Counted from the first letter of the stretch, positions 1-64,000 are shown. The stretch: 64,000 bases of DNA from Macrostomum lignano (GCA_002269645.1 NIVC01000199.1:310001-374000), one strand, 5' to 3'. Notes: generated by a model from the sequence alone, not told the origin. A program made the numbers and translations.

Positions 1-651
1 TCTCAGATCTCCAGTTGCTGAGCCAGCCTCCCAGAGTTAGTTGCTGGGCCAGCCTCCCAGTTCCTCAGTTGCTGAGCCAGCCTCCCAGATCCTCAGTTGC
101 CGGGCCAGCCTCCCAGAGTGTCAGTTGCTGGGCCAGCCTCCCAGATCCTCAGTTGCTGGGCCAGCCTCCCAGATCTCCAGTTGCTGAGCCAGCCTCCCAG
201 ATCCTCAGTTGCTAGGCCAGCCTCCAAGATCCTCAGTTGCTGGGCCAGCCTCTCAGATCCTGAGTTGCTAGGCCAGCCTCCCAGATCCTCAGTTGCTGGG
301 CCCCCAGCCTCCCAGATCATGAGTTGTTGACCACCAGCCTCCCAGATCTCCAGTTGCTGAGCCAGCCTCCCAGAGTTAGTTGCTGGGCCAGCCTCCCAGT
401 TCCTCAGTTGCTGAGCCAGCCTCCAAGATCCTCAGTTGCCGGGCCAGCCTCCCAGAGTGTCAGTTGCTGGGCCAGCCTCCCAGATCCTCAGTTGCTGGGC
501 CAGCCTCCCAGATCCTCAGTTGCTGGGCCAGCCTCCCAGATCCTCAGTTTCTGGGCCAGCCTCCCAGATCCTCAGTTGCTGGGCCAGCCTCCCAGATCCT
601 CAGTTTCTGGGCCAGCCTCCCAGATCCTCAGTTTCTGGGCCAGCCTCCCAG
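1..651 (+). repeat. Intronic minisatellite, ~28-bp unit GGGCCAGCCTCCCAGATCCTCAGTTGCT
   Basis: Direct tandem repetition running from the window start to the Dicer exon. Confidence 0.95.
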
Positions 652-1053
652 ACCCCAGCCGTGAGCAGGCACTCTACACCAGCTGAAATGCCGATACCGC
701 AGGGCCCCTGTCTGTCCGACCTGATCGCCGGCCTGAAGGCCACATTCCGCTGCCCAGTCACATTCGCATCTGACGTGCTCAGCGCACTGATTTACGGCGG
801 TCAACCCGACGAAGAAGTCCTTGACTGTCCGTCACCGGATGACGCATTCGGCCTGTACACCTGCATGCGCCAGCTGCTGCAGTCCCACCTGGACTGGCTG
901 ATGGATCTCGATCAGGAATTCACCGTGTCACCGCCGTGCTGTCCGGAGGCGAAGCAGTTTTGTATTAAAGCTTTGAGGCAGTGCCTGAACGGCTTGGACA
1001 ATCTGGGACCCTGGGGATGCAATGTCATTGCTAGGGTCTGCTTGAAGCACCTG
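652..1053 (+). CDS. DICER1: Dicer exon (helicase Hel1/Hel2i); 5' boundary uncertain (about 652 or 703)
   Basis: [36 protein letters not shown]...LGPWGC resembles the Dicer LEKILKSNAETATD...QPCEIVVDC...LGPWC segment; donor CTG|GTTAGT at 1053/1054. Confidence 0.85.
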
Positions 1054-4000
1054 GTTAGTTCAGATTCACTTTTGTTTGGAGTAAACTTGTGGGCTCGCAA
1101 AGATGAGTGGTCAGATGGAACAGAGGAAGAATAGGAAAAGAGTGCAGATGAGAGGTTAACGAGTGCAAAGGAGAGGTTAAAGAGTGCAGATGAGAGGTTA
1201 ACGAGTGCAGCTCTAGGAGAGGTTAACGAGTGCAAAGGAGAGGTTAAAGAGTGCAGAGGAGAGGTTAAAGAGTGCAGATGAGAGGTTAAAGAGTGCAGCT
1301 CTAGGAGAGGTTAACGAGTGCAAAGGAGAGGTTAAAGAGTGCAGAGGAGAGGTTAAAGAGTGCAGAGGAGAGCTTAACGAGTGCAAAGGAGAGGTTAAAG
1401 AGTGCAGATGAGAGGTTAACGAGTGCAAAGGAGAGGTTAAAGAGGGCAGAGGAGAGGTTAAAGAGTGCAGAGGAGAGGTTAAAGAGTGCAGAGGAGAGGT
1501 TAACGAGTGCAGAGGAGAGGTTAAAGAGTGCAGCTCTAGGAGAGGTTAGAGTGCAGAGGAGAAGTTAACAAGTGCAGAGGAGAGGTTAAAGAGTGCAGAG
1601 GAGAGGTTAAAGAGTGCAGAGGAGAGGTTAAAGAGTGCAGAGGAGAGGTTAGAGTTGAGCGGGGTCAGTGCAAGTCCCAGATTGAAATAGCGCCAATTGA
1701 TATTCAATATTTAAATGGTTATAAACAAACTGGCAACCATACAGGTAAGCCTGGAGCAGGAGCTGCTGCTAGAAGCTGACCAGCTGGCCCGCTGCCTGGT
1801 CAGATCAACCGTGACCCGCCTAGCGATGCTGCAGAAGCGGTTCCACGCCGTTCAAGAGCACTTCGCCGATGTTGACGATTTTCGTCGTTGCGTGCCGCCG
1901 AATGTGCATCGGCTGCTGGAGCTGCTGGCCCGCTTCCGGCCTCGGACAGAGTTTAGCATTGAATTTATTAATGAGAGCTTCGGTTGCGGTGGCGCTACTA
2001 ATAGTAATAAGCCTAGCAGTGCCGCTGCTGGTGATAGCGAATTGGTTGGATTGAGCGACGCGGAATCAACTGACTCGGATGAGGATGATGGCCGAGGTGG
2101 CGGAGTTGAAATCACGGAGCTGAATAATTCCAACTGCTTGCCCTACAAAGTGGTGCCGAAAGTCTCTGATGATGAGCCAAGCGAACGGCTTAGCGCACTG
2201 GTCTTTGTTCGAGACTGTTTCACCGCCTACGGACTGTGCAAATTGCTTGAAGAAGTGTGCATCTGGGATCCGGAGTTTTTCTTTGTCAAGCCGGCTTATA
2301 TGTTCTCGCTGGTTACTAAGCCTAAGCAGCAGAGGGTCACGGACTATTTGAGAAAGTTTCGGCAGGTAAACGTTTCTGTAATCTGCAAATTGAAAATGTA
2401 TAGCATCGAATAGCTGGCCTAGTGATGGGGTTGTAGCCTAGTGATGGGGTTGTAGCCTAGTGATGGGGTTGTAGCCTAGTGATGGGGTTGTAGCCTAGTG
2501 ATGGGGTTGTAGCCTAGTGATGGGGTTGTAGCCTAGTGATGGGGTTGTAGCCTAGTGATGGGGTTGTAGCCTAGTGATGGGGTTGTAGCCTAGTGATGGG
2601 GTTGTAGCCTAGTGGAGGGGTTGTAGCCTAGTGATGGGGTTGTAGCCTAGTGATGGGGTTGTAGCCTAGTGATGGGGTTGTAGCCTAGTGATGGGGTTGT
2701 AGCCTAGTGGAGGGGTTGTAGCCTAGTTATGGGGTTGTAGCCTAGTGGAGGGGTTTTAGCCTAGTGATGGGGTTGTAGCCTAGTGATGGGGTTGTAGCCT
2801 AGTGATGGGGTTGTAGCCTAGTCATGGGGTTGTAGCCTAGTGGAGGGGTTGTAGCCTAGTGGAGGGGTTGTAGCCTAGTGATGGGGTTGTAGCCTAGTGA
2901 TGGGGTTGTAGCCTAGTGATGGGGTTGTAGCCTAGTGATGGGGTTGTAGCCTAGTGATGGGGTTGTAGCCTAGTGATGGGGTTGTAGCCTAGTGATGGGG
3001 TTGTAGCCTAGTGATGGGGTTGTAGCCTAGTGATGGGGTTGTAGCCTAATGATGGGGTTGTAACCTAGTCATGGGGTTGTAGCCTAGTGATGGGGTTGTA
3101 GCCTAGTGATGGGGTTGTAGCCTAGTGATGGGGTTGTAGCCTAGTGATGGGGTTGTAGCCTAGTGATGGGGTTGTAGCCTAGTGATGGGGTTGTAGCCTA
3201 GTGATGGGGTTGTAGCCTAGTGATGGGGTTGTAGCCTAGTGATGGGGTTGTAGCCTAGTGATGGGGTTGTAGCCTAGTGATGGGGTTGTAGCCTAGTGAT
3301 GGGGTTGTAGCCTAGTGATGGGGTTGTAGCCTAGTGATGGGGTTGTAGCCTAGTGATGGGGTTGTAGCCTAGTGATGGGGTTGTAGCCTAGTCATGGGGT
3401 TGTAGCCTAGTGATGGGGTTGTAGCCTAGTGGAAGGGGTTGTAGCCTAGTGATGGGGTTGTAGCCTAGTGATGGGGTTGTAGCCTAGTGGAAGGGGTTGT
3501 AGCCTAGTGGAGGGGTTGTAGCCTAGTGGAGGGGTTGTAGCCTAGTGGAGGGGTTGTAGCCTAGTGATGGGGTTGTAGCCTAGTGATGGGGTTGTAGCCT
3601 AGTGATGGGGTTGTAGCCTAGTGGAGGGGTTGTAGCCTAGTGGAGGGGTTGTAGCCTAGTGGAGGGGTTGTAGCCTAGTGATGGGGTTGTAGCCTAGTGA
3701 TGGGGTTGTAGCCTAGTGATGGGGTTGTAGCCTAGTGATGGGGTTGTAGCCTAGTGGAGGGGTTGTAGCCTAGTGATGGAGTTGTAGCCTAGTGATGGGG
3801 TTGTAGCCTAGTGATGGGGTTGTAGCCTAATGATGGGGTTGTAACCTAGTCATGGGGTTGTAGCCTAGTGATGGGGTTGTAGCCTAGTGATGGGGTTGTA
3901 GCCTAGTGATGGGGTTGTAGCCTAGTGGAGGGGTTGTAGCCTAGTGGAGGGGTTGTAGCCTAGTGGAGGGGTTGTAGCCTAGTGGAGGGGTTGTAGCCTA

Positions 4001-7000
4001 GTGGAGGGGTTGTAGCCTAGTGGAGGGGTTGTAGCCTAGTGGAGGGGTTGTAGCCTAGTGGAGGGGTTGTAGCCTAGTGGAGGGGTTGTAGCCTAGTGGA
4101 GGGGTTGTAGCCTAGTGGAGGGGTTGTAGCCTAGTGGAGGGGTTGTAGCCTAGTGATGGGGTTGTAGCCTAGTGATGGGGTTGTAGCCTAGTGGAGGGGT
4201 TGTAGCCTAGTGGAGGGGTTGTAGCCTAGTGATGGGGTTGTAGCCTAGTGGAGGGGTTGTAGCCTAGTGATGGGGTTGTAGCCTAGTGATGGGGTTGTAG
4301 CCTAGTGGAGGGGTTGTAGCCTAGTGGAGGGGTTGTAGCCTAGTGATGGGTTGTAGCCTAGTGATGGGGTTGTAGCCTAGTGATGGGGTTGTAGCCTAGT
4401 GATGGGGTTGTAGCCTAGTGGAGGGGTTGTAGCCTAGTGGAGGGGTTGTAGCCTAGTGATGGGGTTGTAGCCTAGTGATGGGGTTGTAGCCTAGTGGAGG
4501 GGTTGTAGCCTAGTGGAGGGGTTGTAGCCTAGTGAGGGGTTGTAGCCTAGTGGAGGGGTTGTAGCCTAGTGGAGGGGTTGTAGCCTAGTGGAGGGGTTGT
4601 AGCCTAGTGGAGGGGTTGTAGCCTAGTGGAGGGGTTGTAGCCTAGTGATGGGGTTGTAGCCTAGTGATGGGGTTGTAGCCTAGTGGAGGGGTTGTAGCCT
4701 AGTGGAGGGGTTGTAGCCTAGTGATGGGGTTGTAGCCTAGTGATGGGGTTGTAGCCTAGTGATGGGGTTGTAGCCTAGTGATGGGGTTGTAGCCTAGTGA
4801 GGGGTTGTAGCCTAGTGGAGGGGTTGTAGCCTAGTGATGGGGTTGTAGCCTAGTGATGGGGTTGTAGCCTAGTGATGGGGTTGTAGCCTAGTGATGGGGT
4901 TGTAGCCTAGTGATGGGGTTGTAGCCTAGTGGAGGGGTTGTAGCCTAGTGGAGGGGTTGTAGCCTAGTGGAGGGGTTGTAGCCTAGTGATGGGGTTGTAG
5001 CCTAGTGGAGGGGTTGTAGCCTAGTGATGGGGTTGTAGCCTAGTGGAGGGGTTGTAGCCTAGTGGAGGGGTTGTAGCCTAGTGATGGGGTTGTAGCCTAG
5101 TGATGGGGTTGTAGCCTAGTGAGGGGTTGTAGCCTAGTGATGGGGTTGTAGCCTAGTGATGGGGTTGTAGCCTAGTGATGGGGTTGTAGCCTAGTGATGG
5201 GGTTGTAGCCTAGTGATGGGGTTGTAGCCTAGTGATGGGGTTGTAGCCTAGTGATGGGGTTGTAGCCTAGTGATGGGGTTGTAGCCTAGTGAGGGGTTGT
5301 AGCCTAGTGATGGGGTTGTAGCCTAGTGATGGGGTTGTAGCCTAGTGATGGGGTTGTAGCCTAGTGATGGGGTTGTAGCCTAGTGATGGGGTTGTAGCCT
5401 AGTGGAGGGGTTGTAGCCTAGTGATGGGGTTGTAGCCTAGTGGAGGGGTTGTAGCCTAGTGATGGGGTTGTAGCCTAGTGATGGGGTTGTAGCCTAGTGA
5501 TGGGGTTGTAGCCTAGTGATGGGGTTGTAGCCTAGTGATGGGGTTGTAGCCTAGTGAGGGGTTGTAGCCTAGTGATGGGGTTGTAGCCTAGTGATGGGGT
5601 TGTAGCCTAGTGATGGGGTTGTAGCCTAGTGATGGGGTTGTAGCCTAGTGATGGGGTTGTAGCCTAGTGATGGGGTTGTAGCCTAGTGATGGGGTTGTAG
5701 CCTAGTGATGGGGTTGTAGCCTAGTGATGGGGTTGTAGCCTAGTGATGGGGTTGTAGCCTAGTGATGGGGTTGTAGCCTAGTGATGGGGTTGTAGCCTAG
5801 TGATGGGGTTGTAGCCTAGTGATGGGGTTGTAGCCTAGTGATGGGGTTGTAGCCTAGTGATGGGGTTGTAGCCTAGTGATGGGGTTGTAGCCTAGTGATG
5901 GGGTTGTAGCCTAGTGATGGGGTTGTAGCCTAGTGAGGGGTTGTAGCCTAGTGATGGGGTTGTAGCCTAGTGATGGGGTTGTAGCCTAGTGATGGGGTTG
6001 TAGCCTAGTGAGGGGTTGTAGCCTAGTGAGGGGTTGTAGCCTAGTGGAGGGGTTGTAGCCTAGTGATGGGGTTGTAGCCTAGTGATGGGGTTGTAGCCTA
6101 GTGATGGGGTTGTAGCCTAGTGAGGGGTTGTAGCCTAGTGATGGGGTTGTAGCCTAGTGAGGGGTTGTAGCCTAGTGATGGGTTGTAGCCTAGTGATGGG
6201 GTTGTAGCCTAGTGATGGGGTTGTAGCCTAGTGATGGGGTTGTAGCCTAGTGATGGGGTTGTAGCCTAGTGATGGGGTTGTAGCCTAGTGATGGGGTTGT
6301 AGCCTAGTGATGGGGTTGTAGCCTAGTGAGGGGTTGTAGCCTAGTGAGGGGTTGTAGCCTAGTGATGGGGTTGTAGCCTAGTGAGGGGTTGTAGCCTAGT
6401 GATGGGGTTGTAGCCTAGTGATGGGGTTGTAGCCTAGTGATGGGGTTGTAGCCTAGTGAGGGGTTGTAGCCTAGTGGAGGGGTTGTAGCCTAGTGATGGG
6501 GTTGTAGCCTAGTGGAGGGGTTGTAGCCTAGTGGAGGGGTTGTAGCCTAGTGATGGGGTTGTAGCCTAGTGATGGGGTTGTAGCCTAGTGATGGGGTTGT
6601 AGCCTAGTGATGGGGTTGTAGCCTAGTGATGGGGTTGTAGCCTAGTGAGGGGTTGTAGCCTAGTGATGGGGTTGTAGCCTAGTGATGGGGTTGTAGCCTA
6701 GTGAGGGGTTGTAGCCTAGTGAGGGGTTGTAGCCTAGTGATGGGGTTGTAGCCTAGTGATGGGGTTGTAGCCTAGTGATGGGGTTGTAGCCTAGTGATGG
6801 GGTTGTAGCCTAGTGATGGGGTTGTAGCCTAGTGAGGGGTTGTAGCCTAGTGAGGGGTTGTAGCCTAGTGGAGGGGTTGTAGCCTAGTGAGGGGTTGTAG
6901 CCTAGTGGAGGGGTTGTAGCCTAGTGGAGGGGTTGTAGCCTAGTGATGGGGTTGTAGCCTAGTGATGGGGTTGTAGCCTAGTGAGGGGTTGTAGCCTAGT

Positions 7001-10000
7001 GAGGGGTTGTAGCCTAGTGATGGGGTTGTAGCCTAGTGAGGGGTTGTAGCCTAGTGATGGGGTTGTAGCCTAGTGATGGGGTTGTAGCCTAGTGAGGGGT
7101 TGTAGCCTAGTGGAGGGGTTGTAGCCTAGTGATGGGGTTGTAGCCTAGTGATGGGGTTGTAGCCTAGTGATGGGGTTGTAGCCTAGTGATGGGGTTGTAG
7201 CCTAGTGATGGGGTTGTAGCCTAGTGAGGGGTTGTAGCCTAGTGAGGGGTTGTAGCCTAGTGATGGGGTTGTAGCCTAGTGAGGGGTTGTAGCCTAGTGA
7301 TGGGGTTGTAGCCTAGTGAGGGGTTGTAGCCTAGTGAGGGGTTGTAGCCTAGTGAGGGGTTGTAGCCTAGTGAGGGGTTGTAGCCTAGTGGAGGGGTTGT
7401 AGCCTAGTGGAGGGGTTGTAGCCTAGTGATGGGGTTGTAGCCTAGTGATGGGGTTGTAGCCTAGTGATGGGGTTGTAGCCTAGTGAGGGGTTGTAGCCTA
7501 GTGATGGGGTTGTAGCCTAGTGATGGGGTTGTAGCCTAGTGATGGGGTTGTAGCCTAGTGATGGGGTTGTAGCCTAGTGATGGGGTTGTAGCCTAGTGAT
7601 GGGGTTGTAGCCTAGTGATGGGGTTGTAGCCTAGTGATGGGGTTGTAGCCTAGTGATGGGGTTGTAGCCTAGTGATGGGGTTGTAGCCTAGTGATGGGGT
7701 TGTAGCCTAGTGAGGGGTTGTAGCCTAGTGAGGGGTTGTAGCCTAGTGAGGGGTTGTAGCCTAGTGATGGGGTTGTAGCCTAGTGATGGGGTTGTAGCCT
7801 AGTGATGGGGTTGTAGCCTAGTGAGGGGTTGTAGCCTAGTGATGGGGTTGTAGCCTAGTGATGGGGTTGTAGCCTAGTGATGGGGTTGTAGCCTAGTGAT
7901 GGGGTTGTAGCCTAGTGATGGGGTTGTAGCCTAGTGATGGGGTTGTAGCCTAGTGATGGGGTTGTAGCCTAGTGATGGGGTTGTAGCCTAGTGATGGGGT
8001 TGTAGCCTAGTGATGGGGTTGTAGCCTAGTGATGGGGTTGTAGCCTAGTGATGGGGTTGTAGCCTAGTGATGGGGTTGTAGCCTAGTGATGGGGTTGTAG
8101 CCTAGTGATGGGGTTGTAGCCTAGTGATGGGGTTGTAGCCTAGTGATGGGGTTGTAGCCTAGTGATGGGGTTGTAGCCTAGTGATGGGGTTGTAGCCTAG
8201 TGATGGGGTTGTAGCCTAGTGAGGGGTTGTAGCCTAGTGATGGGGTTGTAGCCTAGTGATGGGGTTGTAGCCTAGTGATGGGGTTGTAGCCTAGTGATGG
8301 GGTTGTAGCCTAGTGATGGGGTTGTAGCCTAGTGGAGGGGTTGTAGCCTAGTGGAGGGGTTGTAGCCTAGTGGAGGGGTTGTAGCCTAGTGGAGGGGTTG
8401 TAGCCTAGTGGAGGGGTTGTAGCCTAGTGATGGGGTTGTAGCCTAGTGATGGGGTTGTAGCCTAGTGATGGGGTTGTAGCCTAGTGGAGGGGTTGTAGCC
8501 TAGTGATGGGGTTGTAGCCTAGTGGAGGGGTTGTAGCCTAGTGATGGGGTTGTAGCCTAGTGATGGGGTTGTAGCCTAGTGGAGGGGTTGTAGCCTAGTG
8601 GAGGGGTTGTAGCCTAGTGATGGGGTTGTAGCCTAGTGATGGGGTTGTAGCCTAGTGATGGGGTTGTAGCCTAGTGATGGGGTTGTAGCCTAGTGATGGG
8701 GTTGTAGCCTAGTGGAGGGGTTGTAGCCTAGTGAGGGGTTGTAGCCTAGTGAGGGGTTGTAGCCTAGTGAGGGGTTGTAGCCTAGTGATGGGGTTGTAGC
8801 CTAGTGAGGGGTTGTAGCCTAGTGGAGGGGTTGTAGCCTAGTGGAGGGGTTGTAGCCTAGTGGAGGGGTTGTAGCCTAGTGGAGGGGTTGTAGCCTAGTG
8901 AGGGGTTGTAGCCTAGTGATGGGGTTGTAGCCTAGTGGATGGGGTTGTAGCCTAGTGGAGGGGTTGTAGCCTAGTGGAGGGGTTGTAGCCTAGTGATGGG
9001 GTTGTAGCCTAGTGATGGGGTTGTAGCCTAGTGATGGGGTTGTAGCCTAGTGATGGGGTTGTAGCCTAGTGATGGGGTTGTAGCCTAGTGATGGGGTTGT
9101 AGCCTAGTGATGGGGTTGTAGCCTAGTGATGGGGTTGTAGCCTAGTGATGGGGTTGTAGCCTAGTGATGGGGTTGTAGCCTAGTGATGGGGTTGTAGCCT
9201 AGTGAGGGGTTGTAGCCTAGTGGAGGGGTTGTAGCCTAGTGATGGGGTTGTAGCCTAGTGATGGGGTTGTAGCCTAGTGGAGGGGTTGTAGCCTAGTGAT
9301 GGGGTTGTAGCCTAGTGGAGGGGTTGTAGCCTAGTGATGGGGTTGTAGCCTAGTGATGGGGTTGTAGCCTAGTGATGGGGTTGTAGCCTAGTGATGGGGT
9401 TGTAGCCTAGTGATGGGGTTGTAGCCTAGTGATGGGGTTGTAGCCTAGTGATGGGGTTGTAGCCTAGTGATGGGGTTGTAGCCTAGTGATGGGGTTGTAG
9501 CCTAGTGATGGGGTTGTAGCCTAGTGATGGGGTTGTAGCCTAGTGATGGGGTTGTAGCCTAGTGATGGGGTTGTAGCCTAGTGATGGGGTTGTAGCCTAG
9601 TGATGGGGTTGTAGCCTAGTGATGGGGTTGTAGCCTAGTGATGGGGTTGTAGCCTAGTGATGGGGTTGTAGCCTAGTGATGGGGTTGTAGCCTAGTGATG
9701 GGGTTGTAGCCTAGTGATGGGGTTGTAGCCTAGTGATGGGGTTGTAGCCTAGTGATGGGGTTGTAGCCTAGTGATGGGGTTGTAGCCTAGTGATGGGGTT
9801 GTAGCCTAGTGATGGGGTTGTAGCCTAGTGATGGGGTTGTAGCCTAGTGATGGGGTTGTAGCCTAGTGATGGGGTTGTAGCCTAGTGATGGGGTTGTAGC
9901 CTAGTGATGGGGTTGTAGCCTAGTGATGGGGTTGTAGCCTAGTGATGGGGTTGTAGCCTAGTGATGGGGTTGTAGCCTAGTGATGGGGTTGTAGCCTAGT

Positions 10001-13000
10001 GATGGGGTTGTAGCCTAGTGATGGGGTTGTAGCCTAGTGATGGGGTTGTAGCCTAGTGATGGGGTTGTAGCCTAGTGATGGGGTTGTAGCCTAGTGATGG
10101 GGTTGTAGCCTAGTGATGGGGTTGTAGCCTAGTGATGGGGTTGTAGCCTAGTGATGGGGTTGTAGCCTAGTGATGGGGTTGTAGCCTAGTGATGGGGTTG
10201 TAGCCTAGTGATGGGGTTGTAGCCTAGTGATGGGGTTGTAGCCTAGTGATGGGGTTGTAGCCTAGTGATGGGGTTGTAGCCTAGTGAGGGGTTGTAGCCT
10301 AGTGAGGGGTTGTAGCCTAGTGATGGGGTTGTAGCCTAGTGATGGGGTTGTAGCCTAGTGATGGGGTTGTAGCCTAGTGATGGGGTTGTAGCCTAGTGAT
10401 GGGGTTGTAGCCTAGTGAGGGGTTGTAGCCTAGTGATGGGGTTGTAGCCTAGTGATGGGGTTGTAGCCTAGTGATGGGGTTGTAGCCTAGTGATGGGGTT
10501 GTAGCCTAGTGATGGGGTTGTAGCCTAGTGATGGGGTTGTAGCCTAGTGATGGGGTTGTAGCCTAGTGATGGGGTTGTAGCCTAGTGATGGGGTTGTAGC
10601 CTAGTGATGGGGTTGTAGCCTAGTGATGGGGTTGTAGCCTAGTGAGGGGTTGTAGCCTAGTGATGGGGTTGTAGCCTAGTGAGGGGTTGTAGCCTAGTGA
10701 GGGGTTGTAGCCTAGTGAGGGGTTGTAGCCTAGTGGAGGGGTTGTAGCCTAGTGAGGGGTTGTAGCCTAGTGAGGGGTTGTAGCCTAGTGGAGGGGTTGT
10801 AGCCTAGTGAGGGGTTGTAGCCTAGTGATGGGGTTGTAGCCTAGTGATGGGGTTGTAGCCTAGTGATGGGGTTGTAGCCTAGTGATGGGGTTGTAGCCTA
10901 GTGGAGGGGTTGTAGCCTAGTGATGGGGTTGTAGCCTAGTGATGGGGTTGTAGCCTAGTGGAGGGGTTGTAGCCTAGTGATGGGGTTGTAGCCTAGTGAT
11001 GGGGTTGTAGCCTAGTGATGGGGTTGTAGCCTAGTGATGGGGTTGTAGCCTAGTGATGGGGTTGTAGCCTAGTGATGGGGTTGTAGCCTAGTGATGGGGT
11101 TGTAGCCTAGTGAGGGGTTGTAGCCTAGTGGAGGGGTTGTAGCCTAGTGGAGGGGTTGTAGCCTAGTGGAGGGGTTGTAGCCTAGTGGAGGGGTTGTAGC
11201 CTAGTGAGGGGTTGTAGCCTAGTGAGGGGTTGTAGCCTAGTGATGGGGTTGTAGCCTAGTGAGGGGTTGTAGCCTAGTGAGGGGTTGTAGCCTAGTGAGG
11301 GGTTGTAGCCTAGTGATGGGGTTGTAGCCTAGTGAGGGGTTGTAGCCTAGTGATGGGGTTGTAGCCTAGTGATGGGGTTGTAGCCTAGTGAGGGGTTGTA
11401 GCCTAGTGATGGGGTTGTAGCCTAGTGATGGGGTTGTAGCCTAGTGATGGGGTTGTAGCCTAGTGATGGGGTTGTAGCCTAGTGAGGGGTTGTAGCCTAG
11501 TGGAGGGGTTGTAGCCTAGTGAGGGGTTGTAGCCTAGTGAGGGGTTGTAGCCTAGTGATGGGGTTGTAGCCTAGTGGAGGGGTTGTAGCCTAGTGAGGGG
11601 TTGTAGCCTAGTGGAGGGGTTGTAGCCTAGTGGAGGGGTTGTAGCCTAGTGGAGGGGTTGTAGCCTAGTGGAGGGGTTGTAGCCTAGTGGGGGTTGTAGC
11701 CTAGTGAGGGGTTGTAGCCTAGTGATGGGGTTGTAGCCTAGTGATGGGGTTGTAGCCTAGTGATGGGGTTGTAGCCTAGTGATGGGGTTGTAGCCTAGTG
11801 ATGGGGTTGTAGCCTAGTGATGGGGTTGTAGCCTAGTGATGGGGTTGTAGCCTAGTGATGGGGTTGTAGCCTAGTGATGGGGTTGTAGCCTAGTGATGGG
11901 GTTGTAGCCTAGTGATGGGGTTGTAGCCTAGTGATGGGGTTGTAGCCTAGTGATGGGGTTGTAGCCTAGTGATGGGGTTGTAGCCTAGTGGGGGTTGTAG
12001 CCTAGTGGAGGGGTTGTAGCCTAGTGAGGGGTTGTAGCCTAGTGAGGGGTTGTAGCCTAGTGATGGGGTTGTAGCCTAGTGAGGGGTTGTAGCCTAGTGA
12101 TGGGGTTGTAGCCTAGTGAGGGGTTGTAGCCTAGTGATGGGGTTGTAGCCTAGTGATGGGGTTGTAGCCTAGTGATGGGGTTGTAGCCTAGTGATGGGGT
12201 TGTAGCCTAGTGATGGGGTTGTAGCCTAGTGATGGGGTTGTAGCCTAGTGATGGGGTTGTAGCCTAGTGATGGGGTTGTAGCCTAGTGATGGGGTTGTAG
12301 CCTAGTGATGGGGTTGTAGCCTAGTGATGGGGTTGTAGCCTAGTGATGGGGTTGTAGCCTAGTGATGGGGTTGTAGCCTAGTGATGGGGTTGTAGCCTAG
12401 TGATGGGGTTGTAGCCTAGTGATGGGGTTGTAGCCTAGTGATGGGGTTGTAGCCTAGTGATGGGGTTGTAGCCTAGTGATGGGGTTGTAGCCTAGTGATG
12501 GGGTTGTAGCCTAGTGATGGGGTTGTAGCCTAGTGATGGGGTTGTAGCCTAGTGATGGGGTTGTAGCCTAGTGATGGGGTTGTAGCCTAGTGATGGGGTT
12601 GTAGCCTAGTGATGGGGTTGTAGCCTAGTGATGGGGTTGTAGCCTAGTGATGGGGTTGTAGCCTAGTGATGGGGTTGTAGCCTAGTGATGGGGTTGTAGC
12701 CTAGTGATGGGGTTGTAGCCTAGTGATGGGGTTGTAGCCTAGTGATGGGGTTGTAGCCTAGTGATGGGGTTGTAGCCTAGTGATGGGGTTGTAGCCTAGT
12801 GATGGGGTTGTAGCCTAGTGATGGGGTTGTAGCCTAGTGATGGGGTTGTAGCCTAGTGATGGGGTTGTAGCCTAGTGATGGGGTTGTAGCCTAGTGATGG
12901 GGTTGTAGCCTAGTGATGGGGTTGTAGCCTAGTGATGGGGTTGTAGCCTAGTGATGGGGTTGTAGCCTAGTGATGGGGTTGTAGCCTAGTGATGGGGTTG

Positions 13001-16000
13001 TAGCCTAGTGATGGGGTTGTAGCCTAGTGGAGGGGTTGTAGCCTAGTGATGGGGTTGTAGCCTAGTGGAGGGGTTGTAGCCTAGTGGAGGGGTTGTAGCC
13101 TAGTGGAGGGGTTGTAGCCTAGTGATGGGGTTGTAGCCTAGTGATGGGGTTGTAGCCTAGTGATGGGGTTGTAGCCTAGTGATGGGGTTGTAGCCTAGTG
13201 ATGGGGTTGTAGCCTAGTGATGGGGTTGTAGCCTAGTGATGGGGTTGTAGCCTAGTGATGGGGTTGTAGCCTAGTGATGGGGTTGTAGCCTAGTGATGGG
13301 GTTGTAGCCTAGTGATGGGGTTGTAGCCTAGTGATGGGGTTGTAGCCTAGTGATGGGGTTGTAGCCTAGTGATGGGGTTGTAGCCTAGTGATGGGGTTGT
13401 AGCCTAGTGATGGGGTTGTAGCCTAGTGAGGGGTTGTAGCCTAGTGATGGGGTTGTAGCCTAGTGATGGGGTTGTAGCCTAGTGAGGGGTTGTAGCCTAG
13501 TGATGGGGTTGTAGCCTAGTGGAGGGGTTGTAGCCTAGTGGAGGGGTTGTAGCCTAGTGGAGGGGTTGTAGCCTAGTGGAGGGGTTGTAGCCTAGTGGAG
13601 GGGTTGTAGCCTAGTGATGGGGTTGTAGCCTAGTGATGGGGTTGTAGCCTAGTGATGGGGTTGTAGCCTAGTGATGGGGTTGTAGCCTAGTGAGGGGTTG
13701 TAGCCTAGTGAGGGTTGTAGCCTAGTGAGGGGTTGTAGCCTAGTGATGGGGTTGTAGCCTAGTGATGGGGTTGTAGCCTAGTGGAGGGGTTGTAGCCTAG
13801 TGATGGGGTTGTAGCCTAGTGATGGGGTTGTAGCCTAGTGATGGGGTTGTAGCCTAGTGATGGGGTTGTAGCCTAGTGATGGGGTTGTAGCCTAGTGATG
13901 GGGTTGTAGCCTAGTGGAGGGGTTGTAGCCTAGTGGAGGGGTTGTAGCCTAGTGGAGGGGTTGTAGCCTAGTGATGGGGTTGTAGCCTAGTGGAGGGGTT
14001 GTAGCCTAGTGATGGGGTTGTAGCCTAGTGGAGGGGTTGTAGCCTAGTGGAGGGGTTGTAGCCTAGTGGAGGGGTTGTAGCCTAGTGGAGGGGTTGTAGC
14101 CTAGTGGAGGGGTTGTAGCCTAGTGAGGGGTTGTAGCCTAGTGATGGGGTTGTAGCCTAGTGATGGGGTTGTAGCCTAGTGGAGGGGTTGTAGCCTAGTG
14201 GATGGGGTTGTAGCCTAGTGATGGGGTTGTAGCCTAGTGATGGGGTTGTAGCCTAGTGGAGGGGTTGTAGCCTAGTGATGGGTTGTAGCCTAGTGATGGG
14301 GTTGTAGCCTAGTGATGGGGTTGTAGCCTAGTGATGGGGTTGTAGCCTAGTGATGGGGTTGTAGCCTAGTGATGGGGTTGTAGCCTAGTGGAGGGGTTGT
14401 AGCCTAGTGGAGGGGTTGTAGCCTAGTGGAGGGGTTGTAGCCTAGTGATGGGGTTGTAGCCTAGTGGAGGGGTTGTAGCCTAGTGATGGGGTTGTAGCCT
14501 AGTGATGGGGTTGTAGCCTAGTGATGGGGTTGTAGCCTAGTGATGGGGTTGTAGCCTAGTGATGGGGTTGTAGCCTAGTGATGGGGTTGTAGCCTAGTGA
14601 TGGGGTTGTAGCCTAGTGATGGGGTTGTAGCCTAGTGGAAGGGGTTGTAGCCTAGTGGAGGGGTTGTAGCCTAGTGGATGGGGTTGTAGCCTAGTGATGG
14701 GGTTGTAGCCTAGTGATGGGGTTGTAGCCTAGTGATGGGGTTGTAGCCTAGTGATGGGGTTGTAGCCTAGTGATGGGGTTGTAGCCTAGTGATGGGGTTG
14801 TAGCCTAGTGGAGGGGTTGTAGCCTAGTGATGGGGTTGTAGCCTAGTGATGGGGTTGTAGCCTAGTGATGGGGTTGTAGCCTAGTGATGGGGTTGTAGCC
14901 TAGTGATGGGGTTGTAGCCTAGTGATGGGGTTGTAGCCTAGTGATGGGGTTGTAGCCTAGTGATGGGGTTGTAGCCTAGTGATGGGGTTGTAGCCTAGTG
15001 ATGGGGTTGTAGCCTAGTGATGGGTTGTAGCCTAGTGAGGGGTTGTAGCCTAGTGGAGGGGTTGTAGCCTAGTGATGGGGTTGTAGCCTAGTGGAGGGGT
15101 TGTAGCCTAGTGATGGGGTTGTAGCCTAGTGATGGGGTTGTAGCCCAGTGGTTAAAGCGTCGGGCTCACGACTGAAAGGTCGGGGGCTCGATTCCCGATC
15201 CCACGAGAACAGTTTGTGTCCTTGAGTAATACACTTTAAACTCTGCATTTCTTCAGTTCACCCAGCTGTAAAATGGGTGCCAGCATTAGCTGGAGTAACT
15301 GAGGCTGTGTGTGGCGACCCCCCAGTCCTTGGACTGAACAGCCGTACGCAGCCCTCAGATGCACCGCGCAATAGCTGCGGCTGAGCTGTCGGCTGCACAT
15401 CTGCCCATTAGGGCAGGTGTAATTAATAATAATTTTTATTTTTATATTGAAAACAGTCGTTAGTAAAAACGTTAATGCATATGGAAAATGAGTCATATAG
15501 GTCAGCACCCGGTAATTTAGCCCAGGTAGGATGGATACGAGATAGGTCAGCACCCGGTAAGAATCAGCAGTTACTAATTCATCACACCCGTAATTTCAGG
15601 GCGAGGCCAACCTGCTAGTGGTGACAGAAGCAATGGAGAACCTCGGCGACCTGCCCAAATGCAATCTGGTAGTCCGGTTCAATCCGCCGCGCACTTTCAA
15701 TTCCTATTTTCATTCTAAGAATCGCGCTCGGTCTTTCAATTCAACCTACGCCACCTTAGTGACGCCTTGTGACGCAGGTTTCCAAGAAAGTCACGCCGCG
15801 TTCAAAGCTACGGAGGAGCTGCTGCTGCGCAGCGGTGCAGCCTCCGACGAATCTCGGCGACGATTGGCTCGCGGAGATGATTCGCCAATTGCTGACGCCG
15901 ATGACGAGTCCTCCGAGTCGGAGACATTCGCGCCATTCGGTCTGTCGGGTCCTTCGGTGACTGCGGATGCGGCGATACCCGTGGTGAATCGCTACTGCGC

Positions 16001-19000
16001 CCGGCTGCCGTCAGATGTTTTTGCCAGCCTTGTGCCGCTGTGGCAAATTGAGAAGTCGGCTGATGTCGATGCTTATAGGTTTGTGTAGCTGCACTGGGGG
16101 GGGGGTCGCCACACACAGCCTCAATTACCCCAGCTAATGCTGGCACCCATTTTACAGCTGGGTGAACTGAAGCAATGCAGAGTTATAGTATCTTGCTCAA
16201 GAACACAAATGTTCCAGTGGGATCGGGAATCGAACCCTCGACCTTTCAGTCGGGAGTCCAACTCTCTACCCACTGGGCTACAACCCAAGGACTACTCAAT
16301 AGAAGGACTGAAAACCTCGTTTCTTGGAGAATTATAGGAGGCAGGTTCTTCCGAAAAAATACACTACGGAGATAGGAAGTTTTTATTTTTTCGCAAAGTT
16401 TTTACCTGAATGTCCCCTGTGTGTTTACCTGGATGTCACATGTGTTTTTACCTGGATGTCACCTGTGTTTTTACCTGGATGTCACCTGTGTGTTTACCTG
16501 GATGTCACATGTGTTTTTACCTGGATGTCACCTGTGTTTTTACCTGGATGTCCCCTGTGTTTTTACCTGGATGTCACATTTGTTTTTACCTGGATGTCAC
16601 ATGTGTTTTTACCTGAATGTCCCCTGTGTTTTTACCTGGATGTCACCTGTGTTTTTACCTGGATGTCCCCTGTGCTTTTACCTGGATGTCCCCTGTGTTT
16701 TTACCTGAATGTCCCCTGTGTTTTTACCTGGATGTCCCCTGTGTTTTTACCTAGATGTCCCCTGTGTTTTTACCTGGATGTCCCCTGTGTTTTTACCTGG
16801 ATGTCCCCTGTGTGTTTACCTGATGTCCCCTGTGTGTTTACCTGATGTCCCCTGTGTTTTTACCTAGATGTCCCCTGTGTTTTTACCTGGATGTCCCCTG
16901 TGTTTTTACCTGGATGTCCCCTGTGTGTTTACCTGATGTCCCCTGTGTGTTTACCTGATGTCCCCTGTGTTTTTACCTAGATGTCCCCTGTGTTTTTACC
17001 TGGATGTCCCCTGTGTTTTTACCTGGATGTCCCCTGTGTGTTTACCTGATGTCCCCTGTGTGTTTACCTGATGTCCCCTGTGTTTTTACCTAGATGTCCC
17101 CTGTGTTTTTACCTGGATGTCCCCTGTGTTTTTACCTGGATGTCACCTGTGTTTTTACCTGGATGTCCCCTGTGTTTTTACCTGGATGTCACCTGTGTTT
17201 TTACCTAGATGTCACCTGTGTTTTTACCTGGATGTCACATGTGTTTTTACCTGGATGTCACATGTGTTTTTACCTGGATGTCCCCTGTGTTTTTACCTGG
17301 ATGTCACATGTGTTTTTACCTGGATGTCACCTGTGTTTTTACCTGGATGTCACCTGTGTTTTTACCTGGATGTCACATGTGTTTTACCTGGATGTCACCT
17401 GTGTTTTTACCTGGATGTCACCTGTGTTTTTACCTGGATGTCACATGTGTTTTACCTGGATGTCACCTGTGTTTTTACCTGGATGTCACCTGTGTTTTTA
17501 CCTGGATGTCACATGTGTTTTACCTGGATGTTCCCTGTGTTTTATCTTTATGTCACATGTGCTTTTTCTGGATCTCCGTAAGCTGTTTCCTGAAAATGAT
17601 CTGCGTTATTTTTCCGTGTGCATGTAGATTGTTAAATATTGTTAATACATAATTGCTTTTGTTTCCTGGAAGTCCCTAGTTTTCATTAGCCAACCAGCAT
17701 GTATTAAAATGTTATTAGAACCACCATAAAGCTTCCCGGATGCTAAACTGCATTGCCACTCTAACCAATCCATTTGCTTGTCAGATGCCGGCTCTGCCTA
17801 CCCATGAATTCGCCCTGTCGCCGTTCAGTCATCGGCGCCTGGTGCCCGACAGTCCAGTCGGCAAAGTGCAGCGCCGCGCTGGCTTGCGTCAGAGAGTTGC
17901 ACTCAGCTGGTCAGCTGGACTCAAACCTGAAGCCGTACAGCAAAGAGGAGCTGGTCAATCTTGCGCACAAGTCTATCATTCAATCGCCAATGTCAAAACT
18001 TAGTAATGGCGATGGGGTTATTGGCAATAGCAACACGGGTATTGGTGGTTCGAAACGGCGTCAGGTGTATCAGAAACAGCTGGCTGCTGAGCTGACCGCT
18101 AACCTGCCTGAGCCAGACCTGCCGTGCAGACTGTACCGCATTCGACTGCGACCGGAGCACGTCTGGGCGATGCCTTCGGCTGCCGTGGCGGCTGCGACTG
18201 ACCCGGAACAGCTGATGACCACTTCTAGGTGTCGATCATCGTTTGGACTGATTCTGCGAGATCCTCTGCCTGATTGTCTGCCGCTGTTCTGCTTGTATCC
18301 GCGGCAGGGGGAGGTAAGTTGAGATGATTCACGCTTACTGATTGGAATAAGGTGGTGCTTAGTGAATAGTGAAGAATCAGGAGCGGCGCTTAATGATGAT
18401 AGAAATGAGGTGGTGCTTAGTGAAGAATCAGGAGTGGTGCTTAATAAAAGAAATGAGGTGGTGCTTAGTGAAGAATCAGGAGCGGCGCTTAATGAAAGAA
18501 ATGAAGTGATGCTTAGTGAAGAATCAGGAGTGGTGCTTAATAAAAGAAATGAGGTGGTGCTTAGTGAATAATCAGAAGTGGTGCTTAATGATAGAAATGA
18601 AGTGATGCTTAGTGAAGAATCAGGAGTGGTGCTTAATGATAGACATGAAGTGATGCTTAGTGAAGAATCAGGAGCAGTGCTTAATGAAAGAAATGAGGTG
18701 GTGCTTAGTGAAGAATCAGGAGCGGTGATTAATGAAAGAAATGAGGTGGTGCTTAGTGAAGAATCAGGAGCGGTGCTTAATGAAAGAAATGAAGTGATGC
18801 TTAGTGAAGAATCAGGAGCGGCGCTTAATGATGATAGAAATGAGGTGGTGCTTAGTGAAGAATCAGGAGCGGTGCTTAATGAAAGAAATGAAGTGGTTCT
18901 TAGCGAATTTCTGCCTTCTCTCATTTTCCACAGACCGATGTAGACTTTCCTCTGATTGCTGACTCCCTGACCCTGTCAGCTGAGCAGCTGAGCCTGCTCA

Positions 19001-22000
19001 AACGGTTCCATCGAGTTCTGTTTCATCGAGTGCTCAGACTGGAGAAAGAAGCCAGCATGACGCCTGACTTTGATGAGGCTCCGTTTAAACCTTTGGTGTG
19101 CCTGCTAACCCGGCCGGTTAAGGAAGCTGGAGATGATCAAAATGATGAGGATACTGTTAATGCTGATGATGAAGCTAGCTGGCAGCTGGACTGGGATCTG
19201 GCTGGCCGGGTGGTGGCCTCGGCCGAGTCGCAGTCGGGCGACGCGCCACCGTGCGAAATTCTACCGGAGAAGCCGTTCAAGTTTCGAGTTGAAGACTTCA
19301 ACGATTGCGTCATTGTTCCATCCTATAGGAACTTTGACCAGCCGCAGTTCTACTTTGTTAGTCAGGTATGAGGGCCTGAGTTTTTGTTCTGTGCTTTTGC
19401 TGACACCTCCCTAAAAATCCACCCCAATAGATCCGAACCACCCCAATAATCCGCCCTAAGAATCCGCCCCTCTTAAAAATCCTCCCAAAAAATCCACCCC
19501 TCTCAAGATCCGCCCTAATAATCCAGCCCCTTTGTAAGAATCGCCCTAAGAACCGCCCTTCTCAAATATCCGCCCCGCTCCCCGAAGATCCGCCCTAAGA
19601 ATCCGCCCCCTCCCGAAGATCCGCCCTAAGAATCCACCCCTTGTAAAAATCCTCCCTAAAAATCCGCCTTTCAAAGATCCGCCCTAAAAATCCGCCCCTC
19701 CCAAAGATCCTCTCTAAGAATCCGCCCCTCCTTAAAATCCGCCCTAAGAATCCGCCCCCTCGAAGATTCGCCTTAAAAATCCGCCCTCCCCTAAAATCCG
19801 CCCTAAGAATCTGCCCCCTCCCAAAGATCCTCTTTAAGAATCCGCCCCCTCCCTAAAATCCGCCCTAAGAATCCGCTCCCCTCCCAAAGATCCTTTCTAA
19901 GAATCCGCCCCTCACTAAAAATCTGAACTAAGAATCCGCCCCCTCCCTAAAATCCGCCCTAAGAATCCGCTCCCTCCAAAGATTCGCCTTAAGAATCCGC
20001 CCCCTCCCTAAAATCCGCCCTAAGAATCCGCCCCTCGTAAAAATCCTCCCTAAAATCCGCCTTTCAAAGATCCGCCCTAAAAATCGGCCCCTCTAGTTGA
20101 TAGTAATAGACCTATTTGCTGCAGTATGAGCACGTTCTATTGTCAAAAGTAAAAACACTGGATGACAAGGCATTAATTGATTTATTACAGCCGATATTCA
20201 CCCAATATTTTTCTATTGATGCCCTGACAAATCTCACTGCCAGATTCGCTGGGATCTGAATCCAGCCTCGCCATTTCCAACTAGCGCCTACGACAGCTTT
20301 GAAGAATACTATTTGAAAAAGTATAACATCAGATTGACAACACGAGACCAGCCCTTGTTGGATGTTGAGCAGAGCAGTTCACGTTATAATGTACTGACGC
20401 CAAGGTAGGATTGGGGTGGCTGTTGTTTACTCTTTGATTTTGTTTTTAAGTCCATTGTTTGTCTTACTTTTGTGGTACGCGTTGGTAACGAGATAGAGTG
20501 GTGGGAAAAAGGGAGACGGGAGAAGTGGGCGCAATGAGAAACAAGAGAGGGAGACAGTGGGGGGGGGCAGGAAAGTTAGAAGTAGACGGAAAAGAGCAAG
20601 AGTAAGATAGGAGAGGGAGAGAGGAGAGGGAGACAGTGAGAGAAACGAGATAGCGAACAGGAAAGAGAGAGACACGAGAGGGAGACAGAGACAGGAGACT
20701 GGGAGATATAGAGGGAGACAGAGACAGGAGACTGGGAGATATAGAGGGAGACAGAGACAGGAGACTGGGAGATATAGAGGGAGACAGAGACAGGAGACTG
20801 GGAGATATAGAGGTAGACAGAAAGGGAGACAGGGGAAGAAAGAGGTAGGCAGAGAGGGAGACATGGGAAAAAAGAGATAGGCAGAGAGGGAGACAGGGGA
20901 AGAAAGAGATAGGCAGAGAGGGAGACAGGGGAAGAAAGAGATAGGCAGAGAGGGAGACAGGGGAAGAAAGAGATAGGCAGAGAGGGAGACAGGGGAAGAA
21001 AGAGATAGGCAGAGAGGGAGACAGGGGAAGAAAGAAGTAGGCAGAGAGGGAGACAAAGGAAGAAAGAGGTAGGCAGAGAGGGAGACAGGGGGTAGACAAA
21101 GTTAAAAGAGGATTCAAACAGTGCATTAAATATTTTTTTAGATTTCTAGACACAGATGGCCGGCCTCTGGGCACCCGGATCAAGCAGCAGCAGCAGCAGC
21201 AACATCCAGTGCAGCAGCAGCCAACTCTCCGCTGCACAAAAGACGAACAGCAGAAGCAGTTATTCATTCCCGAGCTGTGCTATCGCCATATTGTCCCAGC
21301 CTCTGTGTGGCGACAAGCCTGCTGTCTACCCTCCGCTCTCTACCGGCTGAACCACCTGCTCCTGGCAGAATCTCTCCGTCATCAGATTTCCCAGTCTACT
21401 GGAGTCGGCATCGATGCTTTAAATACAATTTCATCTGGCGAGAAGTTGGCCTATTGTGCATTGATTAATTCATCATCAGTTGCCGCCCAGCAGCAGGGTC
21501 AGGCTACCGCTGACGACAAAAACGCCAAATCGGCGGCACCTGGTGGCGACGCGGATTTCGGAGTGTTCCAATGCAACAGCGCCGACAATGACGAGGATCC
21601 GTTGCTAGGCGAAGCTGGCGATGGTGAAGATGCTGAGTCTACGGACAGCTTTGAAGAGATGGTGACATTTTTTCCTAGCGTACAACTGGCTGTAAGCTTG
21701 TTGCCGAACTCTGCAGACCTGCTGCAGTGCCTCACCGCGTCTAATGCTGGCGATCTCATGAACTTGGAGCGCCTGGAGACGGTGGGTAGCGCTTGCAGGG
21801 GTGAGGGGAGGAATGAGAGGCAGGGAGAGGGAAGAGGGGCAGGGAGAGGGAAGAGTGGCAGGGAGAGGGAAGAGAGGCAGGGAGAGGGAAGAGTGGCAGG
21901 GAGAGGGAAGAGAGGCAGGGAGAGGGAAGAGAGGCAGGGAGAGGGAAGAGTGGCAGGGAGAGGGAAGAGGGGCAGGGAGAGGGAAGAGAGGCAGGGAGAG

Positions 22001-25000
22001 GGAAGAGAGGCAGGGAGAGGGAAGAGTGGCAGGGAGAGGGAAGAGAGGCAGGGAGAGGGAAGAGGGGCAGGGAGAGGGAAGAGGGGCAGGGAGAGAGAAG
22101 GGAAGAGAGGCAGGGAGAGAGAAGGGAAGAGAGGCAGGGAGAGAGAAGGGAAGAGAGGCAGGGAGAGAGAAGGGAAGAGAGGCAGGGAGAGAGAATACAG
22201 GCAAGGGGCAGGGAGAGAGAATACAGGCAAGGGGCAGGGAGAGAGAATACAGGCAAGGGGCAGGGAGAGAGAATACAGGCAAGGGGCAGGGAGAGGGAAG
22301 AGAGGCAGGGAGACAGAAGGGAAGAGAGGCAGGGAGAGGGAAGAGTGGCAGGGAGAGGGAAGAGAGGCAGGGAGACAGAAGGAAAGAGAGGCAGGGAGAG
22401 AGAATACAGACAAGGGGCAGGGAGAGGGTTAGAGAGACCTGGAGAGTGGGATTTTAGAGGCAGTTGCTGTGTGCACCCTGGCGCACTTTGAGCGACATTG
22501 TCACACAACCGGCGAGAGGCATTGCTGCCCATTACGCCGACTCCCCTGAGCAGGCACACAAGCGCGCGGATACGTACGCAGTCATACGCACAGGCACACA
22601 CTCACACAGGAGTGTACAGCGGCCCTAACTATATTTATTGTTAGACATGTACACTTCACTGTGCCTTGGGGGTTGGGCCTCAAAGCTCGAGCAGAGCCAA
22701 GCCGAGATTGCAATTCAGCCCCACGTTCCCCTGGTAGAGAGTGATAGCTGAAGTCACACACAAAAAGCCCAGATGGATCTATCACTCCGATTGGCCCTCA
22801 GGTCGGTGATTCGCTACTAAAATTCGCCGTGACAGTCAGCCTGTACTGTACAAATCCCGGTCTGCACGAGGGCGGCCTGACTCAGCTGCGCAGCCGGCAG
22901 GTGAGCAATTCGCACCTGTACTTGTGCGCGGCGGCCAAAGGCTTAGGCGAACTGATTGTGGCCAACAAATTCGAGCCCAGAGAGAACTGGCTGCCTCCCG
23001 GATTGGTGCTCAAGCATCAGCAGCAGCAAGCCAGTAAGATTGCCGATTCAAAACCGGCTGAGTCGCCAGCGGCGGAGGCTGGCGCTTCCACTTCTCCGTC
23101 AAATTCTCCAGGCGGACAAGCGCCGCAGAAGCGCAACAAGAAACGGAGCGGCGCTAGAAATCGAGGCAAAGGAAAATCTGCTGGCAGCAGAGGGGGTGGT
23201 GAGTAACTCGGATTTTGGTAGGTCCTGAGTTCGAATCTGCGATTTTTTAACCCCAGCAGAGGGGGTGGTGAGTAACTCGGATTTTGGTAGGTCCTGAGTT
23301 CGAATCTGCGATATTTTGACCTCGCAGAGGGTGTGGTGAGTACTCGGATTTTAGAAGGTCCTGGGTTCGAATCTGCGATTTTTTAACCCCAGCAGAGGGA
23401 GTGGTGAGTAACTCGGAGTTTGGTAGGTCCTGAGTTCGAATCTGCGTTTTTTACCCCAACAGAGGGGGTGGTGAGTACTCGGATTTTAGAAGGTCCTGAG
23501 TTCGAATCTGCGATATTTTGACCTCGCAGAGGGTGTGGTGAGTACTCGGATTTTAGAAGGTCCTGGGTTCGAATCTGCGATTTTTTAGTTTAGGCTTAGT
23601 TTTAATAAGTCACTATTTAACTACCTCGTAGATCCTAAGTTCGAACTACGATGTAGTTATCTAAATTGAAGTCTTTTGATACAAAAAACAAACATCTGTC
23701 TTTTTTACCCTCTAAGTCGTGAGTTCGAATCTTATGTCGATCAAGTTCTGTTATGCCGAAGCCCTGGATTCCAAATTTGTTCTCTTCCCATCAGGTCAGC
23801 TCAGCGGCAGCAGGCAGCAGCAGCAGAGGCTGCAGGGTGCCGGCCCGGCCTCTTCTTCAGCTGCGTCATTGTCTGGCATCCCTGGCGCCAGCGCCAATTG
23901 CACTTTCCTGCAGATGGAGCAGAGCCTGACTGACAAGTGCCTGGCTGACAGCGTTGAGGCTATTGTTGGCTGCTACTTGGTGCGCTGCAATGAACAGGTC
24001 AGAGTTGGCACAGGATGTTGGTACAGATAGACTGGTAGTCATACTGAATACTGGTAAAGACACTGGTAGACAAATATGTAAATTCAACAGGTAGACATGT
24101 AACAGGTAGATAAGGTAGATAAGTGAACAGTAGAACAGTAAAACTACGTAAGACATTACAGGTAGGTCGTAGGACATTACGTAGATGTAACAGTAGAGGC
24201 GTAGATACGGTAGGCAGATGGGTAGATGCAGTAGGCAGACAGGTAGATATAGTAGGCAGACAGGTAGATGCAGTAGGCAGACAGGTAGATACAGTGGGCA
24301 GGCAGGTAGAGATACAGTAGGCAGACAGGTAGAGATACAGTAGACACATAGGTAGATACAGTAGGCAGATAGGTAGATACAGTAGGCAGACAGGTAGAGA
24401 TACAGTAGTCAGACAGGTAGATACAGTAGGCAGATAGGTAGATACAGTAGGCAGACAGGTAGAGATACAGTAGGCAGACAGGTAGATACAGTAGTAGACA
24501 GACAGGTATATACAGTAGGCAGACAAGTGGATACAGTAGGCAGACAGGTAGAGATACAGTAGGCAGGCAGGTAGATACAGTAGGCAGGCAGGTAGATACA
24601 GTAGGCAGATAGGTAGATACAGTAGGCAGACAGGTAGATACAGTAGGCAGACAGGTATATACAGTAGGCAGACAAGTGGATACAGTAGGCAGACAGGTAG
24701 AGATACAGTAGGCAGGCAGGTAGATACAGTAGGCAGGCAGGTAGATACAGTAGGCAGACAGGTAGATACAGTAGGCAGACAGGTAGATACAGTAGGCAGA
24801 CAGGTATATACAGTAGGCAGACAAGTGGATACAGTAGGCAGACAGGTAGAGATACAGTAGGCAGGCAGGTAGATACAGTAGGCAGGCAGGTAGATACAGT
24901 AGGCAGATAGGTAGATACAGTAGGCAGACAGGTAGATACAGTAGGCAGACAGGTAGAGATACAGTAGGCAGGCAGGTAGATACAGTAGGCAGGCAGACAG

Positions 25001-28000
25001 GCAGGCAGCCTCCTTGACCACCGCCTCACCTGACAGGCGGCCCTGCGCGTCTGCCGCTGGTTCGGCATCGCAGTCGGCGAGCTCGGAGGCAACACCGGCG
25101 ACGACGTGGCCTGGCCAACGCCGCCAGATCCCGTGCTGCCGAGCGCCGTCGCGACTTCGGCGTCAATAGAAGCCGAACTGGCTCGCCGGCTAACCGGATA
25201 CGACGAATTCGAATCGTTGATTGGCTATCGATTTCGCAACAGGGCCTACCTGTTGCAGGCGTTCACGCACCCGTCTGACTACCGGAACGACCTCACTGAC
25301 TGCTATCAGCGGCTCGAGTTTTTGGGCGACGCTGTGTTGGACTATGTTGTTACTAGGTAGCTGCTTTGCCTCCCGCTTATTAACTTCTGGTTATTGATCT
25401 GATGCCCCGCTTATTCACTTCCAGTTATTGATCTGTAGCCTCCCGCTTATTCACTTCCAGTTATTGATCTGTAGCCTCCCGCTTATTCACTTCCGGTTAT
25501 TGATCTGTAGCCTCCCGCTTATTCACTTCCGGTTATTGATCTGTAGCCTCCCGCTTATTCACTTCCGGTTATTGATCTGTAGCCTCCCGCTTATTCACTT
25601 CCGGTTATTGATCTGTAGCCTCCCGCTTATTCACTTCCGGTTATTGATCTGTAGCCTCCCGCTTATTAACTTCCAGTTATTGATCTGTAGCCTCCCGCTT
25701 ATTCACTTCCAGTTATTGATCTGTAGCCTCCCGCTTATTCACTTCCGGTTATTGATCTGTAGCCTCACGCTTATTCACTTCCGGTTATTGATTTAGAGCT
25801 ACTCATCCACTTCCGGTCATTGATTTAGAGCTACTCATCCACTTCCGGTCATTGATTTAGAGCTACTCATCTACTTCCGGTCATTGATTTAGAGCTACTC
25901 ATACACTTCCGGTCATTGATTTAGAGCTACTCATCCACTTCCGGTCATTGATTTAGAGCTACTCATCCACTTCTGGTTATTGGCTTCAGGCTACTCATAC
26001 ACTTCCGGTCATTGATTTAGAGCTACTCATCCACTTCCGGTCATTGATTTAGAGCTACTCATCCACTTCTGGTTATTGGCTTCAGGCTACTCATACACTT
26101 CCGGTCATTGATTTAGAGCTACTCATCCACTTCCGGTCATTGATTTAGAGCTACTCATCCACGTCTGGTTATTGACTTCAGGCTACTCATACACTTCCGG
26201 TCATTGATTTAGAGCTACTCATCCACTTCCGGTCATTGATTTAGAGCTACTCATCTACTTCCGGTCATTGATTTAGAGCTACTCATCTACTTCCGGTCAT
26301 TGATTTAGAGCTACTCATCCACTTCCGGTCATTGATTTAGAGCTACTCATCCACTTCTGGTTATTGACTTCAGGCTACTCATACACTTCCGGTCATTGAT
26401 TTAGAGCTACTCATCCACTTCCGGTCATTGATTTAGAGCTACTCATCTACTTCCGGTCATTGATTTAGAGCTACTCATACACTTCCGGTCATTGATTTAA
26501 AGCTACTCATACACTCCCGGTCATTGATTTAAAGCTACTCATCCACTTCCGGTCATTGATCTGAAGCCACAAAAGATTTACAAAGCCACTGCTTCAAGAG
26601 TTGCCAACCCCCCCCCCCTACAAATATTCGCAAACACAGGTACCTGTTTCACGATTCCCGCCGCCATTCGCCCGCCGTACTCACCGATCTCCGATCGGCT
26701 CTGGTCAATAACGACATTTTCGGCGCACTGGCAGTGAAATGGGGCTTTCACAAGTACTTCCGCTGCGTCAGTCCCGCTTTGCACTCGCTCATTGACCAGT
26801 TTGTGCAGTTCCAGAAGGACGACAAAGCTGACAATTTGGATTTCGTCACGTCTGAGGTGCGTTCGAGTTTGATTGCTGTTTTTTTAAATCGAATTGCCCC
26901 CAAATTGTCATGTCTACTCTGGTTCTCGCTGTCTACTGACTCTTCTACCCTGTCTACTTCTCTATGTACCCTCTATCTCACAGTCTACCGACTTTTCTCA
27001 CCATGTCTACTTCTCTGCCTAACCCTTTGTCTTCTGTCTACTTCTTTACCTACCCGTCATCTTCTGTCTACTTCTCTATTTACCCGTCATCTCCTGTCTA
27101 CTTATCTGCCTACCCTTTGTCTCCTGTCTACTTCTTAACCTACCCGTCATCTGTCTACTTCTCTGCCTACCCTTAGTCTCCTGTCTACTTTTCTACCTAC
27201 CCGTTATCTCTTCTGTCTACTTCTCTATCCACAGACTACCATATCTATCTACTGACTCTACCCTATCTACCTCTTAGTCTATTCTGTCCGCATATTCTAC
27301 TCACCCCTCTCTCTGGCGACAAAACCCAGGAAGCGGACTTCGACGACCGGCCCGAAGACGTCGAAATCCCCAAATGCCTCGGCGACATTTTCGAGTCGGT
27401 GGCCGGCGCCGTGTTTCTCGACTCCGGCATGTCTTTGGACACGGTGTGGCGCGTCTTCTATCCGCTTATGAAGGAGAGGATCGGTCAGTGCTGGTCTTTG
27501 TTAACAATAGTGACCCGTTAGACTGCCTTGAGAATCGCCTCTTAGACTGCCTTGAGAATCGCCATTAGTCTGCCTTGAGAATCGCCCCTTAGACAGCCTT
27601 GAAATTCGCCCCTTAGACTGCCCTGAGATTCGCCCCTTAGACTGCCTTGAGAATCGCCCCTTAGACTGCCTTGAGAATCGCCCTTAGACAGCCTTGAGAA
27701 TCGCCCCTTAGACAGCCTTGAGATTCGCCCCTTAGACTGCCTTGAGAATCGCCCCTTAGACTGCCTTGAGAATCGCCCCTTAGACAGCTTCGAGATTCGC
27801 CCCTTAGACTGCCTTGAGAATCACCCCTTAGACAGCTTCGAGATTCGCCCCTTAGACTGCCTTGAGAATCGCCCCTTAGACAGCCTTGAGATTCGCCCCT
27901 TAGACTGCCTTGAGAATCTCCCTTAGACTGCTTTGAGAATCGCCCCTTGACTGCCTTGAGATTCGCCATTAGACTGCCGTGAGATTCGCCCGTAGACTGC

Positions 28001-29236
28001 CTTGAGAATCGCCAATTACACAGCCTTGAGAATCGCCCATTAGACTGCTTGGGAATCGCCAATTACACAGCCTTGAGAATCGCCCATTAGACTGCCTCGA
28101 GATTCGTCCTTAGACAGCCTTGAGATTCGCCCTTAGACTGCCTTGAGAATCGCCCCTTAGACTGCCTTGAGAATCGCCCTTAGACTGCCTTGAGAATCGC
28201 CCCTTAGACTGCCCTGAGATTCGCCCCTTAGACAGCTTCGAGATTCGTCCTTAGACAGCCTTGAGAATCGCCCTTAGACTGCCTTGAGAATCGCCCCTTA
28301 GACTGCCTTGAGAATCGCCCTTAGACTGCCTTGAGAATCGCCCCTTAGACTGCCCTGAGATTCGCCCCTTAGACAGCTTCGAGATTCGCCCCTTAGACTG
28401 CCTTGAGATTCGCCCATTAGACTGCCTCGAGAATCGCCCTTAACTTTAACCTCCCCCTACAAACATTTCAGAGTGCTATACAGCCGAAATACCCAAGTCG
28501 CTGGTTCGAGAACTTTTAGAGACTGAGCCGGACTGCACAAAGTTTGAGTGAGTTTTGTGTAATATTTCGCGCAGACAGTGTACATGCCTGAGGAATGACG
28601 ATTAGAAAGTCAGGGCTGCTGTGCACCCTGTGTGAGCGTGTGTATGAGTGTGTGCCTGCGTACAGTATTGGTGCGCTTGTGTGTGCTCAGGGGTCAGCGA
28701 AATGGGCAGATGTCACAGACATTTTTTAGTTCAACCCACCTTGGTGCAAGACACACTGATCAAGACACACTGATCAAGACACACTGATCAAGACACTCTG
28801 ATCAAGACACACTGATCAAGACACTTTGATCCAGACACTCTGATCCAGACACACTGATCCAGACACTCTGATCAAGACACACTGATCAAGACACACTGAT
28901 CCAGACACTCTGATCAAGACACACTGATCAAGACACACTGATCCAGACACTCTGATCAAGACACACTGATCAAGACACTGATCCAGACACACTGATCAAT
29001 GCACACTGATCAAGACACTGATCAAGACACACTGATCCCACTTCAGACAGCCGACTCGCACAGCCAGCGGCACCATTCGTGTCGTGGTTCATGTCATCGG
29101 CAAGGGCCGCTTTGCCGGAGTCGGCCGCAACTACCGCATTGCCAGGAACAGCGCTGCGAAGGTCGCCCTGCGGTACATCAAGGCCAAGGAGCGGGAAAAG
29201 TCTGCAGCTTCCGCTGATGTCGAGGTTGAGACTTGA
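652..29236 (+). CDS. DICER1: Dicer (RNase III) gene, 14 exons in window, 5' part upstream of window; domains: helicase C-terminal half, DUF283, platform/PAZ, RNase IIIa, RNase IIIb, dsRBD
   Basis: Spliced translation follows the metazoan Dicer domain order with hallmark motifs [19 protein letters not shown]...LDSNL, FDQPQFY, YYLKKY...[77 protein letters not shown]. All 13 internal introns are GT-AG with matching phases. Confidence 0.97.
1125..1655 (+). repeat. Intronic minisatellite, ~21-bp unit GAGTGCAGAGGAGAGGTTAAA
   Basis: Direct tandem repetition. Confidence 0.95.
1745..2365 (+). CDS. DICER1: Dicer exon (Hel2i/Hel2)
   Basis: [22 protein letters not shown] (motif IV), LRKFRQ; CAG|G acceptor at 1744, donor CAG|GTAAAC at 2365/2366. 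Confidence 0.92.
2417..15133 (+). repeat. ~12.7-kb satellite, 19-bp unit TAGCCTAGTGATGGGGTTG (about 670 units), with variants ...GTGGAGGGG..., ...GTGAGGGG...
   Basis: Uninterrupted tandem array inside the 13.2-kb Dicer intron 2366-15599; the unit equals the head of the adjoining SINE. Confidence 0.99.
15134..15433 (+). mobile_element. tRNA-derived CORE-like SINE, copy 1 (full length, AAT-rich tail)
   Basis: A box TAGCCCAGTGG; B box GGCTCGATTCCC (one mismatch); central GTGTCCTTGAG..ACACTT..CAGTTCACCCAGCTGTAAAATGGG resembling the MIR CORE; two more copies in window. Confidence 0.88.
15600..16078 (+). CDS. DICER1: Dicer exon (Hel2 motifs V/VI and start of DUF283)
   Basis: [30 protein letters not shown]...HSKNRAR; [10 protein letters not shown]; TTTCAG acceptor; 479 nt, phase 0 to phase 2. 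Confidence 0.93.
16093..16286 (-). mobile_element. Same SINE, copy 2 (3'-truncated, inverted relative to copy 1)
   Basis: Reverse complement of about 15135-15327; starts ~14 nt downstream of the Dicer 5' splice site at 16079. Confidence 0.88.
16400..17560 (+). repeat. Intronic minisatellite, 23-bp unit TGTGTTTTTACCTGGATGTCCCC
   Basis: Direct tandem repetition. Confidence 0.96.
17785..18313 (+). CDS. DICER1: Dicer exon (DUF283 and linker)
   Basis: [17 protein letters not shown]...[14 protein letters not shown]; donor GAG|GTAAGT. Confidence 0.93.
18345..18905 (+). repeat. Intronic minisatellite, ~48-bp unit GAAAGAAATGAGGTGGTGCTTAGTGAAGAATCAGGAGCGGTGCTTAAT
   Basis: Direct tandem repetition filling almost the whole intron. 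Confidence 0.95.
18934..19365 (+). CDS. DICER1: Dicer exon (platform/PAZ start)
   Basis: [14 protein letters not shown]...[16 protein letters not shown]; TTCCACAG acceptor, CAG|GTATGA donor. Confidence 0.93.
19410..20090 (+). repeat. Intronic degenerate minisatellite, ~32-bp unit AAGAATCCGCCCCCTCCCTAAAATCCGCCCTA
   Basis: Recurrent AATCCGCCC motif. Confidence 0.9.
20244..20404 (+). CDS. DICER1: Dicer exon (PAZ)
   Basis: [47 protein letters not shown] (translated by hand; below ORF-track cutoff). Confidence 0.93.
20600..21090 (+). repeat. Purine-rich intronic tandem repeats (GAGGGAGACAG-containing units)
   Basis: Two adjacent AG-rich arrays. Confidence 0.88.
21142..21781 (+). CDS. DICER1: Dicer exon (PAZ end, connector helix, RNase IIIa start)
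   Basis: KQLFIPELC...[17 protein letters not shown]...[10 protein letters not shown]...LERLET; donor ACG|GTGGGT. Confidence 0.93.
21800..22430 (+). repeat. Purine-rich intronic tandem repeat (GAGAGGGAAGAGAGGCAGG-type)
   Basis: AG-rich tandem units; source of the spurious C-terminus of ORF 21209..22432. Confidence 0.9.
22802..23198 (+). CDS. DICER1: Dicer exon (RNase IIIa)
   Basis: [16 protein letters not shown]...[15 protein letters not shown]...ENWLPPG; donor G|GTGAGT. Confidence 0.93.
23185..23585 (+). repeat. Six ~63-68-bp tandem units spanning the Dicer exon/intron boundary, each carrying GTGAGT and G(G/A)TTCGAATC
   Basis: Unit CAGAGGGGGTGGTGAGTA(A)CTCGGATTTT.G.AGGTCCTG.GTTCGAATCTGCG; the first unit overlaps the exon end. 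Confidence 0.93.
23795..23997 (+). CDS. DICER1: Dicer exon (RNase IIIa, second half)
   Basis: [21 protein letters not shown]. Confidence 0.93.
24040..25015 (+). repeat. Intronic minisatellite, ~21-23-bp unit GTAGATACAGTAGGCAGACAG
   Basis: Direct tandem repetition. Confidence 0.95.
25037..25356 (+). CDS. DICER1: Dicer exon (RNase IIIb start)
   Basis: [19 protein letters not shown]...[18 protein letters not shown]. Confidence 0.95.
25370..26565 (+). repeat. Two related intronic minisatellites (36-bp ...CTTCCGGTTATTGATCTGTAGCCTCCCGCTTATTCA, then ~32-bp ...CTTCCGGTCATTGATTTAGAGCTACTCATCCA)
   Basis: Tandem repetition; unit switches near 25790, with shared CACTTCCGGT.ATTGAT core. Confidence 0.95.
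26640..26856 (+). CDS. DICER1: Dicer exon (RNase IIIb)
   Basis: [32 protein letters not shown]. Confidence 0.95.
26930..27290 (+). repeat. Degenerate pyrimidine-rich intronic repeat (CTGTCTACTT core)
   Basis: Recurrent TCTGTCTACTTCT motif. Confidence 0.8.
27330..27483 (+). CDS. DICER1: Dicer exon (RNase IIIb end)
   Basis: [39 protein letters not shown]. Confidence 0.95.
27510..28440 (+). repeat. Intronic minisatellite, ~24-bp unit GCCTTGAGAATCGCCCCTTAGACT
   Basis: Direct tandem repetition. Confidence 0.95.
28472..28547 (+). CDS. DICER1: Dicer exon (dsRBD start)
   Basis: [19 protein letters not shown], compare Dicer VPRSPVRELLEMEPETAKF. Confidence 0.92.
28745..29035 (+). repeat. Intronic minisatellite, ~14-16-bp unit TGATCAAGACACAC
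   Basis: Direct tandem repetition. Confidence 0.93.
29047..29236 (+). CDS. DICER1: Dicer terminal exon (dsRBD) with TGA stop
   Basis: [35 protein letters not shown], stop at 29234-29236. Confidence 0.93.
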
Positions 29237-30056
29237 ATTGGTTGTTAATTTTAATCTGATTGAGTTTTAATTGGATTGCAATCTAAGTGAGTTTTAATTG
29301 CATTGCAATCTGAGTGCCTGAAGTCTACGAACTTCGACTAATGCTAGCGTCTACTTTTTGCACTTTTATCTGCATATAATTCCATTTTTGTATGTAATTC
29401 TTCCACGAAAAAAAGCGTTGCATTGCCGCAAAATCTGTCAATTATTGTAAAACTGCAGAACACTAAAATTGCGCGTGTTTAAAAAGTGAATAATGACAAA
29501 AAACATTGACTATTGACCTTGCATCATCATCATTTATTCCATAATTTCGGTCTGTACTCAAAGAAGAAAGCATTTTCATGTCTAATCGTCACTGAAGTCT
29601 GTCTTCATATTGTTGCAATTTTTATTAGTTTTTATTTGTACATAACTAACTATTATATATATATATGATTTCTGTTCCTGGGTCTCAGCCAAAGCATGAG
29701 GCTGTTGGAATTAATCGTGTCGTGTTTTTTATCTCAGTTTTTCAGCTTTTCTCAACTTGACCGCCGCGCATTGTTTGAGTTTCAACTGGAATTATTTTAT
29801 TCATTACTCCAGTTGGTCGAGCGCAGAGTGAATAATGAAGAGGGGGGGGGGCAACTCTTGCCATTCATTCGAGACTACAAAGCGAACTGTAGGAAACCCT
29901 CCAATTCAAGTTGAGCCAGCCCTTGCTCATACAGAAAAAAATTCCACAATTATACAAAAAGGGTCCAACCTGTGTTTCTTTCTACCTTGCTAAGAAACTC
30001 AGTAGAGCTACGAAGCAGGTGGCTAGCTACTCAAGCACACACACAGCCGACACGCA

Positions 30057-31136
30057 ATGCTATCTTGTTGCTGCTGCTGCCGCGGCCGTTCCGGGCAAAA
30101 AGGCAAAGTGCTGCTGCAGGATCCCAACGCTGAAAATGGCAGCCAACAAGCGACTGCCGATGGCAAGTATCGCCGAAAGAAACTCGACCACGAATTCTCG
30201 GCGGAGCCACCGGCTGTCGTGGCGACGGAGGCCGCTGCTCCGATGCTTGACAGCACCGATCATGGTCGAGACAGGCAGCCGAGCTCCGGTAGCAACGCCG
30301 CTGTCGTAGTCGACAGTCCGAGTGACGCCGAGATTCGTCCGACTTCGGTTGTGACGCTGCGCAACGAGCCGCAGCACAAGAAAGCCGCTTGCCCAGCGCT
30401 GCCTACGCAACAGCCTCAGCAACAGCAGAAGCACAAAGAGGTCACTCCCCAAACTAGTTGGGTGAAGGTTCGAGAACCGCACGAGCACCAGCACGGCTAT
30501 TCGGTGTTTCAAAGCGACGATAACGAGCTGACCATTGTCGATAGCGACTACTCTGACTACGAGTCTGAGCATGAGGACACGCTCACCGAGCTGGCTGCTC
30601 ACGGCGGCGGCGCCTCCGAGTTTGGCAAGCGGAGCACCGCCACTCTGAGCTTCGTGATGCCTCGCGTACGTCGCGGAGCGGCCAACAGCAACGGTACAAC
30701 CGACGAGGACGACGAGATCAGTGTCCGAAAAAGAGCGGAGCGCCTGTCCAACTTTCTTCTGGCTAGCGAGGCGGCCGCTGAAAGCGACGACTTCGGCTGG
30801 GAGACTCTGCCGAATTCGGCATTCGAGCAGCCGCCTGAGCAGTTTATAGACGACGAAGAGGAAGTGATAGTTGTCGCGGCTAAGCCCGATGCTCCTGCTG
30901 CCGCCGGTAACTCTGCGTCCGCAGCGGCTACGCACGGCGGCCTGACGGCGGAAGAAGACTCCTCAGCCAGGGAGAGCCTGCTGGCGCTGGACCAGGCTTT
31001 GGCGGTGCTTGAGCTGGCCAGCGGGGAGGCTGACTACGCCGGTGCGGCCGCCACCGCTGCCTCGGCTGCTGCACCTGTTGACGATGACGAGGTGGTCATT
31101 GTTCCGGCTGCCCCCCGGATGAGCAAGCTGATTTGA
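30057..31136 (+). CDS. Uncharacterised 359-aa acidic, low-complexity protein with N-terminal Cys5 cluster
   Basis: 1080-nt non-repetitive GC-rich ORF with ATG, flanked by AT-rich DNA; no family recognised. Confidence 0.7.
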   Translation: MLSCCCCCRGRSGQKGKVLLQDPNAENGSQQATADGKYRRKKLDHEFSAEPPAVVATEAAAPMLDSTDHGRDRQPSSGSNAAVVVDSPSDAEIRPTSVVTLRNEPQHKKAACPALPTQQPQQQQKHKEVTPQTSWVKVREPHEHQHGYSVFQSDDNELTIVDSDYSDYESEHEDTLTELAAHGGGASEFGKRSTATLSFVMPRVRRGAANSNGTTDEDDEISVRKRAERLSNFLLASEAAAESDDFGWETLPNSAFEQPPEQFIDDEEEVIVVAAKPDAPAAAGNSASAAATHGGLTAEEDSSARESLLALDQALAVLELASGEADYAGAAATAASAAAPVDDDEVVIVPAAPRMSKLI

Positions 31137-32228
31137 GCTGCTGTTGGTACTTTCCTAGCGACTACCGAAGCTGCATGCAAACTATAAGGGGTCAAGGGAC
31201 TCATGGTCCTCCTTATCGAGTCTTGTCGACACCGCCATTAAGTGAAGCCAAATTCTTGCGTGATCATCCGGGTTGTACATTTTTACTCGTTCTTTGGGTG
31301 AATCAGTCGTTTCGGTTGGTTTGATTGCTCATTCGATGGCGATGATGTGATCGTTAGTAATTTTAATACACTGAGATTTAAGTAAAAGTTCTGGGGTTTG
31401 TCCGTGTTATCCTCACACAGTGAGTGTAAATTCCCGAGGACGCCTATAGCTACAGTGCATTTAGTGTGCACTTGAATAAGCTTAAAATTTACTGAAATAT
31501 GATTTCCAAGCGTCATTTTAACGATACTCAGTAAAACAAAACAAATGACAAGATATGGGTTTATAAATGGCATTTCTGGAGACTATAGAGATAGGCGATA
31601 AGAACGATATTATCCTACTTATATGCGACATTAGGCCTCTATCTCCATTTTCTAAGAAAGCCTAGTGCAGTAGAGTCATTCTACTTCCGGTTGTCCATGG
31701 CCTTACGTCAGCGGAGTGGGGCTTGATGACCTTTCTTCCTCCTTTGATGCGGTTCCATTGTTGCAGTATATTTACCGGAGTTATCATACTTGGTATTGAA
31801 TTGGAGTCATCTCAAGAGGATGATTTATTAAATAATAAGCTAGTCTAAAGTCTGCTCTCTGTGTGGGTAATTTTTTAAAAGTAGTATTCAGCTCAGTTTC
31901 AATGTAAGCCCTATTAAAACATTTTACAATTGGTAGCGTACATTGCGCAATCAACCGTCTCGCATTGCTGCTTATATATTTGTTTGACCAGGAGGGTTAC
32001 AATAATTATCAAGCGTAGTAATTTTGTTACCTAAATACGACAATCCTATAACTAATAAACTCGTCTATATTGAAATTATCACACTAATAAATAAACCTAA
32101 TTTATTTTTACTTCCTAATCTTAGAAATTCAGAATCGGGGAACAGGTAATTGTCGTCAGAAGTTAAATCAAGGCTAAATCATTGTAAACATGTTCTTTGA
32201 AGTTGAGTCACGGACAATTCTGGACAAC

Positions 32229-32572
32229 CTAGATGAGCTTCCTGATCATGTACTGCAGTATGCCGCCGTGGCGATAGTACTCCAGTTCCACTTCCGTGTC
32301 GAACCGGCATTTCCCTTGGAACTCCAGCCCGGAGTCGGTGCTCACCTTCAGCAGGCAGCCGGGCTTCAGGCTGTCCCCGGCTAGCCCGGACACGCTGATC
32401 AGCTCGCGTCCGGTGAGTCCCAGCGACTCGGCCGACTGGCCGGGCAGAAACTGCAGCGGCAGGATGCCCATGCCGGCCAAGTTGGAGCGGTGGATCCGCT
32501 CGTAGCTCTGGGCCAGCACGGCCCGGACTCCCAGCATCCAGGGGCCCTTGGCGGCCCAGTCTCTGGATGAGC
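32229..32572 (-). CDS. ACO1: ACO1 terminal exon
   Basis: [10 protein letters not shown]...[13 protein letters not shown]...[24 protein letters not shown]. Confidence 0.95.
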
Positions 32573-32689
32573 CTGCGATCAATTCACATAAATTTGATGA
32601 TTAAAATGTCCGCGCGACTGCGGCTTTGGCTTCTTGGCACTGAGGCGCCATGTCTCCTCGACTCAACTCTTTCTATTGATTCTCTTGCT

Positions 32690-33790
32690 ACCACTGCTTC
32701 CCTGCCTTTCCTGACTTCTCTCTGCTTCTCTCTGCCTCTCCCGACTTCTCTTTGCCTCTGCCTGCTTCTCTCTGCCTCTCCCTGCTTCTCTCTGCCTCTC
32801 CAGACTTCTCTCTGCCTCTCCCTGCTTCTATCTGCCTCTCCCTGCTTCTCTCTGCCTCTGCCTGCTTCTCTCTGCCTCTCCCTGCTTCTCTCTGCCTCTC
32901 CAGACTTCTCTCTGCCTCTCCCTGCTTCTATCTGCCTCTCCCTGCTTCTCTCTGCCTCTGCCTGCTTCTCTCTGCCTCTCCCTGCTTCTCTCTGCCTCTC
33001 CCTGCTTCTCTCTGCCTCTCCAGACTTCTCTCTGCCTCTCCCTGCTTCTATCTGCCTCTCCCTGCTTCTCTCTGCCTCTCCCTGCTTCTATCTGCCTCTC
33101 CCTGCTTCTCTCTGCCTCTCCCTGCTTCTATCTGCCTCTCCCTGCTTCTCTCTGCCTCTGCCTGCTTCTCTCTGCCTCTCCCTGCTTCTCTCTGCCTCTC
33201 CAGACTTCTCTCTGCCTCTCCCTGCCTCTCCCTGCTTCTCTCTGCCTCTCCCTGCTTCTATCTGCCTCTCCCTGCTTCTCTCTGCCTCTCCCTGCTTCTC
33301 TCTGCCTCTGCCTGCTTCTCTCTGTCTCTGCCTACTTCTCTCTGTCTCTGCCTACTTCTCTCTGTCTCTGCCTACTTCTCTCTGCCTCTGCCTGCTTCTC
33401 TCTGTCTCTGCCTACTTCTCTCTGTCTCTGCCTACTTCTCTCTGTCTCTGCCTACTTCTCTCTGTCTCTGCCTACTTCTCTCTGCCTCTGCCTGCTTCTC
33501 TCTGTCTCTGCCTACTTCTCTCTGCCTCTGCCTGCTTCTCTCTGTCTCTGCCTACTTCTCTCTGTCTCTGCCTACTTCTCTCTGCCTCTGCCTGCTTCTC
33601 TCTGTCTCTGCCTACTTCTCTCTGTCTCTGCCTACTTCTCTCTGTCTCTGCCTACTTCTCTCTGTCTCTGCCTACTTCTCTCTGCCTCTGCCTGCTTCTC
33701 TCTGTCTCTGCCTACTTCTCTCTGTCTCTGCCTACTTCTCTCTGTCTCTGCCTGCTTCTCCCTGCCTCTGCCTGCTTGTCTGCTTCTCCC
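32690..33790 (+). repeat. Pyrimidine-rich intronic minisatellite, ~20-bp unit CTGCTTCTCTCTGCCTCTCC
   Basis: Direct tandem repetition in the last ACO1 intron. Confidence 0.95.
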
Positions 33791-33873
33791 TGCGTCTTTT
33801 CTTAATTAATATGTAAGCCCTTTTCTGGCAGCTAAAAGCAGACCCTACTCTACTCCAACGGTCGCTGACTCAC

Positions 33874-34188
33874 CCGATCCGTACTCCTTCCCGGCAAGAA
33901 TCACCACAGGCGTCCCAGCCTGTCGATATCGTTCAGCCGCATCGAAGATGCTCATCTCTTCGCCGCCAGGCAGGTGCAGAGTTCTCGGGCCCGGGTTGGC
34001 CACCAGTCGGTTAACCAGGCGAATATTGGCGAAGGTGCCGCGGGCCATGATTTGATCGTTGCCGCGGCGAGAGCCGTAGGAGTTGAACTGGGCAGGCTGA
34101 ATGCCGCGGCTGGTGAGGTACTGAGCCGCCGGGCTGTTTCTGGCGATGTTGCCAGCCGGGCTGATGTGATCCGTGGTCACCGAGTCGC
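33874..34188 (-). CDS. ACO1: ACO1 penultimate exon
   Basis: [22 protein letters not shown]...[21 protein letters not shown]...LAGKEYGSG. Confidence 0.95.
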
Positions 34189-34261
34189 CTGCATGGGGGT
34201 GATTGACAGTTGCTTAATACTAAATATACATGTACCTGTAGCAGGGGAGTGTGGGGCCATT

Positions 34262-35655
34262 GACTAACTGACTAACTGACTAACTGACTGACTGACTGAC
34301 TGACTGACTGACTGACTGACTGACTGACTGACTGACTGACTGACTGACTGACTGACTGACTGACTGACTGACTGACTGACTGACTGACTGACTGACTGAC
34401 TGACTGACTGACTGACTGACTGACTGACTGACTGACTGACTGACTGACTGACTGACTGACTGACTGACTGACTGACTGACTGACTGACTGACTGACTGAC
34501 TGACTGACTGACTGACTGACTGACTGACTGACTGACTGACTGACTGACTGACTGACTGACTGACTGACTGACTGACTGACTGACTGACTGACTGACTGAC
34601 TGACTGACTGACTGACTGACTGACTGACTGACTGACTGACTGACTGACTGACTGACTGACTGACTGACTGACTGACTGACTGACTGACTGACTGACTGAC
34701 TGACTGACTGACTGACTGACTGACTGACTGACTGACTGACTGACTGACTGACTGACTGACTGACTGACTGACTGACTGACTGACTGACTGACTGACTGAC
34801 TGACTGACTGACTGACTGACTGACTGACTGACTGACTGACTGACTGACTGACTGACTGACTGACTGACTGACTGACTGACTGACTGACTGACTGACTGAC
34901 TGACTGACTGACTGACTGACTGACTGACTGACTGACTGACTGACTGACTGACTGACTGACTGACTGACTGACTGACTGACTGACTGACTGACTGACTGAC
35001 TGACTGACTGACTGACTGACTGACTGACTGACTGACTGACTGACTGACTGACTGACTGACTGACTGACTGACTGACTGACTGACTGACTGACTGACTGAC
35101 TGACTGACTGACTGACTGACTGACTGACTGACTGACTGACTGACTGACTGACTGACTGACTGACTGACTGACTGACTGACTGACTGACTGACTGACTGAC
35201 TGACTGACTGACTGACTGACTGACTGACTGACTGACTGACTGACTGACTGACTGACTGACTGACTGACTGACTGACTGACTGACTGACTGACTGACTGAC
35301 TGACTGACTGACTGACTGACTGACTGACTGACTGACTGACTGACTGACTGACTGACTGACTGACTGACTGACTGACTGACTGACTGACTGACTGACTGAC
35401 TGACTGACTGACTGACTGACTGACTGACTGACTGACTGACTGACTGACTGACTGACTGACTGACTGACTGACTGACTGACTGACTGACTGACTGACTGAC
35501 TGACTGACTGACTGACTGACTGACTGACTGACTGACTGACTGACTGACTGACTGACTGACTGACTGACTGACTGACTGACTGACTGACTGACTGACTGAC
35601 TGACTGACTGACTGACTGACTGACTGACTGACTGACTGACTGACTGACTGACTGG
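34262..35655 (+). repeat. (GACT)n microsatellite, ~1.4 kb, essentially perfect
   Basis: Direct; a few GACTAACT variants at the edges. Confidence 0.99.
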
Positions 35656-35888
35656 CAAACTAACTAACTTCGTGTTTTCGTAGTTTTGTTTGTTATGTGT
35701 AATAAAAAAGGACGAAAAGGCTCAAGTCGAATATTTTCTGCTATTTATAAATTTAATATTGCCGCCATTATGCCTTATTACACATGCCTTCAAGCAAACT
35801 AATGTAATTGATTTTGCCTAGGAAATTAATAAATATTGATACGAGACCACTCGAATCATTGCAGACGCGCACTGTCAACAGAGTGTCA

Positions 35889-37058
35889 TTAAAAGTCGCC
35901 CATTGGCAGGTTCCGAAGCATAGCCAACAGGTTGGCATGGCAACCGAGCACCACATCCGGTCGCGGATCCCACAGCAGCCAGAGAACGGCACCGTGCAAA
36001 GACTCCAGGCAGTTGTCACGAACTGCCGACTTGGACACGGGCGGCTCCGTCGACTCCAGGGCGCCGGCAACAAACTCGCCAGCGAATGAGTCGTAGAACC
36101 GGTCGATCAGCTGCTCAAAGCTCCGGCTAGCGTCCGTGAGCACCCGAGAGTCGGCGCTGGTCAGCAACAGAGTGCCGAAATCGCGGCCCAGCTTGCCGAA
36201 ACCGCAAAACTGCCAGTCTATAATGCGCGCTTCGTAAGCGCTGTCGGGTGATGATGATGAAGGGCGCAGCATCAGGTTGGGGTACCAGAGGTCGCCGTGA
36301 ACTAGGCCCAAACTAGGCCAGTCAGTCAAGTCGGCAAGCAGTTTTGTCTCGCAGATCTGCATAAATTCATCCTTCTCTTTGTTTAAATAGGCACTTAACA
36401 GTTCAACATCAGCTTCGGAGACGCTCGGCAACTTTTTCAGTTCGTCGAGCAGTTTTGCGCCAACAATAGTGGACATCTCTAGGCCGGACTCGCTGAGCGG
36501 ATTGGCAAATGGGGTGCCGCCTCCAGCGAACACGTGCTTGTCAAGCTCAAAGTTCAACTGCTGACGGGCCAACCAATAGGCCGCTTGTAGACGGCCGAGG
36601 CCTTCAACTACAGCGGAGAGCTGCTCCACAGACAGAGTGGCGCTGGCCGGTGAAAAGCCCTGAGCTAGCAGATCGTCCATCAGCAATAAAGTGCCGCTGT
36701 TGCTGACGCAGTGCAGGTGACACCGCGGCACAGCTAGGCACAGTCTGCTGCCATTCACCACTCGCTGCAGCACAGGCAGCAAGAAGCCATAAAAAGTGCA
36801 CTCCTGTTTACTGACAGCGTAGCTCATCTCTTGATAGTATCGCTCCATATCGCTCCTGCTAGTGCTGGTGTACTTAGCGTACAGCTTCAGCGATTCCTCA
36901 TCCTTGCTATCGTTCCGTTTATCAACGGTGACCCTGCGTCGGTAGCTAAGTTGGCCATCAACTCCGAAAGTCTCCACTCCGAGGCTGATAGCAGCCTGTT
37001 TGAGGTCAAGAGATTTCGATATGCACGCTTCTAACCAGCTATCTGCCTCGGATTTCAT
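35889..37058 (-). CDS. Intronless choline/ecdysteroid-kinase-like (EcKL/DUF227, APH-fold) protein, 389 aa
   Basis: LVHGDLWYPNLML (Brenner-type motif), IIDWQFCGFG, E..YY and LLMDDL motifs, LGRLQA. Confidence 0.85.
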   Translation of the reverse strand: MKSEADSWLEACISKSLDLKQAAISLGVETFGVDGQLSYRRRVTVDKRNDSKDEESLKLYAKYTSTSRSDMERYYQEMSYAVSKQECTFYGFLLPVLQRVVNGSRLCLAVPRCHLHCVSNSGTLLLMDDLLAQGFSPASATLSVEQLSAVVEGLGRLQAAYWLARQQLNFELDKHVFAGGGTPFANPLSESGLEMSTIVGAKLLDELKKLPSVSEADVELLSAYLNKEKDEFMQICETKLLADLTDWPSLGLVHGDLWYPNLMLRPSSSSPDSAYEARIIDWQFCGFGKLGRDFGTLLLTSADSRVLTDASRSFEQLIDRFYDSFAGEFVAGALESTEPPVSKSAVRDNCLESLHGAVLWLLWDPRPDVVLGCHANLLAMLRNLPMGDF

Positions 37059-38109
37059 TGATGCACTTTTAAATTTTATTTGGCGTTAAAATAACTGGAT
37101 GTCGCTTCAGATTTAGAAGCACGACGAGTGATCCTTGCTCCTTGCCCTTTTGGATTGTGTGTGTGGCTCCGTCTCTTCTTTCTGCTTAGCTATCTAAATT
37201 TTCAATGCCTTCCCTTATAGAGAAATGTACACGCAACAGAATGTACATTGCTAGAGAGCGTACATTGGACCTGGAAATTTCCATTCCTAACTTGCCCGGG
37301 GGTTACAGAAGTTTTAGTCTAGAGTGTACATTCAGTTCTAGTGTGCGTGTGCGTACGCAAGTTCTCGTTTTAAGCGCCACACATTGGTTTCTTTCGATTT
37401 TAAATGCCGTCAACTATTATAAGAAAACAAGGGGGTAATTTTTCTTATCTTATCTTTTATCTATCAAGCTTCACTATAGCATAATAAAATTAACTGGACT
37501 ATTTAAGACGAGTAAAGGCATATATAGCTACGAGTATTTGTGTAGTTGTATTAGTATAAGTTGATAAAGCCGCTATAGCACTGGCCTTTCCTATTGGTCA
37601 AACAAAATGTGTTAAATAGCCTTAACAAAATCGTCAAACAAAAATTACTTAAGTTTCGAGGAAAATCTTTCGGGAAAAATATCATGTCATAAAGAAGTAA
37701 AATATCATATAATCTACTGTGGACATCACAATTTGGAGTTACCGAGCCTCAACAAAGACCTACTCCAATTTGAAAGAAAACCATTGTCATTTAGTTGTGG
37801 CAACTGGGTAACAGGATAGAGGTCTACCGACCGAGGTTTCATATTTCAGGGGGTTGTGGGCCGGGGTCGTTCCAAAAAACCCCAATTTTCACAATGCGGA
37901 AAGACACTGGAGAGGTAGGAGACTTCTCAAATCCGAAATTTCACAACGTCGAAATATCTCTTATCTCTCCTGTGTATTTCGACATTGTGATACTTCGGGT
38001 TTGTACACTCTGTGCTATGGGGGTTGGCCTCAATGGGTGTGAATGGCACCGCACGGCAACCCATATCGACATCGAACCATTAGAGGGTCAATGAAAGGGT
38101 CAGAGACTC

Positions 38110-38299
38110 GAAGCCGCAGGTGGCGCCGTACTCCGGGCACATGTTGGCGATGGTAGCCCGGTCGGCGATGCCAAGGCTGCCCGTGCCAGGGCCAAAAAAT
38201 TCGACAAATTTTCCTACGACGTTTAGACGGCGAAGATGGCTGGTGATGGTCAGTACCAGGTCAGTAGAGGTGGCCAAAGACGACAAGGTGCCGGTGAGT
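38110..38299 (-). CDS. ACO1: ACO1 exon 4, homology breaks off abruptly
   Basis: [11 protein letters not shown]...[12 protein letters not shown]...[19 protein letters not shown], then unrelated ESLTLSLTL*; no good donor site. Confidence 0.88.
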
Positions 38300-38364
38300 C
38301 TGGAGTTCAGTTTCGAATTTGTTATTTGGCTATTATGTTATACTTTGCACGGATCTTGAAGCTA

Positions 38365-38910
38365 ACTCACCTGGATTTCCAGGATACCTCACCTGGATTC
38401 CCAGGATACTTCACCTGGATTCCCAGCATACCTCACCTGGATTTTCAGGATAAAAATTCACCCAGATTCTAATTCACCTGGATTCTACTTCACTTGGATT
38501 CCAATTCACTTGGATTCCAATTCACCTGGATTCCAATTCACCTGGATTCCAATTCACCTGGATTCTACTTCACTTGGATTCCAATTCACTTGGATTCTAA
38601 TTCACCTGGATTCCAATTCACCTGGATTCTAATTCACCTCGATTCTAATTCACCTGGATTCCAATTCACCTGGATTCTACTTCACTTGGATTCCAATTCA
38701 CTTGGATTCAAATTCACCTGGATTCCAATTCACCTGGATTCCAACTCACCTGGATTCTAATTCACCTCGATTCTAATTTACCTGGATTCCAATTCACCTG
38801 GATTCAAATTCACCTGGGTTCTAATTCACCTGGATTTCAATTCACCTCGATTCTAATTCACTTGGATTCCAATTCACCTCGATTCTAATTAACCTGGATT
38901 CTAATTCACG
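38365..38910 (+). repeat. Intronic minisatellite, 16-bp unit AATTCACCTGGATTCC
   Basis: Direct tandem repetition. Confidence 0.95.
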
Positions 38911-38931
38911 CTATTAATTACGCTTGCTCAC

Positions 38932-39281
38932 TTGTATCCAACAACCTCCGGCAGTAGCAGCGACATGGACTGTCCCAGCATGCAGGCCTCAGCCTCGATA
39001 CCGCCAACTCCCCATCCCAGCACGCCGAGACCATTAATCATGGTCGTGTGCGAGTCAGTGCCCACCAACGAATCCGGGAACAGAACCGATTGGTCGGTGA
39101 AAACCAGGCGAGCCAGGTACTCCAGATTGATCTGGTGCACAATGCCGCATCCTGGAGGTACAATTAGCAAATTGCGAAAAGCTTTGGAGCCCCATTTCAA
39201 GAAACGGAAGCGCTCCTGATTGCGCTCAAACTCCAGGGCCTGGTTGCGCTCCAGAGCTTCGGTGGTTCGGTTGAAATCAAC
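38932..39281 (-). CDS. ACO1: ACO1 exon 3
   Basis: [15 protein letters not shown]...[10 protein letters not shown]...[18 protein letters not shown]...EAEACMLGQ. Confidence 0.95.
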
Positions 39282-39364
39282 CTGCGAAATTGAAAAACAA
39301 TACTATTAGATTTAGTTAAAGTACATTTCTTGTCAGCTTACTACTGTTCTTTCAGTTCTCACTC

Positions 39365-39960
39365 CAATTATTTCGTGTTTTTATCGCTCCAGCTCTCTCT
39401 CCTTTATCGATTATTTCGTGTTTTTATCGCTCCAGCTTTCTCTTCTTTATCGATTATTTCGTGTTTTTATCGCTCCAGCTCTCTCTAGTATCGATTATTT
39501 CGTGTTTTTATCGCTCCAGCTCTCTCTAGTATCGATTATTTCGTGTTTTTTATCGCTCCAGCTCTCTATGGTGTCATTATTTCGTGTTTTTTGCTCCAGC
39601 TCTCTCTCTTATCGATTATTTCGTGTTTTTTATCGCTCCAGCTCTCTCTGGTGTCATTATTTCGTGTTTTTTGCTCCAGCTCTCTCTCTTATCGATTATT
39701 TTTGTTTTTTTATTGCTTTAGCTGTCTCTCTTATAGATCATTGATTGTTTTTTATCGTTTCAGCTCTCTCTAGCATCAATTATTTCGTGTTTTTATCGCT
39801 CCAGCTCTCTCTCCTTTATCGATTATTTCGTGTTTTTATCGCTTCAGCTCTCTCTAGTATCGATTATTTCGTGTTTTTATCGCTCCAGCTCTCTCTCTTA
39901 TTGATTATTTATTGTTTCTTATCGCCCCCAGTTTGACTCTCATCGATTATTTCGTGTTTC
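39365..39960 (+). repeat. Intronic minisatellite, ~40-bp unit TCGATTATTTCGTGTTTTTATCGCTCCAGCTCTCTCT..
   Basis: Direct tandem repetition. Confidence 0.93.
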
Positions 39961-40614
39961 ATCGCAAAAGCTCTTTTTTTCATCTTCTAATTCGTGTTTT
40001 TATTTCCTATATACTAAAAATGGTCTGTCTGTGTCTATGTGATCGATTAGAGAAAAAATGGCTGTACCGATTTTGTTCGAACTTGCACTGTTCGATCAGA
40101 AATTTTCCCGTGACTGTACATGCATCGTGGCTAAGAAATTTCTTGATGCTAAAGGCATTAAATATTCGAAAAACATGCTTTTTTGCAAAGGTCAAGCAAA
40201 CTTTTCGACTTGAAATGCATTGTAAGAATGCTAGAGAAAAAACTGACTGGTTGAATTCTGATTCTGAAATAGATTGCATCATAACTGAATTGTAACTCCG
40301 ACTTGAATTGAAAATGCAGTGTGGAAGCGTAGCACCAGACTTGATTTAGATTGCGTAACCATATTGTTAACTGATACTGACTGACTGAGAAACTGATTAT
40401 GTCATAACTGCTTCGTGTGATTTACTCTATGCTTGGATTTTAGAGTGTTGAATTATATAAGTGCAAAATTTGATGTTATCAAAACGATGAGAGCTAGCCT
40501 AGAGGTGAACAAACTGAACTGTTAAATGCAGCGACGATGGTTCGAATTTTCATAGAGTATAATTTTTTAATTAAAGCTTTTCAACGTCAGGAAAACTAAA
40601 AGACTTTTTAAAAA

Positions 40615-43070
40615 GAATCGTCATGTAAAAATCATAGAAGCGTCATGTAAAAAATCATAAAAGCGTCATGTAAAAAATCTTAGAAGCGTCATGTAAACAA
40701 TCATAGAAGCGTCATGTAAACAATCATAGAAGCGTCATGTAAACAATCATAGAAGCGTCATGTAAACTATCATAGAAGCGCCATGTAAAAAATCATAGAA
40801 GCGTCATGTAAACAATCATAGAAGCGTCATGAAAACAATCATAAAAGCGTCATGTAAAAAATCGTAGAAGCGTCATGTAAAAAATCTTAGAAGCGTCATG
40901 TAAACAATCATAGAAGCGTCATGTAAACAATCATAGAAGCGTCATGTAAACAATCATAGAAGCGTCATGTAAACAATCATAGAAGCGTCATGTAAACAAT
41001 CATAGAAGCGCCATGTAAAAAATCATAGAAGCGTCATGTAAACAATCATAGAAGCGTCATGTAAACAATCATAGAAGCGTCATGTAAAAGATCATAGAAG
41101 CGTCATATAAAAATCGTAGAAGCGTCATGTAAACAATCATAAAAGCGTCATGTAAGCTATCGTAGAAGCGTAATGTAAAAAATCTTAGAAGCGTCATGTA
41201 AACAATCATAGAAGCGTCATGAAAACAATCATAGAAGCGTCATGTAAAAAATCGTAGAAGCGTCATGTAAAAAATCTTAGAAGCGTCATGTAAACAATCA
41301 TAGAAGCGTCATGTAAACAATCATAGAAGCGTCATGTAAACAATCATACAAGCGCCATGTAAAAAATCATAGAAGCGTCATGTAAGCAATCATAGAAGCG
41401 TCATGTAAACAATCATAGAAGCGTCATGCAAAAAATCATAGAAGCGTCATATAAAAATCGTAGAAGCGTCATGTAAACAATCATAAAAGCGTCATGTAAA
41501 CAATCTTAGAAGCGTCATGTAAACAATCATACAAGCGCCATGTAAAAAATCATAGAAGCGTCATGTAAGCAATCATAGAAGCGTCATGTAAAAAATCATA
41601 GAAGCGTCATGTAAAAAATCATAGAAGCGTCATATAAAAATCTTAGAAGCGTCATGTAAACAATCATAGAAGCGTCATGTAAACAATCATAGAAGCGTCA
41701 TGTAAACAATCATACAAGCGCCATGTAAAAAATCATAGAAGCGTCATGTAAGCAATCATAGAAGCGTCATGTAAAAAATCATAGAAGCGTCATGTAAAAA
41801 ATCATAGAAGCGTCATATAAAAATCGTAGAAGCGTCATGTAAACAATCATAAAAGCGTCATGTAAAAAATCTTAGAAGCGTCATGTAAACAATCATAGAA
41901 GCGTCATGTAAACAATCATAGAAGCGTCATGTAAAAAATCGTAGAAGCGTCATGTAAAAAATCTTAGAAGCGTCATGTGAACAATCATAGAAGCGTCATG
42001 TAAACAATCATAGAAGCGTCATGTAAACAATCATAGAAGCGCCATGTAAAAAATCATAGAAGCGTCATGTAAACAATCATAGAAGCGTCATGTAAACAAT
42101 CATAGAAGCGTCATGCAAACAATCATAGAAGCGTCATGTAAAAAATCATAGAAGCGTCATGTAAAAAATCATAGAAGCGTCATGTAAACAATCATAGAAG
42201 CGTCATGTAAAAAATCATAGAAGCGTACTGTAAACAATCATAGAAGCGTCATGGAAACAATCATAGAAGCGTCATGTAAACAATCATAGAAACGTCATAT
42301 AAAAATCATAGAAGCGTCATGTAAACAATCATAGAAGCGCCATGTAAACAATCATAGAAGCGTCATATAAAAATCGTAGAAGCGTCATGTAAACAATCAT
42401 AGAAGCGTCATGTAAAAAATCATAGAAGCGTCATGTAAACAATCATAGAAGCGTCATGTAAACAATCATAGAAGCGTCATGTAAACAATCATAGAAGCGT
42501 CATGTAAAAAATCATAGAAGCGTCATGTAAAAAATCATAGAAGCGTCATGTAAAAAGTCATAGAAGCGTCATGTAAACAATCATAGAAGCGTCATGTAAA
42601 CAATCATAGAAGCGTCATGTAAAAAATCATAGAAGCGTACTGTAAACAATCATAGAAGCGTCATGTAAACAATCATAGAAGCGTCATGTAAACAATCATA
42701 GAAACGTCATATAAAACTCATAGAAGCGTCATGTAAACAATCATAGAAGCGTCATGTAAAAAATCATAGAAGCGTCATGTAAAAAATCATAGAAGCGTCA
42801 TGTAAACAATCATAGAAGCGTACTGTAAAAAATCATAGAAGCGTCATGTAAACAATCATAGAAGCGTCATGTAAACAATCATAGAAACGTCATATAAAAA
42901 TCATAGAAGCGTCATGTAAACAATCATAGAAGTGTCATGTAAAAAATCATAGAAACGTCATATAAAAATCATAGAAGCGTCATGTAAACAATCATAGAAG
43001 TGTCATGTAAAAAATCATAGAAGCGTCATGTAAAAATCATAGAAGCGTCAAGAAAAAATCATAGAAGCCT
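40615..43070 (+). repeat. Intronic satellite, 23-bp unit TAGAAGCGTCATGTAAACAATCA (~2.4 kb)
   Basis: Direct tandem repetition in ACO1 intron 2. Confidence 0.98.
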
Positions 43071-43974
43071 CATTTAAAAACTAATGAAAGTGTCATTTAA
43101 AAAATTAAGAAGCGTCACGGTAGAATAAAAGAAACGTCATGTCAGACATGAAGGGTTCATGTAAAAATTAAATGCAACTATAATGCTGTGCTGGGGAGAA
43201 AAACTGAGACGTCAAGGCTCTCAGAGAATAACTGAGATTACGGGGGGGGGGTTTCTGAGATGTCAAAGCAAAAGTCAGAAGCTACTTCAAAGTTCATGTA
43301 CTTTACTCCATTTTTTATTGCATTCTTTGTTGGCTCGTCACGGGGGGGGGGCGCTGATAGAAGAAAAGTCATGTAAAAAATAAAAGTAGCACTATGTATA
43401 CATAAAAGAAAAGTCATGTCGAAGTTAAAAGATTCATTTGGGAATTGCTACGATGTCAAAGCTTGGTGGAAATCGTTATAGTGCTGTGATTCTTAAAGAA
43501 GGAATCACTAAAATGTTAAGGCTTAGGGGAGAAGAATTGCTGAGATTTCAAGGCTTTAGGTTGGGTTAAAGTTAGGTTTAGGTCAGGTGTGGGTTGAGGG
43601 TTATATTTTATCGGGTTTCAAGGTTAACAGGGGATTTTTTAGATTTCAAGGTTTATGGGGGCCATTGCTGACATGTCAAGGCTTACGGGGGGAATAGCTG
43701 AGATGTCAAGGCTCACGGGGTATAAATGAGATTTCAAGGCTAAAGTCAGAAGCTACATGTAGTTTATTGAAAACTTTTTATTACATTATTTGATGCCTCC
43801 TCAGGGGAGGGATCGCTGATAAAAAAGCGTAATGTAAAAAATAAAAGAAGCTTCATGTCGAAGTTAAGAGATTCATTTGGGAATCCCTACGATGTTGAGG
43901 CTTGCAAGGAATCGCTATAATGCTGTAGTAGTGCTATAATGACTCTTAGGGAGAATTACTGAAATTTCAATGCT

Positions 43975-44060
43975 TTAGGGTTAGGTTAGGGTTAGGGTTA
44001 GGGTTAGGGTTAGGGTTAGGGTTAGGGTTAGGGTTAGGGTTAGGCTAGGGTTAGGGTTAG
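43975..44060 (+). repeat. Interstitial telomeric tract (TTAGGG)n, ~13 units
   Basis: Direct; embedded in a diverged ~450-500-bp duplicated unit. Confidence 0.93.
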
Positions 44061-44317
44061 AAGGTTGACAGATATTTTTAGATTTCCAAGGCTTATTGGG
44101 GGCATTGCTGAGATGTCAAGGGGGGAAGTTGATATGTTAAAGCTTGTGGGGGGGATAACTGACATGTCAAGGCTTACAAGGTTTGACAGGAGATTTTTTA
44201 AGATTTCAAGGATACATGTAGCTTATTAAAAAAACGTGTATTGCATTTCTTTGGCTCCCCAACGGGGGGCGTAGATTGCTAGTCTAATCTATAACTCATT
44301 TTTCTGTTTCACCGTAC

Positions 44318-44542
44318 CTGAATAGAATGGTCGATAACCAAGTCAGCTGGGCATTGCGGATTAATCTTTTGCGGATCGCCGCCAAGCGATTTTACGGCGT
44401 CGCGCATCGCGGCGAAATCGACAACAGCCGGCACTCCGGTAAAGTCCTGCAGCAGCACTCTGGCCGGCTTGAAGGGCACCTCCACAGCATCGGCGGCGGC
44501 TGGCGACCAGGAAGCCACCTTTTCTACGTCTGCCTGCGACAC
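44318..44542 (-). CDS. ACO1: ACO1 exon 2
   Basis: [30 protein letters not shown]...[11 protein letters not shown]. Confidence 0.95.
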
Positions 44543-44649
44543 CTGTAGTGATAAATAATGCATTTAGACTACGTGAGTAATTTCTCGCGAGAAAGAAAGA
44601 TTCTTTTTCGTCTTTTTTTCTAAATGAAAGCCAAAATGGCCCCGAAATG

Positions 44650-45620
44650 GAAGCTGAGAGCGCCAAAATGAAAGCTGAGAGCGCCAAAATGAAAGCTGAG
44701 AGCGCCAAAATGAAAGCTGAGAGCGCCAAAATGAAAGCTGAGAGCGCCAAAATGAAAGCTGAGAGCGCCAAAATGAAAGCCGAGGGCGCCAAAATGAAAG
44801 CTGAGAGCGCCAAAATGAAAGCCGAGGGCGCCAAAATGAAAGCCGAGGGCGCCAAAATGAAAGCCGAGGGCGCCAAAATGAAAGCCGAGGGCGCCAAAAT
44901 GAAAGCCGAGGGCGCCAAAATGAAAGCCGAGAGCGCCCAAATGAAAGCTGAAAGCACCCAAATGAAAGTTGAGAGTGCAAAATGAAAGCTGAGAGCGCCA
45001 AAATGAAAGCTGAGAGCGCCAAAATGAAAGCCGAGGGCGCCAAAATGAAAGCTGAGAGCGCCAAAATGAAAGCCGAGGGCGCCAAAATGAAAGCCGAGGG
45101 CGCCAAAATGAAAGCCGAGAGCGCCCAAATGAAAGCTGAAAGCACCCAAATGAAAGTTGAGAGTGCAAAATGAAAGCTGAGAGCGCCAAAATGAAAGCTG
45201 AGAGCGCCAAAATGAAAGTCGAGAGCGCCAAAATGAAAGCTGAGAGCGCCAAAATGAAAGCCGAGGGCGCCAAAATGAAAGCCGAGGGCGCCAAAATGAA
45301 AGCCGAGGGCGCCAAAATGAAAGCCGAGGGCGCCAAAATGAAAGCCGAGGGCGCCAAAATGAAAGCCGAGGGCGCCAAAATGAAAGCCGAGAGCGCCCAA
45401 ATGAAAGCTGAAAGCACCCAAATGAAAGTTGAGAGTGCAAAATGAAAGCTGAGAGCGCCAAAATGAAAGCTGAGAGCGCCAAAATGAAAGTCGAGAGCGC
45501 CAAAATGAAAGCTGAGAGCGCCAAAATGAAAGCCGAGGGCGCCAAAATGAAAGCCGAGGGCGCCAAAATGAAAGCCGAGGGCGCCAAAATGAAAGCCGAG
45601 GGCGCCAAAATGAAAGCCGA
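44650..45620 (+). repeat. Intronic minisatellite, 21-bp unit GAAAGCTGAGAGCGCCAAAAT, with higher-order blocks
   Basis: Direct; the variant block ...CCCAAATGAAAGCTGAAAGCACCCAAATGAAAGTTGAGAGTGCAAA recurs three times. Confidence 0.96.
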
Positions 45621-45860
45621 AATTAGGTTTAACTGAGTTTTAAAATCTTTCCTCCTGCACTCATGTTCTGCACCAAGCAAAACAATCAAACAAGGATAGG
45701 CCTAGCCGTGTGCGGGTTAAACTTCTCACTTTTCCGTCCTTAACTTTCCACACCTGGCTTTAAATTTGTCCCGAGCTATCATCCCCGAGATCTGGGACCA
45801 CGTGATGAAAATGAAACATTTTGAAATTCGCTTCCCGGGGTATAGGTGAGTTGTTCTCAC

Positions 45861-46004
45861 CTGGAAGCCATCGCAATTGCGAGCAGCACTCTCCAACAAA
45901 ACTCGAATAGAGAATGGCAGTCGTTTTAGTCGATCCTCGCCGATCTGTCCAATGTCGTGGTAAGTGTAGGTCTTACCGCCGTGTTGTAGCGTTGCCTTGT
46001 ACAT
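45861..46004 (-). CDS. ACO1: ACO1 exon 1
   Basis: MYKATL...RLPFSIRVLLESAARNCDGFQ; donor CAG|GTGAGA. Confidence 0.9.
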
Positions 46005-46740
46005 TTCAAGTCTTTGGGGTTTAAAACTTCGTTAATCTGTACTGGGGTGCCAATTTGCGAATGAGAATAAACGGTGCAAACAGTTTGCTTTAGCGATTCT
46101 AACTTGAACAGTGTGGCAATTAGTAAATTTTGGGTTTATCTAATATCCAATAAGATTTGCGCGCATTTTAAGCAAGTAGAGACTAAGTCGTTAAGAGATA
46201 TGAAATGGAATTAGGAAATTTCCACGCGCTGAGCTAAGTACGGATTGGTCAAAGTACAGTTAGTCTCATGTATGCAGAACAGGAGACATTTCAGTCTCCT
46301 TCCTTCGCGCACGGTTGGAAAGAAATTTCAAGAGTAATGTACATTCATCATGTACATTCATTCTTCACTGTGTTCTTAACTTTTTTCCAAACCCTTCTTG
46401 GCCTTGGGGGCCCCCCATGGATTCTCTCATCTAAAGTCTTCCATTGGAGGGTAGTTCTATTTATAGAATCGTTGGACCTTGCCCCATGGGTGGCTTGTTT
46501 TCCCACCGTTAAGGCGGGGGGAGGGCTGACTCACTCAGTTCGTATGCTTGCTTTAAAATCTGTATATGTACATTCACAATTTCAGACCCAGTTTTTACTC
46601 CCCGTCAACCCTCAACTTCTTTCCCTTCAAATGACAGAGAAGCGAAATAGCCATAGTCACTCTGAACTCCACAGTCTCGCTAGCTTTCCCAGCTTAGCGT
46701 CTTGCCAGATTTTGCCTGTTGTTCTGCAATCCGCACCAAA

Positions 46741-47562
46741 ATGCCATGCAAGTGCACCGTAGCTGGTTGCAAGTCTGGCTACGACTCGCACGTAACTCCG
46801 GCGAGCGTGTCCTTTCACAAGTTCCCTACGGACCAAGGCGTTCTAGCGCAATGGCTGCAACAAATGTCTAGGGAGCCGACATACCAGCCTGGCAAGCAGA
46901 CTCGAGTCTGCTCGTTGCACTTTCTCGAGTCCGACTTTGTCACGGAGAGTCAGGACACCAACGCGCGAAGGAAGAGGAAAAAGTCTGGCTACACGCACGA
47001 GCCTGTCATTCTGTCCAACCGGAGACTGAAACGGGAAGCGGTCCCCACCCAATTCGGTGATGTTGGCGGTGCCAAGGCTTCGCAGGCGAAGCTTAAATCC
47101 AAGTGTAAGTCTACGTCTACTAGCCCTACTAAGTCTAATTCAACAATTAAGAAGAGCGCGAAAAAGTGCAAGAAAGTCAAGCCTCTGCCTCTTCGACGTC
47201 GCCAGCCCAACGCCATCACAGAATCCGTGTTTCAAGAACATATGGAGCTCTTCAATGCTAGCTCAATTGATAAGTTCGGCGATTTAGTGCAGAAATTTGA
47301 GGACAGACGCAAGAGCAGCAAACCGGCTGGATTTGCCACGCTTTTAACTGACAGCAGCTTCAACATCATGCAGATCTCAGTTGGACCGCCTCCGTCTGTT
47401 CAGAACAGCATTGTTGTCAGCCGGCAGCTGGAAGTGACTGTGTACCGCGGACCGGAGCGGTTGCTGCCGTCGGAGTACCAGCACATCGTACCAGCGGATG
47501 AGCTGCTCAATTCAGTTGAACAGCTCAATGGTCTCATGACGTTTGTTAAGTCTCACGACTGA
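46741..47562 (+). CDS. THAP-domain (C2CH zinc finger) protein, intronless; resembles the N-terminus of P-element/THAP9-type transposases without a catalytic domain
   Basis: MPCKCTVAGC...SFHKFP...W...RVCSLHF...DF...LKREAVPT (complete THAP consensus). Confidence 0.88.
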   Translation: MPCKCTVAGCKSGYDSHVTPASVSFHKFPTDQGVLAQWLQQMSREPTYQPGKQTRVCSLHFLESDFVTESQDTNARRKRKKSGYTHEPVILSNRRLKREAVPTQFGDVGGAKASQAKLKSKCKSTSTSPTKSNSTIKKSAKKCKKVKPLPLRRRQPNAITESVFQEHMELFNASSIDKFGDLVQKFEDRRKSSKPAGFATLLTDSSFNIMQISVGPPPSVQNSIVVSRQLEVTVYRGPERLLPSEYQHIVPADELLNSVEQLNGLMTFVKSHD

Positions 47563-47622
47563 TTCGCGTATAGACAAGGAGTCGGACTACTGGAGGTTTT
47601 CATTTTATCGTTCTGTTACATC

Positions 47623-47943
47623 ATAATAATAATAATAATTGATTACACCTGCCCTAATGGGCAGATGTGCAACCGACAGCTCAGCCGCAGCTATTGCGCG
47701 GCGCATCTGAAGGCTGCGTACGGCTGTTCAGTCCAAGGACTGGGGGTCGCCACACAGCCTCAATTACCCCAGCTAATGCTGGCACCCATTTTACAGCTGG
47801 GTGAACTGAAACAATGCAGAGTTAAGTGTCTCTTGCTCAAGGACACAAATTGTTCCAGTGGGATCGGGAATCGAACCCCCGACCTTTCAGTCGTGAGTCC
47901 GACGCTCTGACCACTAGGCTGCAACCCCCTCTAGGCTACAACA
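47623..47943 (-). mobile_element. Same SINE, copy 3 (full length, (ATT)n tail, doubled head)
   Basis: Reverse complement of copy 1, with perfect B box GGGTTCGATTCCC; head reads GTTGTAGCCTAGAGGGG-GTTGCAGCCTAGTGG. Confidence 0.9.
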
Positions 47944-48758
47944 CAGATAGCTAAGAATGATAGAATAGATCCATAAAAGCAGAGTCCAGCCGTGCCATTT
48001 TTATGAATTTTGCGCACTGGACACGTAAGGATATAAAATTAACATAAGAATCCTAATTTTCTAAACAGAAAGCTTTATGAATATCAATAGAGCTATAACA
48101 AAGGCAAGACATATCAAAATATGAGCAGTGACGTGAACACTGAGTCTACCTACTATTAAAAGCAATAGCAATTTTTGTACTGAAAAAAATGAAAACCTGG
48201 ATCCTAATTTCCGTAATGTATTTTCTCAGTTAAATCTCAGTTTCCCTAAAAAGAGATAAAAAGCTATAAAATATAGAAGCAATAAATGTATAAAAGCAAT
48301 ACGACAAAAACTTGAACTTTTTTTATTGTGTTGTATAACAGGTTTGCTCCTAGCCTTTAAATTTCTTGCTTTCTGTGCATTTTTATCGAACATTTCCAAT
48401 CTCCGCGTAGTAGTTTAATACGTAAAGTTAGTAGTGTATAAATGCAATTTAAATTTGACATAAGTGTTCTTTCTTCGTTGTCTGACTGTTTACATATTTT
48501 ACAAGAATGCTTATATTTCGCTCGTACAAAATATGTACTCTTGAAGTTTTGCTGCATGTGCTACTCTAATTAGAATTTTCAACAGTTTTTAACTAATTAG
48601 TGATTTCGGAAACACCTGTTACCGAATTGCTTTCCATTTAACTGGTGAGTAGTTACATTGATTTTATCGATGTATTTAATTTCAATTCTGCTGATGTAGC
48701 CTTAGTAAATCTAGTTAACTTGTTTTGTTTTATCAAAGGGAACCAAATTAACATTGGC

Positions 48759-49033
48759 CAGGCATCGGAAAACTCCTGCATCTCAATCCGGCCCGCTCAA
48801 GGTTGGTGTCTCTTCTAAGTTCTCTCCTCTCTCTTTTCTTTTCTCTTTTCTCTCCTCTACTCTCTCCTCTCTTCTCTCTCTTATCTTCTACATATACCTC
48901 ATCTCTTCTCTCATCTCAAATCTCTTCTTCTGTCTCTCCTCTATTTCATATCCAATTTACACTCGTATCTGGCCGGCAGCAATGATCTAGATTCTTTATC
49001 TGGCCCTTGAATTAAAAAGCTTTACGACCCCTG
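48759..49033. mobile_element. hAT-like MITE (~275 bp)
   Basis: Imperfect TIRs CAGGCATCGGAAAAC / revcomp CAGGGGTCGTAAAGC; 8-bp flanks ACATTGGC / ACATAGGC (7/8 match). Confidence 0.7.
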
Positions 49034-49988
49034 ACATAGGCACACACCATACTGTACATATGCATACGAGCTAGACTGCACCGTTAGAGAGATCGGTGTT
49101 TGGAGCATAGACATGCTCCGGGCGTAATTAGGGAGCAAGAAAGGCGTTGGTAAGCATGTTAGAACTTAAATTAAAGTATGAGGATTATGAAGCGCTAAAA
49201 ATTATGGAGTCACGTGATGCTCTCCAAGGTCTTCGTTGCCAGTGATGAAGTATAGAGACAGTGACACAGTGAGACAATTCTGGAGGTCTTGTAGATAGGG
49301 GTCAAAGAATATAGAAGCAGAAGAGCTAGAAAATGAAGAAATGGAGGATTAGGTGGGCCAGGGGAATACAGAGTGCAAACGTAACCTGTTGTTACAAACT
49401 AAAAGGTGTGTAGATCGATCTGTCATCACGGTAGGCAGATGAATCGAAACAATTATTACAGCATAGCGATGATCGACTATTTATTATGGAAGATTTCATT
49501 CAGCACCGTTTTGCGTGAACTTTTTTGCACTGAATGGCAAGTCAAGGCCACCAAATTGATAGTATCTCGAAAATACATGTATATGCCCTTTAATTTGGAG
49601 GTTGAATGCTACTTTTTGAACTTTGAACCAAAGCATGACCCATTGAAGTTTAAGTTTTCATAGATCAAATGAATCTGCACTGAAATATACTTTGCAACTT
49701 TACAAAAGCATGAAATTACTGCAGTTCAAGCATATTAGTTTTCCATACTGAATTAATAAGAAAAGATTCGTGAGACTTCGAAAATTATTAAGCTCCAATA
49801 GGCTAAGTTACTGATGTTTGCAAAGCTCTTGTCGAAATGCAATAATACTACTCAATTCATCCAGGAAATTTTCGGACTGAACAAACAGTTATGACAACTC
49901 ATATTTACTTTTGATAGGAATGCTGCTATATTAACAAAGTTTGCACGGCAAATGCAATCATAGTTGTCCAAACCTCTCTTGACGAAGC

Positions 49989-51644
49989 ATGGAGTCTAAG
50001 CTACTCAACATCTTGCACAATGACGACGTGGAGCAACTCACAGTTTTCATGAAAGATTCCGAAAGAGTTTGGCACGCCAGCGAGATACTCTTGCTGCAGT
50101 TGAGGACACAATATGGTACCCCTGAAGACCCATTGGAGTTTCGTTGTAGAAGTGACCTGTCTCTGCTCAACAGACAATCTACAGTTGTTGAGGTCGCCTT
50201 CTGTACTCTGGCTATTAACTGTCTAAATGAGCTACTCAGCTACAAAGATGAGTCAGTGAATCTGCTGTCGAGCACCTGTCCTCTGCATTGCCTCATCTAT
50301 CAGCTATCGATAGTGCCATCTGATTGGGACAAAGAATTGGCTGCTGTACGCTTCCTTGAGGAACTGAGTTCCAGGAAGCATTGCGATTTCCTTCTGCGCT
50401 GCTGTGACGCTGAATCAGACGGATACAACGCCCTGGAGTGGGCCGTGATTCACAAGCAGCTGCGCGTCGCCGGCTGGATTCTGAGCTCGCCAAGGTACAC
50501 TACTAGCGCAGTCCAGGCCGTGGGCTTGCGAGAATATTCGCTGGACTTGACAGATTACAGTTTTCCCTGGGGCGGTCGGCTGTATAAGAATCCACTCAAC
50601 GCGCTCGCCGAGATTGTTGCCGAGGATCTGAGAGTCAGTCAGGCTGCAAAGGATTTCCTAGATTCCGATTCAATCACTAGTTGGACACAGCACATGGTTC
50701 ATCGGTACAGGATGCCAATTGCCGTCAAGATAGTGGCCGTATTCCTGTTCAAGTGCATCTTCCTATTCTTTGGTACCGTCAGCATCTACCGGACGCTCTA
50801 CTTTGGCTCCAGTTTCTCAGAAGCTCTCCAGGACAAAAATGCTACCCGAGATTGCGCGATGCTTCAAATATTCAGCTTTCTCTCAAGCTCAAGCTGCATT
50901 ACGGCGAGCGTCAGAACTCTGTCGTTCATGGCCATATCGGTGGTCAGCGCTGACGCATTTATGGTGTTCTTGGCGGTATCGATGTACCTGGCTGTAGCCA
51001 GGTGCGGCAAGTCGTCTTGGAGAATGTTTCTGCGCTACACTCTGGTCGAGTCAAAATTCACCCAGTCAATAGTGGTCGTACTTATTAACATTGCAGCTGT
51101 GTACTATTACTTTTCTAATATATCTAAGCCCATGGACCCTGTGCCGGCAACATTCGGAGAGGACTTTTGGAAGAGCAGCGTGGCCAGCACTTCGGAGATC
51201 TACTTTGTTGATATATTGGTTTTCGTCAGCTGCTGGGTGACGTTGTTTACCACAATCTACGATTGGACCCTGGTTGCTGATCACATATGCCTGGTGTGGA
51301 AAACCGGCATAGTGTTTAGCGGTTTTATGGTCGTCATATTCGTAGTCATAATTCTCTGCTCGTGGATCATTGCGGCCATAATTCCATGCGAACCAAGCTT
51401 CAATCACGAGTCGCAGAGCCACTTAATTAGCATCTGGACTGCCGTCTACAAAAGCCTGGTGTTTAGCACAATTTCGCAGCATTCCTACGAACGACTGGGA
51501 ACATTCTCGATGCTAATGCACATGCTAATAAATTTGTTTTTCTTCAACTTTCTCATCGCGATCATGGCCGATCGCATGTCTACGATATGGGACAATTTGC
51601 GGCATATTGCCCTGGCTAACCGGTTAAGCGCTTACTTCGTGTAG
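49989..51644 (+). CDS. Divergent TRPV-like channel (ankyrin-like repeats plus multiple TM helices), intronless, 551 aa
   Basis: GYNALEWAV ankyrin-like segment; YSLDLTD...NALAEIV linker; hydrophobic helices; S6-like FFNFLIAIMAD (compare TRPV LNLLIAMMGD). Confidence 0.62.
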   Translation: MESKLLNILHNDDVEQLTVFMKDSERVWHASEILLLQLRTQYGTPEDPLEFRCRSDLSLLNRQSTVVEVAFCTLAINCLNELLSYKDESVNLLSSTCPLHCLIYQLSIVPSDWDKELAAVRFLEELSSRKHCDFLLRCCDAESDGYNALEWAVIHKQLRVAGWILSSPRYTTSAVQAVGLREYSLDLTDYSFPWGGRLYKNPLNALAEIVAEDLRVSQAAKDFLDSDSITSWTQHMVHRYRMPIAVKIVAVFLFKCIFLFFGTVSIYRTLYFGSSFSEALQDKNATRDCAMLQIFSFLSSSSCITASVRTLSFMAISVVSADAFMVFLAVSMYLAVARCGKSSWRMFLRYTLVESKFTQSIVVVLINIAAVYYYFSNISKPMDPVPATFGEDFWKSSVASTSEIYFVDILVFVSCWVTLFTTIYDWTLVADHICLVWKTGIVFSGFMVVIFVVIILCSWIIAAIIPCEPSFNHESQSHLISIWTAVYKSLVFSTISQHSYERLGTFSMLMHMLINLFFFNFLIAIMADRMSTIWDNLRHIALANRLSAYFV

Positions 51645-51908
51645 AGTATTCCGTTGCATTCGTAGCTAGAATTTTTGTCAACAGAACAGAGCAACGCCGT
51701 CAATGGACTTTAACTTTTGTCAAGACCTAATCAATCTAGCACACTGACTGATATATTTGCTACTGATCGATACTATTGTTTATTTACTGTCCTCGTGCAA
51801 AATTACACTATTTAATGATACATTGGTAGTATAGTAGCTATAGCTTATGAAAAATCATGATGGAAATATACAAGACTATACAAGAATGATGAAAAGCATT
51901 TCCGTGAC

Positions 51909-53297
51909 TCAATAGATTTTCTCAGACGAAGCCAAAGCCAGGAAACAGCTCTGGGTACCCAGTCCCAGCCACATGGCGGCCGAAGCAGAATACAAAGCAA
52001 TCAGGAGGCTGCGACTGATGGCGCACAGCCAGGGCTGCATCAGAGCGCAGACCGCCGCCGTGACTGAGCATCGAAGCAGTTCGCGTTTGGCCGTCAACTC
52101 GAGTCCAACCCGGTCCTCGAGCGTGCGAGCCACCCCGGTGAGGGCCCAGACGATGACGGCGCAGCCAACCAACAGAAGCATCGGCTGCGACCTGTGCGCA
52201 GTCAGGAAGCCGTAGCCAGCTAGTGCGGCTATGAAGTGAACAGTGGCGTAGGCGGTGGTCCAGGAAGGCACCCGGGGATTCAACGGCCTGACTGGATAGC
52301 GAATCTCCGGGTAAATACCGGGTCCCAGGCGAGCCGCTGTTCCCGGCTGCCAGCTGGGCCCGTAGACCAGCAGTTTGAGCCGGTCGGTCCAGGACAGATA
52401 AGGCAGCCTCACCGACTGAGCCAGCTGCTTCAGATGGTCAAGCTGCAACGATAGCGGGTCAAACTGCGACTCCGGCGTCACCAGGCCGAACACGGGCGGT
52501 TCGTTGTCTCGCTCTGCCCGAAACGTGCCAAACAGCCGGTCGAACAGGATGAACACTCCACCATAGTTGCGATCAATGCAGTAGGCGTTGCGGCCGTGGT
52601 GCACTCGGTGGTGCGACGGCGTGTTGAACACGAATTCAATCGGCTCGGGCAGTTTGGGTATAGTTTCGGTGTGAATCCAGAACTGGTAGATCATGTTCAG
52701 CTGCAGGTGAGTAGCGAACAGTTGAGGCGGCAGGATGAGCGCCAGGGGTGTATACAGGATCCAGACCAGATACCTCTGCAACACTGGCTGTCGCAGAGCA
52801 GTGGTCAGGTTGAACCTCTCCGAACTGTGATGCACTTGGTGTGACGCCCAGATCAAGTTGACCTCGTGCGTGGCCCGGTGCACCCAGTAGAAGCAGAAGT
52901 CCACGCCCATTAGAGTGGCAAACCAGGCAAGAGTGGAGTCAACCGGAATGTCCACTAGGCGACAGTTCTCCCAGATCCACAAGTAAACAGAGACCTCAAC
53001 GCTGCGAGTGAACAACAAAGGCAGCTGGGAAAATATCCCCATAGTCAGCGAGATGAGACTGTCATTGATCGGCATGGACTTATTGCGGCCTTTCAGTGTT
53101 AGAATGGCGTACTCAAGTCCGATGAGAAGCAGGAAGTAGGGCACGCTTTCGTCAATGAGGTTGGGCACAGAGTTCACAGCTTCGAATGTCGTCTCCGCTG
53201 GAGTCACTAGGTACAGGAGGCGACGAACTCCAATGACTGGATCGACGAGATGCGGATCCATCAACCAAGCGTCTCTGGTGCTGATGTTGGCGGCCAT
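51909..53297 (-). CDS. AGMO: Alkylglycerol monooxygenase (fatty-acid hydroxylase family), intronless
   Basis: His boxes YWVHRATHE, HQVHHSSE.FNLTTALRQ, PSHHRVHHGRN..CID.NYGG, FDRLFGTF; first ATG at 53297. Confidence 0.93.
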   Translation of the reverse strand: MAANISTRDAWLMDPHLVDPVIGVRRLLYLVTPAETTFEAVNSVPNLIDESVPYFLLLIGLEYAILTLKGRNKSMPINDSLISLTMGIFSQLPLLFTRSVEVSVYLWIWENCRLVDIPVDSTLAWFATLMGVDFCFYWVHRATHEVNLIWASHQVHHSSERFNLTTALRQPVLQRYLVWILYTPLALILPPQLFATHLQLNMIYQFWIHTETIPKLPEPIEFVFNTPSHHRVHHGRNAYCIDRNYGGVFILFDRLFGTFRAERDNEPPVFGLVTPESQFDPLSLQLDHLKQLAQSVRLPYLSWTDRLKLLVYGPSWQPGTAARLGPGIYPEIRYPVRPLNPRVPSWTTAYATVHFIAALAGYGFLTAHRSQPMLLLVGCAVIVWALTGVARTLEDRVGLELTAKRELLRCSVTAAVCALMQPWLCAISRSLLIALYSASAAMWLGLGTQSCFLALASSEKIY

Positions 53298-54305
53298 CGG
53301 AGACAAGGCGCATAAAATTTTCCAGCTTTGCCAGGTAGCACGTACTCAATGCCTTGAGTTGGCTAATTTTATCAACTGCGCTGAGTTCTTTATCTGCGCG
53401 GTAACTGATAAAGTCTGCGAGCTCTGTTGCAGACTTCGGTTTGTTTCTGTCTATGACTTTGGGTTCTGCCGCGCTCAATGCTTATTTATAACTTTTCTCT
53501 GCATTTTCATGCTAACAGTTCATAAACAAATGGTCTAAAATGCACTGGACAGTCACACATAAACAGTGTGACGTGCACAGGGTTCGGTTAGTTGGTGCAA
53601 CTGAACACTCCAGTCAGACAATTGGCCTAAAAGAGTTGGCGCGTTATTTCCATTTTATTTCCATTACATTTTCAAGATTTCCGAGGGGTCGCTTAGGGTC
53701 ACGCAGAGGGGTGTGTGTGTTTTAAGTTATTTTAAACTTGTAAGCGTTTGGACTTAAGCCCGCCAAATTCTAACTCATGCTCTCGTTACGATGCATTTAG
53801 AGTCGTAAAATACTTTGTGTGCTACTTTTGTAAGTAGTCTTTTTTAGTCCGCCCCGATGTCCGCCCGCGCCTCCGCCCTTTTTTGGGCGACGGCCGCCCC
53901 ATGGAGCTACGTGACCTCCGCCCCGGCGTCCGGGGCGGCGCCGCTGGGCGGAGCCTGATGAAATTTGCTCATGAGCCTACTATTAGTAGTATAATTAGTA
54001 CAAATTTCTTTTTTGCTAATTTCGCTCAGCTTTTTTCACGATTTTTTTGCTCTCTGGATTTTTTCGATTTCGGGATATTAGCGATCCTTGGCTTCGTAAT
54101 TGAGGCTATTAGAATAATTAAAAGACTTGTTCGCTTCATTTTGTTCCTGCTGGTGCAGGCAACTCCGTAATGTATATTTAAGTCATAGTTCGCGTATTGA
54201 ATTATTTGCAAGTATTTTAAGGCATTACAACATTTTATAAGTAAGCGCAACAATTCTTGAAAAAGAAATTTGAATATTAGCAAAATCAGGAGTGAAGTGC
54301 GTCGG

Positions 54306-54493
54306 CAGGGGTGGATTAAGGGGCATTGGGACAGCCGCCCCCTCTTAAAATTGCTTGATAAAACATATTGTGCCCCAAGAACCTAAGAACCCAAGCTTGA
54401 TTTTCGCTCCCAGCACACATTTTTGCGCCCCTAGCTTAAAAATTGACGCCCCACACTTGGGCCCCCTAAAATGAAATTCTAGATCCGCCACTT
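54306..54493. mobile_element. Short hAT-like MITE (~190 bp)
   Basis: Ends CAGGGGTGGATT / revcomp AAGTGGCGGATCTAG; 8-bp flanks TGCGTCGG / CGAGTCGG (6/8 match). Confidence 0.55.
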
Positions 54494-54992
54494 CGAGTCG
54501 GTTGTTAACTTTCCCCCACTTCAGCCAGCAACAGTAGGGGCCCGTGCAACGATCAGAAGTTTTTAATCAAATAGGGGAGCAAATAGCGATGCGAGGTCCT
54601 TCACCCTATTTTACCAACTTGAAACCCCGGACCTATGCATATCTATGCATGCATAATTAAGCAGCAACTCTTCTAAGCTGATTATCTTACAAAAAGCACC
54701 TTAATTAGCCTAGGCTTTGACATTTCTGATACTATTTTAACTATATTAAGCATTTAATTGTCACTGTAGTCGGAGGGACATCGGAACTCATCGTCACTCG
54801 AACCCATCAAATCATCCATTTCTCGAACAGCTCTGTTTACATTCGCACTGCGGCGCTTTGCTGCCCTCTGCTGCTGAGTAGGAGCTGGCCGCTTCTGGGC
54901 CCGCTGCGGCGTAGCAGATGTGGTGGCCTGCGAAAGCCCGCTGGCTTGTGGAGTCGAGGCTGCGCTTCTTGCGCTGATTGAATTTGAAGGCG

Positions 54993-56214
54993 TCATGGCA
55001 CCGGCACTTGGCTATCGACCACATCCTGAGACGGCCTGCCGTTCTCCGCTCTGGTGCCGTAAATTGCTGAGACGACGTCTGCAATTCCAACAAGGGATGC
55101 AAAATAGGTCGATAACTATACAAGAGTGTGGTATCCATATACTAGAAATAAATGACTATATTCGAGTAAAATAACTTTATAAATATTATTGTTTTTATGG
55201 GTTACAGATTGTAAGAAGGGTTAACTGCATTTAGCTTAATCACAGAATATCATACCTTGGATGTAGCCCAAAAACTTGGATTGAAACGCGAGCTCCCAAT
55301 CGGATGGCTCCGTGGCTGCAACAGACTGGCACACCCGTTCCGCATGCCCTGTCCATTGAAATTGACAAATGCTTGCAGTCGAGGCGTCAGGATGACATTG
55401 ACCATGTCGGTGACTGCAGTTGCCCAATCGCTGGCATAGACGTAGATGGTTAATCTGAGTGAAGTGACAGTAAGTTGGGTTACAGCTTAATTTCGATTAA
55501 TATAGAAACTAAACTACTTTTACTACTGACTCCTCAGAGGCAGTAGTAAGTAGAGGAATTTTTTAATTAAAATAGGTCAACGCTGAAACTTACCAAAGTC
55601 AAAACTCGCTCAGAAGGCAAATCAGTGAGGAAGCGAGCATACTCCTCCAGTGAACTCAGAGGTTCAAACAGCAAGCTGGCTGATTGCCCTGCCCGCTGAT
55701 CCAGACGGGCCTGAGTTCCAGCCAGTATGTTGATGACCTGCTCTCGCAGCTGAGACACATGGAGGAATACGAGGCCGTCAGCGGAATTTAAGGGCATTGG
55801 CGCAATAGACTGAAGCTGCTCCTGCAGCCTCTTGATTGGGCCCGGCCCGAACTGCTTCCGCCGCTGCCGCTTCCCCTGTGCTGCTTCCGCCTGTGCTGCT
55901 TCCGCCTGTGCTGCTTCCGCCTGTGCTGCTTCCGCCTGTGCTGCTTCCGCCTGTGCTGCTTCCGCCTGTGCTGCTTCCGCCTGTGCTGCTTCCGCCTGTG
56001 CTGCTTCCGCCTGTGCTGCTTCCGCCTGTGCTGCTTCCGCCTGTGCTGCTTCCGCCTGTGCTGCTTCCGCCTGTGCTGCTTCCACCTGTGCTGCTTCCAC
56101 CTGTGCTGCTTCCGCCTGTGCTGCTTCCGCCTGTGCTGCTTCCGCCTGTGCTGCTTCCGCCTGTGCTGCTTCCGCCTGTGCTGCTTCCGCCTGTTCTGCT
56201 ATTTTAGTGGACAC
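54993..56214 (-). CDS. Putative multi-exon gene with (EAAQA)n repeat and weak DUF4806-like segment
   Basis: ORF 55567..56214 with donor TTG|GTAAGT; candidate exon ~55256-55454 (ICQFQWTG), donor AAG|GTATGA; candidate acceptor ~55080; reading frames ambiguous. Confidence 0.4.
55877..56192 (+). repeat. 15-bp tandem repeat GCTGCTTCCGCCTGT (about 21 units; EAAQA on - strand)
   Basis: Direct. Confidence 0.95.
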
Positions 56215-56547
56215 TACTCAAAGCTGTAACAGCTGCTGCTGCAGTTTTCAGATCATTGATTTTGGATTTCTGGCCAACAGCATAAAGTCAAGCATAAATA
56301 AAGACACTACTCGTAGTTTCACCCAGTGAGGAGCCCTCAATTCTATTTCTAAGGGGCAGTGCTATTAAATAAAGCTGTCTTGAACATGAAACATGCCAAA
56401 TTTAAGTTGCCGCCTCATAGGCCGCCGGGCGATCACCGGGTGGCTTCGATTAGGATTTAAAAAATCGTACTTATTAAGGCGAAATAAATTATTACGATTA
56501 CAAAATCACAATTTCTCATTGAAAAATCAGATCATATACTTCATTGA

Positions 56548-57090
56548 TCTGGTGCTGGCGCCCCTGGTGCTGGCGCCCCTGGTGCTGGCGCCCCTGGTGC
56601 TGGCGCCCCTGGTGCTGGCGCCCCTGGTGCTGGCGCCCCTGGTGCTGGCGCCCCTGGTGCTGGCGCCCCTGGTGCTGGCGCCCCTGGTGCTGGCGCCCCT
56701 GGTGCTGGCGCCCCTGGTGCTGGCGCCCCTGGTGCTGGCGCCCCTGGTGCTGGCGCCCCTGGTGCTGGCGCCCCTGGTGCTGGCGCCCCTGGTGCTGGCG
56801 CCCCTGGTGCTGGCGCCCCTGGTGCTGGCGCCCCTGGTGCTGGCGCCCCTGGTGCTGGCGCCCCTGGTGCTGGCGCCCCTGGTGCTGGCGCCCCTGGTGC
56901 TGGCGCCCCTGGTGCTGGCGCCCCTGGTGCTGGCGCCCCTGGGCGCCCCTGGTGCTGGCGCCCCTGGTGCTGGCGCCCCTGGTGCTGGCGCCCCTGGTGC
57001 TGGCGCCCCTGGTGCTTGGCGCCCCTGGCGCCCTGGTGCTGGCGCCCCTGGTGCTTGGCGCCCCTGGTGCTGGCGCCTCTGGTGCTGGCG
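56548..57090 (+). repeat. 15-bp GC-rich tandem repeat CCCTGGTGCTGGCGC (about 35 units)
   Basis: Direct. Confidence 0.96.
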
Positions 57091-58405
57091 CTCCTTGGTG
57101 CCAAAGCCCCTTAAAAAATCCTGGCTACGCCGTGCATGAGCACACCAATAGCCAAGCTATTGTAATCGAGTTTTCATCGTATATGTAGGTTGTGTCGTCA
57201 AATAGAAGCTTATAAATTCAGTCTTGATTCACGCTTACATTTTGATTGCATGGTGCTATAGCTATACTTACTTCTAAAATGCAGTACAAAACGTCAGAGC
57301 TACGTTGCACTAATAACTAAAAATAACCATCTCAAAAATGAAGACAACCGAGCAAGCGATGAGTAAGGGCTTTACTGTATTTTTAAACCTTGGCATGAAA
57401 CTTCAGTTCAAGTTCATTACAGCAGCATGGAGAGAGAAATTGTACACTGACTTGCCCTTTCTCACCATTTCGGCTTCCACTTTGTGCGCTGCTTTTGCAG
57501 ATCTTGCATCTCCATCGCAAACAGAGTTAATGTACAGTAGTGTTAAGTGTACACTTGTACGGACTAGTTTAATGAAAACAGTGCACTGGTTGCTACGAGT
57601 ACTCGTATTTAATAAGAGTATTTTTCATTCGCCAATAACCTATAGCATCTATGCCCAGACTCACGAAAAGGGACTCTAAAAACTAAGGGTCATACTGGAC
57701 TTACTGGACTTAACTAAAGCAGATTAGTAAGTACTATACTATAACTTATTGCTTTCTATTTGGTTTTACTGCGTCCAATTTGGTGCGTTGCAAAAGAGCC
57801 CAGTAGAGTTCATACTCGTACGAGTATATTCACCAGAGACTAAGAACTCAAGTCAACAGACAAGTTGGTTTATTTCACAGACATCAAACTCCTAACCACT
57901 AGGCTCTCTGTCTACCACCAGACTGATTTTAGCTCATGGTCCTGTCTGCTTCCAGCTGTGGCCCAAAATTGCACGCAGTTAAAACACCAGAGTCTGTATA
58001 GAATCTCTGCCACGCTGCCAGGTCAGGCTGGTAAACGGTGACGCATCAATTTCAATGACGAAAAATGCAAACATGATACAAAAACGTATTATCAGTAAGC
58101 CTATAAATGAACTTATATATATATGCATTGTGCCTACATTGCTCAATACCCTTAGCATTGAAAAAATTTTGATCGAATGATGCAAGTTTGAAAAAATCGA
58201 TTGAGCCGCTTTTCCTAAAAATCAATCGCCTATATATGGATACATGGACGACTCATTTTTAGTATAGTGTATTTAGTATATGTAGATGTACTAGCTTATT
58301 GCACTTGAAAATGCTTAGAAAGTTACGTTGTCCTTGGTAAAAAAGGCTTGGATCATTCTCTTTGAAATTGCAGGTTTACATTCCTAATTGACATAACTGA
58401 TCGAG

Positions 58406-60004
58406 ATGAGAAATGACACACTGTCACACTACGAAAGAATTCCTACAGAGGCCGATCCTCTCATCCGGGAGCGCACGGTTGAAATCTCATCCTCATCCGC
58501 GTCATCGCAAATAAATGCCACCACGGCGGTCCCTGTCGACCCGGATACGGACGACTCGTTGAATCATTCCAATGAGGAAGTGATTCAACCGGCGCGAAAA
58601 TGGATTGTCGAACCGGCCGCTCTGATGTTCGCCGCGGCCATGCTCAGTCAGGTGTCTGTGATAACGCAGTACCTCTACTATCGAGTTGGCCAGCAGTTCA
58701 ACGAGACGGTCAACTCAACCCGGGCATTCGTCTGCGACAGTCACTCCTTGGCCAACTCCAGCGAGCACCAGTTGATTAATCGCATTCAAGACGAGGCCAG
58801 TCAGTGGACGTTGTACCGCATGACAACCTCCGGAATCGTGGCGCTACTCGTTCTGCCACTGTTTGCTTCCGCATCTGACTACATGGGGCGTTGGCCTGCG
58901 CTTCTGCTGCCGTGTATCGGGCTGGCAGTAGACTCTGTCGGCTTGCTACTGATACTGCTGTTCGACTTGCCGCTGTACTTTCTGCTGATCTCAGCTGGAC
59001 TAGGAGCTCTTGGCGGCGGCTTTGGAGCCCTGTTCGCCGCAATGTTTGCCTATCTGGCCGATACAACAAGTCGCAAAGACCGACCAATGCGGGTAGCCAT
59101 CGTCGAGGGCACATTCGGGTTGGCTGGTGTTGTTATCGAGCTGATGGTTGGCTGGTGGATGCGCCTCTCCGGCTACCTGCCTCCGATAATTTTCAGCTTC
59201 GCGCTAACCATGGCCAACCTTTTGTATGTCGTTTGCTTTGTGCCGGAGGTGCGACCTGCACGGCTGCAGCGGAAATTCTCTGGCCCTTCTTTAGTCACTA
59301 ACGGCGGCGGCGATGAGAAGCGAATCTCGAACAAGTTCAGAAGACTTCTGAGGGCTCTGCTTCTGCCCTACAGCAACATCGCTGGCCTGTTCCGTATCAA
59401 TACTCGTCTGTCCTTGACGCTGGCTCTACTATTCGCCTCCGTTTGCATCTACAGCGCAAGCTTCATTGGCTCGTCAGTAGTTAGCAGCCTCTACCAAATG
59501 AACTACCCGTTCTGCCTTGACTCCGTGTTCATTGGCTATTTGAACGCGGCGAAAATTGTCGGCTTCCAAATCGGTGTAGCGGTCGGCCTGCTCATTATTC
59601 GACGCTATTGCCGAGTGAAAACTCTCGGCTTGAGCATTCTAGGCCTGATTTCGGCCACGATCGGCTTTTTAGCAACCGGGGTCGCTCCGAGCACACCAGC
59701 CCTGTTTGCGGCCGCTGCAATGGGTCTGTTCTCTATGCTGCCATTGCCAATGCTGCGCGCTTACGCCTCTCAGGTGTCCCCGCCGAACCGTCAGGGCGCT
59801 CTGTTCAGCTGCATCGGCGTCCTGGAGGTGACAGGCAGTCTGATGGGTTCAGCTTGCTTTACCCTGCTGTACGGAGCAACTCAGCAGTGGCTCTCTGGCT
59901 TCGTCTACCTTGCTGTTGCCAGCTCAAGCTTCTTAGCTCTGCTGCTCACCATTGGCTGCTGTCTGTCAAACTGCAGCTGTCCGTGCAGGCGGAGTTCCTT
60001 GTGA
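58406..60004 (+). CDS. MFS transporter, SLC46A (PCFT/HCP1-like) family, intronless, 532 aa
   Basis: IVEPAALM, ASDYMGR (loop 2-3 MFS motif), FAYLADTT...R.AIVEG, PMLRAYAS..SP...QGALF..I...E; ~12 hydrophobic segments. Confidence 0.85.
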   Translation: MRNDTLSHYERIPTEADPLIRERTVEISSSSASSQINATTAVPVDPDTDDSLNHSNEEVIQPARKWIVEPAALMFAAAMLSQVSVITQYLYYRVGQQFNETVNSTRAFVCDSHSLANSSEHQLINRIQDEASQWTLYRMTTSGIVALLVLPLFASASDYMGRWPALLLPCIGLAVDSVGLLLILLFDLPLYFLLISAGLGALGGGFGALFAAMFAYLADTTSRKDRPMRVAIVEGTFGLAGVVIELMVGWWMRLSGYLPPIIFSFALTMANLLYVVCFVPEVRPARLQRKFSGPSLVTNGGGDEKRISNKFRRLLRALLLPYSNIAGLFRINTRLSLTLALLFASVCIYSASFIGSSVVSSLYQMNYPFCLDSVFIGYLNAAKIVGFQIGVAVGLLIIRRYCRVKTLGLSILGLISATIGFLATGVAPSTPALFAAAAMGLFSMLPLPMLRAYASQVSPPNRQGALFSCIGVLEVTGSLMGSACFTLLYGATQQWLSGFVYLAVASSSFLALLLTIGCCLSNCSCPCRRSSL

Positions 60005-60146
60005 TTGGCTAGGGATGGAAAATTGAAAACTAAAACAAGACAGCTAGATAATGCGTCGTATAAAATAAATCACATGCAAACCTTAAAACTTTAAAAGATC
60101 TTTCTCTCGGATACTCGTATTGTGTTGATATTATATTGCATTGCAT

Positions 60147-60787
60147 GGCTACCGGACATTTGCCCTCCGGCATTTGCCCTGCGGACATTTGCCCTCCGGC
60201 ATTTCCCCTCCGGACATTTGCCCTCGAGGACATTTGCCCTCGGGGACATTTGCCCTCCGGACATTTGCCCTCCGGACATTTGCCCTCCGGACATTTGCCC
60301 TCGGGGACATTTGCCCTCGGGGACATTTCCCCTCCGGACATTTGCCCTCCGGACATTTCCCCTCTGGAAAAATACAGGTAAGGCTGGAGATAGGGTAGGG
60401 CGCGGGTATATATTGCTTACTAGAAAAGGATGAGTTGTTGGCTGGAGAAGAACCTGATGGATGCAAGAGGCGGGAGGATGAGGTTGGTGCTGGAGGAACG
60501 ACGGGTGGGTACAGGAGGAGGTGAGGTGAGTAATGTGCGAGGGGGTAAATTTGCAGAGGGCAAATGTGCGGAGGGGAAATGTCCGGAGGGCAAATGTCCG
60601 GAGGGCAAATGTCCGGAGGGCAAATGTCCCCGAGGGCAAATGTCCCCGAGGGGAAATGTCCGGAGGGCAAATGTCCGGAGGGGAAATGTCCCGGAGGGCA
60701 AATGTCCGGAGGGCAAACGCCGCCGAGGGGAAGTGCCGGAGGGCAAGTGCCGGAGGGGAAGTGCCGGAGGGCAAATGTCCGGAAGCG
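60147..60787. mobile_element. Foldback/Mutator-like non-autonomous element; arms built from inverted arrays of CGGACATTTGCCCTC; 9-10-bp TSD
   Basis: Left arm 60147-60362 and inverted right arm ~60555-60787; flanking direct repeat GCATTGCATG at 60138-60147 and 60788-60797. Confidence 0.8.
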
Positions 60788-61019
60788 GCATTGCATGTTT
60801 CCATTTTGACGCCTTCCAGTAATATTATGTAATTTTATTCTACACTTTAAATGAAGATTACCTTCTGATATTTTATTACACCTATAACTGTATTTTAATA
60901 TACAATTTTTGCAACGGAGCTTAAAATGCGACACTTGATGATTCATGTTGTTTAATACCGAAGGCGCACGCGGTAATTTTAATTGGAACGGCTACAGTAG
61001 CCCTCTTTAGTGTCTTGAC

Positions 61020-61145
61020 AGGCGCCCCTGTCTCTTGGCCGGCGCCCCTGTCTCTTAAGGGGGGGGGATCCTGTCTCTCGGTCAGCGCTCGATCCTGTCT
61101 CTTGGTCAGCGCTCCTGTCTCTTGGTCAGCGCTCCTGTCTCTTGG
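61020..61145 (+). repeat. Short degenerate ~20-bp tandem repeat GCGCTCCTGTCTCTTGGTCA
   Basis: About six CTGTCTCT-containing units. Confidence 0.8.
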
Positions 61146-61579
61146 TGGACGCCCTTATCTTCCCCATGTCGAACAGGTGGCAAAAGTTGAGCATCCTTCA
61201 TTCATCGAGCTTACATGGTTACCTATAGCTGTCATTTAGATTCTGGAGATGCGCAATTTTTGTGGGGCGATTTTTTTTTGGGGGGGGGTGGTTCCCCTGG
61301 CCCCAACACCAACAGTATGAAAAAAAAATCATTCGAAAGCCGAAAATACCGTCTTGTTTTCTTAACAGTTGTATTTCGCAAAGATCTTTTTGCATAGCGC
61401 TTCACAGGCTTTCGTCAGAAATCAATACAGGCAAAATAAAAGTCCGTGTTGCTTTTGCTGCTAAACGACAGCAAAGAGTTGCGTTTTATTTTGTTATAAT
61501 CGTCAGCATGATCAGCCAACATTCAGTTACACTTCGCATTTAAAATTCACTGGAAGATGGCAGTTTAGAAGGTACAGTC

Positions 61580-63507
61580 TTACTTTGGTACAGGAACTCC
61601 TGTAGTATAGATGAAGTTTCTCCAGTGCCCGCCGCAGCTCTGGCGTCGGTCACCACTGCAGCCAATATTGCAGTCGGAGTCTTTGGCTATGCCGTGCTTA
61701 CCCAATGAATTTCCACAGAAGCACCATTCAGATGCTTGCACTCCGGCGTACATGAATCCTTTCGATGCGCACAGATTCAGACAGAAACCCGGCGTGTTAA
61801 CATTGCTTCTGTGTTCAATTGGCAGGTCTCGGTTTCTCGAGTCGATGAAACAGCCGAGTCCCTTTAGAACTGTAATTAATGCACAGTTCAAATTGCGACT
61901 ATTTACCAAATTTAGTCTTGAGAAGATTCTTTTCTCAAAGTTGCACAAAGTTTGAATTTTTCTGAGTCATTGTCTGGAATCCACCATGCAAAAGCGGTGG
62001 TGCGCCAGCAAAGATGACTTAACAACTCTGTACGTCGTCTTATTTATCCTTTTCTATCAACTTTTATGGTCTTCCGTACATCTCCTGTAGTTATCCTGCA
62101 TGCCATCATCAATGTTGACAATTAACTTGGAACTCCTGTAGTATAGATGAAGTTTCTCCAGTGCCCGCCGCAGCTCTGGCGTCGGTCACCACTGCAGCCA
62201 ATATTGCAGTCGGAGTCTTTGGCTATGCCGTGCTTACCCAATGAATTTCCACAGAAGCACCATTCAGATGCTTGCACTCCGGCGTACATGAATCCTTTCG
62301 ATGCGCACAGATTCAGACAGAAACCCGGCGTGTTAACATTGCTTCTGTGTTCAATTGGCAGGTCTCGGTTTCTCGAGTCGATGAAACAGCCGAGTCCCTT
62401 TAGAACTGTAATTAATGCACAGTTCAAATTGCGACTATTTACCAAATTTAGTCTTGAGAAGATTCTTTTCTCAAAGTTGCACAAAGTTTGAATTTTTCTG
62501 AGTCATTGTCTGGAATCCACCATGCAAAAGCGGTGGTGCGCCAGCAAAGATGACTTAACAACTCTGTACGTCGTCTTATTTATCCTTTTCTATCAACTTT
62601 TATGGTCTTCCGTACATCTCCTGTAGTTATCACTGCATGCCATCATCAATGTTGACAATTAACTTGGTATATGGACTAATTAATTGATAATTAATAGCTT
62701 ACCGAGTTTTCGACGTACTGTCGAATATATTTCGGTTCTTTGGGTGCCACCACAGCTCCTGCTGCTGTCTCCGCTGCACTTCGTATTGCATTCAGAATCG
62801 TCTACTTGGACGTGCTTTGTGAAAGAGTTGCCACAGAAGCACCAAGAACCCTTTTGTACGCCGGCATATAGGTATCCATGTTCCTTACAGTGCCTCTTAC
62901 AGTGTTCCGGTGCATTTCCCTTGCTTCCCCGTCGAAAAGGCAGGTCCCGACTTTTAGAGACCTCTTTGAAACAGCCAATTCGTTCTGGGTCTGCAAAAAA
63001 CACGCGAGTACATGCTGTGTAATGTTAACTTTGGAAAAAAACTCTTCATTGTTTGAGGTGCTGCAGTAGCAACGAGTGTTGCAATATGTGCAGAGGCGTG
63101 TACATGTACGCTCAAAATAAGATGATGCAGTAACTAACGTATTGCAACCAGAAGGCAAAAAAGCATCAAAAAATGATGCAAAGTAATTTCTTACCTGCTT
63201 TCGGGGGTTTGCTTTCGGCCTTTGGAGGTTTGCTTTCGGCTTTCGGGGGTTTGCTTTCGGCTTTCGGGGGTTTGCTTTCGGCTTTCGGGGGTTTGCTTTC
63301 GGCCTTTGGAGGTTTGCTTTCGGCTTTCGGGGGTTTGCTTTCGGCTTTCGGGGGTTTGCTTTCGGCTTTCGGGGGTTTGCTTTCGGCTTCCGAGCGTTTG
63401 CTTACTACTTTGTGAACACTGCGCTTCAGACTATGTTCACTGCTGGTGGCCACTGGGCTGCAGAAGACACTCAGCGCGATGACTAGCAGAACCAAAGCTA
63501 TCCTCAT
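61580..63507 (-). CDS. Secreted WSC-domain protein: signal peptide, (AESKPPK)x9, up to three WSC domains; exons 63507-63195, 62990-62703, 62405-62127, 61869-61580
   Basis: MRIALVLLVIALSVFC signal peptide; WSC consensus GCF...C...C...G..YAGVQ...WCFCGN......C...CSG.....CGG; phase-1 splice sites. Confidence 0.85.
61593..62667. repeat. Near-identical ~536-bp tandem duplication containing a WSC exon
   Basis: 61593-62130 matches 62129-62667; I noticed only a 1-bp indel by eye. Confidence 0.93.
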
Positions 63508-64000
63508 TATACACTTTGCTATGATTAGGCTTAACAGAGACAATAGAAACCTAAGAGAAGTCTGAGCTGTAAATGGTTGCGAGGAGTTACTGAATTGCTG
63601 AAAAGGAACCGAGCTCTCAAATAGCACTGCAATTTATAGCCTTTTGCGTCGAGCTGCCACGTGGAAGGTAGGGAAAATGTCAATTTAATTTAATAGGAAT
63701 GCGAATTGCTGGAAATGCTGCGCGATTCTCTGCCTTCGAGCAAAGGAATTTATCAAAAAATATTCAAAAAAGTAATTTAAGTTTGTGTAACTTTCTCTAA
63801 CAGCGGAACATGTCGCTTTGGTGGCTTAACATTTTTTTGAATTAAAAAATTGGTTTGGAAGTAGCTATTCGAAATTTAGGAATTTCAACTTGCCGATACT
63901 AAAAATAAGTTGTCTCTGTGTAAGTACGTCTGTTTATTTAGTGCTGCCGATAATATTGTTTGAAACAATTAAGGTGAACACTTCAGATGCAAGCAGTCCA

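Follow-up and report, generated by a model that had tools for sequence, protein, structure and literature searches.

The closest described relatives of the locus reported here are the SINE-derived satellites (sSat) of squamates. In these animals, part of a tRNA-related SINE is repeated in tandem and the array ends in one longer unit reaching the SINE terminus (Vassetzky, Kosushkin and Ryskov 2023, Mob DNA, PMC10702118). The arrays contain up to about 1000-1200 units of 67-215 nt, mostly corresponding to box B, body, or LINE-derived parts; longer arrays are more homogeneous, and subvariants are locus-specific (PMC10702118). In mammals, SINE-derived minisatellites or VNTRs have been reported for Alu (Jurka and Gentles 2006) and for B1, as an unstable mouse VNTR (Bois et al. 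1998; see also Ahmed and Liang 2012). In the cases listed in a review (PMC9659126), a short internal SINE segment was duplicated and expanded in situ, the rest of the SINE remaining as a flank. In amphibians, tRNA-related Pol III tandem families include PolIII/TAN (newt), OAX/satellite 1 (Xenopus), Rana/polIII, and Hy/polIII. As summarized in PMC10702118, their units of about 200-750 nt include a complete tRNA-like promoter, transcription in vitro has been seen for some of them, and no SINE of origin is known.

The locus studied here is a 12.7-kb array of a 19-bp unit, which lies in an intron of a Dicer gene and is joined to a SINE. The window is the whole 64-kb stretch of DNA that was analysed, and positions are counted from its first letter (Table 1).

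Table 1. Coordinates of the array, its host intron and exons, and the three SINE copies.
Feature	Position	Strand	Remarks
Upstream Dicer exon	1715..2365	+	Open frame, ends ...LRKFRQ; GT donor at 2366; 1715 is the extent of the frame, not a mapped 5' limit
Dicer intron	2366..15599	+	13,234 bp, phase 0, GT...AG
19-bp array	2417..15133	+	674 units of 19 bp, variants 17-20 bp
SINE copy 1	15134..15447	+	About 314 bp; longer terminal unit of the array
Downstream Dicer exon	15600..16078	+	End of Helicase_C and start of the Dicer dimerisation domain; 3' limit inferred from GT at 16079
SINE copy 2	16100..16286	-	One head (GGGTTGTAGCCCAGTGG...), 3'-truncated, 89% identical to copy 1
SINE copy 3	47625..47942	-	Full length, 90% identical to copy 1

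Unique exons lie on both sides of the array; they belong to one gene and keep its reading frame. Pfam matches in the flanking and downstream exons (15600 to 29233) comprise Helicase_C, Dicer_dimer, platform, two RNase III, and Dicer_dsRBD domains, in order and on a single strand. The best database homologues of the predicted protein, a Dicer of metazoan type, are Dicers, with identities of at most 64%; for two open reading frames of the window, no identical protein was on record. The intron splits the Helicase_C domain. Once the exons are joined (2365 to 15600), Helicase_C scores 30.7 bits instead of 19.8, which passes the cut-off, and its match extends over the splice junction. Array (12,717 bp) and SINE (314 bp) together occupy 98% of the intron, leaving about 203 bp of other sequence.

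Tandem Repeats Finder describes the array as a repeat of period 19 at 2417-15150, with 674.4 copies, 97% matches, and 1% indels; the array proper ends at 15133. A pattern for the head is matched 674 times, vs. 0.01 expected from shuffles. Each unit is made up of nucleotides 1-17 of the SINE head (GGGGTTGTAGCCTAGTG) and a linker of 0-3 nt, which varies between units (none, A, AT, GA, GAT, or GAA). Written from the GGGG start, the commonest unit is GGGGTTGTAGCCTAGTGAT (453 occurrences), followed by GGGGTTGTAGCCTAGTGGA (121-122) and by the 18-bp unit GGGGTTGTAGCCTAGTGA (76); a unit census adds 22 rare variants. Variants are clustered along the array (227 runs vs. 338+/-9 in shuffles) and the first 75 units are enriched in rare ones (Fisher p=4e-6), as expected under unequal exchange. 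The left edge begins mid-unit and abuts unrelated sequence, and no degenerate continuation of the array was found in the left flank. The array is G/T-rich on the Dicer sense strand and has stops in every reading frame.

At its right end, the array runs into SINE copy 1 with the 19-bp phase exactly kept, the sequence from 15134 being GGGGTTGTAGCCCAGTGGTTAAAGCGTCGGGCTCACGACTGAAAGGTCGGGGGCTCGATTCCC. All array units carry GCCTAG and the terminal SINE head GCCCAG, a C vs. T difference typical of edge units. The tRNA-like head of copy 1 (15134-15203) aligns to positions 1-71 of the Rfam tRNA model RF00005 with 20.6 bits, and that of copy 3 (47928-47859) does so over the same positions with 20.1 bits. 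Neither score reaches the gathering score of 29, which is to be expected of a tRNA relative that has decayed; ARAGORN called no tRNA. Rfam “Plastid-ycf2” matches antisense to the SINE heads were set aside as a by-product of their likeness to tRNA. The array unit corresponds to tRNA positions 1-17 of this full-length match and covers the acceptor arm and the D arm/A-box region; 17 of its 17 bases are identical to the SINE head, 16 of 17 when copy 1's own head is considered. Copy 1 has an A box, TAGCCCAGTGG, at 15141-15151 and, 33 bp from it, a B box, GGCTCGATTCC, at 15185-15195. The latter departs from the consensus GGTTCGANNCC at one base (T to C, third position); copies 2 and 3 have GGTTCGATTCC instead. 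The A/T-rich tail of copy 1, (AAT/ATT)n as in copy 3, contains T5 runs at 15433 and 15439 and reaches about 15447, so that the SINE end placed at 15433 by the initial annotation was too short. The other structural statements of that annotation on this copy are borne out: an array of about 670 units, its unbroken passage into a tRNA-like SINE (found from 15134 exactly as quoted), its origin as an amplified SINE head, and its location inside a Dicer intron.

The three SINE copies of the window are about 190-314 bp long and 89-90% identical, an identity lower than the 97% found within the array; one is on the plus strand and two are on the minus strand. Copy 2, which starts about 20 bp beyond the splice donor of a Dicer exon, has a single head, as previously noted at 16286. 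Copy 3 had been credited with two heads at 47943. An extra head is indeed present directly upstream of the true one, at 47942-47929, but this unit (GTTGTAGCCTAGAG) is 5'-truncated to 14 nt, making about 1.8 heads. In both copies 1 and 3, the unit boundary is SINE position 1, the unit ends near nucleotide 17, and the most upstream unit is 5'-truncated. A partner LINE was not seen in the 64-kb window. With a tRNA-like head, A and B boxes, short dispersed copies, and a simple-repeat tail, the element can be classified from its sequence as a tRNA-derived SINE.

This SINE is probably of the CORE type. The MIR-like CORE-SINE superfamily was reportedly described by Gilbert and Labuda in 1999. Downstream of the tRNA-like head, a central domain resembles the CORE region of MIR; over about 95 nt, the local alignment scores 71 against a MIR consensus that does not come from a curated library, vs. 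20.7+/-3.1 (maximum 37) for shuffles, so that the likeness serves as a lead only. The CORE-like region reads ...CTTGAGCAAG..ACTTAAC...TCAGTT...CTGTAAAATGGG. The (AAT/ATT)n tail differs from CORE-SINEs.

We consider it likely that the array is a neutral intronic minisatellite, expanded in situ from the SINE head. The order of events that we infer begins with the insertion of a tRNA-derived SINE, in sense orientation, in a Dicer intron of a few hundred bp. The first 17 or so nucleotides of the SINE and a couple of linker bases would then have been tandemly duplicated, giving the two-unit state seen in copy 3. Finally, replication slippage and unequal exchange would have produced a homogenised 12.7-kb minisatellite, in a region that readily expands short motifs, one end of the array being still joined to the intact SINE. 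The 8-mer ATTGAAAA, found at 2389 and 15446 on either side of array and SINE, is at chance level as a target-site duplication and hence does not delimit the insertion event; none was found for copy 3. Hairpin-driven slippage was rejected, since the array folds worse than shuffles (-2.5 vs. -7.1 kcal/mol). The array would most likely be spliced out along with the intron, and nothing in its sequence suggests a function.

The main rival to in-situ expansion attributes the duplication of the head to the SINE family instead of to this locus. Either a master copy with a doubled head or a LINE reverse transcriptase jumping from the 5' end of the RNA back onto the head, with a few untemplated bases, would cause many insertions to begin with at least two heads and thus to seed arrays; this corresponds to the amplification-prone 5' end proposed by the initial annotation. 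Two of the three copies do have extra heads, the linkers vary as untemplated additions would, and the truncation of the uppermost unit in copies 1 and 3 points the same way. The unit boundary at SINE position 1 in these two copies also suggests a cause at the RNA level or one specific to the family, more than random DNA breakpoints. That only three SINE copies are visible in the window, and that the left edge of the array lies mid-unit, count against the in-situ view. However, three copies are likewise a small sample for a family property, the same sequence also results from duplication at the DNA level, if the breakpoints are at -2 and +17, and reverse transcription cannot make 674 units, so that DNA-level expansion is needed anyway. 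Moreover, the window contains 34 unrelated tandem arrays, which make up 48% of its sequence. The locus or the genome thus amplifies short motifs generally and the SINE head is not singled out; a local tendency of this kind accounts for the array no less well than would a special SINE 5' end. We therefore did not retain the amplification-prone 5' end and regard a family property as possible but rather unlikely. Reversing the relationship, with an array present first and a SINE inserted by chance at its end, or a coincidental likeness of unit and head, would agree with the lack of a demonstrated target-site duplication. The full identity of the unit with the head, its correspondence to tRNA positions 1-17, the in-phase junction, and the two-unit intermediate in copy 3 make these readings barely credible.

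The array could also be real and its length or fine structure an assembly artefact, through over-expansion or collapse of a low-complexity region. Array length does depend on the assembly, 12.7 kb of a 19-mer at 97% identity are hard to assemble, and the squamate study warns that such numbers vary with assembly quality (PMC10702118). Against this, the variant pattern shows no periodicity anywhere in the array and its longest non-trivial stretch to recur is 13 units, so that duplication of large blocks has not occurred; degeneracy is higher at the edges than in the centre, a sign of biological origin; and the unique exons on both flanks belong, in frame, to the same gene. We judge an artefact improbable.

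A functional array has been considered in several forms: a TFIIIC/condensin or Pol III platform, a shift of Pol III start sites, slowing of Pol II in Dicer by G-quadruplexes or R-loops, or a source of small RNAs resembling tRNA 5' fragments. The initial annotation had placed hundreds of A boxes before a single B box, with possible effects on Pol III start sites, TFIIIC binding, or Dicer expression. The single B box is confirmed, but only 130 of the 674 units fit the A-box consensus (TRGCNNAGTGG), while 80% break it; 536 read TAGCCTAGTGA (AGTGA) and miss its last G. The B box, sought as GG[CT]TCGANNCC across 2417-15133, is absent from all units. The B box is the high-affinity determinant of TFIIIC, and single-molecule data show that binding is almost abolished on A-box-only DNA (PMC11724288). 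On the other side, the tauA module of TFIIIC is able to redistribute to a second A box, and natural spacings between A and B boxes are 31-93 bp (PMC11724288). No more than three extra A-box-like motifs, at 52, 71, and 90 bp, are found in this range from the single B box, itself off consensus. No TTTT occurs from 2754 to the SINE tail and the sense strand has 43% G, with GGGG every 19 nt, both of which count in favor of a function; yet no canonical G-quadruplex motif with loops of up to 7 nt is present in the array. Its poor folding leaves no base-pairing potential, which argues against a source of double-stranded RNA, and the dozens of unrelated arrays in neighbouring introns argue for neutrality. 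Given units without a B box and mostly off the A-box consensus, the array most likely has no Pol III or TFIIIC role, and we did not maintain the proposed effects on TFIIIC binding; a function of any of these kinds seems very unlikely. Extra-TFIIIC (ETC) sites are defined by B boxes. They and tDNA insulators share with the array the presence of Pol III promoter elements away from functional Pol III genes, but the comparison fails on the defining feature.

It is just as unlikely that the 19-mer forms a satellite family spread over the genome that arose several times from the SINE 5' end, for example by template jumping of the reverse transcriptase at the RNA 5' end, and that the Dicer copy is, in addition, biologically relevant. 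If so, this would be the first SINE-derived satellite outside squamates with an A-box-only unit, and the Dicer copy would be a TFIIIC tauA/chromatin platform, a G-rich Pol II brake, or a source of RNAs resembling tRNA 5' fragments in the gene of a small-RNA-processing enzyme.

With regard to known systems, the array is a large example of a known route to tandem repeats. With a repeated SINE part, a terminal unit reaching the SINE terminus, and homogeneous units, it would qualify as an sSat in the sense of Vassetzky et al. (2023). As in squamates, a tandem part of a tRNA-related SINE ends in a longer terminal unit, and the array is more homogeneous than dispersed SINE copies. In contrast, the unit here is 19 bp and restricted to head nucleotides 1-17 (A box), the host, with a Dicer at most 64% identical to those in the database, is not a squamate, and the one known locus is intronic, whereas squamate arrays are subtelomeric. 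The Alu and B1 minisatellites share duplication of a short segment and in-situ expansion beside the remaining SINE. In the cases reviewed, their source was an A-rich or internal motif of a 7SL-derived SINE, and they are as a rule much shorter; here, a tRNA-derived head supplied its extreme 5' end as the seed, and the array reaches 12.7 kb. The amphibian families also have tRNA-like sequence in tandem repeats, but the present array repeats only a fragment of the promoter and is still joined to its parent SINE. Strict-sense satellite DNA comprises numerous long arrays, which occupy several loci and are typically heterochromatic. The label “satellite” given initially implies many loci; one is visible within the window, and we do not use the term in this sense. 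Elsewhere, a metagenome scan with the head pattern returned at least 120 stretches; among the 80 matches listed there was no SINE body, the matches being due to chance or bacterial tRNA-like. A body 22-mer and a unit-dimer pattern had no match in bacterial/archaeal genome contigs and viral contigs, and a protein search baited with the open antisense frame of the SINE gave no candidates.

The locus provides a fully sequenced case in which a transposon fragment became a long tandem array, the parent element being still attached and a two-unit intermediate lying 32 kb away. The SINE-to-satellite route, for which systematic documentation is confined to squamates, would thereby be extended to a different animal lineage and to a unit that is much shorter and consists of promoter sequence only. 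The locus also illustrates that an essential gene tolerates an intron of 13.2 kb that initially measured roughly 0.2 kb, or about 0.5 kb once the SINE is counted. It would bear on Pol III promoter function only if binding or transcription were demonstrated. What is more out of the ordinary may be the setting: minisatellites take up nearly half of the 64-kb region, and one array is built from an exon end and its splice donor. A 67-bp array at 23185, considered as a second tRNA-derived array, was rejected for lack of an Rfam tRNA match. The window also contains a THAP gene and interstitial TTAGGG repeats.

Open frames that follow one another on the plus strand from 15.6 to 29.2 kb encode the Pfam domains of a Dicer, in the order listed in the table, and a homologue search with the protein retrieved Dicers only, at up to 64% identity. 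The upstream exon ends with ...LRKFRQ at 2365 and is followed by GT, and the downstream exon begins with GEANLL... at 15600, just after an AG, with phase 0 at each splice site. When the two exons are joined, the Helicase_C score rises from 19.8 bits (below cut-off) to 30.7 bits (above), with a match spanning the junction. Hence, the predicted Dicer intron at 2366-15599 (13,234 bp) is real. It is made up of a 19-bp tandem array (12,717 bp), a tRNA-derived SINE (314 bp) and about 203 bp of other sequence, array and SINE both being in the sense orientation relative to Dicer. The helicase-C motif region at 15600-15740 (+), scored as a single exon, remains below the Pfam cut-off. It diverges from the usual Dicer sequence, and this Dicer may have a degenerate helicase.

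Tandem Repeats Finder delimits the array at 2417-15150, at period 19 and 674.4 copies (97% matches, 1% indels). Searched as a pattern, the head unit (SINE nt 1-17 plus 0-3 linker bases) gave 674 matches in the window vs. 0.01 in shuffles. The unit dimer is GTTGTAGCCTAGTGRNGGGGTTGTAGCC, and the units were parsed into four classes, each written from its GGGG start. The final 19-bp unit ends at 15133 and the motif goes on from 15134 as GGGGTTGTAGCCCAGTGGTTAAAGCGTCGGGCTCACGACTGAAAGGTCGGGGGCTCGATTCCC..., over about 314 bp closing with an A/T-rich tail. These results bear out the initial annotation, which had described an array running into a SINE. All array units carry GCCTAG vs. GCCCAG in the terminal SINE head.

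Positions and properties of the array units, SINE copies, exon-end array and Dicer domains
Feature	Position	Strand	Description
Array unit class 1			GGGGTTGTAGCCTAGTGAT; 453 units
Array unit class 2			GGGGTTGTAGCCTAGTGGA; 121-122 units
Array unit class 3			GGGGTTGTAGCCTAGTGA; 18-bp; 76 units
Array unit class 4			rare variants, 17-20 bp; 22 units
SINE copy 1	15134 onward, ~314 bp	+	joined to the array
A box of copy 1 head	15141-15151	+	TAGCCCAGTGG
B box of copy 1 head	15185-15195	+	GGCTCGATTCC; 33 bp downstream of A box
SINE copy 2	16286-16100	-	89% identical; 3'-truncated; one head
SINE copy 3	47928-47625	-	90% identical; full length; (ATT)n tail
Extra head unit upstream of copy 3	47942-47929	-	GTTGTAGCCTAGAG; 5'-truncated
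Exon-end array	23185-23587	+	67 bp x6; starts inside end of Dicer RNase IIIa exon
Dicer domains 1		+	Helicase_C and start of Dicer dimerisation domain (Pfam)
Dicer domains 2		+	remainder of dimerisation domain (Pfam)
Dicer domains 3		+	platform domain (Pfam)
Dicer domains 4		+	RNase IIIa and RNase IIIb (Pfam)
Dicer domains 5		+	Dicer dsRBD (Pfam)

A BLAST search of the window with the SINE as query gave three copies. The full-length Rfam tRNA model (positions 1-71) aligns to the head of copy 1 (15134-15203) at 20.6 bits and, again over its full length, to that of copy 3 (47928-47859, minus strand) at 20.1 bits; neither alignment reaches the gathering score of 29, nor did ARAGORN call a tRNA. 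Such a sub-threshold match is what a decayed tRNA-derived head would look like. The B box of copy 1, the sole one on the plus strand, differs by one base from GGTTCGANNCC of copies 2 and 3. The extra unit before copy 3 and the single head of copy 2 confirm the earlier count of one head at 16286 and two at 47943. Compared with the mammalian MIR CORE, the SINE body scores 71 vs. 20.7+/-3.1 for shuffles; the element is probably a CORE-SINE, a lead rather than an assignment, as the MIR reference was not taken from a curated library. An open frame at 46684-47559 (+) codes for 292 aa, has a THAP domain at its N terminus (Pfam, 58.6 bits) and stops about 65 bp short of the copy 3 tail.

The minisatellite density of the window is itself unusual. 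Thirty-four separate tandem arrays make up 48% of the 64 kb, 35% of the remainder after removal of the 19-mer array, and 73% of the Dicer span; nearly all introns hold one. Their periods range from 4 to 67 bp, and the other arrays have units that bear no relation to the SINE. At five times the length of the second largest (2.5 kb), the 19-mer array stands out by its size but not in kind. The 67-bp unit of the exon-end array consists of a Dicer exon end and its GTGAGT splice donor, so that both are present six times and could offer alternative splice donors. In addition, a B-box-like GAGTTCGAATC and, after it, a T6 run occur in each of these units; no Rfam tRNA match was found in this array. 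Since even an exon end with its donor has been multiplied, the region amplifies any short sequence at hand, which weakens the proposal of a SINE 5' end especially prone to amplification.

We consider it probable that the 19-mer array is a neutral minisatellite, formed in an unusually repeat-prone region where a duplicated SINE head would have expanded in place. A SINE 5' end prone to amplification, whether inherited from a master copy whose head was doubled or caused by template jumping of the reverse transcriptase at the 5' end of the RNA, would agree with the nearly identical unit limits in copies 1 and 3 (from SINE nt 1 to nt ~17, the linker bases varying). However, this comparison involves the three copies of the window, and the other arrays are built from SINE-unrelated short sequences, the exon end and splice donor included; we regard this origin as the less likely one.

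Within the array, the three main unit variants are strongly clustered (227 runs vs. 338+/-9 in shuffles), of the 22 rare variants, half fall in units 1-75 (Fisher p=4e-6), and one pair of variant units occurs twice, 781 bp (41 units) apart (3039/3058 and 3820/3839). Such a pattern, with a uniform centre, degenerate edges and small duplications of several units, is typical of growth by slippage and unequal exchange. The longest repeated stretch of the variant pattern is at most 13 units, and this speaks against blocks having been duplicated in assembly; the array length in the assembly is provisional until confirmed by long reads. At its left edge the array begins in mid-unit next to unrelated sequence, and the search for target-site duplications around the array and copy 1 gave none that was convincing. 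The array lacks hairpin potential (-2.5 kcal/mol vs. -7.1 for shuffles). Its sense strand is 43% G, with a GGGG at intervals of 19 nt, and the array has no G-quadruplex motif with loops of up to 7 nt.

The initial annotation had also proposed hundreds of A boxes with possible effects on TFIIIC binding, which the units do not support. Only 130 match TRGCNNAGTGG, 536 have ...AGTGA, and none contains a B box. Yeast TFIIIC binds the B box with nanomolar and the A box with micromolar affinity, and hardly binds A-box-only DNA; natural A-B box spacings are 31-93 bp, and the tauA module redistributes in part to a nearby second A box (PMC11724288). At most three extra A-box-like motifs, at 52, 71 and 90 bp, lie within TFIIIC reach of the B box and could shift the start site, if copy 1 is transcribed at all. 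From the established yeast biochemistry, the remaining ~670 units should be invisible to TFIIIC. The structural interpretation, an array derived from a SINE head in a Dicer intron, is supported; the mechanistic and functional extrapolations are not.

SINE-derived satellites have been described in 56 squamate genomes, with units of 67-215 nt, usually with box B or body, arrays of up to about 1000-1200 units, locus-specific subvariants, and greater homogeneity in longer arrays; tandem families related to tRNA occur in amphibians (PMC10702118). Minisatellites seeded by SINEs have long been known from Alu and B1 (for a review see PMC9659126). In a bivalve survey, tandems of whole SINEs were reported from introns, and arrays of partial SINEs were stated to be unscreened (PMC11481361). 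The Dicer-intron array shares with the squamate satellites the layout that defines them, an array of a SINE part and one longer end unit reaching the SINE terminus. With the Alu/B1 and amphibian precedents, this layout places it in a known kind. In contrast to the squamate units of 67-215 nt, its unit is a very short, A-box-only 19 bp; its size, its non-squamate host and its place inside Dicer also set it apart. It is a textbook-quality example and brings no new principle.

Other repeats of the window include two 15-bp minisatellites (60152-60368 and 60556-60783, ~190 bp apart) with reverse-complementary consensus sequences CCGGACATTTGCCCT and GAGGGCAAATGTCCG, an inverted arrangement resembling a foldback element. 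Arrays in 16398-17543 and 38366-38909, with periods of 23, 22, and 16 bp, have a common core ACCTGGAT (units GTTTTTACCTGGATGTCCCCTGT, CTCACCTGGATTCCCAGGATAC, and AATTCACCTGGATTCC) and may be related minisatellite families. A (TGAC)n microsatellite at 34261-35654 (348 units, 99% pure) is flanked by minus-strand open frames resembling cytosolic aconitase/IRP1, as judged by eye from their translations, and an interstitial telomere-type (TTAGGG)14.7 lies at 43975-44060. Finally, two open frames of 126-128 aa, cysteine-rich and almost identical to each other (61583-61966 and 62125-62502, minus strand; ~540 bp apart), with a related third at 62683-63024, suggest that an exon or small gene was recently duplicated in tandem.

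What the first reader, a model, noticed from the sequence alone, without database searches (positions are those of the whole stretch)
15134..16286. Inverted SINE pair brackets a frame-shifting Dicer helicase exon: possible dsRNA-based self-regulation or circRNA
Seen: SINE copy 1 (+, about 15135-15327) and copy 2 (-, 16093-16286) are reverse complements flanking exon 15600-16078. Copy 2 begins ~14 nt after the 5' splice site. The exon is 479 nt (phase 0 to 2), so skipping it shifts the frame. Known: inverted SINEs (e.g. Alu) around exons promote back-splicing, exon skipping and ADAR editing. Inference: the Dicer pre-mRNA can fold a ~190-bp duplex, which is a substrate for Dicer, Drosha or ADAR. 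This could form a negative feedback loop in the RNAi pathway.
Basis: partly seen in the sequence, partly recalled or inferred. Interest (0 to 1): 0.72.

Follow-up and report, generated by a model that had tools for sequence, protein, structure and literature searches.

The report
Inverted SINE pair around Dicer exon
Two old copies of a mobile element sit in opposite orientation on either side of one exon of the flatworm Macrostomum lignano's Dicer-1 gene and could pair in the RNA, but they drift like ordinary intron DNA, so this looks like transposon legacy and not a proven control switch.

Summary
The window is Macrostomum lignano contig NIVC01000199.1 (window position + 310,000). Exon 15600-16078 (479 nt, phase 0 to 2) is a real Dicer-1 exon. 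The annotated protein PAA88233.1 and a cDNA-derived Dicer both contain it with exactly the proposed junctions. A tRNA-derived, CORE-like SINE lies at 15135-15435 (+). A truncated copy lies at 16096-16286 (-), starting 18 nt after the donor. The arms pair over about 170 bp (longest helix 43 bp; -327 kcal/mol against -95 +/- 7 for shuffles).

New here: all three subgenome copies of Dicer carry both arms, so the pair predates the genome triplication. In one copy arm 2 is still full length, so the truncation is a later deletion of about 235 nt. The arms evolve like the neighbouring intron (5-12% against 1-2.7% for exons). They match their own partner no better than a partner from another gene copy, and compensatory changes are absent.

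Back-splicing, skipping or editing are mechanistically plausible by-products. A Dicer feedback loop has no support. The first 19 nt of SINE copy 1 have expanded into a minisatellite of 12, 111 or 671 units in the three gene copies. In the window this is 12.7 kb.

The parts
1749..2365 (+). Upstream Dicer exon (residues ~304-508 of PAA88233.1), donor CAG|GTAAAC, ends in phase 0. The start coordinate is approximate to +/-2 nt.
   Evidence: Exact mapping of P0241 on the window; splice context and joined translation.
2366..15599 (+). Upstream intron, 13,234 nt. It consists of 51 nt of unique sequence, the 19-nt array, SINE copy 1 and 164 nt of unique/VNTR sequence. The same intron is 3,093 nt and 1,009 nt in the other two gene copies.
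2417..15150 (+). Minisatellite of about 671-674 units of 19 nt (GGGGTTGTAGCCTAGTGAT plus two variants). The unit equals the first 19 nt of the SINE head, in phase with copy 1. G-rich on the sense strand.
   Evidence: TRF: 674.4 copies, 97% matches; unit census; the orthologous arrays have 111 and 12 units.
15135..15435 (+). SINE copy 1, full length. tRNA-like head 15135-15204 (A box present, B box mutated). CORE-like body about 15215-15280. 3' hairpin 15397-15420. (AAT)n tail, then T5 runs at 15433 and 15439.
15135..15330 (+). Arm 1: the part of copy 1 that pairs with copy 2.
15600..16078 (+). Dicer exon, 479 nt, phase 0 to 2. It encodes helicase motifs V-VI (degenerate) and the start of the dimerisation domain, residues 509-668.
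16079..16096 (+). 18 nt of original intron after the donor (GTTTGTGTAGCTGCACTG), left of the deletion junction.
   Evidence: Comparison with gene copy g3 (L005), which has about 235 more nt here.
16096..16286 (-). SINE copy 2 = arm 2. Only the 5' ~190 nt remain. A and B boxes are intact. The 3' body, hairpin and tail are lost by deletion.
16398..17543 (+). 23-nt minisatellite (50 units) in the downstream intron (16079-17784).
17785..18313 (+). Next Dicer exon (rest of the dimerisation domain), acceptor TGTCAG|ATG.
47625..47928 (-). SINE copy 3, full length, outside the Dicer gene (which ends at 29,236). It is the reference for the complete element and has a partial extra head unit at its 5' end.

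Best explanation
Two copies of one tRNA-derived, CORE-like SINE inserted independently and in opposite orientation into the two originally short introns around this Dicer-1 exon. This happened before the three M. lignano subgenomes (S, L1, L2) separated. Since then they have behaved as ordinary intron DNA. They drift at the local intron rate. One arm lost its inner ~110 nt plus ~100 nt of intron in a single deletion shared by two gene copies. The 5' end of the other arm seeded a hypervariable 19-nt minisatellite.

Shown: the anatomy, the shared ancestry, the neutral-looking divergence, the strong predicted duplex, and inclusion of the exon in the deposited mRNA-based protein.

Inferred: on the pre-mRNA the arms can pair (about 170-190 bp here, about 284 bp in gene copy g3). 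This would bring the acceptor and donor of the 479-nt exon together. By the established intronic-complementary-sequence mechanism, some transcripts should then be back-spliced into a circle. That leaves a frame-shifted, skipped linear RNA. The arms would also be exposed to dsRNA-binding enzymes. I regard this as a low-level by-product and not an evolved feedback on Dicer.
For: - Repeat and duplex.
- SINE nature: three dispersed copies, tRNA-like head with A/B boxes, 3' hairpin plus simple-repeat tail. Probable 10-nt target-site duplication ATATTGAAAA around array + copy 1 in g3 (36 of 3000 shuffles).
- Independent insertions: the flanks are not shared, and identities among copies 1, 2 and 3 are star-like at 87.8/88.8/88.8%.
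- Age: both arms are present at the same exon in Mlig011615g1 (L004), g2 (window) and g3 (L005). These are the three subgenome copies described in PMC10733133.
- Secondary truncation: g3 keeps a full-length arm 2 with its tail, 118 nt from the donor. g1 and g2 share the deletion junction.
- Neutral drift: orthologous arms differ by 5-12%, unique intron by 4-18%, exons by 1-2.7%. Within-gene and cross-gene arm identity are 87.1 and 86.9%. There is no excess of compensatory changes or of wobble-preserving transitions.
- Canonical splicing.
- Neither arm has a competing inverted partner inside its own intron.
Against: - No RNA-seq, small-RNA or RNase R data were available, so pairing in vivo is unshown.
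- Both arms survive in all three gene copies in a genome where indels account for about a third of the length differences between paralogs (PMC10733133). The one deletion that hit arm 2 left 190 nt of pairing and moved it next to the donor. This is compatible with weak constraint.
- With three sequences the covariation test has little power.
- Stronger hairpins sometimes inhibit circularisation (PMC4201285). RNA helicases such as DHX9 unwind such duplexes in human cells (PMC11263572). The effect could therefore be nil.
Confidence: 0.62

Rival explanations
1. Inert legacy. The arms are there, but co-transcriptional splicing, RNA helicases and RNA-binding proteins prevent productive pairing. No circle, skipping, editing or small RNAs arise at a measurable level.
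For: The deposited mRNA-based protein and an independent cDNA include the exon. The arms drift neutrally. Not all repeats support circularisation, and very stable hairpins can inhibit it (PMC4201285). DHX9 suppresses such structures in human cells (PMC11263572).
Against: The duplex is long (170 bp, longest helix 43 bp) and has no competitor within either intron. Far shorter repeats work in human cells (PMC4201285). The 13-kb upstream intron should be slow to splice, which would favour back-splicing (inference).
Confidence: 0.24
2. The pair is a selected autoregulatory device. The pre-mRNA duplex is cut or edited by Dicer, Drosha or ADAR, or diverts splicing to a circle or skip, so that RNAi-pathway activity feeds back on Dicer output.
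For: The geometry is right. The pair is retained in all three subgenome copies. There is precedent for Dicer genes carrying a hairpin in their own pre-mRNA: Arabidopsis DCL1 intron 14/miR838 and Physcomitrella DCL1 intron 7/miR1047 (PMC4429486).
Against: There is no constraint or covariation on the arms. The arm geometry differs freely between gene copies: 190 against 284 bp paired, 18 against 118 nt from the donor, 270 to 535 nt from the acceptor. The gene is Dicer-1 type with degenerate helicase motifs, and flatworms have a separate Dicer-2 for long dsRNA (PMC5594548). There is no expression evidence.
Confidence: 0.08
3. Pol III antisense read-through. Arm 2 keeps intact A and B boxes but lost its own 3' end. 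A Pol III transcript started in it would run antisense through the donor site and the whole exon, giving an antisense RNA against Dicer.
For: A and B boxes are intact in copy 2. On the minus strand the first run of four or more T after 16286 is at 15488, beyond the exon.
Against: This is purely anatomical. Most genomic SINE copies are silent. An ~800-nt Pol III transcript is atypical. The full-length arm 2 of g3 also lacks an obvious terminator, so nothing is special about the truncation.
Confidence: 0.03
4. Artefact. The inverted pair or the 12.7-kb array is an assembly error or a local inverted duplication and not two insertions.
For: The assembly is of a neopolyploid with many near-identical paralogs, and 36% of the assembly length lies in scaffolds reported as chimeric (PMC10733133). 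Long arrays are hard to assemble.
Against: The same pair is found on three separate contigs with independent substitutions. The flanks of the two arms are unrelated. The array has an irregular internal variant pattern typical of real minisatellites. The exact array length could still be wrong.
Confidence: 0.02

Closest known systems
Inverted Alu (IRAlu) pairs and other intronic complementary sequences flanking circRNA-forming exons (e.g. ZKSCAN1, HIPK3)
   Same: Two SINE copies in opposite orientation, one in each flanking intron. The identity of about 88% over 190 nt compares with 82% over 287 nt for ZKSCAN1 (PMC4201285). The exon is single and of suitable length, the splice sites are canonical, and there is no competing partner inside either intron.
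   Different: The element is a tRNA/CORE-type SINE in a flatworm, not a 7SL-derived Alu. No back-splice junction has been observed. Whether the rule holds in Platyhelminthes is unknown.
Arabidopsis DCL1 intron-14 MIR838 hairpin and Physcomitrella DCL1 intron-7 miR1047
   Same: A Dicer-family pre-mRNA contains a structure that its own pathway could cut, and cutting would destroy the transcript (PMC4429486).
   Different: Those are short miRNA-type hairpins inside one intron with sequenced small RNAs. Here a ~190-bp imperfect duplex spans an exon, is TE-derived, shows no constraint and has no small-RNA evidence.
CORE-SINE superfamily (MIR, BflSINE1, OR2, bivalve and gastropod CORE SINEs)
   Same: tRNA-derived head followed by a body that aligns with the MIR head plus core (z about 9-18 against shuffles). 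The 3' stem-loop and short tandem-repeat tail are as in L2/CR1-mobilised SINEs (PMC4824008 and PMC4758252).
   Different: The partner LINE is not identified. The papers read here list CORE-SINEs for vertebrates, lancelet, sea urchin and molluscs. None of them mentions one in a flatworm.
SINE-derived satellites (squamate sSat1-3) and tandem or palindromic SINE structures in bivalve introns
   Same: A tandem array grown from part of a SINE and still attached to it (PMC10702118). Direct and palindromic SINE arrangements inside introns are common in some bivalves (PMC11481361).
   Different: Here the unit is only 19 nt, the extreme 5' end of the head including the A box, instead of 100-200 nt of head/body. 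Copy number differs 56-fold between homeologous loci.
Mouse oocyte Dicer(O) isoform driven by an intronic MT-C retrotransposon (own knowledge, Flemr et al. 2013)
   Same: A retroelement inside a Dicer intron next to helicase-coding exons that changes Dicer output.
   Different: That element acts as a Pol II promoter giving an N-terminally truncated, more active enzyme. Nothing comparable is indicated here.

Membership tests
tRNA-derived SINE | Internal Pol III promoter (A box TRGCNNAGTGG, B box GGTTCGANNCC) in a tRNA-like 5' head | tested here: met
   A box in copies 1 and 2, B box in copies 2 and 3. The full-length tRNA covariance model matches 15134-15203 at 20.6 bits, E 0.24, below the gathering score of 29. 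ARAGORN calls no tRNA, as expected for a decayed head.
tRNA-derived SINE | Short (100-600 nt), non-coding, multiple dispersed copies with unrelated flanks | tested here: met
   About 300 nt. Three copies in the window plus orthologues on two other contigs. Flanks are unrelated.
tRNA-derived SINE | LINE-type 3' end (stem-loop and/or simple-repeat tail) and target-site duplication | tested here: inconclusive
   A 10-bp stem hairpin plus (AAT)n/(ATT)n tail is present in copies 1 and 3 and in g3 arm 2. The TSD ATATTGAAAA around array + copy 1 is reached by 36 of 3000 shuffles in g3, but the 8-nt version by about 7-8% of shuffles in g1 and g2. No TSD was found for copy 3. The partner LINE is not identified.
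CORE-SINE superfamily | Conserved ~65-nt CORE domain directly after the tRNA-related head | tested here: inconclusive
   Local alignment to a MIR consensus recalled from memory covers head plus core up to ...CTGTAAAATGGG. Scores are 37-55 against 17 +/- 2 for shuffles. No database consensus could be obtained.
Exon flanked by intronic complementary sequences that yields a circRNA | Reverse-complementary repeats of at least 30-40 nt, one in each flanking intron, able to pair | tested here: met
   170 bp paired, longest helix 43 bp, P(arm 1 paired to arm 2) 0.86.
Exon flanked by intronic complementary sequences that yields a circRNA | Back-splice junction reads and RNase R resistance | not testable with these tools
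   No transcriptome data are accessible. The annotated linear mRNA includes the exon.
Autoregulatory hairpin in a Dicer/Drosha-pathway gene (DCL1-miR838, DGCR8 type) | Small RNAs or cleavage products from the structure, and an inverse relation with host mRNA | not testable with these tools
   No small-RNA or degradome data are accessible.
Autoregulatory hairpin in a Dicer/Drosha-pathway gene (DCL1-miR838, DGCR8 type) | Evolutionary constraint on the structure (slower divergence, compensatory changes) | tested here: not met
   The arms diverge like intron. Within-gene complementarity equals cross-gene complementarity. There are 0-2 double changes against 0-1 in controls. Power is limited to three gene copies.
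Dicer-1 (canonical metazoan Dicer) | Domain order helicase - dimerisation - platform/PAZ - two RNase III - dsRBD, with catalytic signatures, and closer to Dcr-1/human Dicer than to Dcr-2 | tested here: met
   Pfam hits in order along the window. ERLETVGDS and QRLEFLGDA are present. The RNase IIIb piece matches fly Dcr-1 at 1.6e-50 and human Dicer at 3.7e-50, against Dcr-2 at 2.3e-26.

The most novel reading that the evidence does not exclude
The inverted SINE pair, retained at the same Dicer-1 exon in all three subgenomes, makes the Dicer-1 pre-mRNA a standing source of a long nuclear dsRNA and a 479-nt exon circle. Processing by Dicer-2, Drosha or ADAR would then couple dsRNA-pathway activity to Dicer-1 output. 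This would be an animal, TE-built counterpart of the plant DCL1/miR838 loop. The three homeologs would form a natural allelic series in arm length, arm-to-splice-site distance and upstream intron length (1 to 13 kb).
Probability: 0.07. Interest if true: 0.7.

Novelty: new member of a known kind. Interest (0 to 1): 0.33.

Why it matters
As it stands this is one more case of transposons creating complementary sequences around an exon, in a phylum where circRNA biogenesis rules are hardly studied. Two things give it modest value.

First, the host gene is Dicer-1, and skipping or circularising this exon would destroy the reading frame. Any measurable effect would therefore tax a core RNA-silencing enzyme.

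Second, M. lignano offers a ready-made experiment. The three expressed homeologs differ in the exon by 1-2.7%, so reads can be assigned to each. They also differ in duplex length (about 190 against 284 bp), in the distance of the arm from the donor (18 against 118 nt) and in upstream intron length (1.0, 3.1 and 13.2 kb). Transgenesis also exists for this animal (PMC5730564).

Separately, the 19-nt array shows a SINE 5' end turning into a minisatellite that lengthened an intron 13-fold after genome triplication. This is a clear example of how introns in this genome grow.

Tried and rejected
1. Protein search with the 159-aa exon found nothing, and a 130-aa RNase III query returned only short fragments. 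A long 1,587-aa query was needed to reach full-length Dicers and the M. lignano paralogs.
2. Two metagenome scans, a 28-mer of the SINE and the exon protein, found nothing.
3. ARAGORN and Rfam at gathering scores find no RNA gene in the window. A Plastid-ycf2 hit on the antisense of the SINE head and a Trp-leader hit on the tail hairpin are chance or tRNA-like matches.
PMC15861 is not held.
5. Local inverted duplication: rejected. The flanks are unrelated, divergence among the three copies is star-like, and the arms differ in extent.
6. Gene conversion or co-evolution between the arms: rejected.
7. Copy 3 as a competing pairing partner in the Dicer transcript: rejected. Dicer ends at 29,236 and copy 3 lies at 47.6 kb, beyond an aconitase gene on the other strand.
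8. Copy 2 as a primary 3'-truncated insertion or a short subfamily: rejected by the full-length orthologue in g3.
9. TSDs for copies 2 and 3 are not significant.
10. An arthropod origin, guessed from the EcKL kinase gene, was wrong. The source is a flatworm.

Full report
SOURCE. Two single-exon ORFs of the window are found by exact look-up on NCBI assembly GCA_002269645.1, contig NIVC01000199.1 (795,068 bp). Window position w corresponds to record position w + 310,000. The accession is the Mlig_3_7 assembly of the free-living flatworm Macrostomum lignano (PMC5730564).

THE OBSERVATION. The sequence shows two inverted arms. The repeat finder reports 15239-15323 against 16100-16184 (85 nt, 96% complementary) and 15127-15214 against 16207-16294 (88 nt, 84%). 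blastn joins them into 189 nt at 89.4%. RNAduplex gives -326.7 kcal/mol for the two arms, against -94.8 +/- 7.3 for shuffled arm 2 and -72 and -63 for each arm folded alone. The minimum-energy fold of 15100-16320 (-593.6 kcal/mol) pairs the arms end to end. In the partition function 86% of arm-1 bases pair with arm 2. There are 170 bp in 15 helical segments, the longest 43 bp. The donor (-3..+6) has only 0.28 probability of being unpaired.

THE EXON. The interval 15600-16078 is an open frame of 159 codons. It matches human Dicer residues 512-655 (E 2e-21) and an ancestral Dicer helicase (E 8e-25), with Pfam Helicase_C and Dicer_dimer. The splice contexts are CAG|GTAAAC (2365/2366), TTTCAG|GGC (15599/15600), TAG|GTTTGT (16078/16079) and TGTCAG|ATG (17784/17785). 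Normal joining keeps the frame and skipping shifts it. The GenBank protein of this very gene (PAA88233.1, Mlig011615g2, 1773 aa) and a cDNA-derived 'Dicer [Macrostomum lignano]' (ALD16267.1) both read ...RKFRQ|GEANLL...DAY-R-CRLCLP. The annotation was built from RNA-seq-guided transcripts (PMC5730564). The protein maps to the window in 14 exons from residue 184 to the stop at 29,236.

WHAT THE REPEAT IS.
- A third copy lies at 47625-47928 (-). It is 90.5% identical to copy 1 over about 300 nt and defines the full element. Copy 1 runs from 15135 to about 15435.
- The 5' 70 nt match the whole tRNA covariance model weakly (20.6 bits, E 0.24, below the gathering score). They carry A- and B-box motifs, each intact in two of the three copies.
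- The body aligns with the head plus core of the mammalian MIR consensus up to ...CTGTAAAATGGG (scores 37-55 against 17 +/- 2 for shuffles). CORE-SINEs are described from vertebrates, lancelet, sea urchins and molluscs (PMC4824008 and PMC4758252).
- The 3' end forms a 10-bp-stem hairpin followed by (AAT)n or (ATT)n. This is the usual look of SINEs mobilised by L2/CR1-type LINEs.
- Copy 2 contains only the first ~190 nt.

COMPARATIVE EVIDENCE. A long Dicer query retrieved the M. lignano cluster with three genomic members, Mlig011615g1, g2 (this window) and g3. Their loci could be fetched as L004 and L005. The DV1 line's assembly holds three paralogous subgenomes, S, L1 and L2. Genome-wide they differ by about 2.2% in SNPs and about one third in length through indels (PMC10733133).
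- All three gene copies have both arms around the same 479-nt exon with the same splice sites. The pair therefore predates subgenome divergence and is not a haplotype-specific insertion.
- In g3, arm 2 is full length with hairpin and tail and starts 118 nt after the donor. g1 and g2 share one junction (…GCACTG|GGGGG…) that removed about 235 nt: roughly 100 nt of intron plus the SINE's 3' ~110 nt and tail. The truncation is thus secondary. The proximity to the donor, 18 nt of retained intron, is a by-product of that deletion.
- Predicted duplexes are -343 (g2), -337 (g1) and -528 kcal/mol (g3, 284 paired bases).

IS THE PAIRING UNDER SELECTION? No sign of it.
- Orthologous arms differ by 5-12%, neighbouring unique intron by 4-18%, and the three exons by 1-2.7%.
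- Arm 1 is as similar to the arm 2 of another gene copy (mean 86.9%) as to its own partner (87.1%).
- Double changes that keep a pair number 0, 2 and 0 within genes, against 0-1 in cross-gene controls.
- Between the window's arms, transitions give 8 A.C mismatches and 3 G.U wobbles.
- Copies 1, 2 and 3 are equidistant at 87.8, 88.8 and 88.8%, so there is no homogenisation.
- With only three gene copies the power is low, but nothing points to constraint.

HOW IT PROBABLY WORKS. Neither arm has an inverted partner inside its own intron, so pairing across the exon is the only long-range option. In human cells 30-40 nt of complementarity with minimal introns suffices for back-splicing. [quoted passage not shown] However, not all repeats work, and very stable hairpins can inhibit (PMC4201285). 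Helicases and ADAR modulate the outcome (PMC11263572). Comparative work argues that most circRNAs are by-products of young TE insertions (PMC8516420). My best reading (0.62) is a neutral TE legacy that probably yields low-level back-splicing, skipping or editing. Next comes an entirely inert pair (0.24).

Besides the lack of constraint, the enzyme is Dicer-1 type: its RNase IIIb piece matches fly Dcr-1 at 1.6e-50 and human Dicer at 3.7e-50, against Dcr-2 at 2.3e-26. Its helicase is degenerate. TEAMENLGD and HSKNRAR sit in the positions of motifs V and VI, there is no Walker A or DExH in the N-terminal part, and there is no DEAD/ResIII Pfam hit. Flatworms also possess a separate Dicer-2 (PMC5594548). 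The nearest true precedent for the idea is plant DCL1 with the miR838 hairpin in intron 14, and moss DCL1 with miR1047 (PMC4429486).

A further anatomical reading gets 0.03. Arm 2 keeps both promoter boxes but no terminator before 15488 on its strand, so a Pol III transcript would be antisense to the whole exon.

THE ARRAY. Copy 1 is the last unit of a minisatellite at 2417-15150. It has 674 copies of 19 nt at 97% match, made of three interspersed variants of GGGGTTGTAGCCTAGTG(AT/GA/A). This sequence is the first 19 nt of the SINE head and includes the A box. The array starts 51 nt after the upstream donor at the same junction in all three gene copies, but it has 671, 111 and 12 units. The intron is accordingly 13,234, 3,093 and 1,009 nt, against a genome mean of 1.1-1.4 kb. 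In g3 the units equal the adjacent head exactly. A 10-nt direct repeat, ATATTGAAAA, brackets array + SINE in g3 (36 of 3000 shuffles; 8 nt in g1 and g2, about 7-8% of shuffles). This suggests that everything between descends from one insertion into an intron of under 200 nt. Copy 3 has a partial extra head unit too. SINE-derived satellites are known, but with units of 100-200 nt (PMC10702118).

VERDICT. The structural inference is sound and the regulatory interpretation is unsupported. This is a new member of a known kind of arrangement. Its interest is modest and rests mainly on the natural three-allele series in a transgenic-capable model.

Noticed in passing
window 2417-15150; L004 ~8298-10513; L005 7349-7575: A 19-nt minisatellite derived from the first 19 nt (A-box region) of the adjacent SINE head. 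It has 671, 111 and 12 units in the three homeologous Dicer introns. It is G-rich on the sense strand (unit 8 G, 2 C). The window's intron is 96% array.
   Followed up: yes
window, whole: 46% of the 64 kb is tandem repeat (25 arrays, periods 4-67 nt), against 15% reported genome-wide. Most Dicer introns in the window carry their own minisatellite.
   Followed up: partly
window 15487-15560; L004 10893-11339; L005 7915-8306: A ~54-nt repeat between SINE copy 1 and the acceptor is a VNTR with about 2, 8 and 6 units in the three gene copies. The distance from arm 1 to the acceptor therefore varies from 270 to 535 nt.
   Followed up: partly
window 23185-23587: Six tandem 67-nt units with a tRNA-like B box (GGTCCTGAGTTCGAATC) followed by a T6 run. 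This looks like a second tRNA/SINE-derived array. It starts at the 3' edge of the exon mapped to 22808-23200 and fills the start of the following intron.
   Followed up: no
Dicer protein P0241 (window exons 700-29236 plus upstream): The helicase domain looks catalytically dead. There is no GxGKT or DExH in the N-terminal 180 residues. Motifs V and VI read TEAMENLGD and HSKNRAR. There is no DEAD/ResIII Pfam hit. The RNase III domains are highly conserved.
   Followed up: partly
SINE alignment (arm 1 of g1, g2 and g3): Arm 1 of g1 and g3 share derived changes (CTTAGCTGAAAAATGGG) that g2 lacks, whereas arm 2 and the deletion group g1 with g2. The history of the three gene copies is mosaic, which suggests recombination or conversion between homeologs.
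   Followed up: partly
window 32.2-46.0 kb (-), 35889-37058 (-): An aconitase/IRP1-like gene lies on the minus strand. A single-exon ecdysteroid-kinase-like (EcKL/APH) gene is nested in one of its introns (E 2e-24).
   Followed up: partly
window 46684-47559 (+), 47625-47928 (-): A THAP-domain ORF with SINE copy 3 directly 3' of it. Copy 3 has a partial duplicate of its own head at the 5' end.
   Followed up: partly
window 60152-60368 and 60556-60783: Two 15-nt arrays, (CCGGACATTTGCCCT)n and (GAGGGCAAATGTCCG)n, are reverse complements of each other about 190 nt apart. This is a palindromic pair of minisatellites just 3' of an MFS transporter ORF.
   Followed up: no
window 61583-61966 and 62125-62502; 62683-63024 (-): A ~540-nt segment is tandemly duplicated, with ORFs identical over at least 70 residues, next to a WSC-domain exon.
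   Followed up: no
window 34261-35654: A near-perfect (TGAC)348 microsatellite of 1.4 kb (99% matches) inside the aconitase gene region.
   Followed up: no
window 49983-51641 (+), 30057-31136 (+): Long ORFs of 551 and 359 aa without any Pfam hit. The 359-aa one is an annotated gene and is also found next to Dicer at the g1 locus (359 aa); a 352-aa gene sits in the same position at the g3 locus.
   Followed up: no
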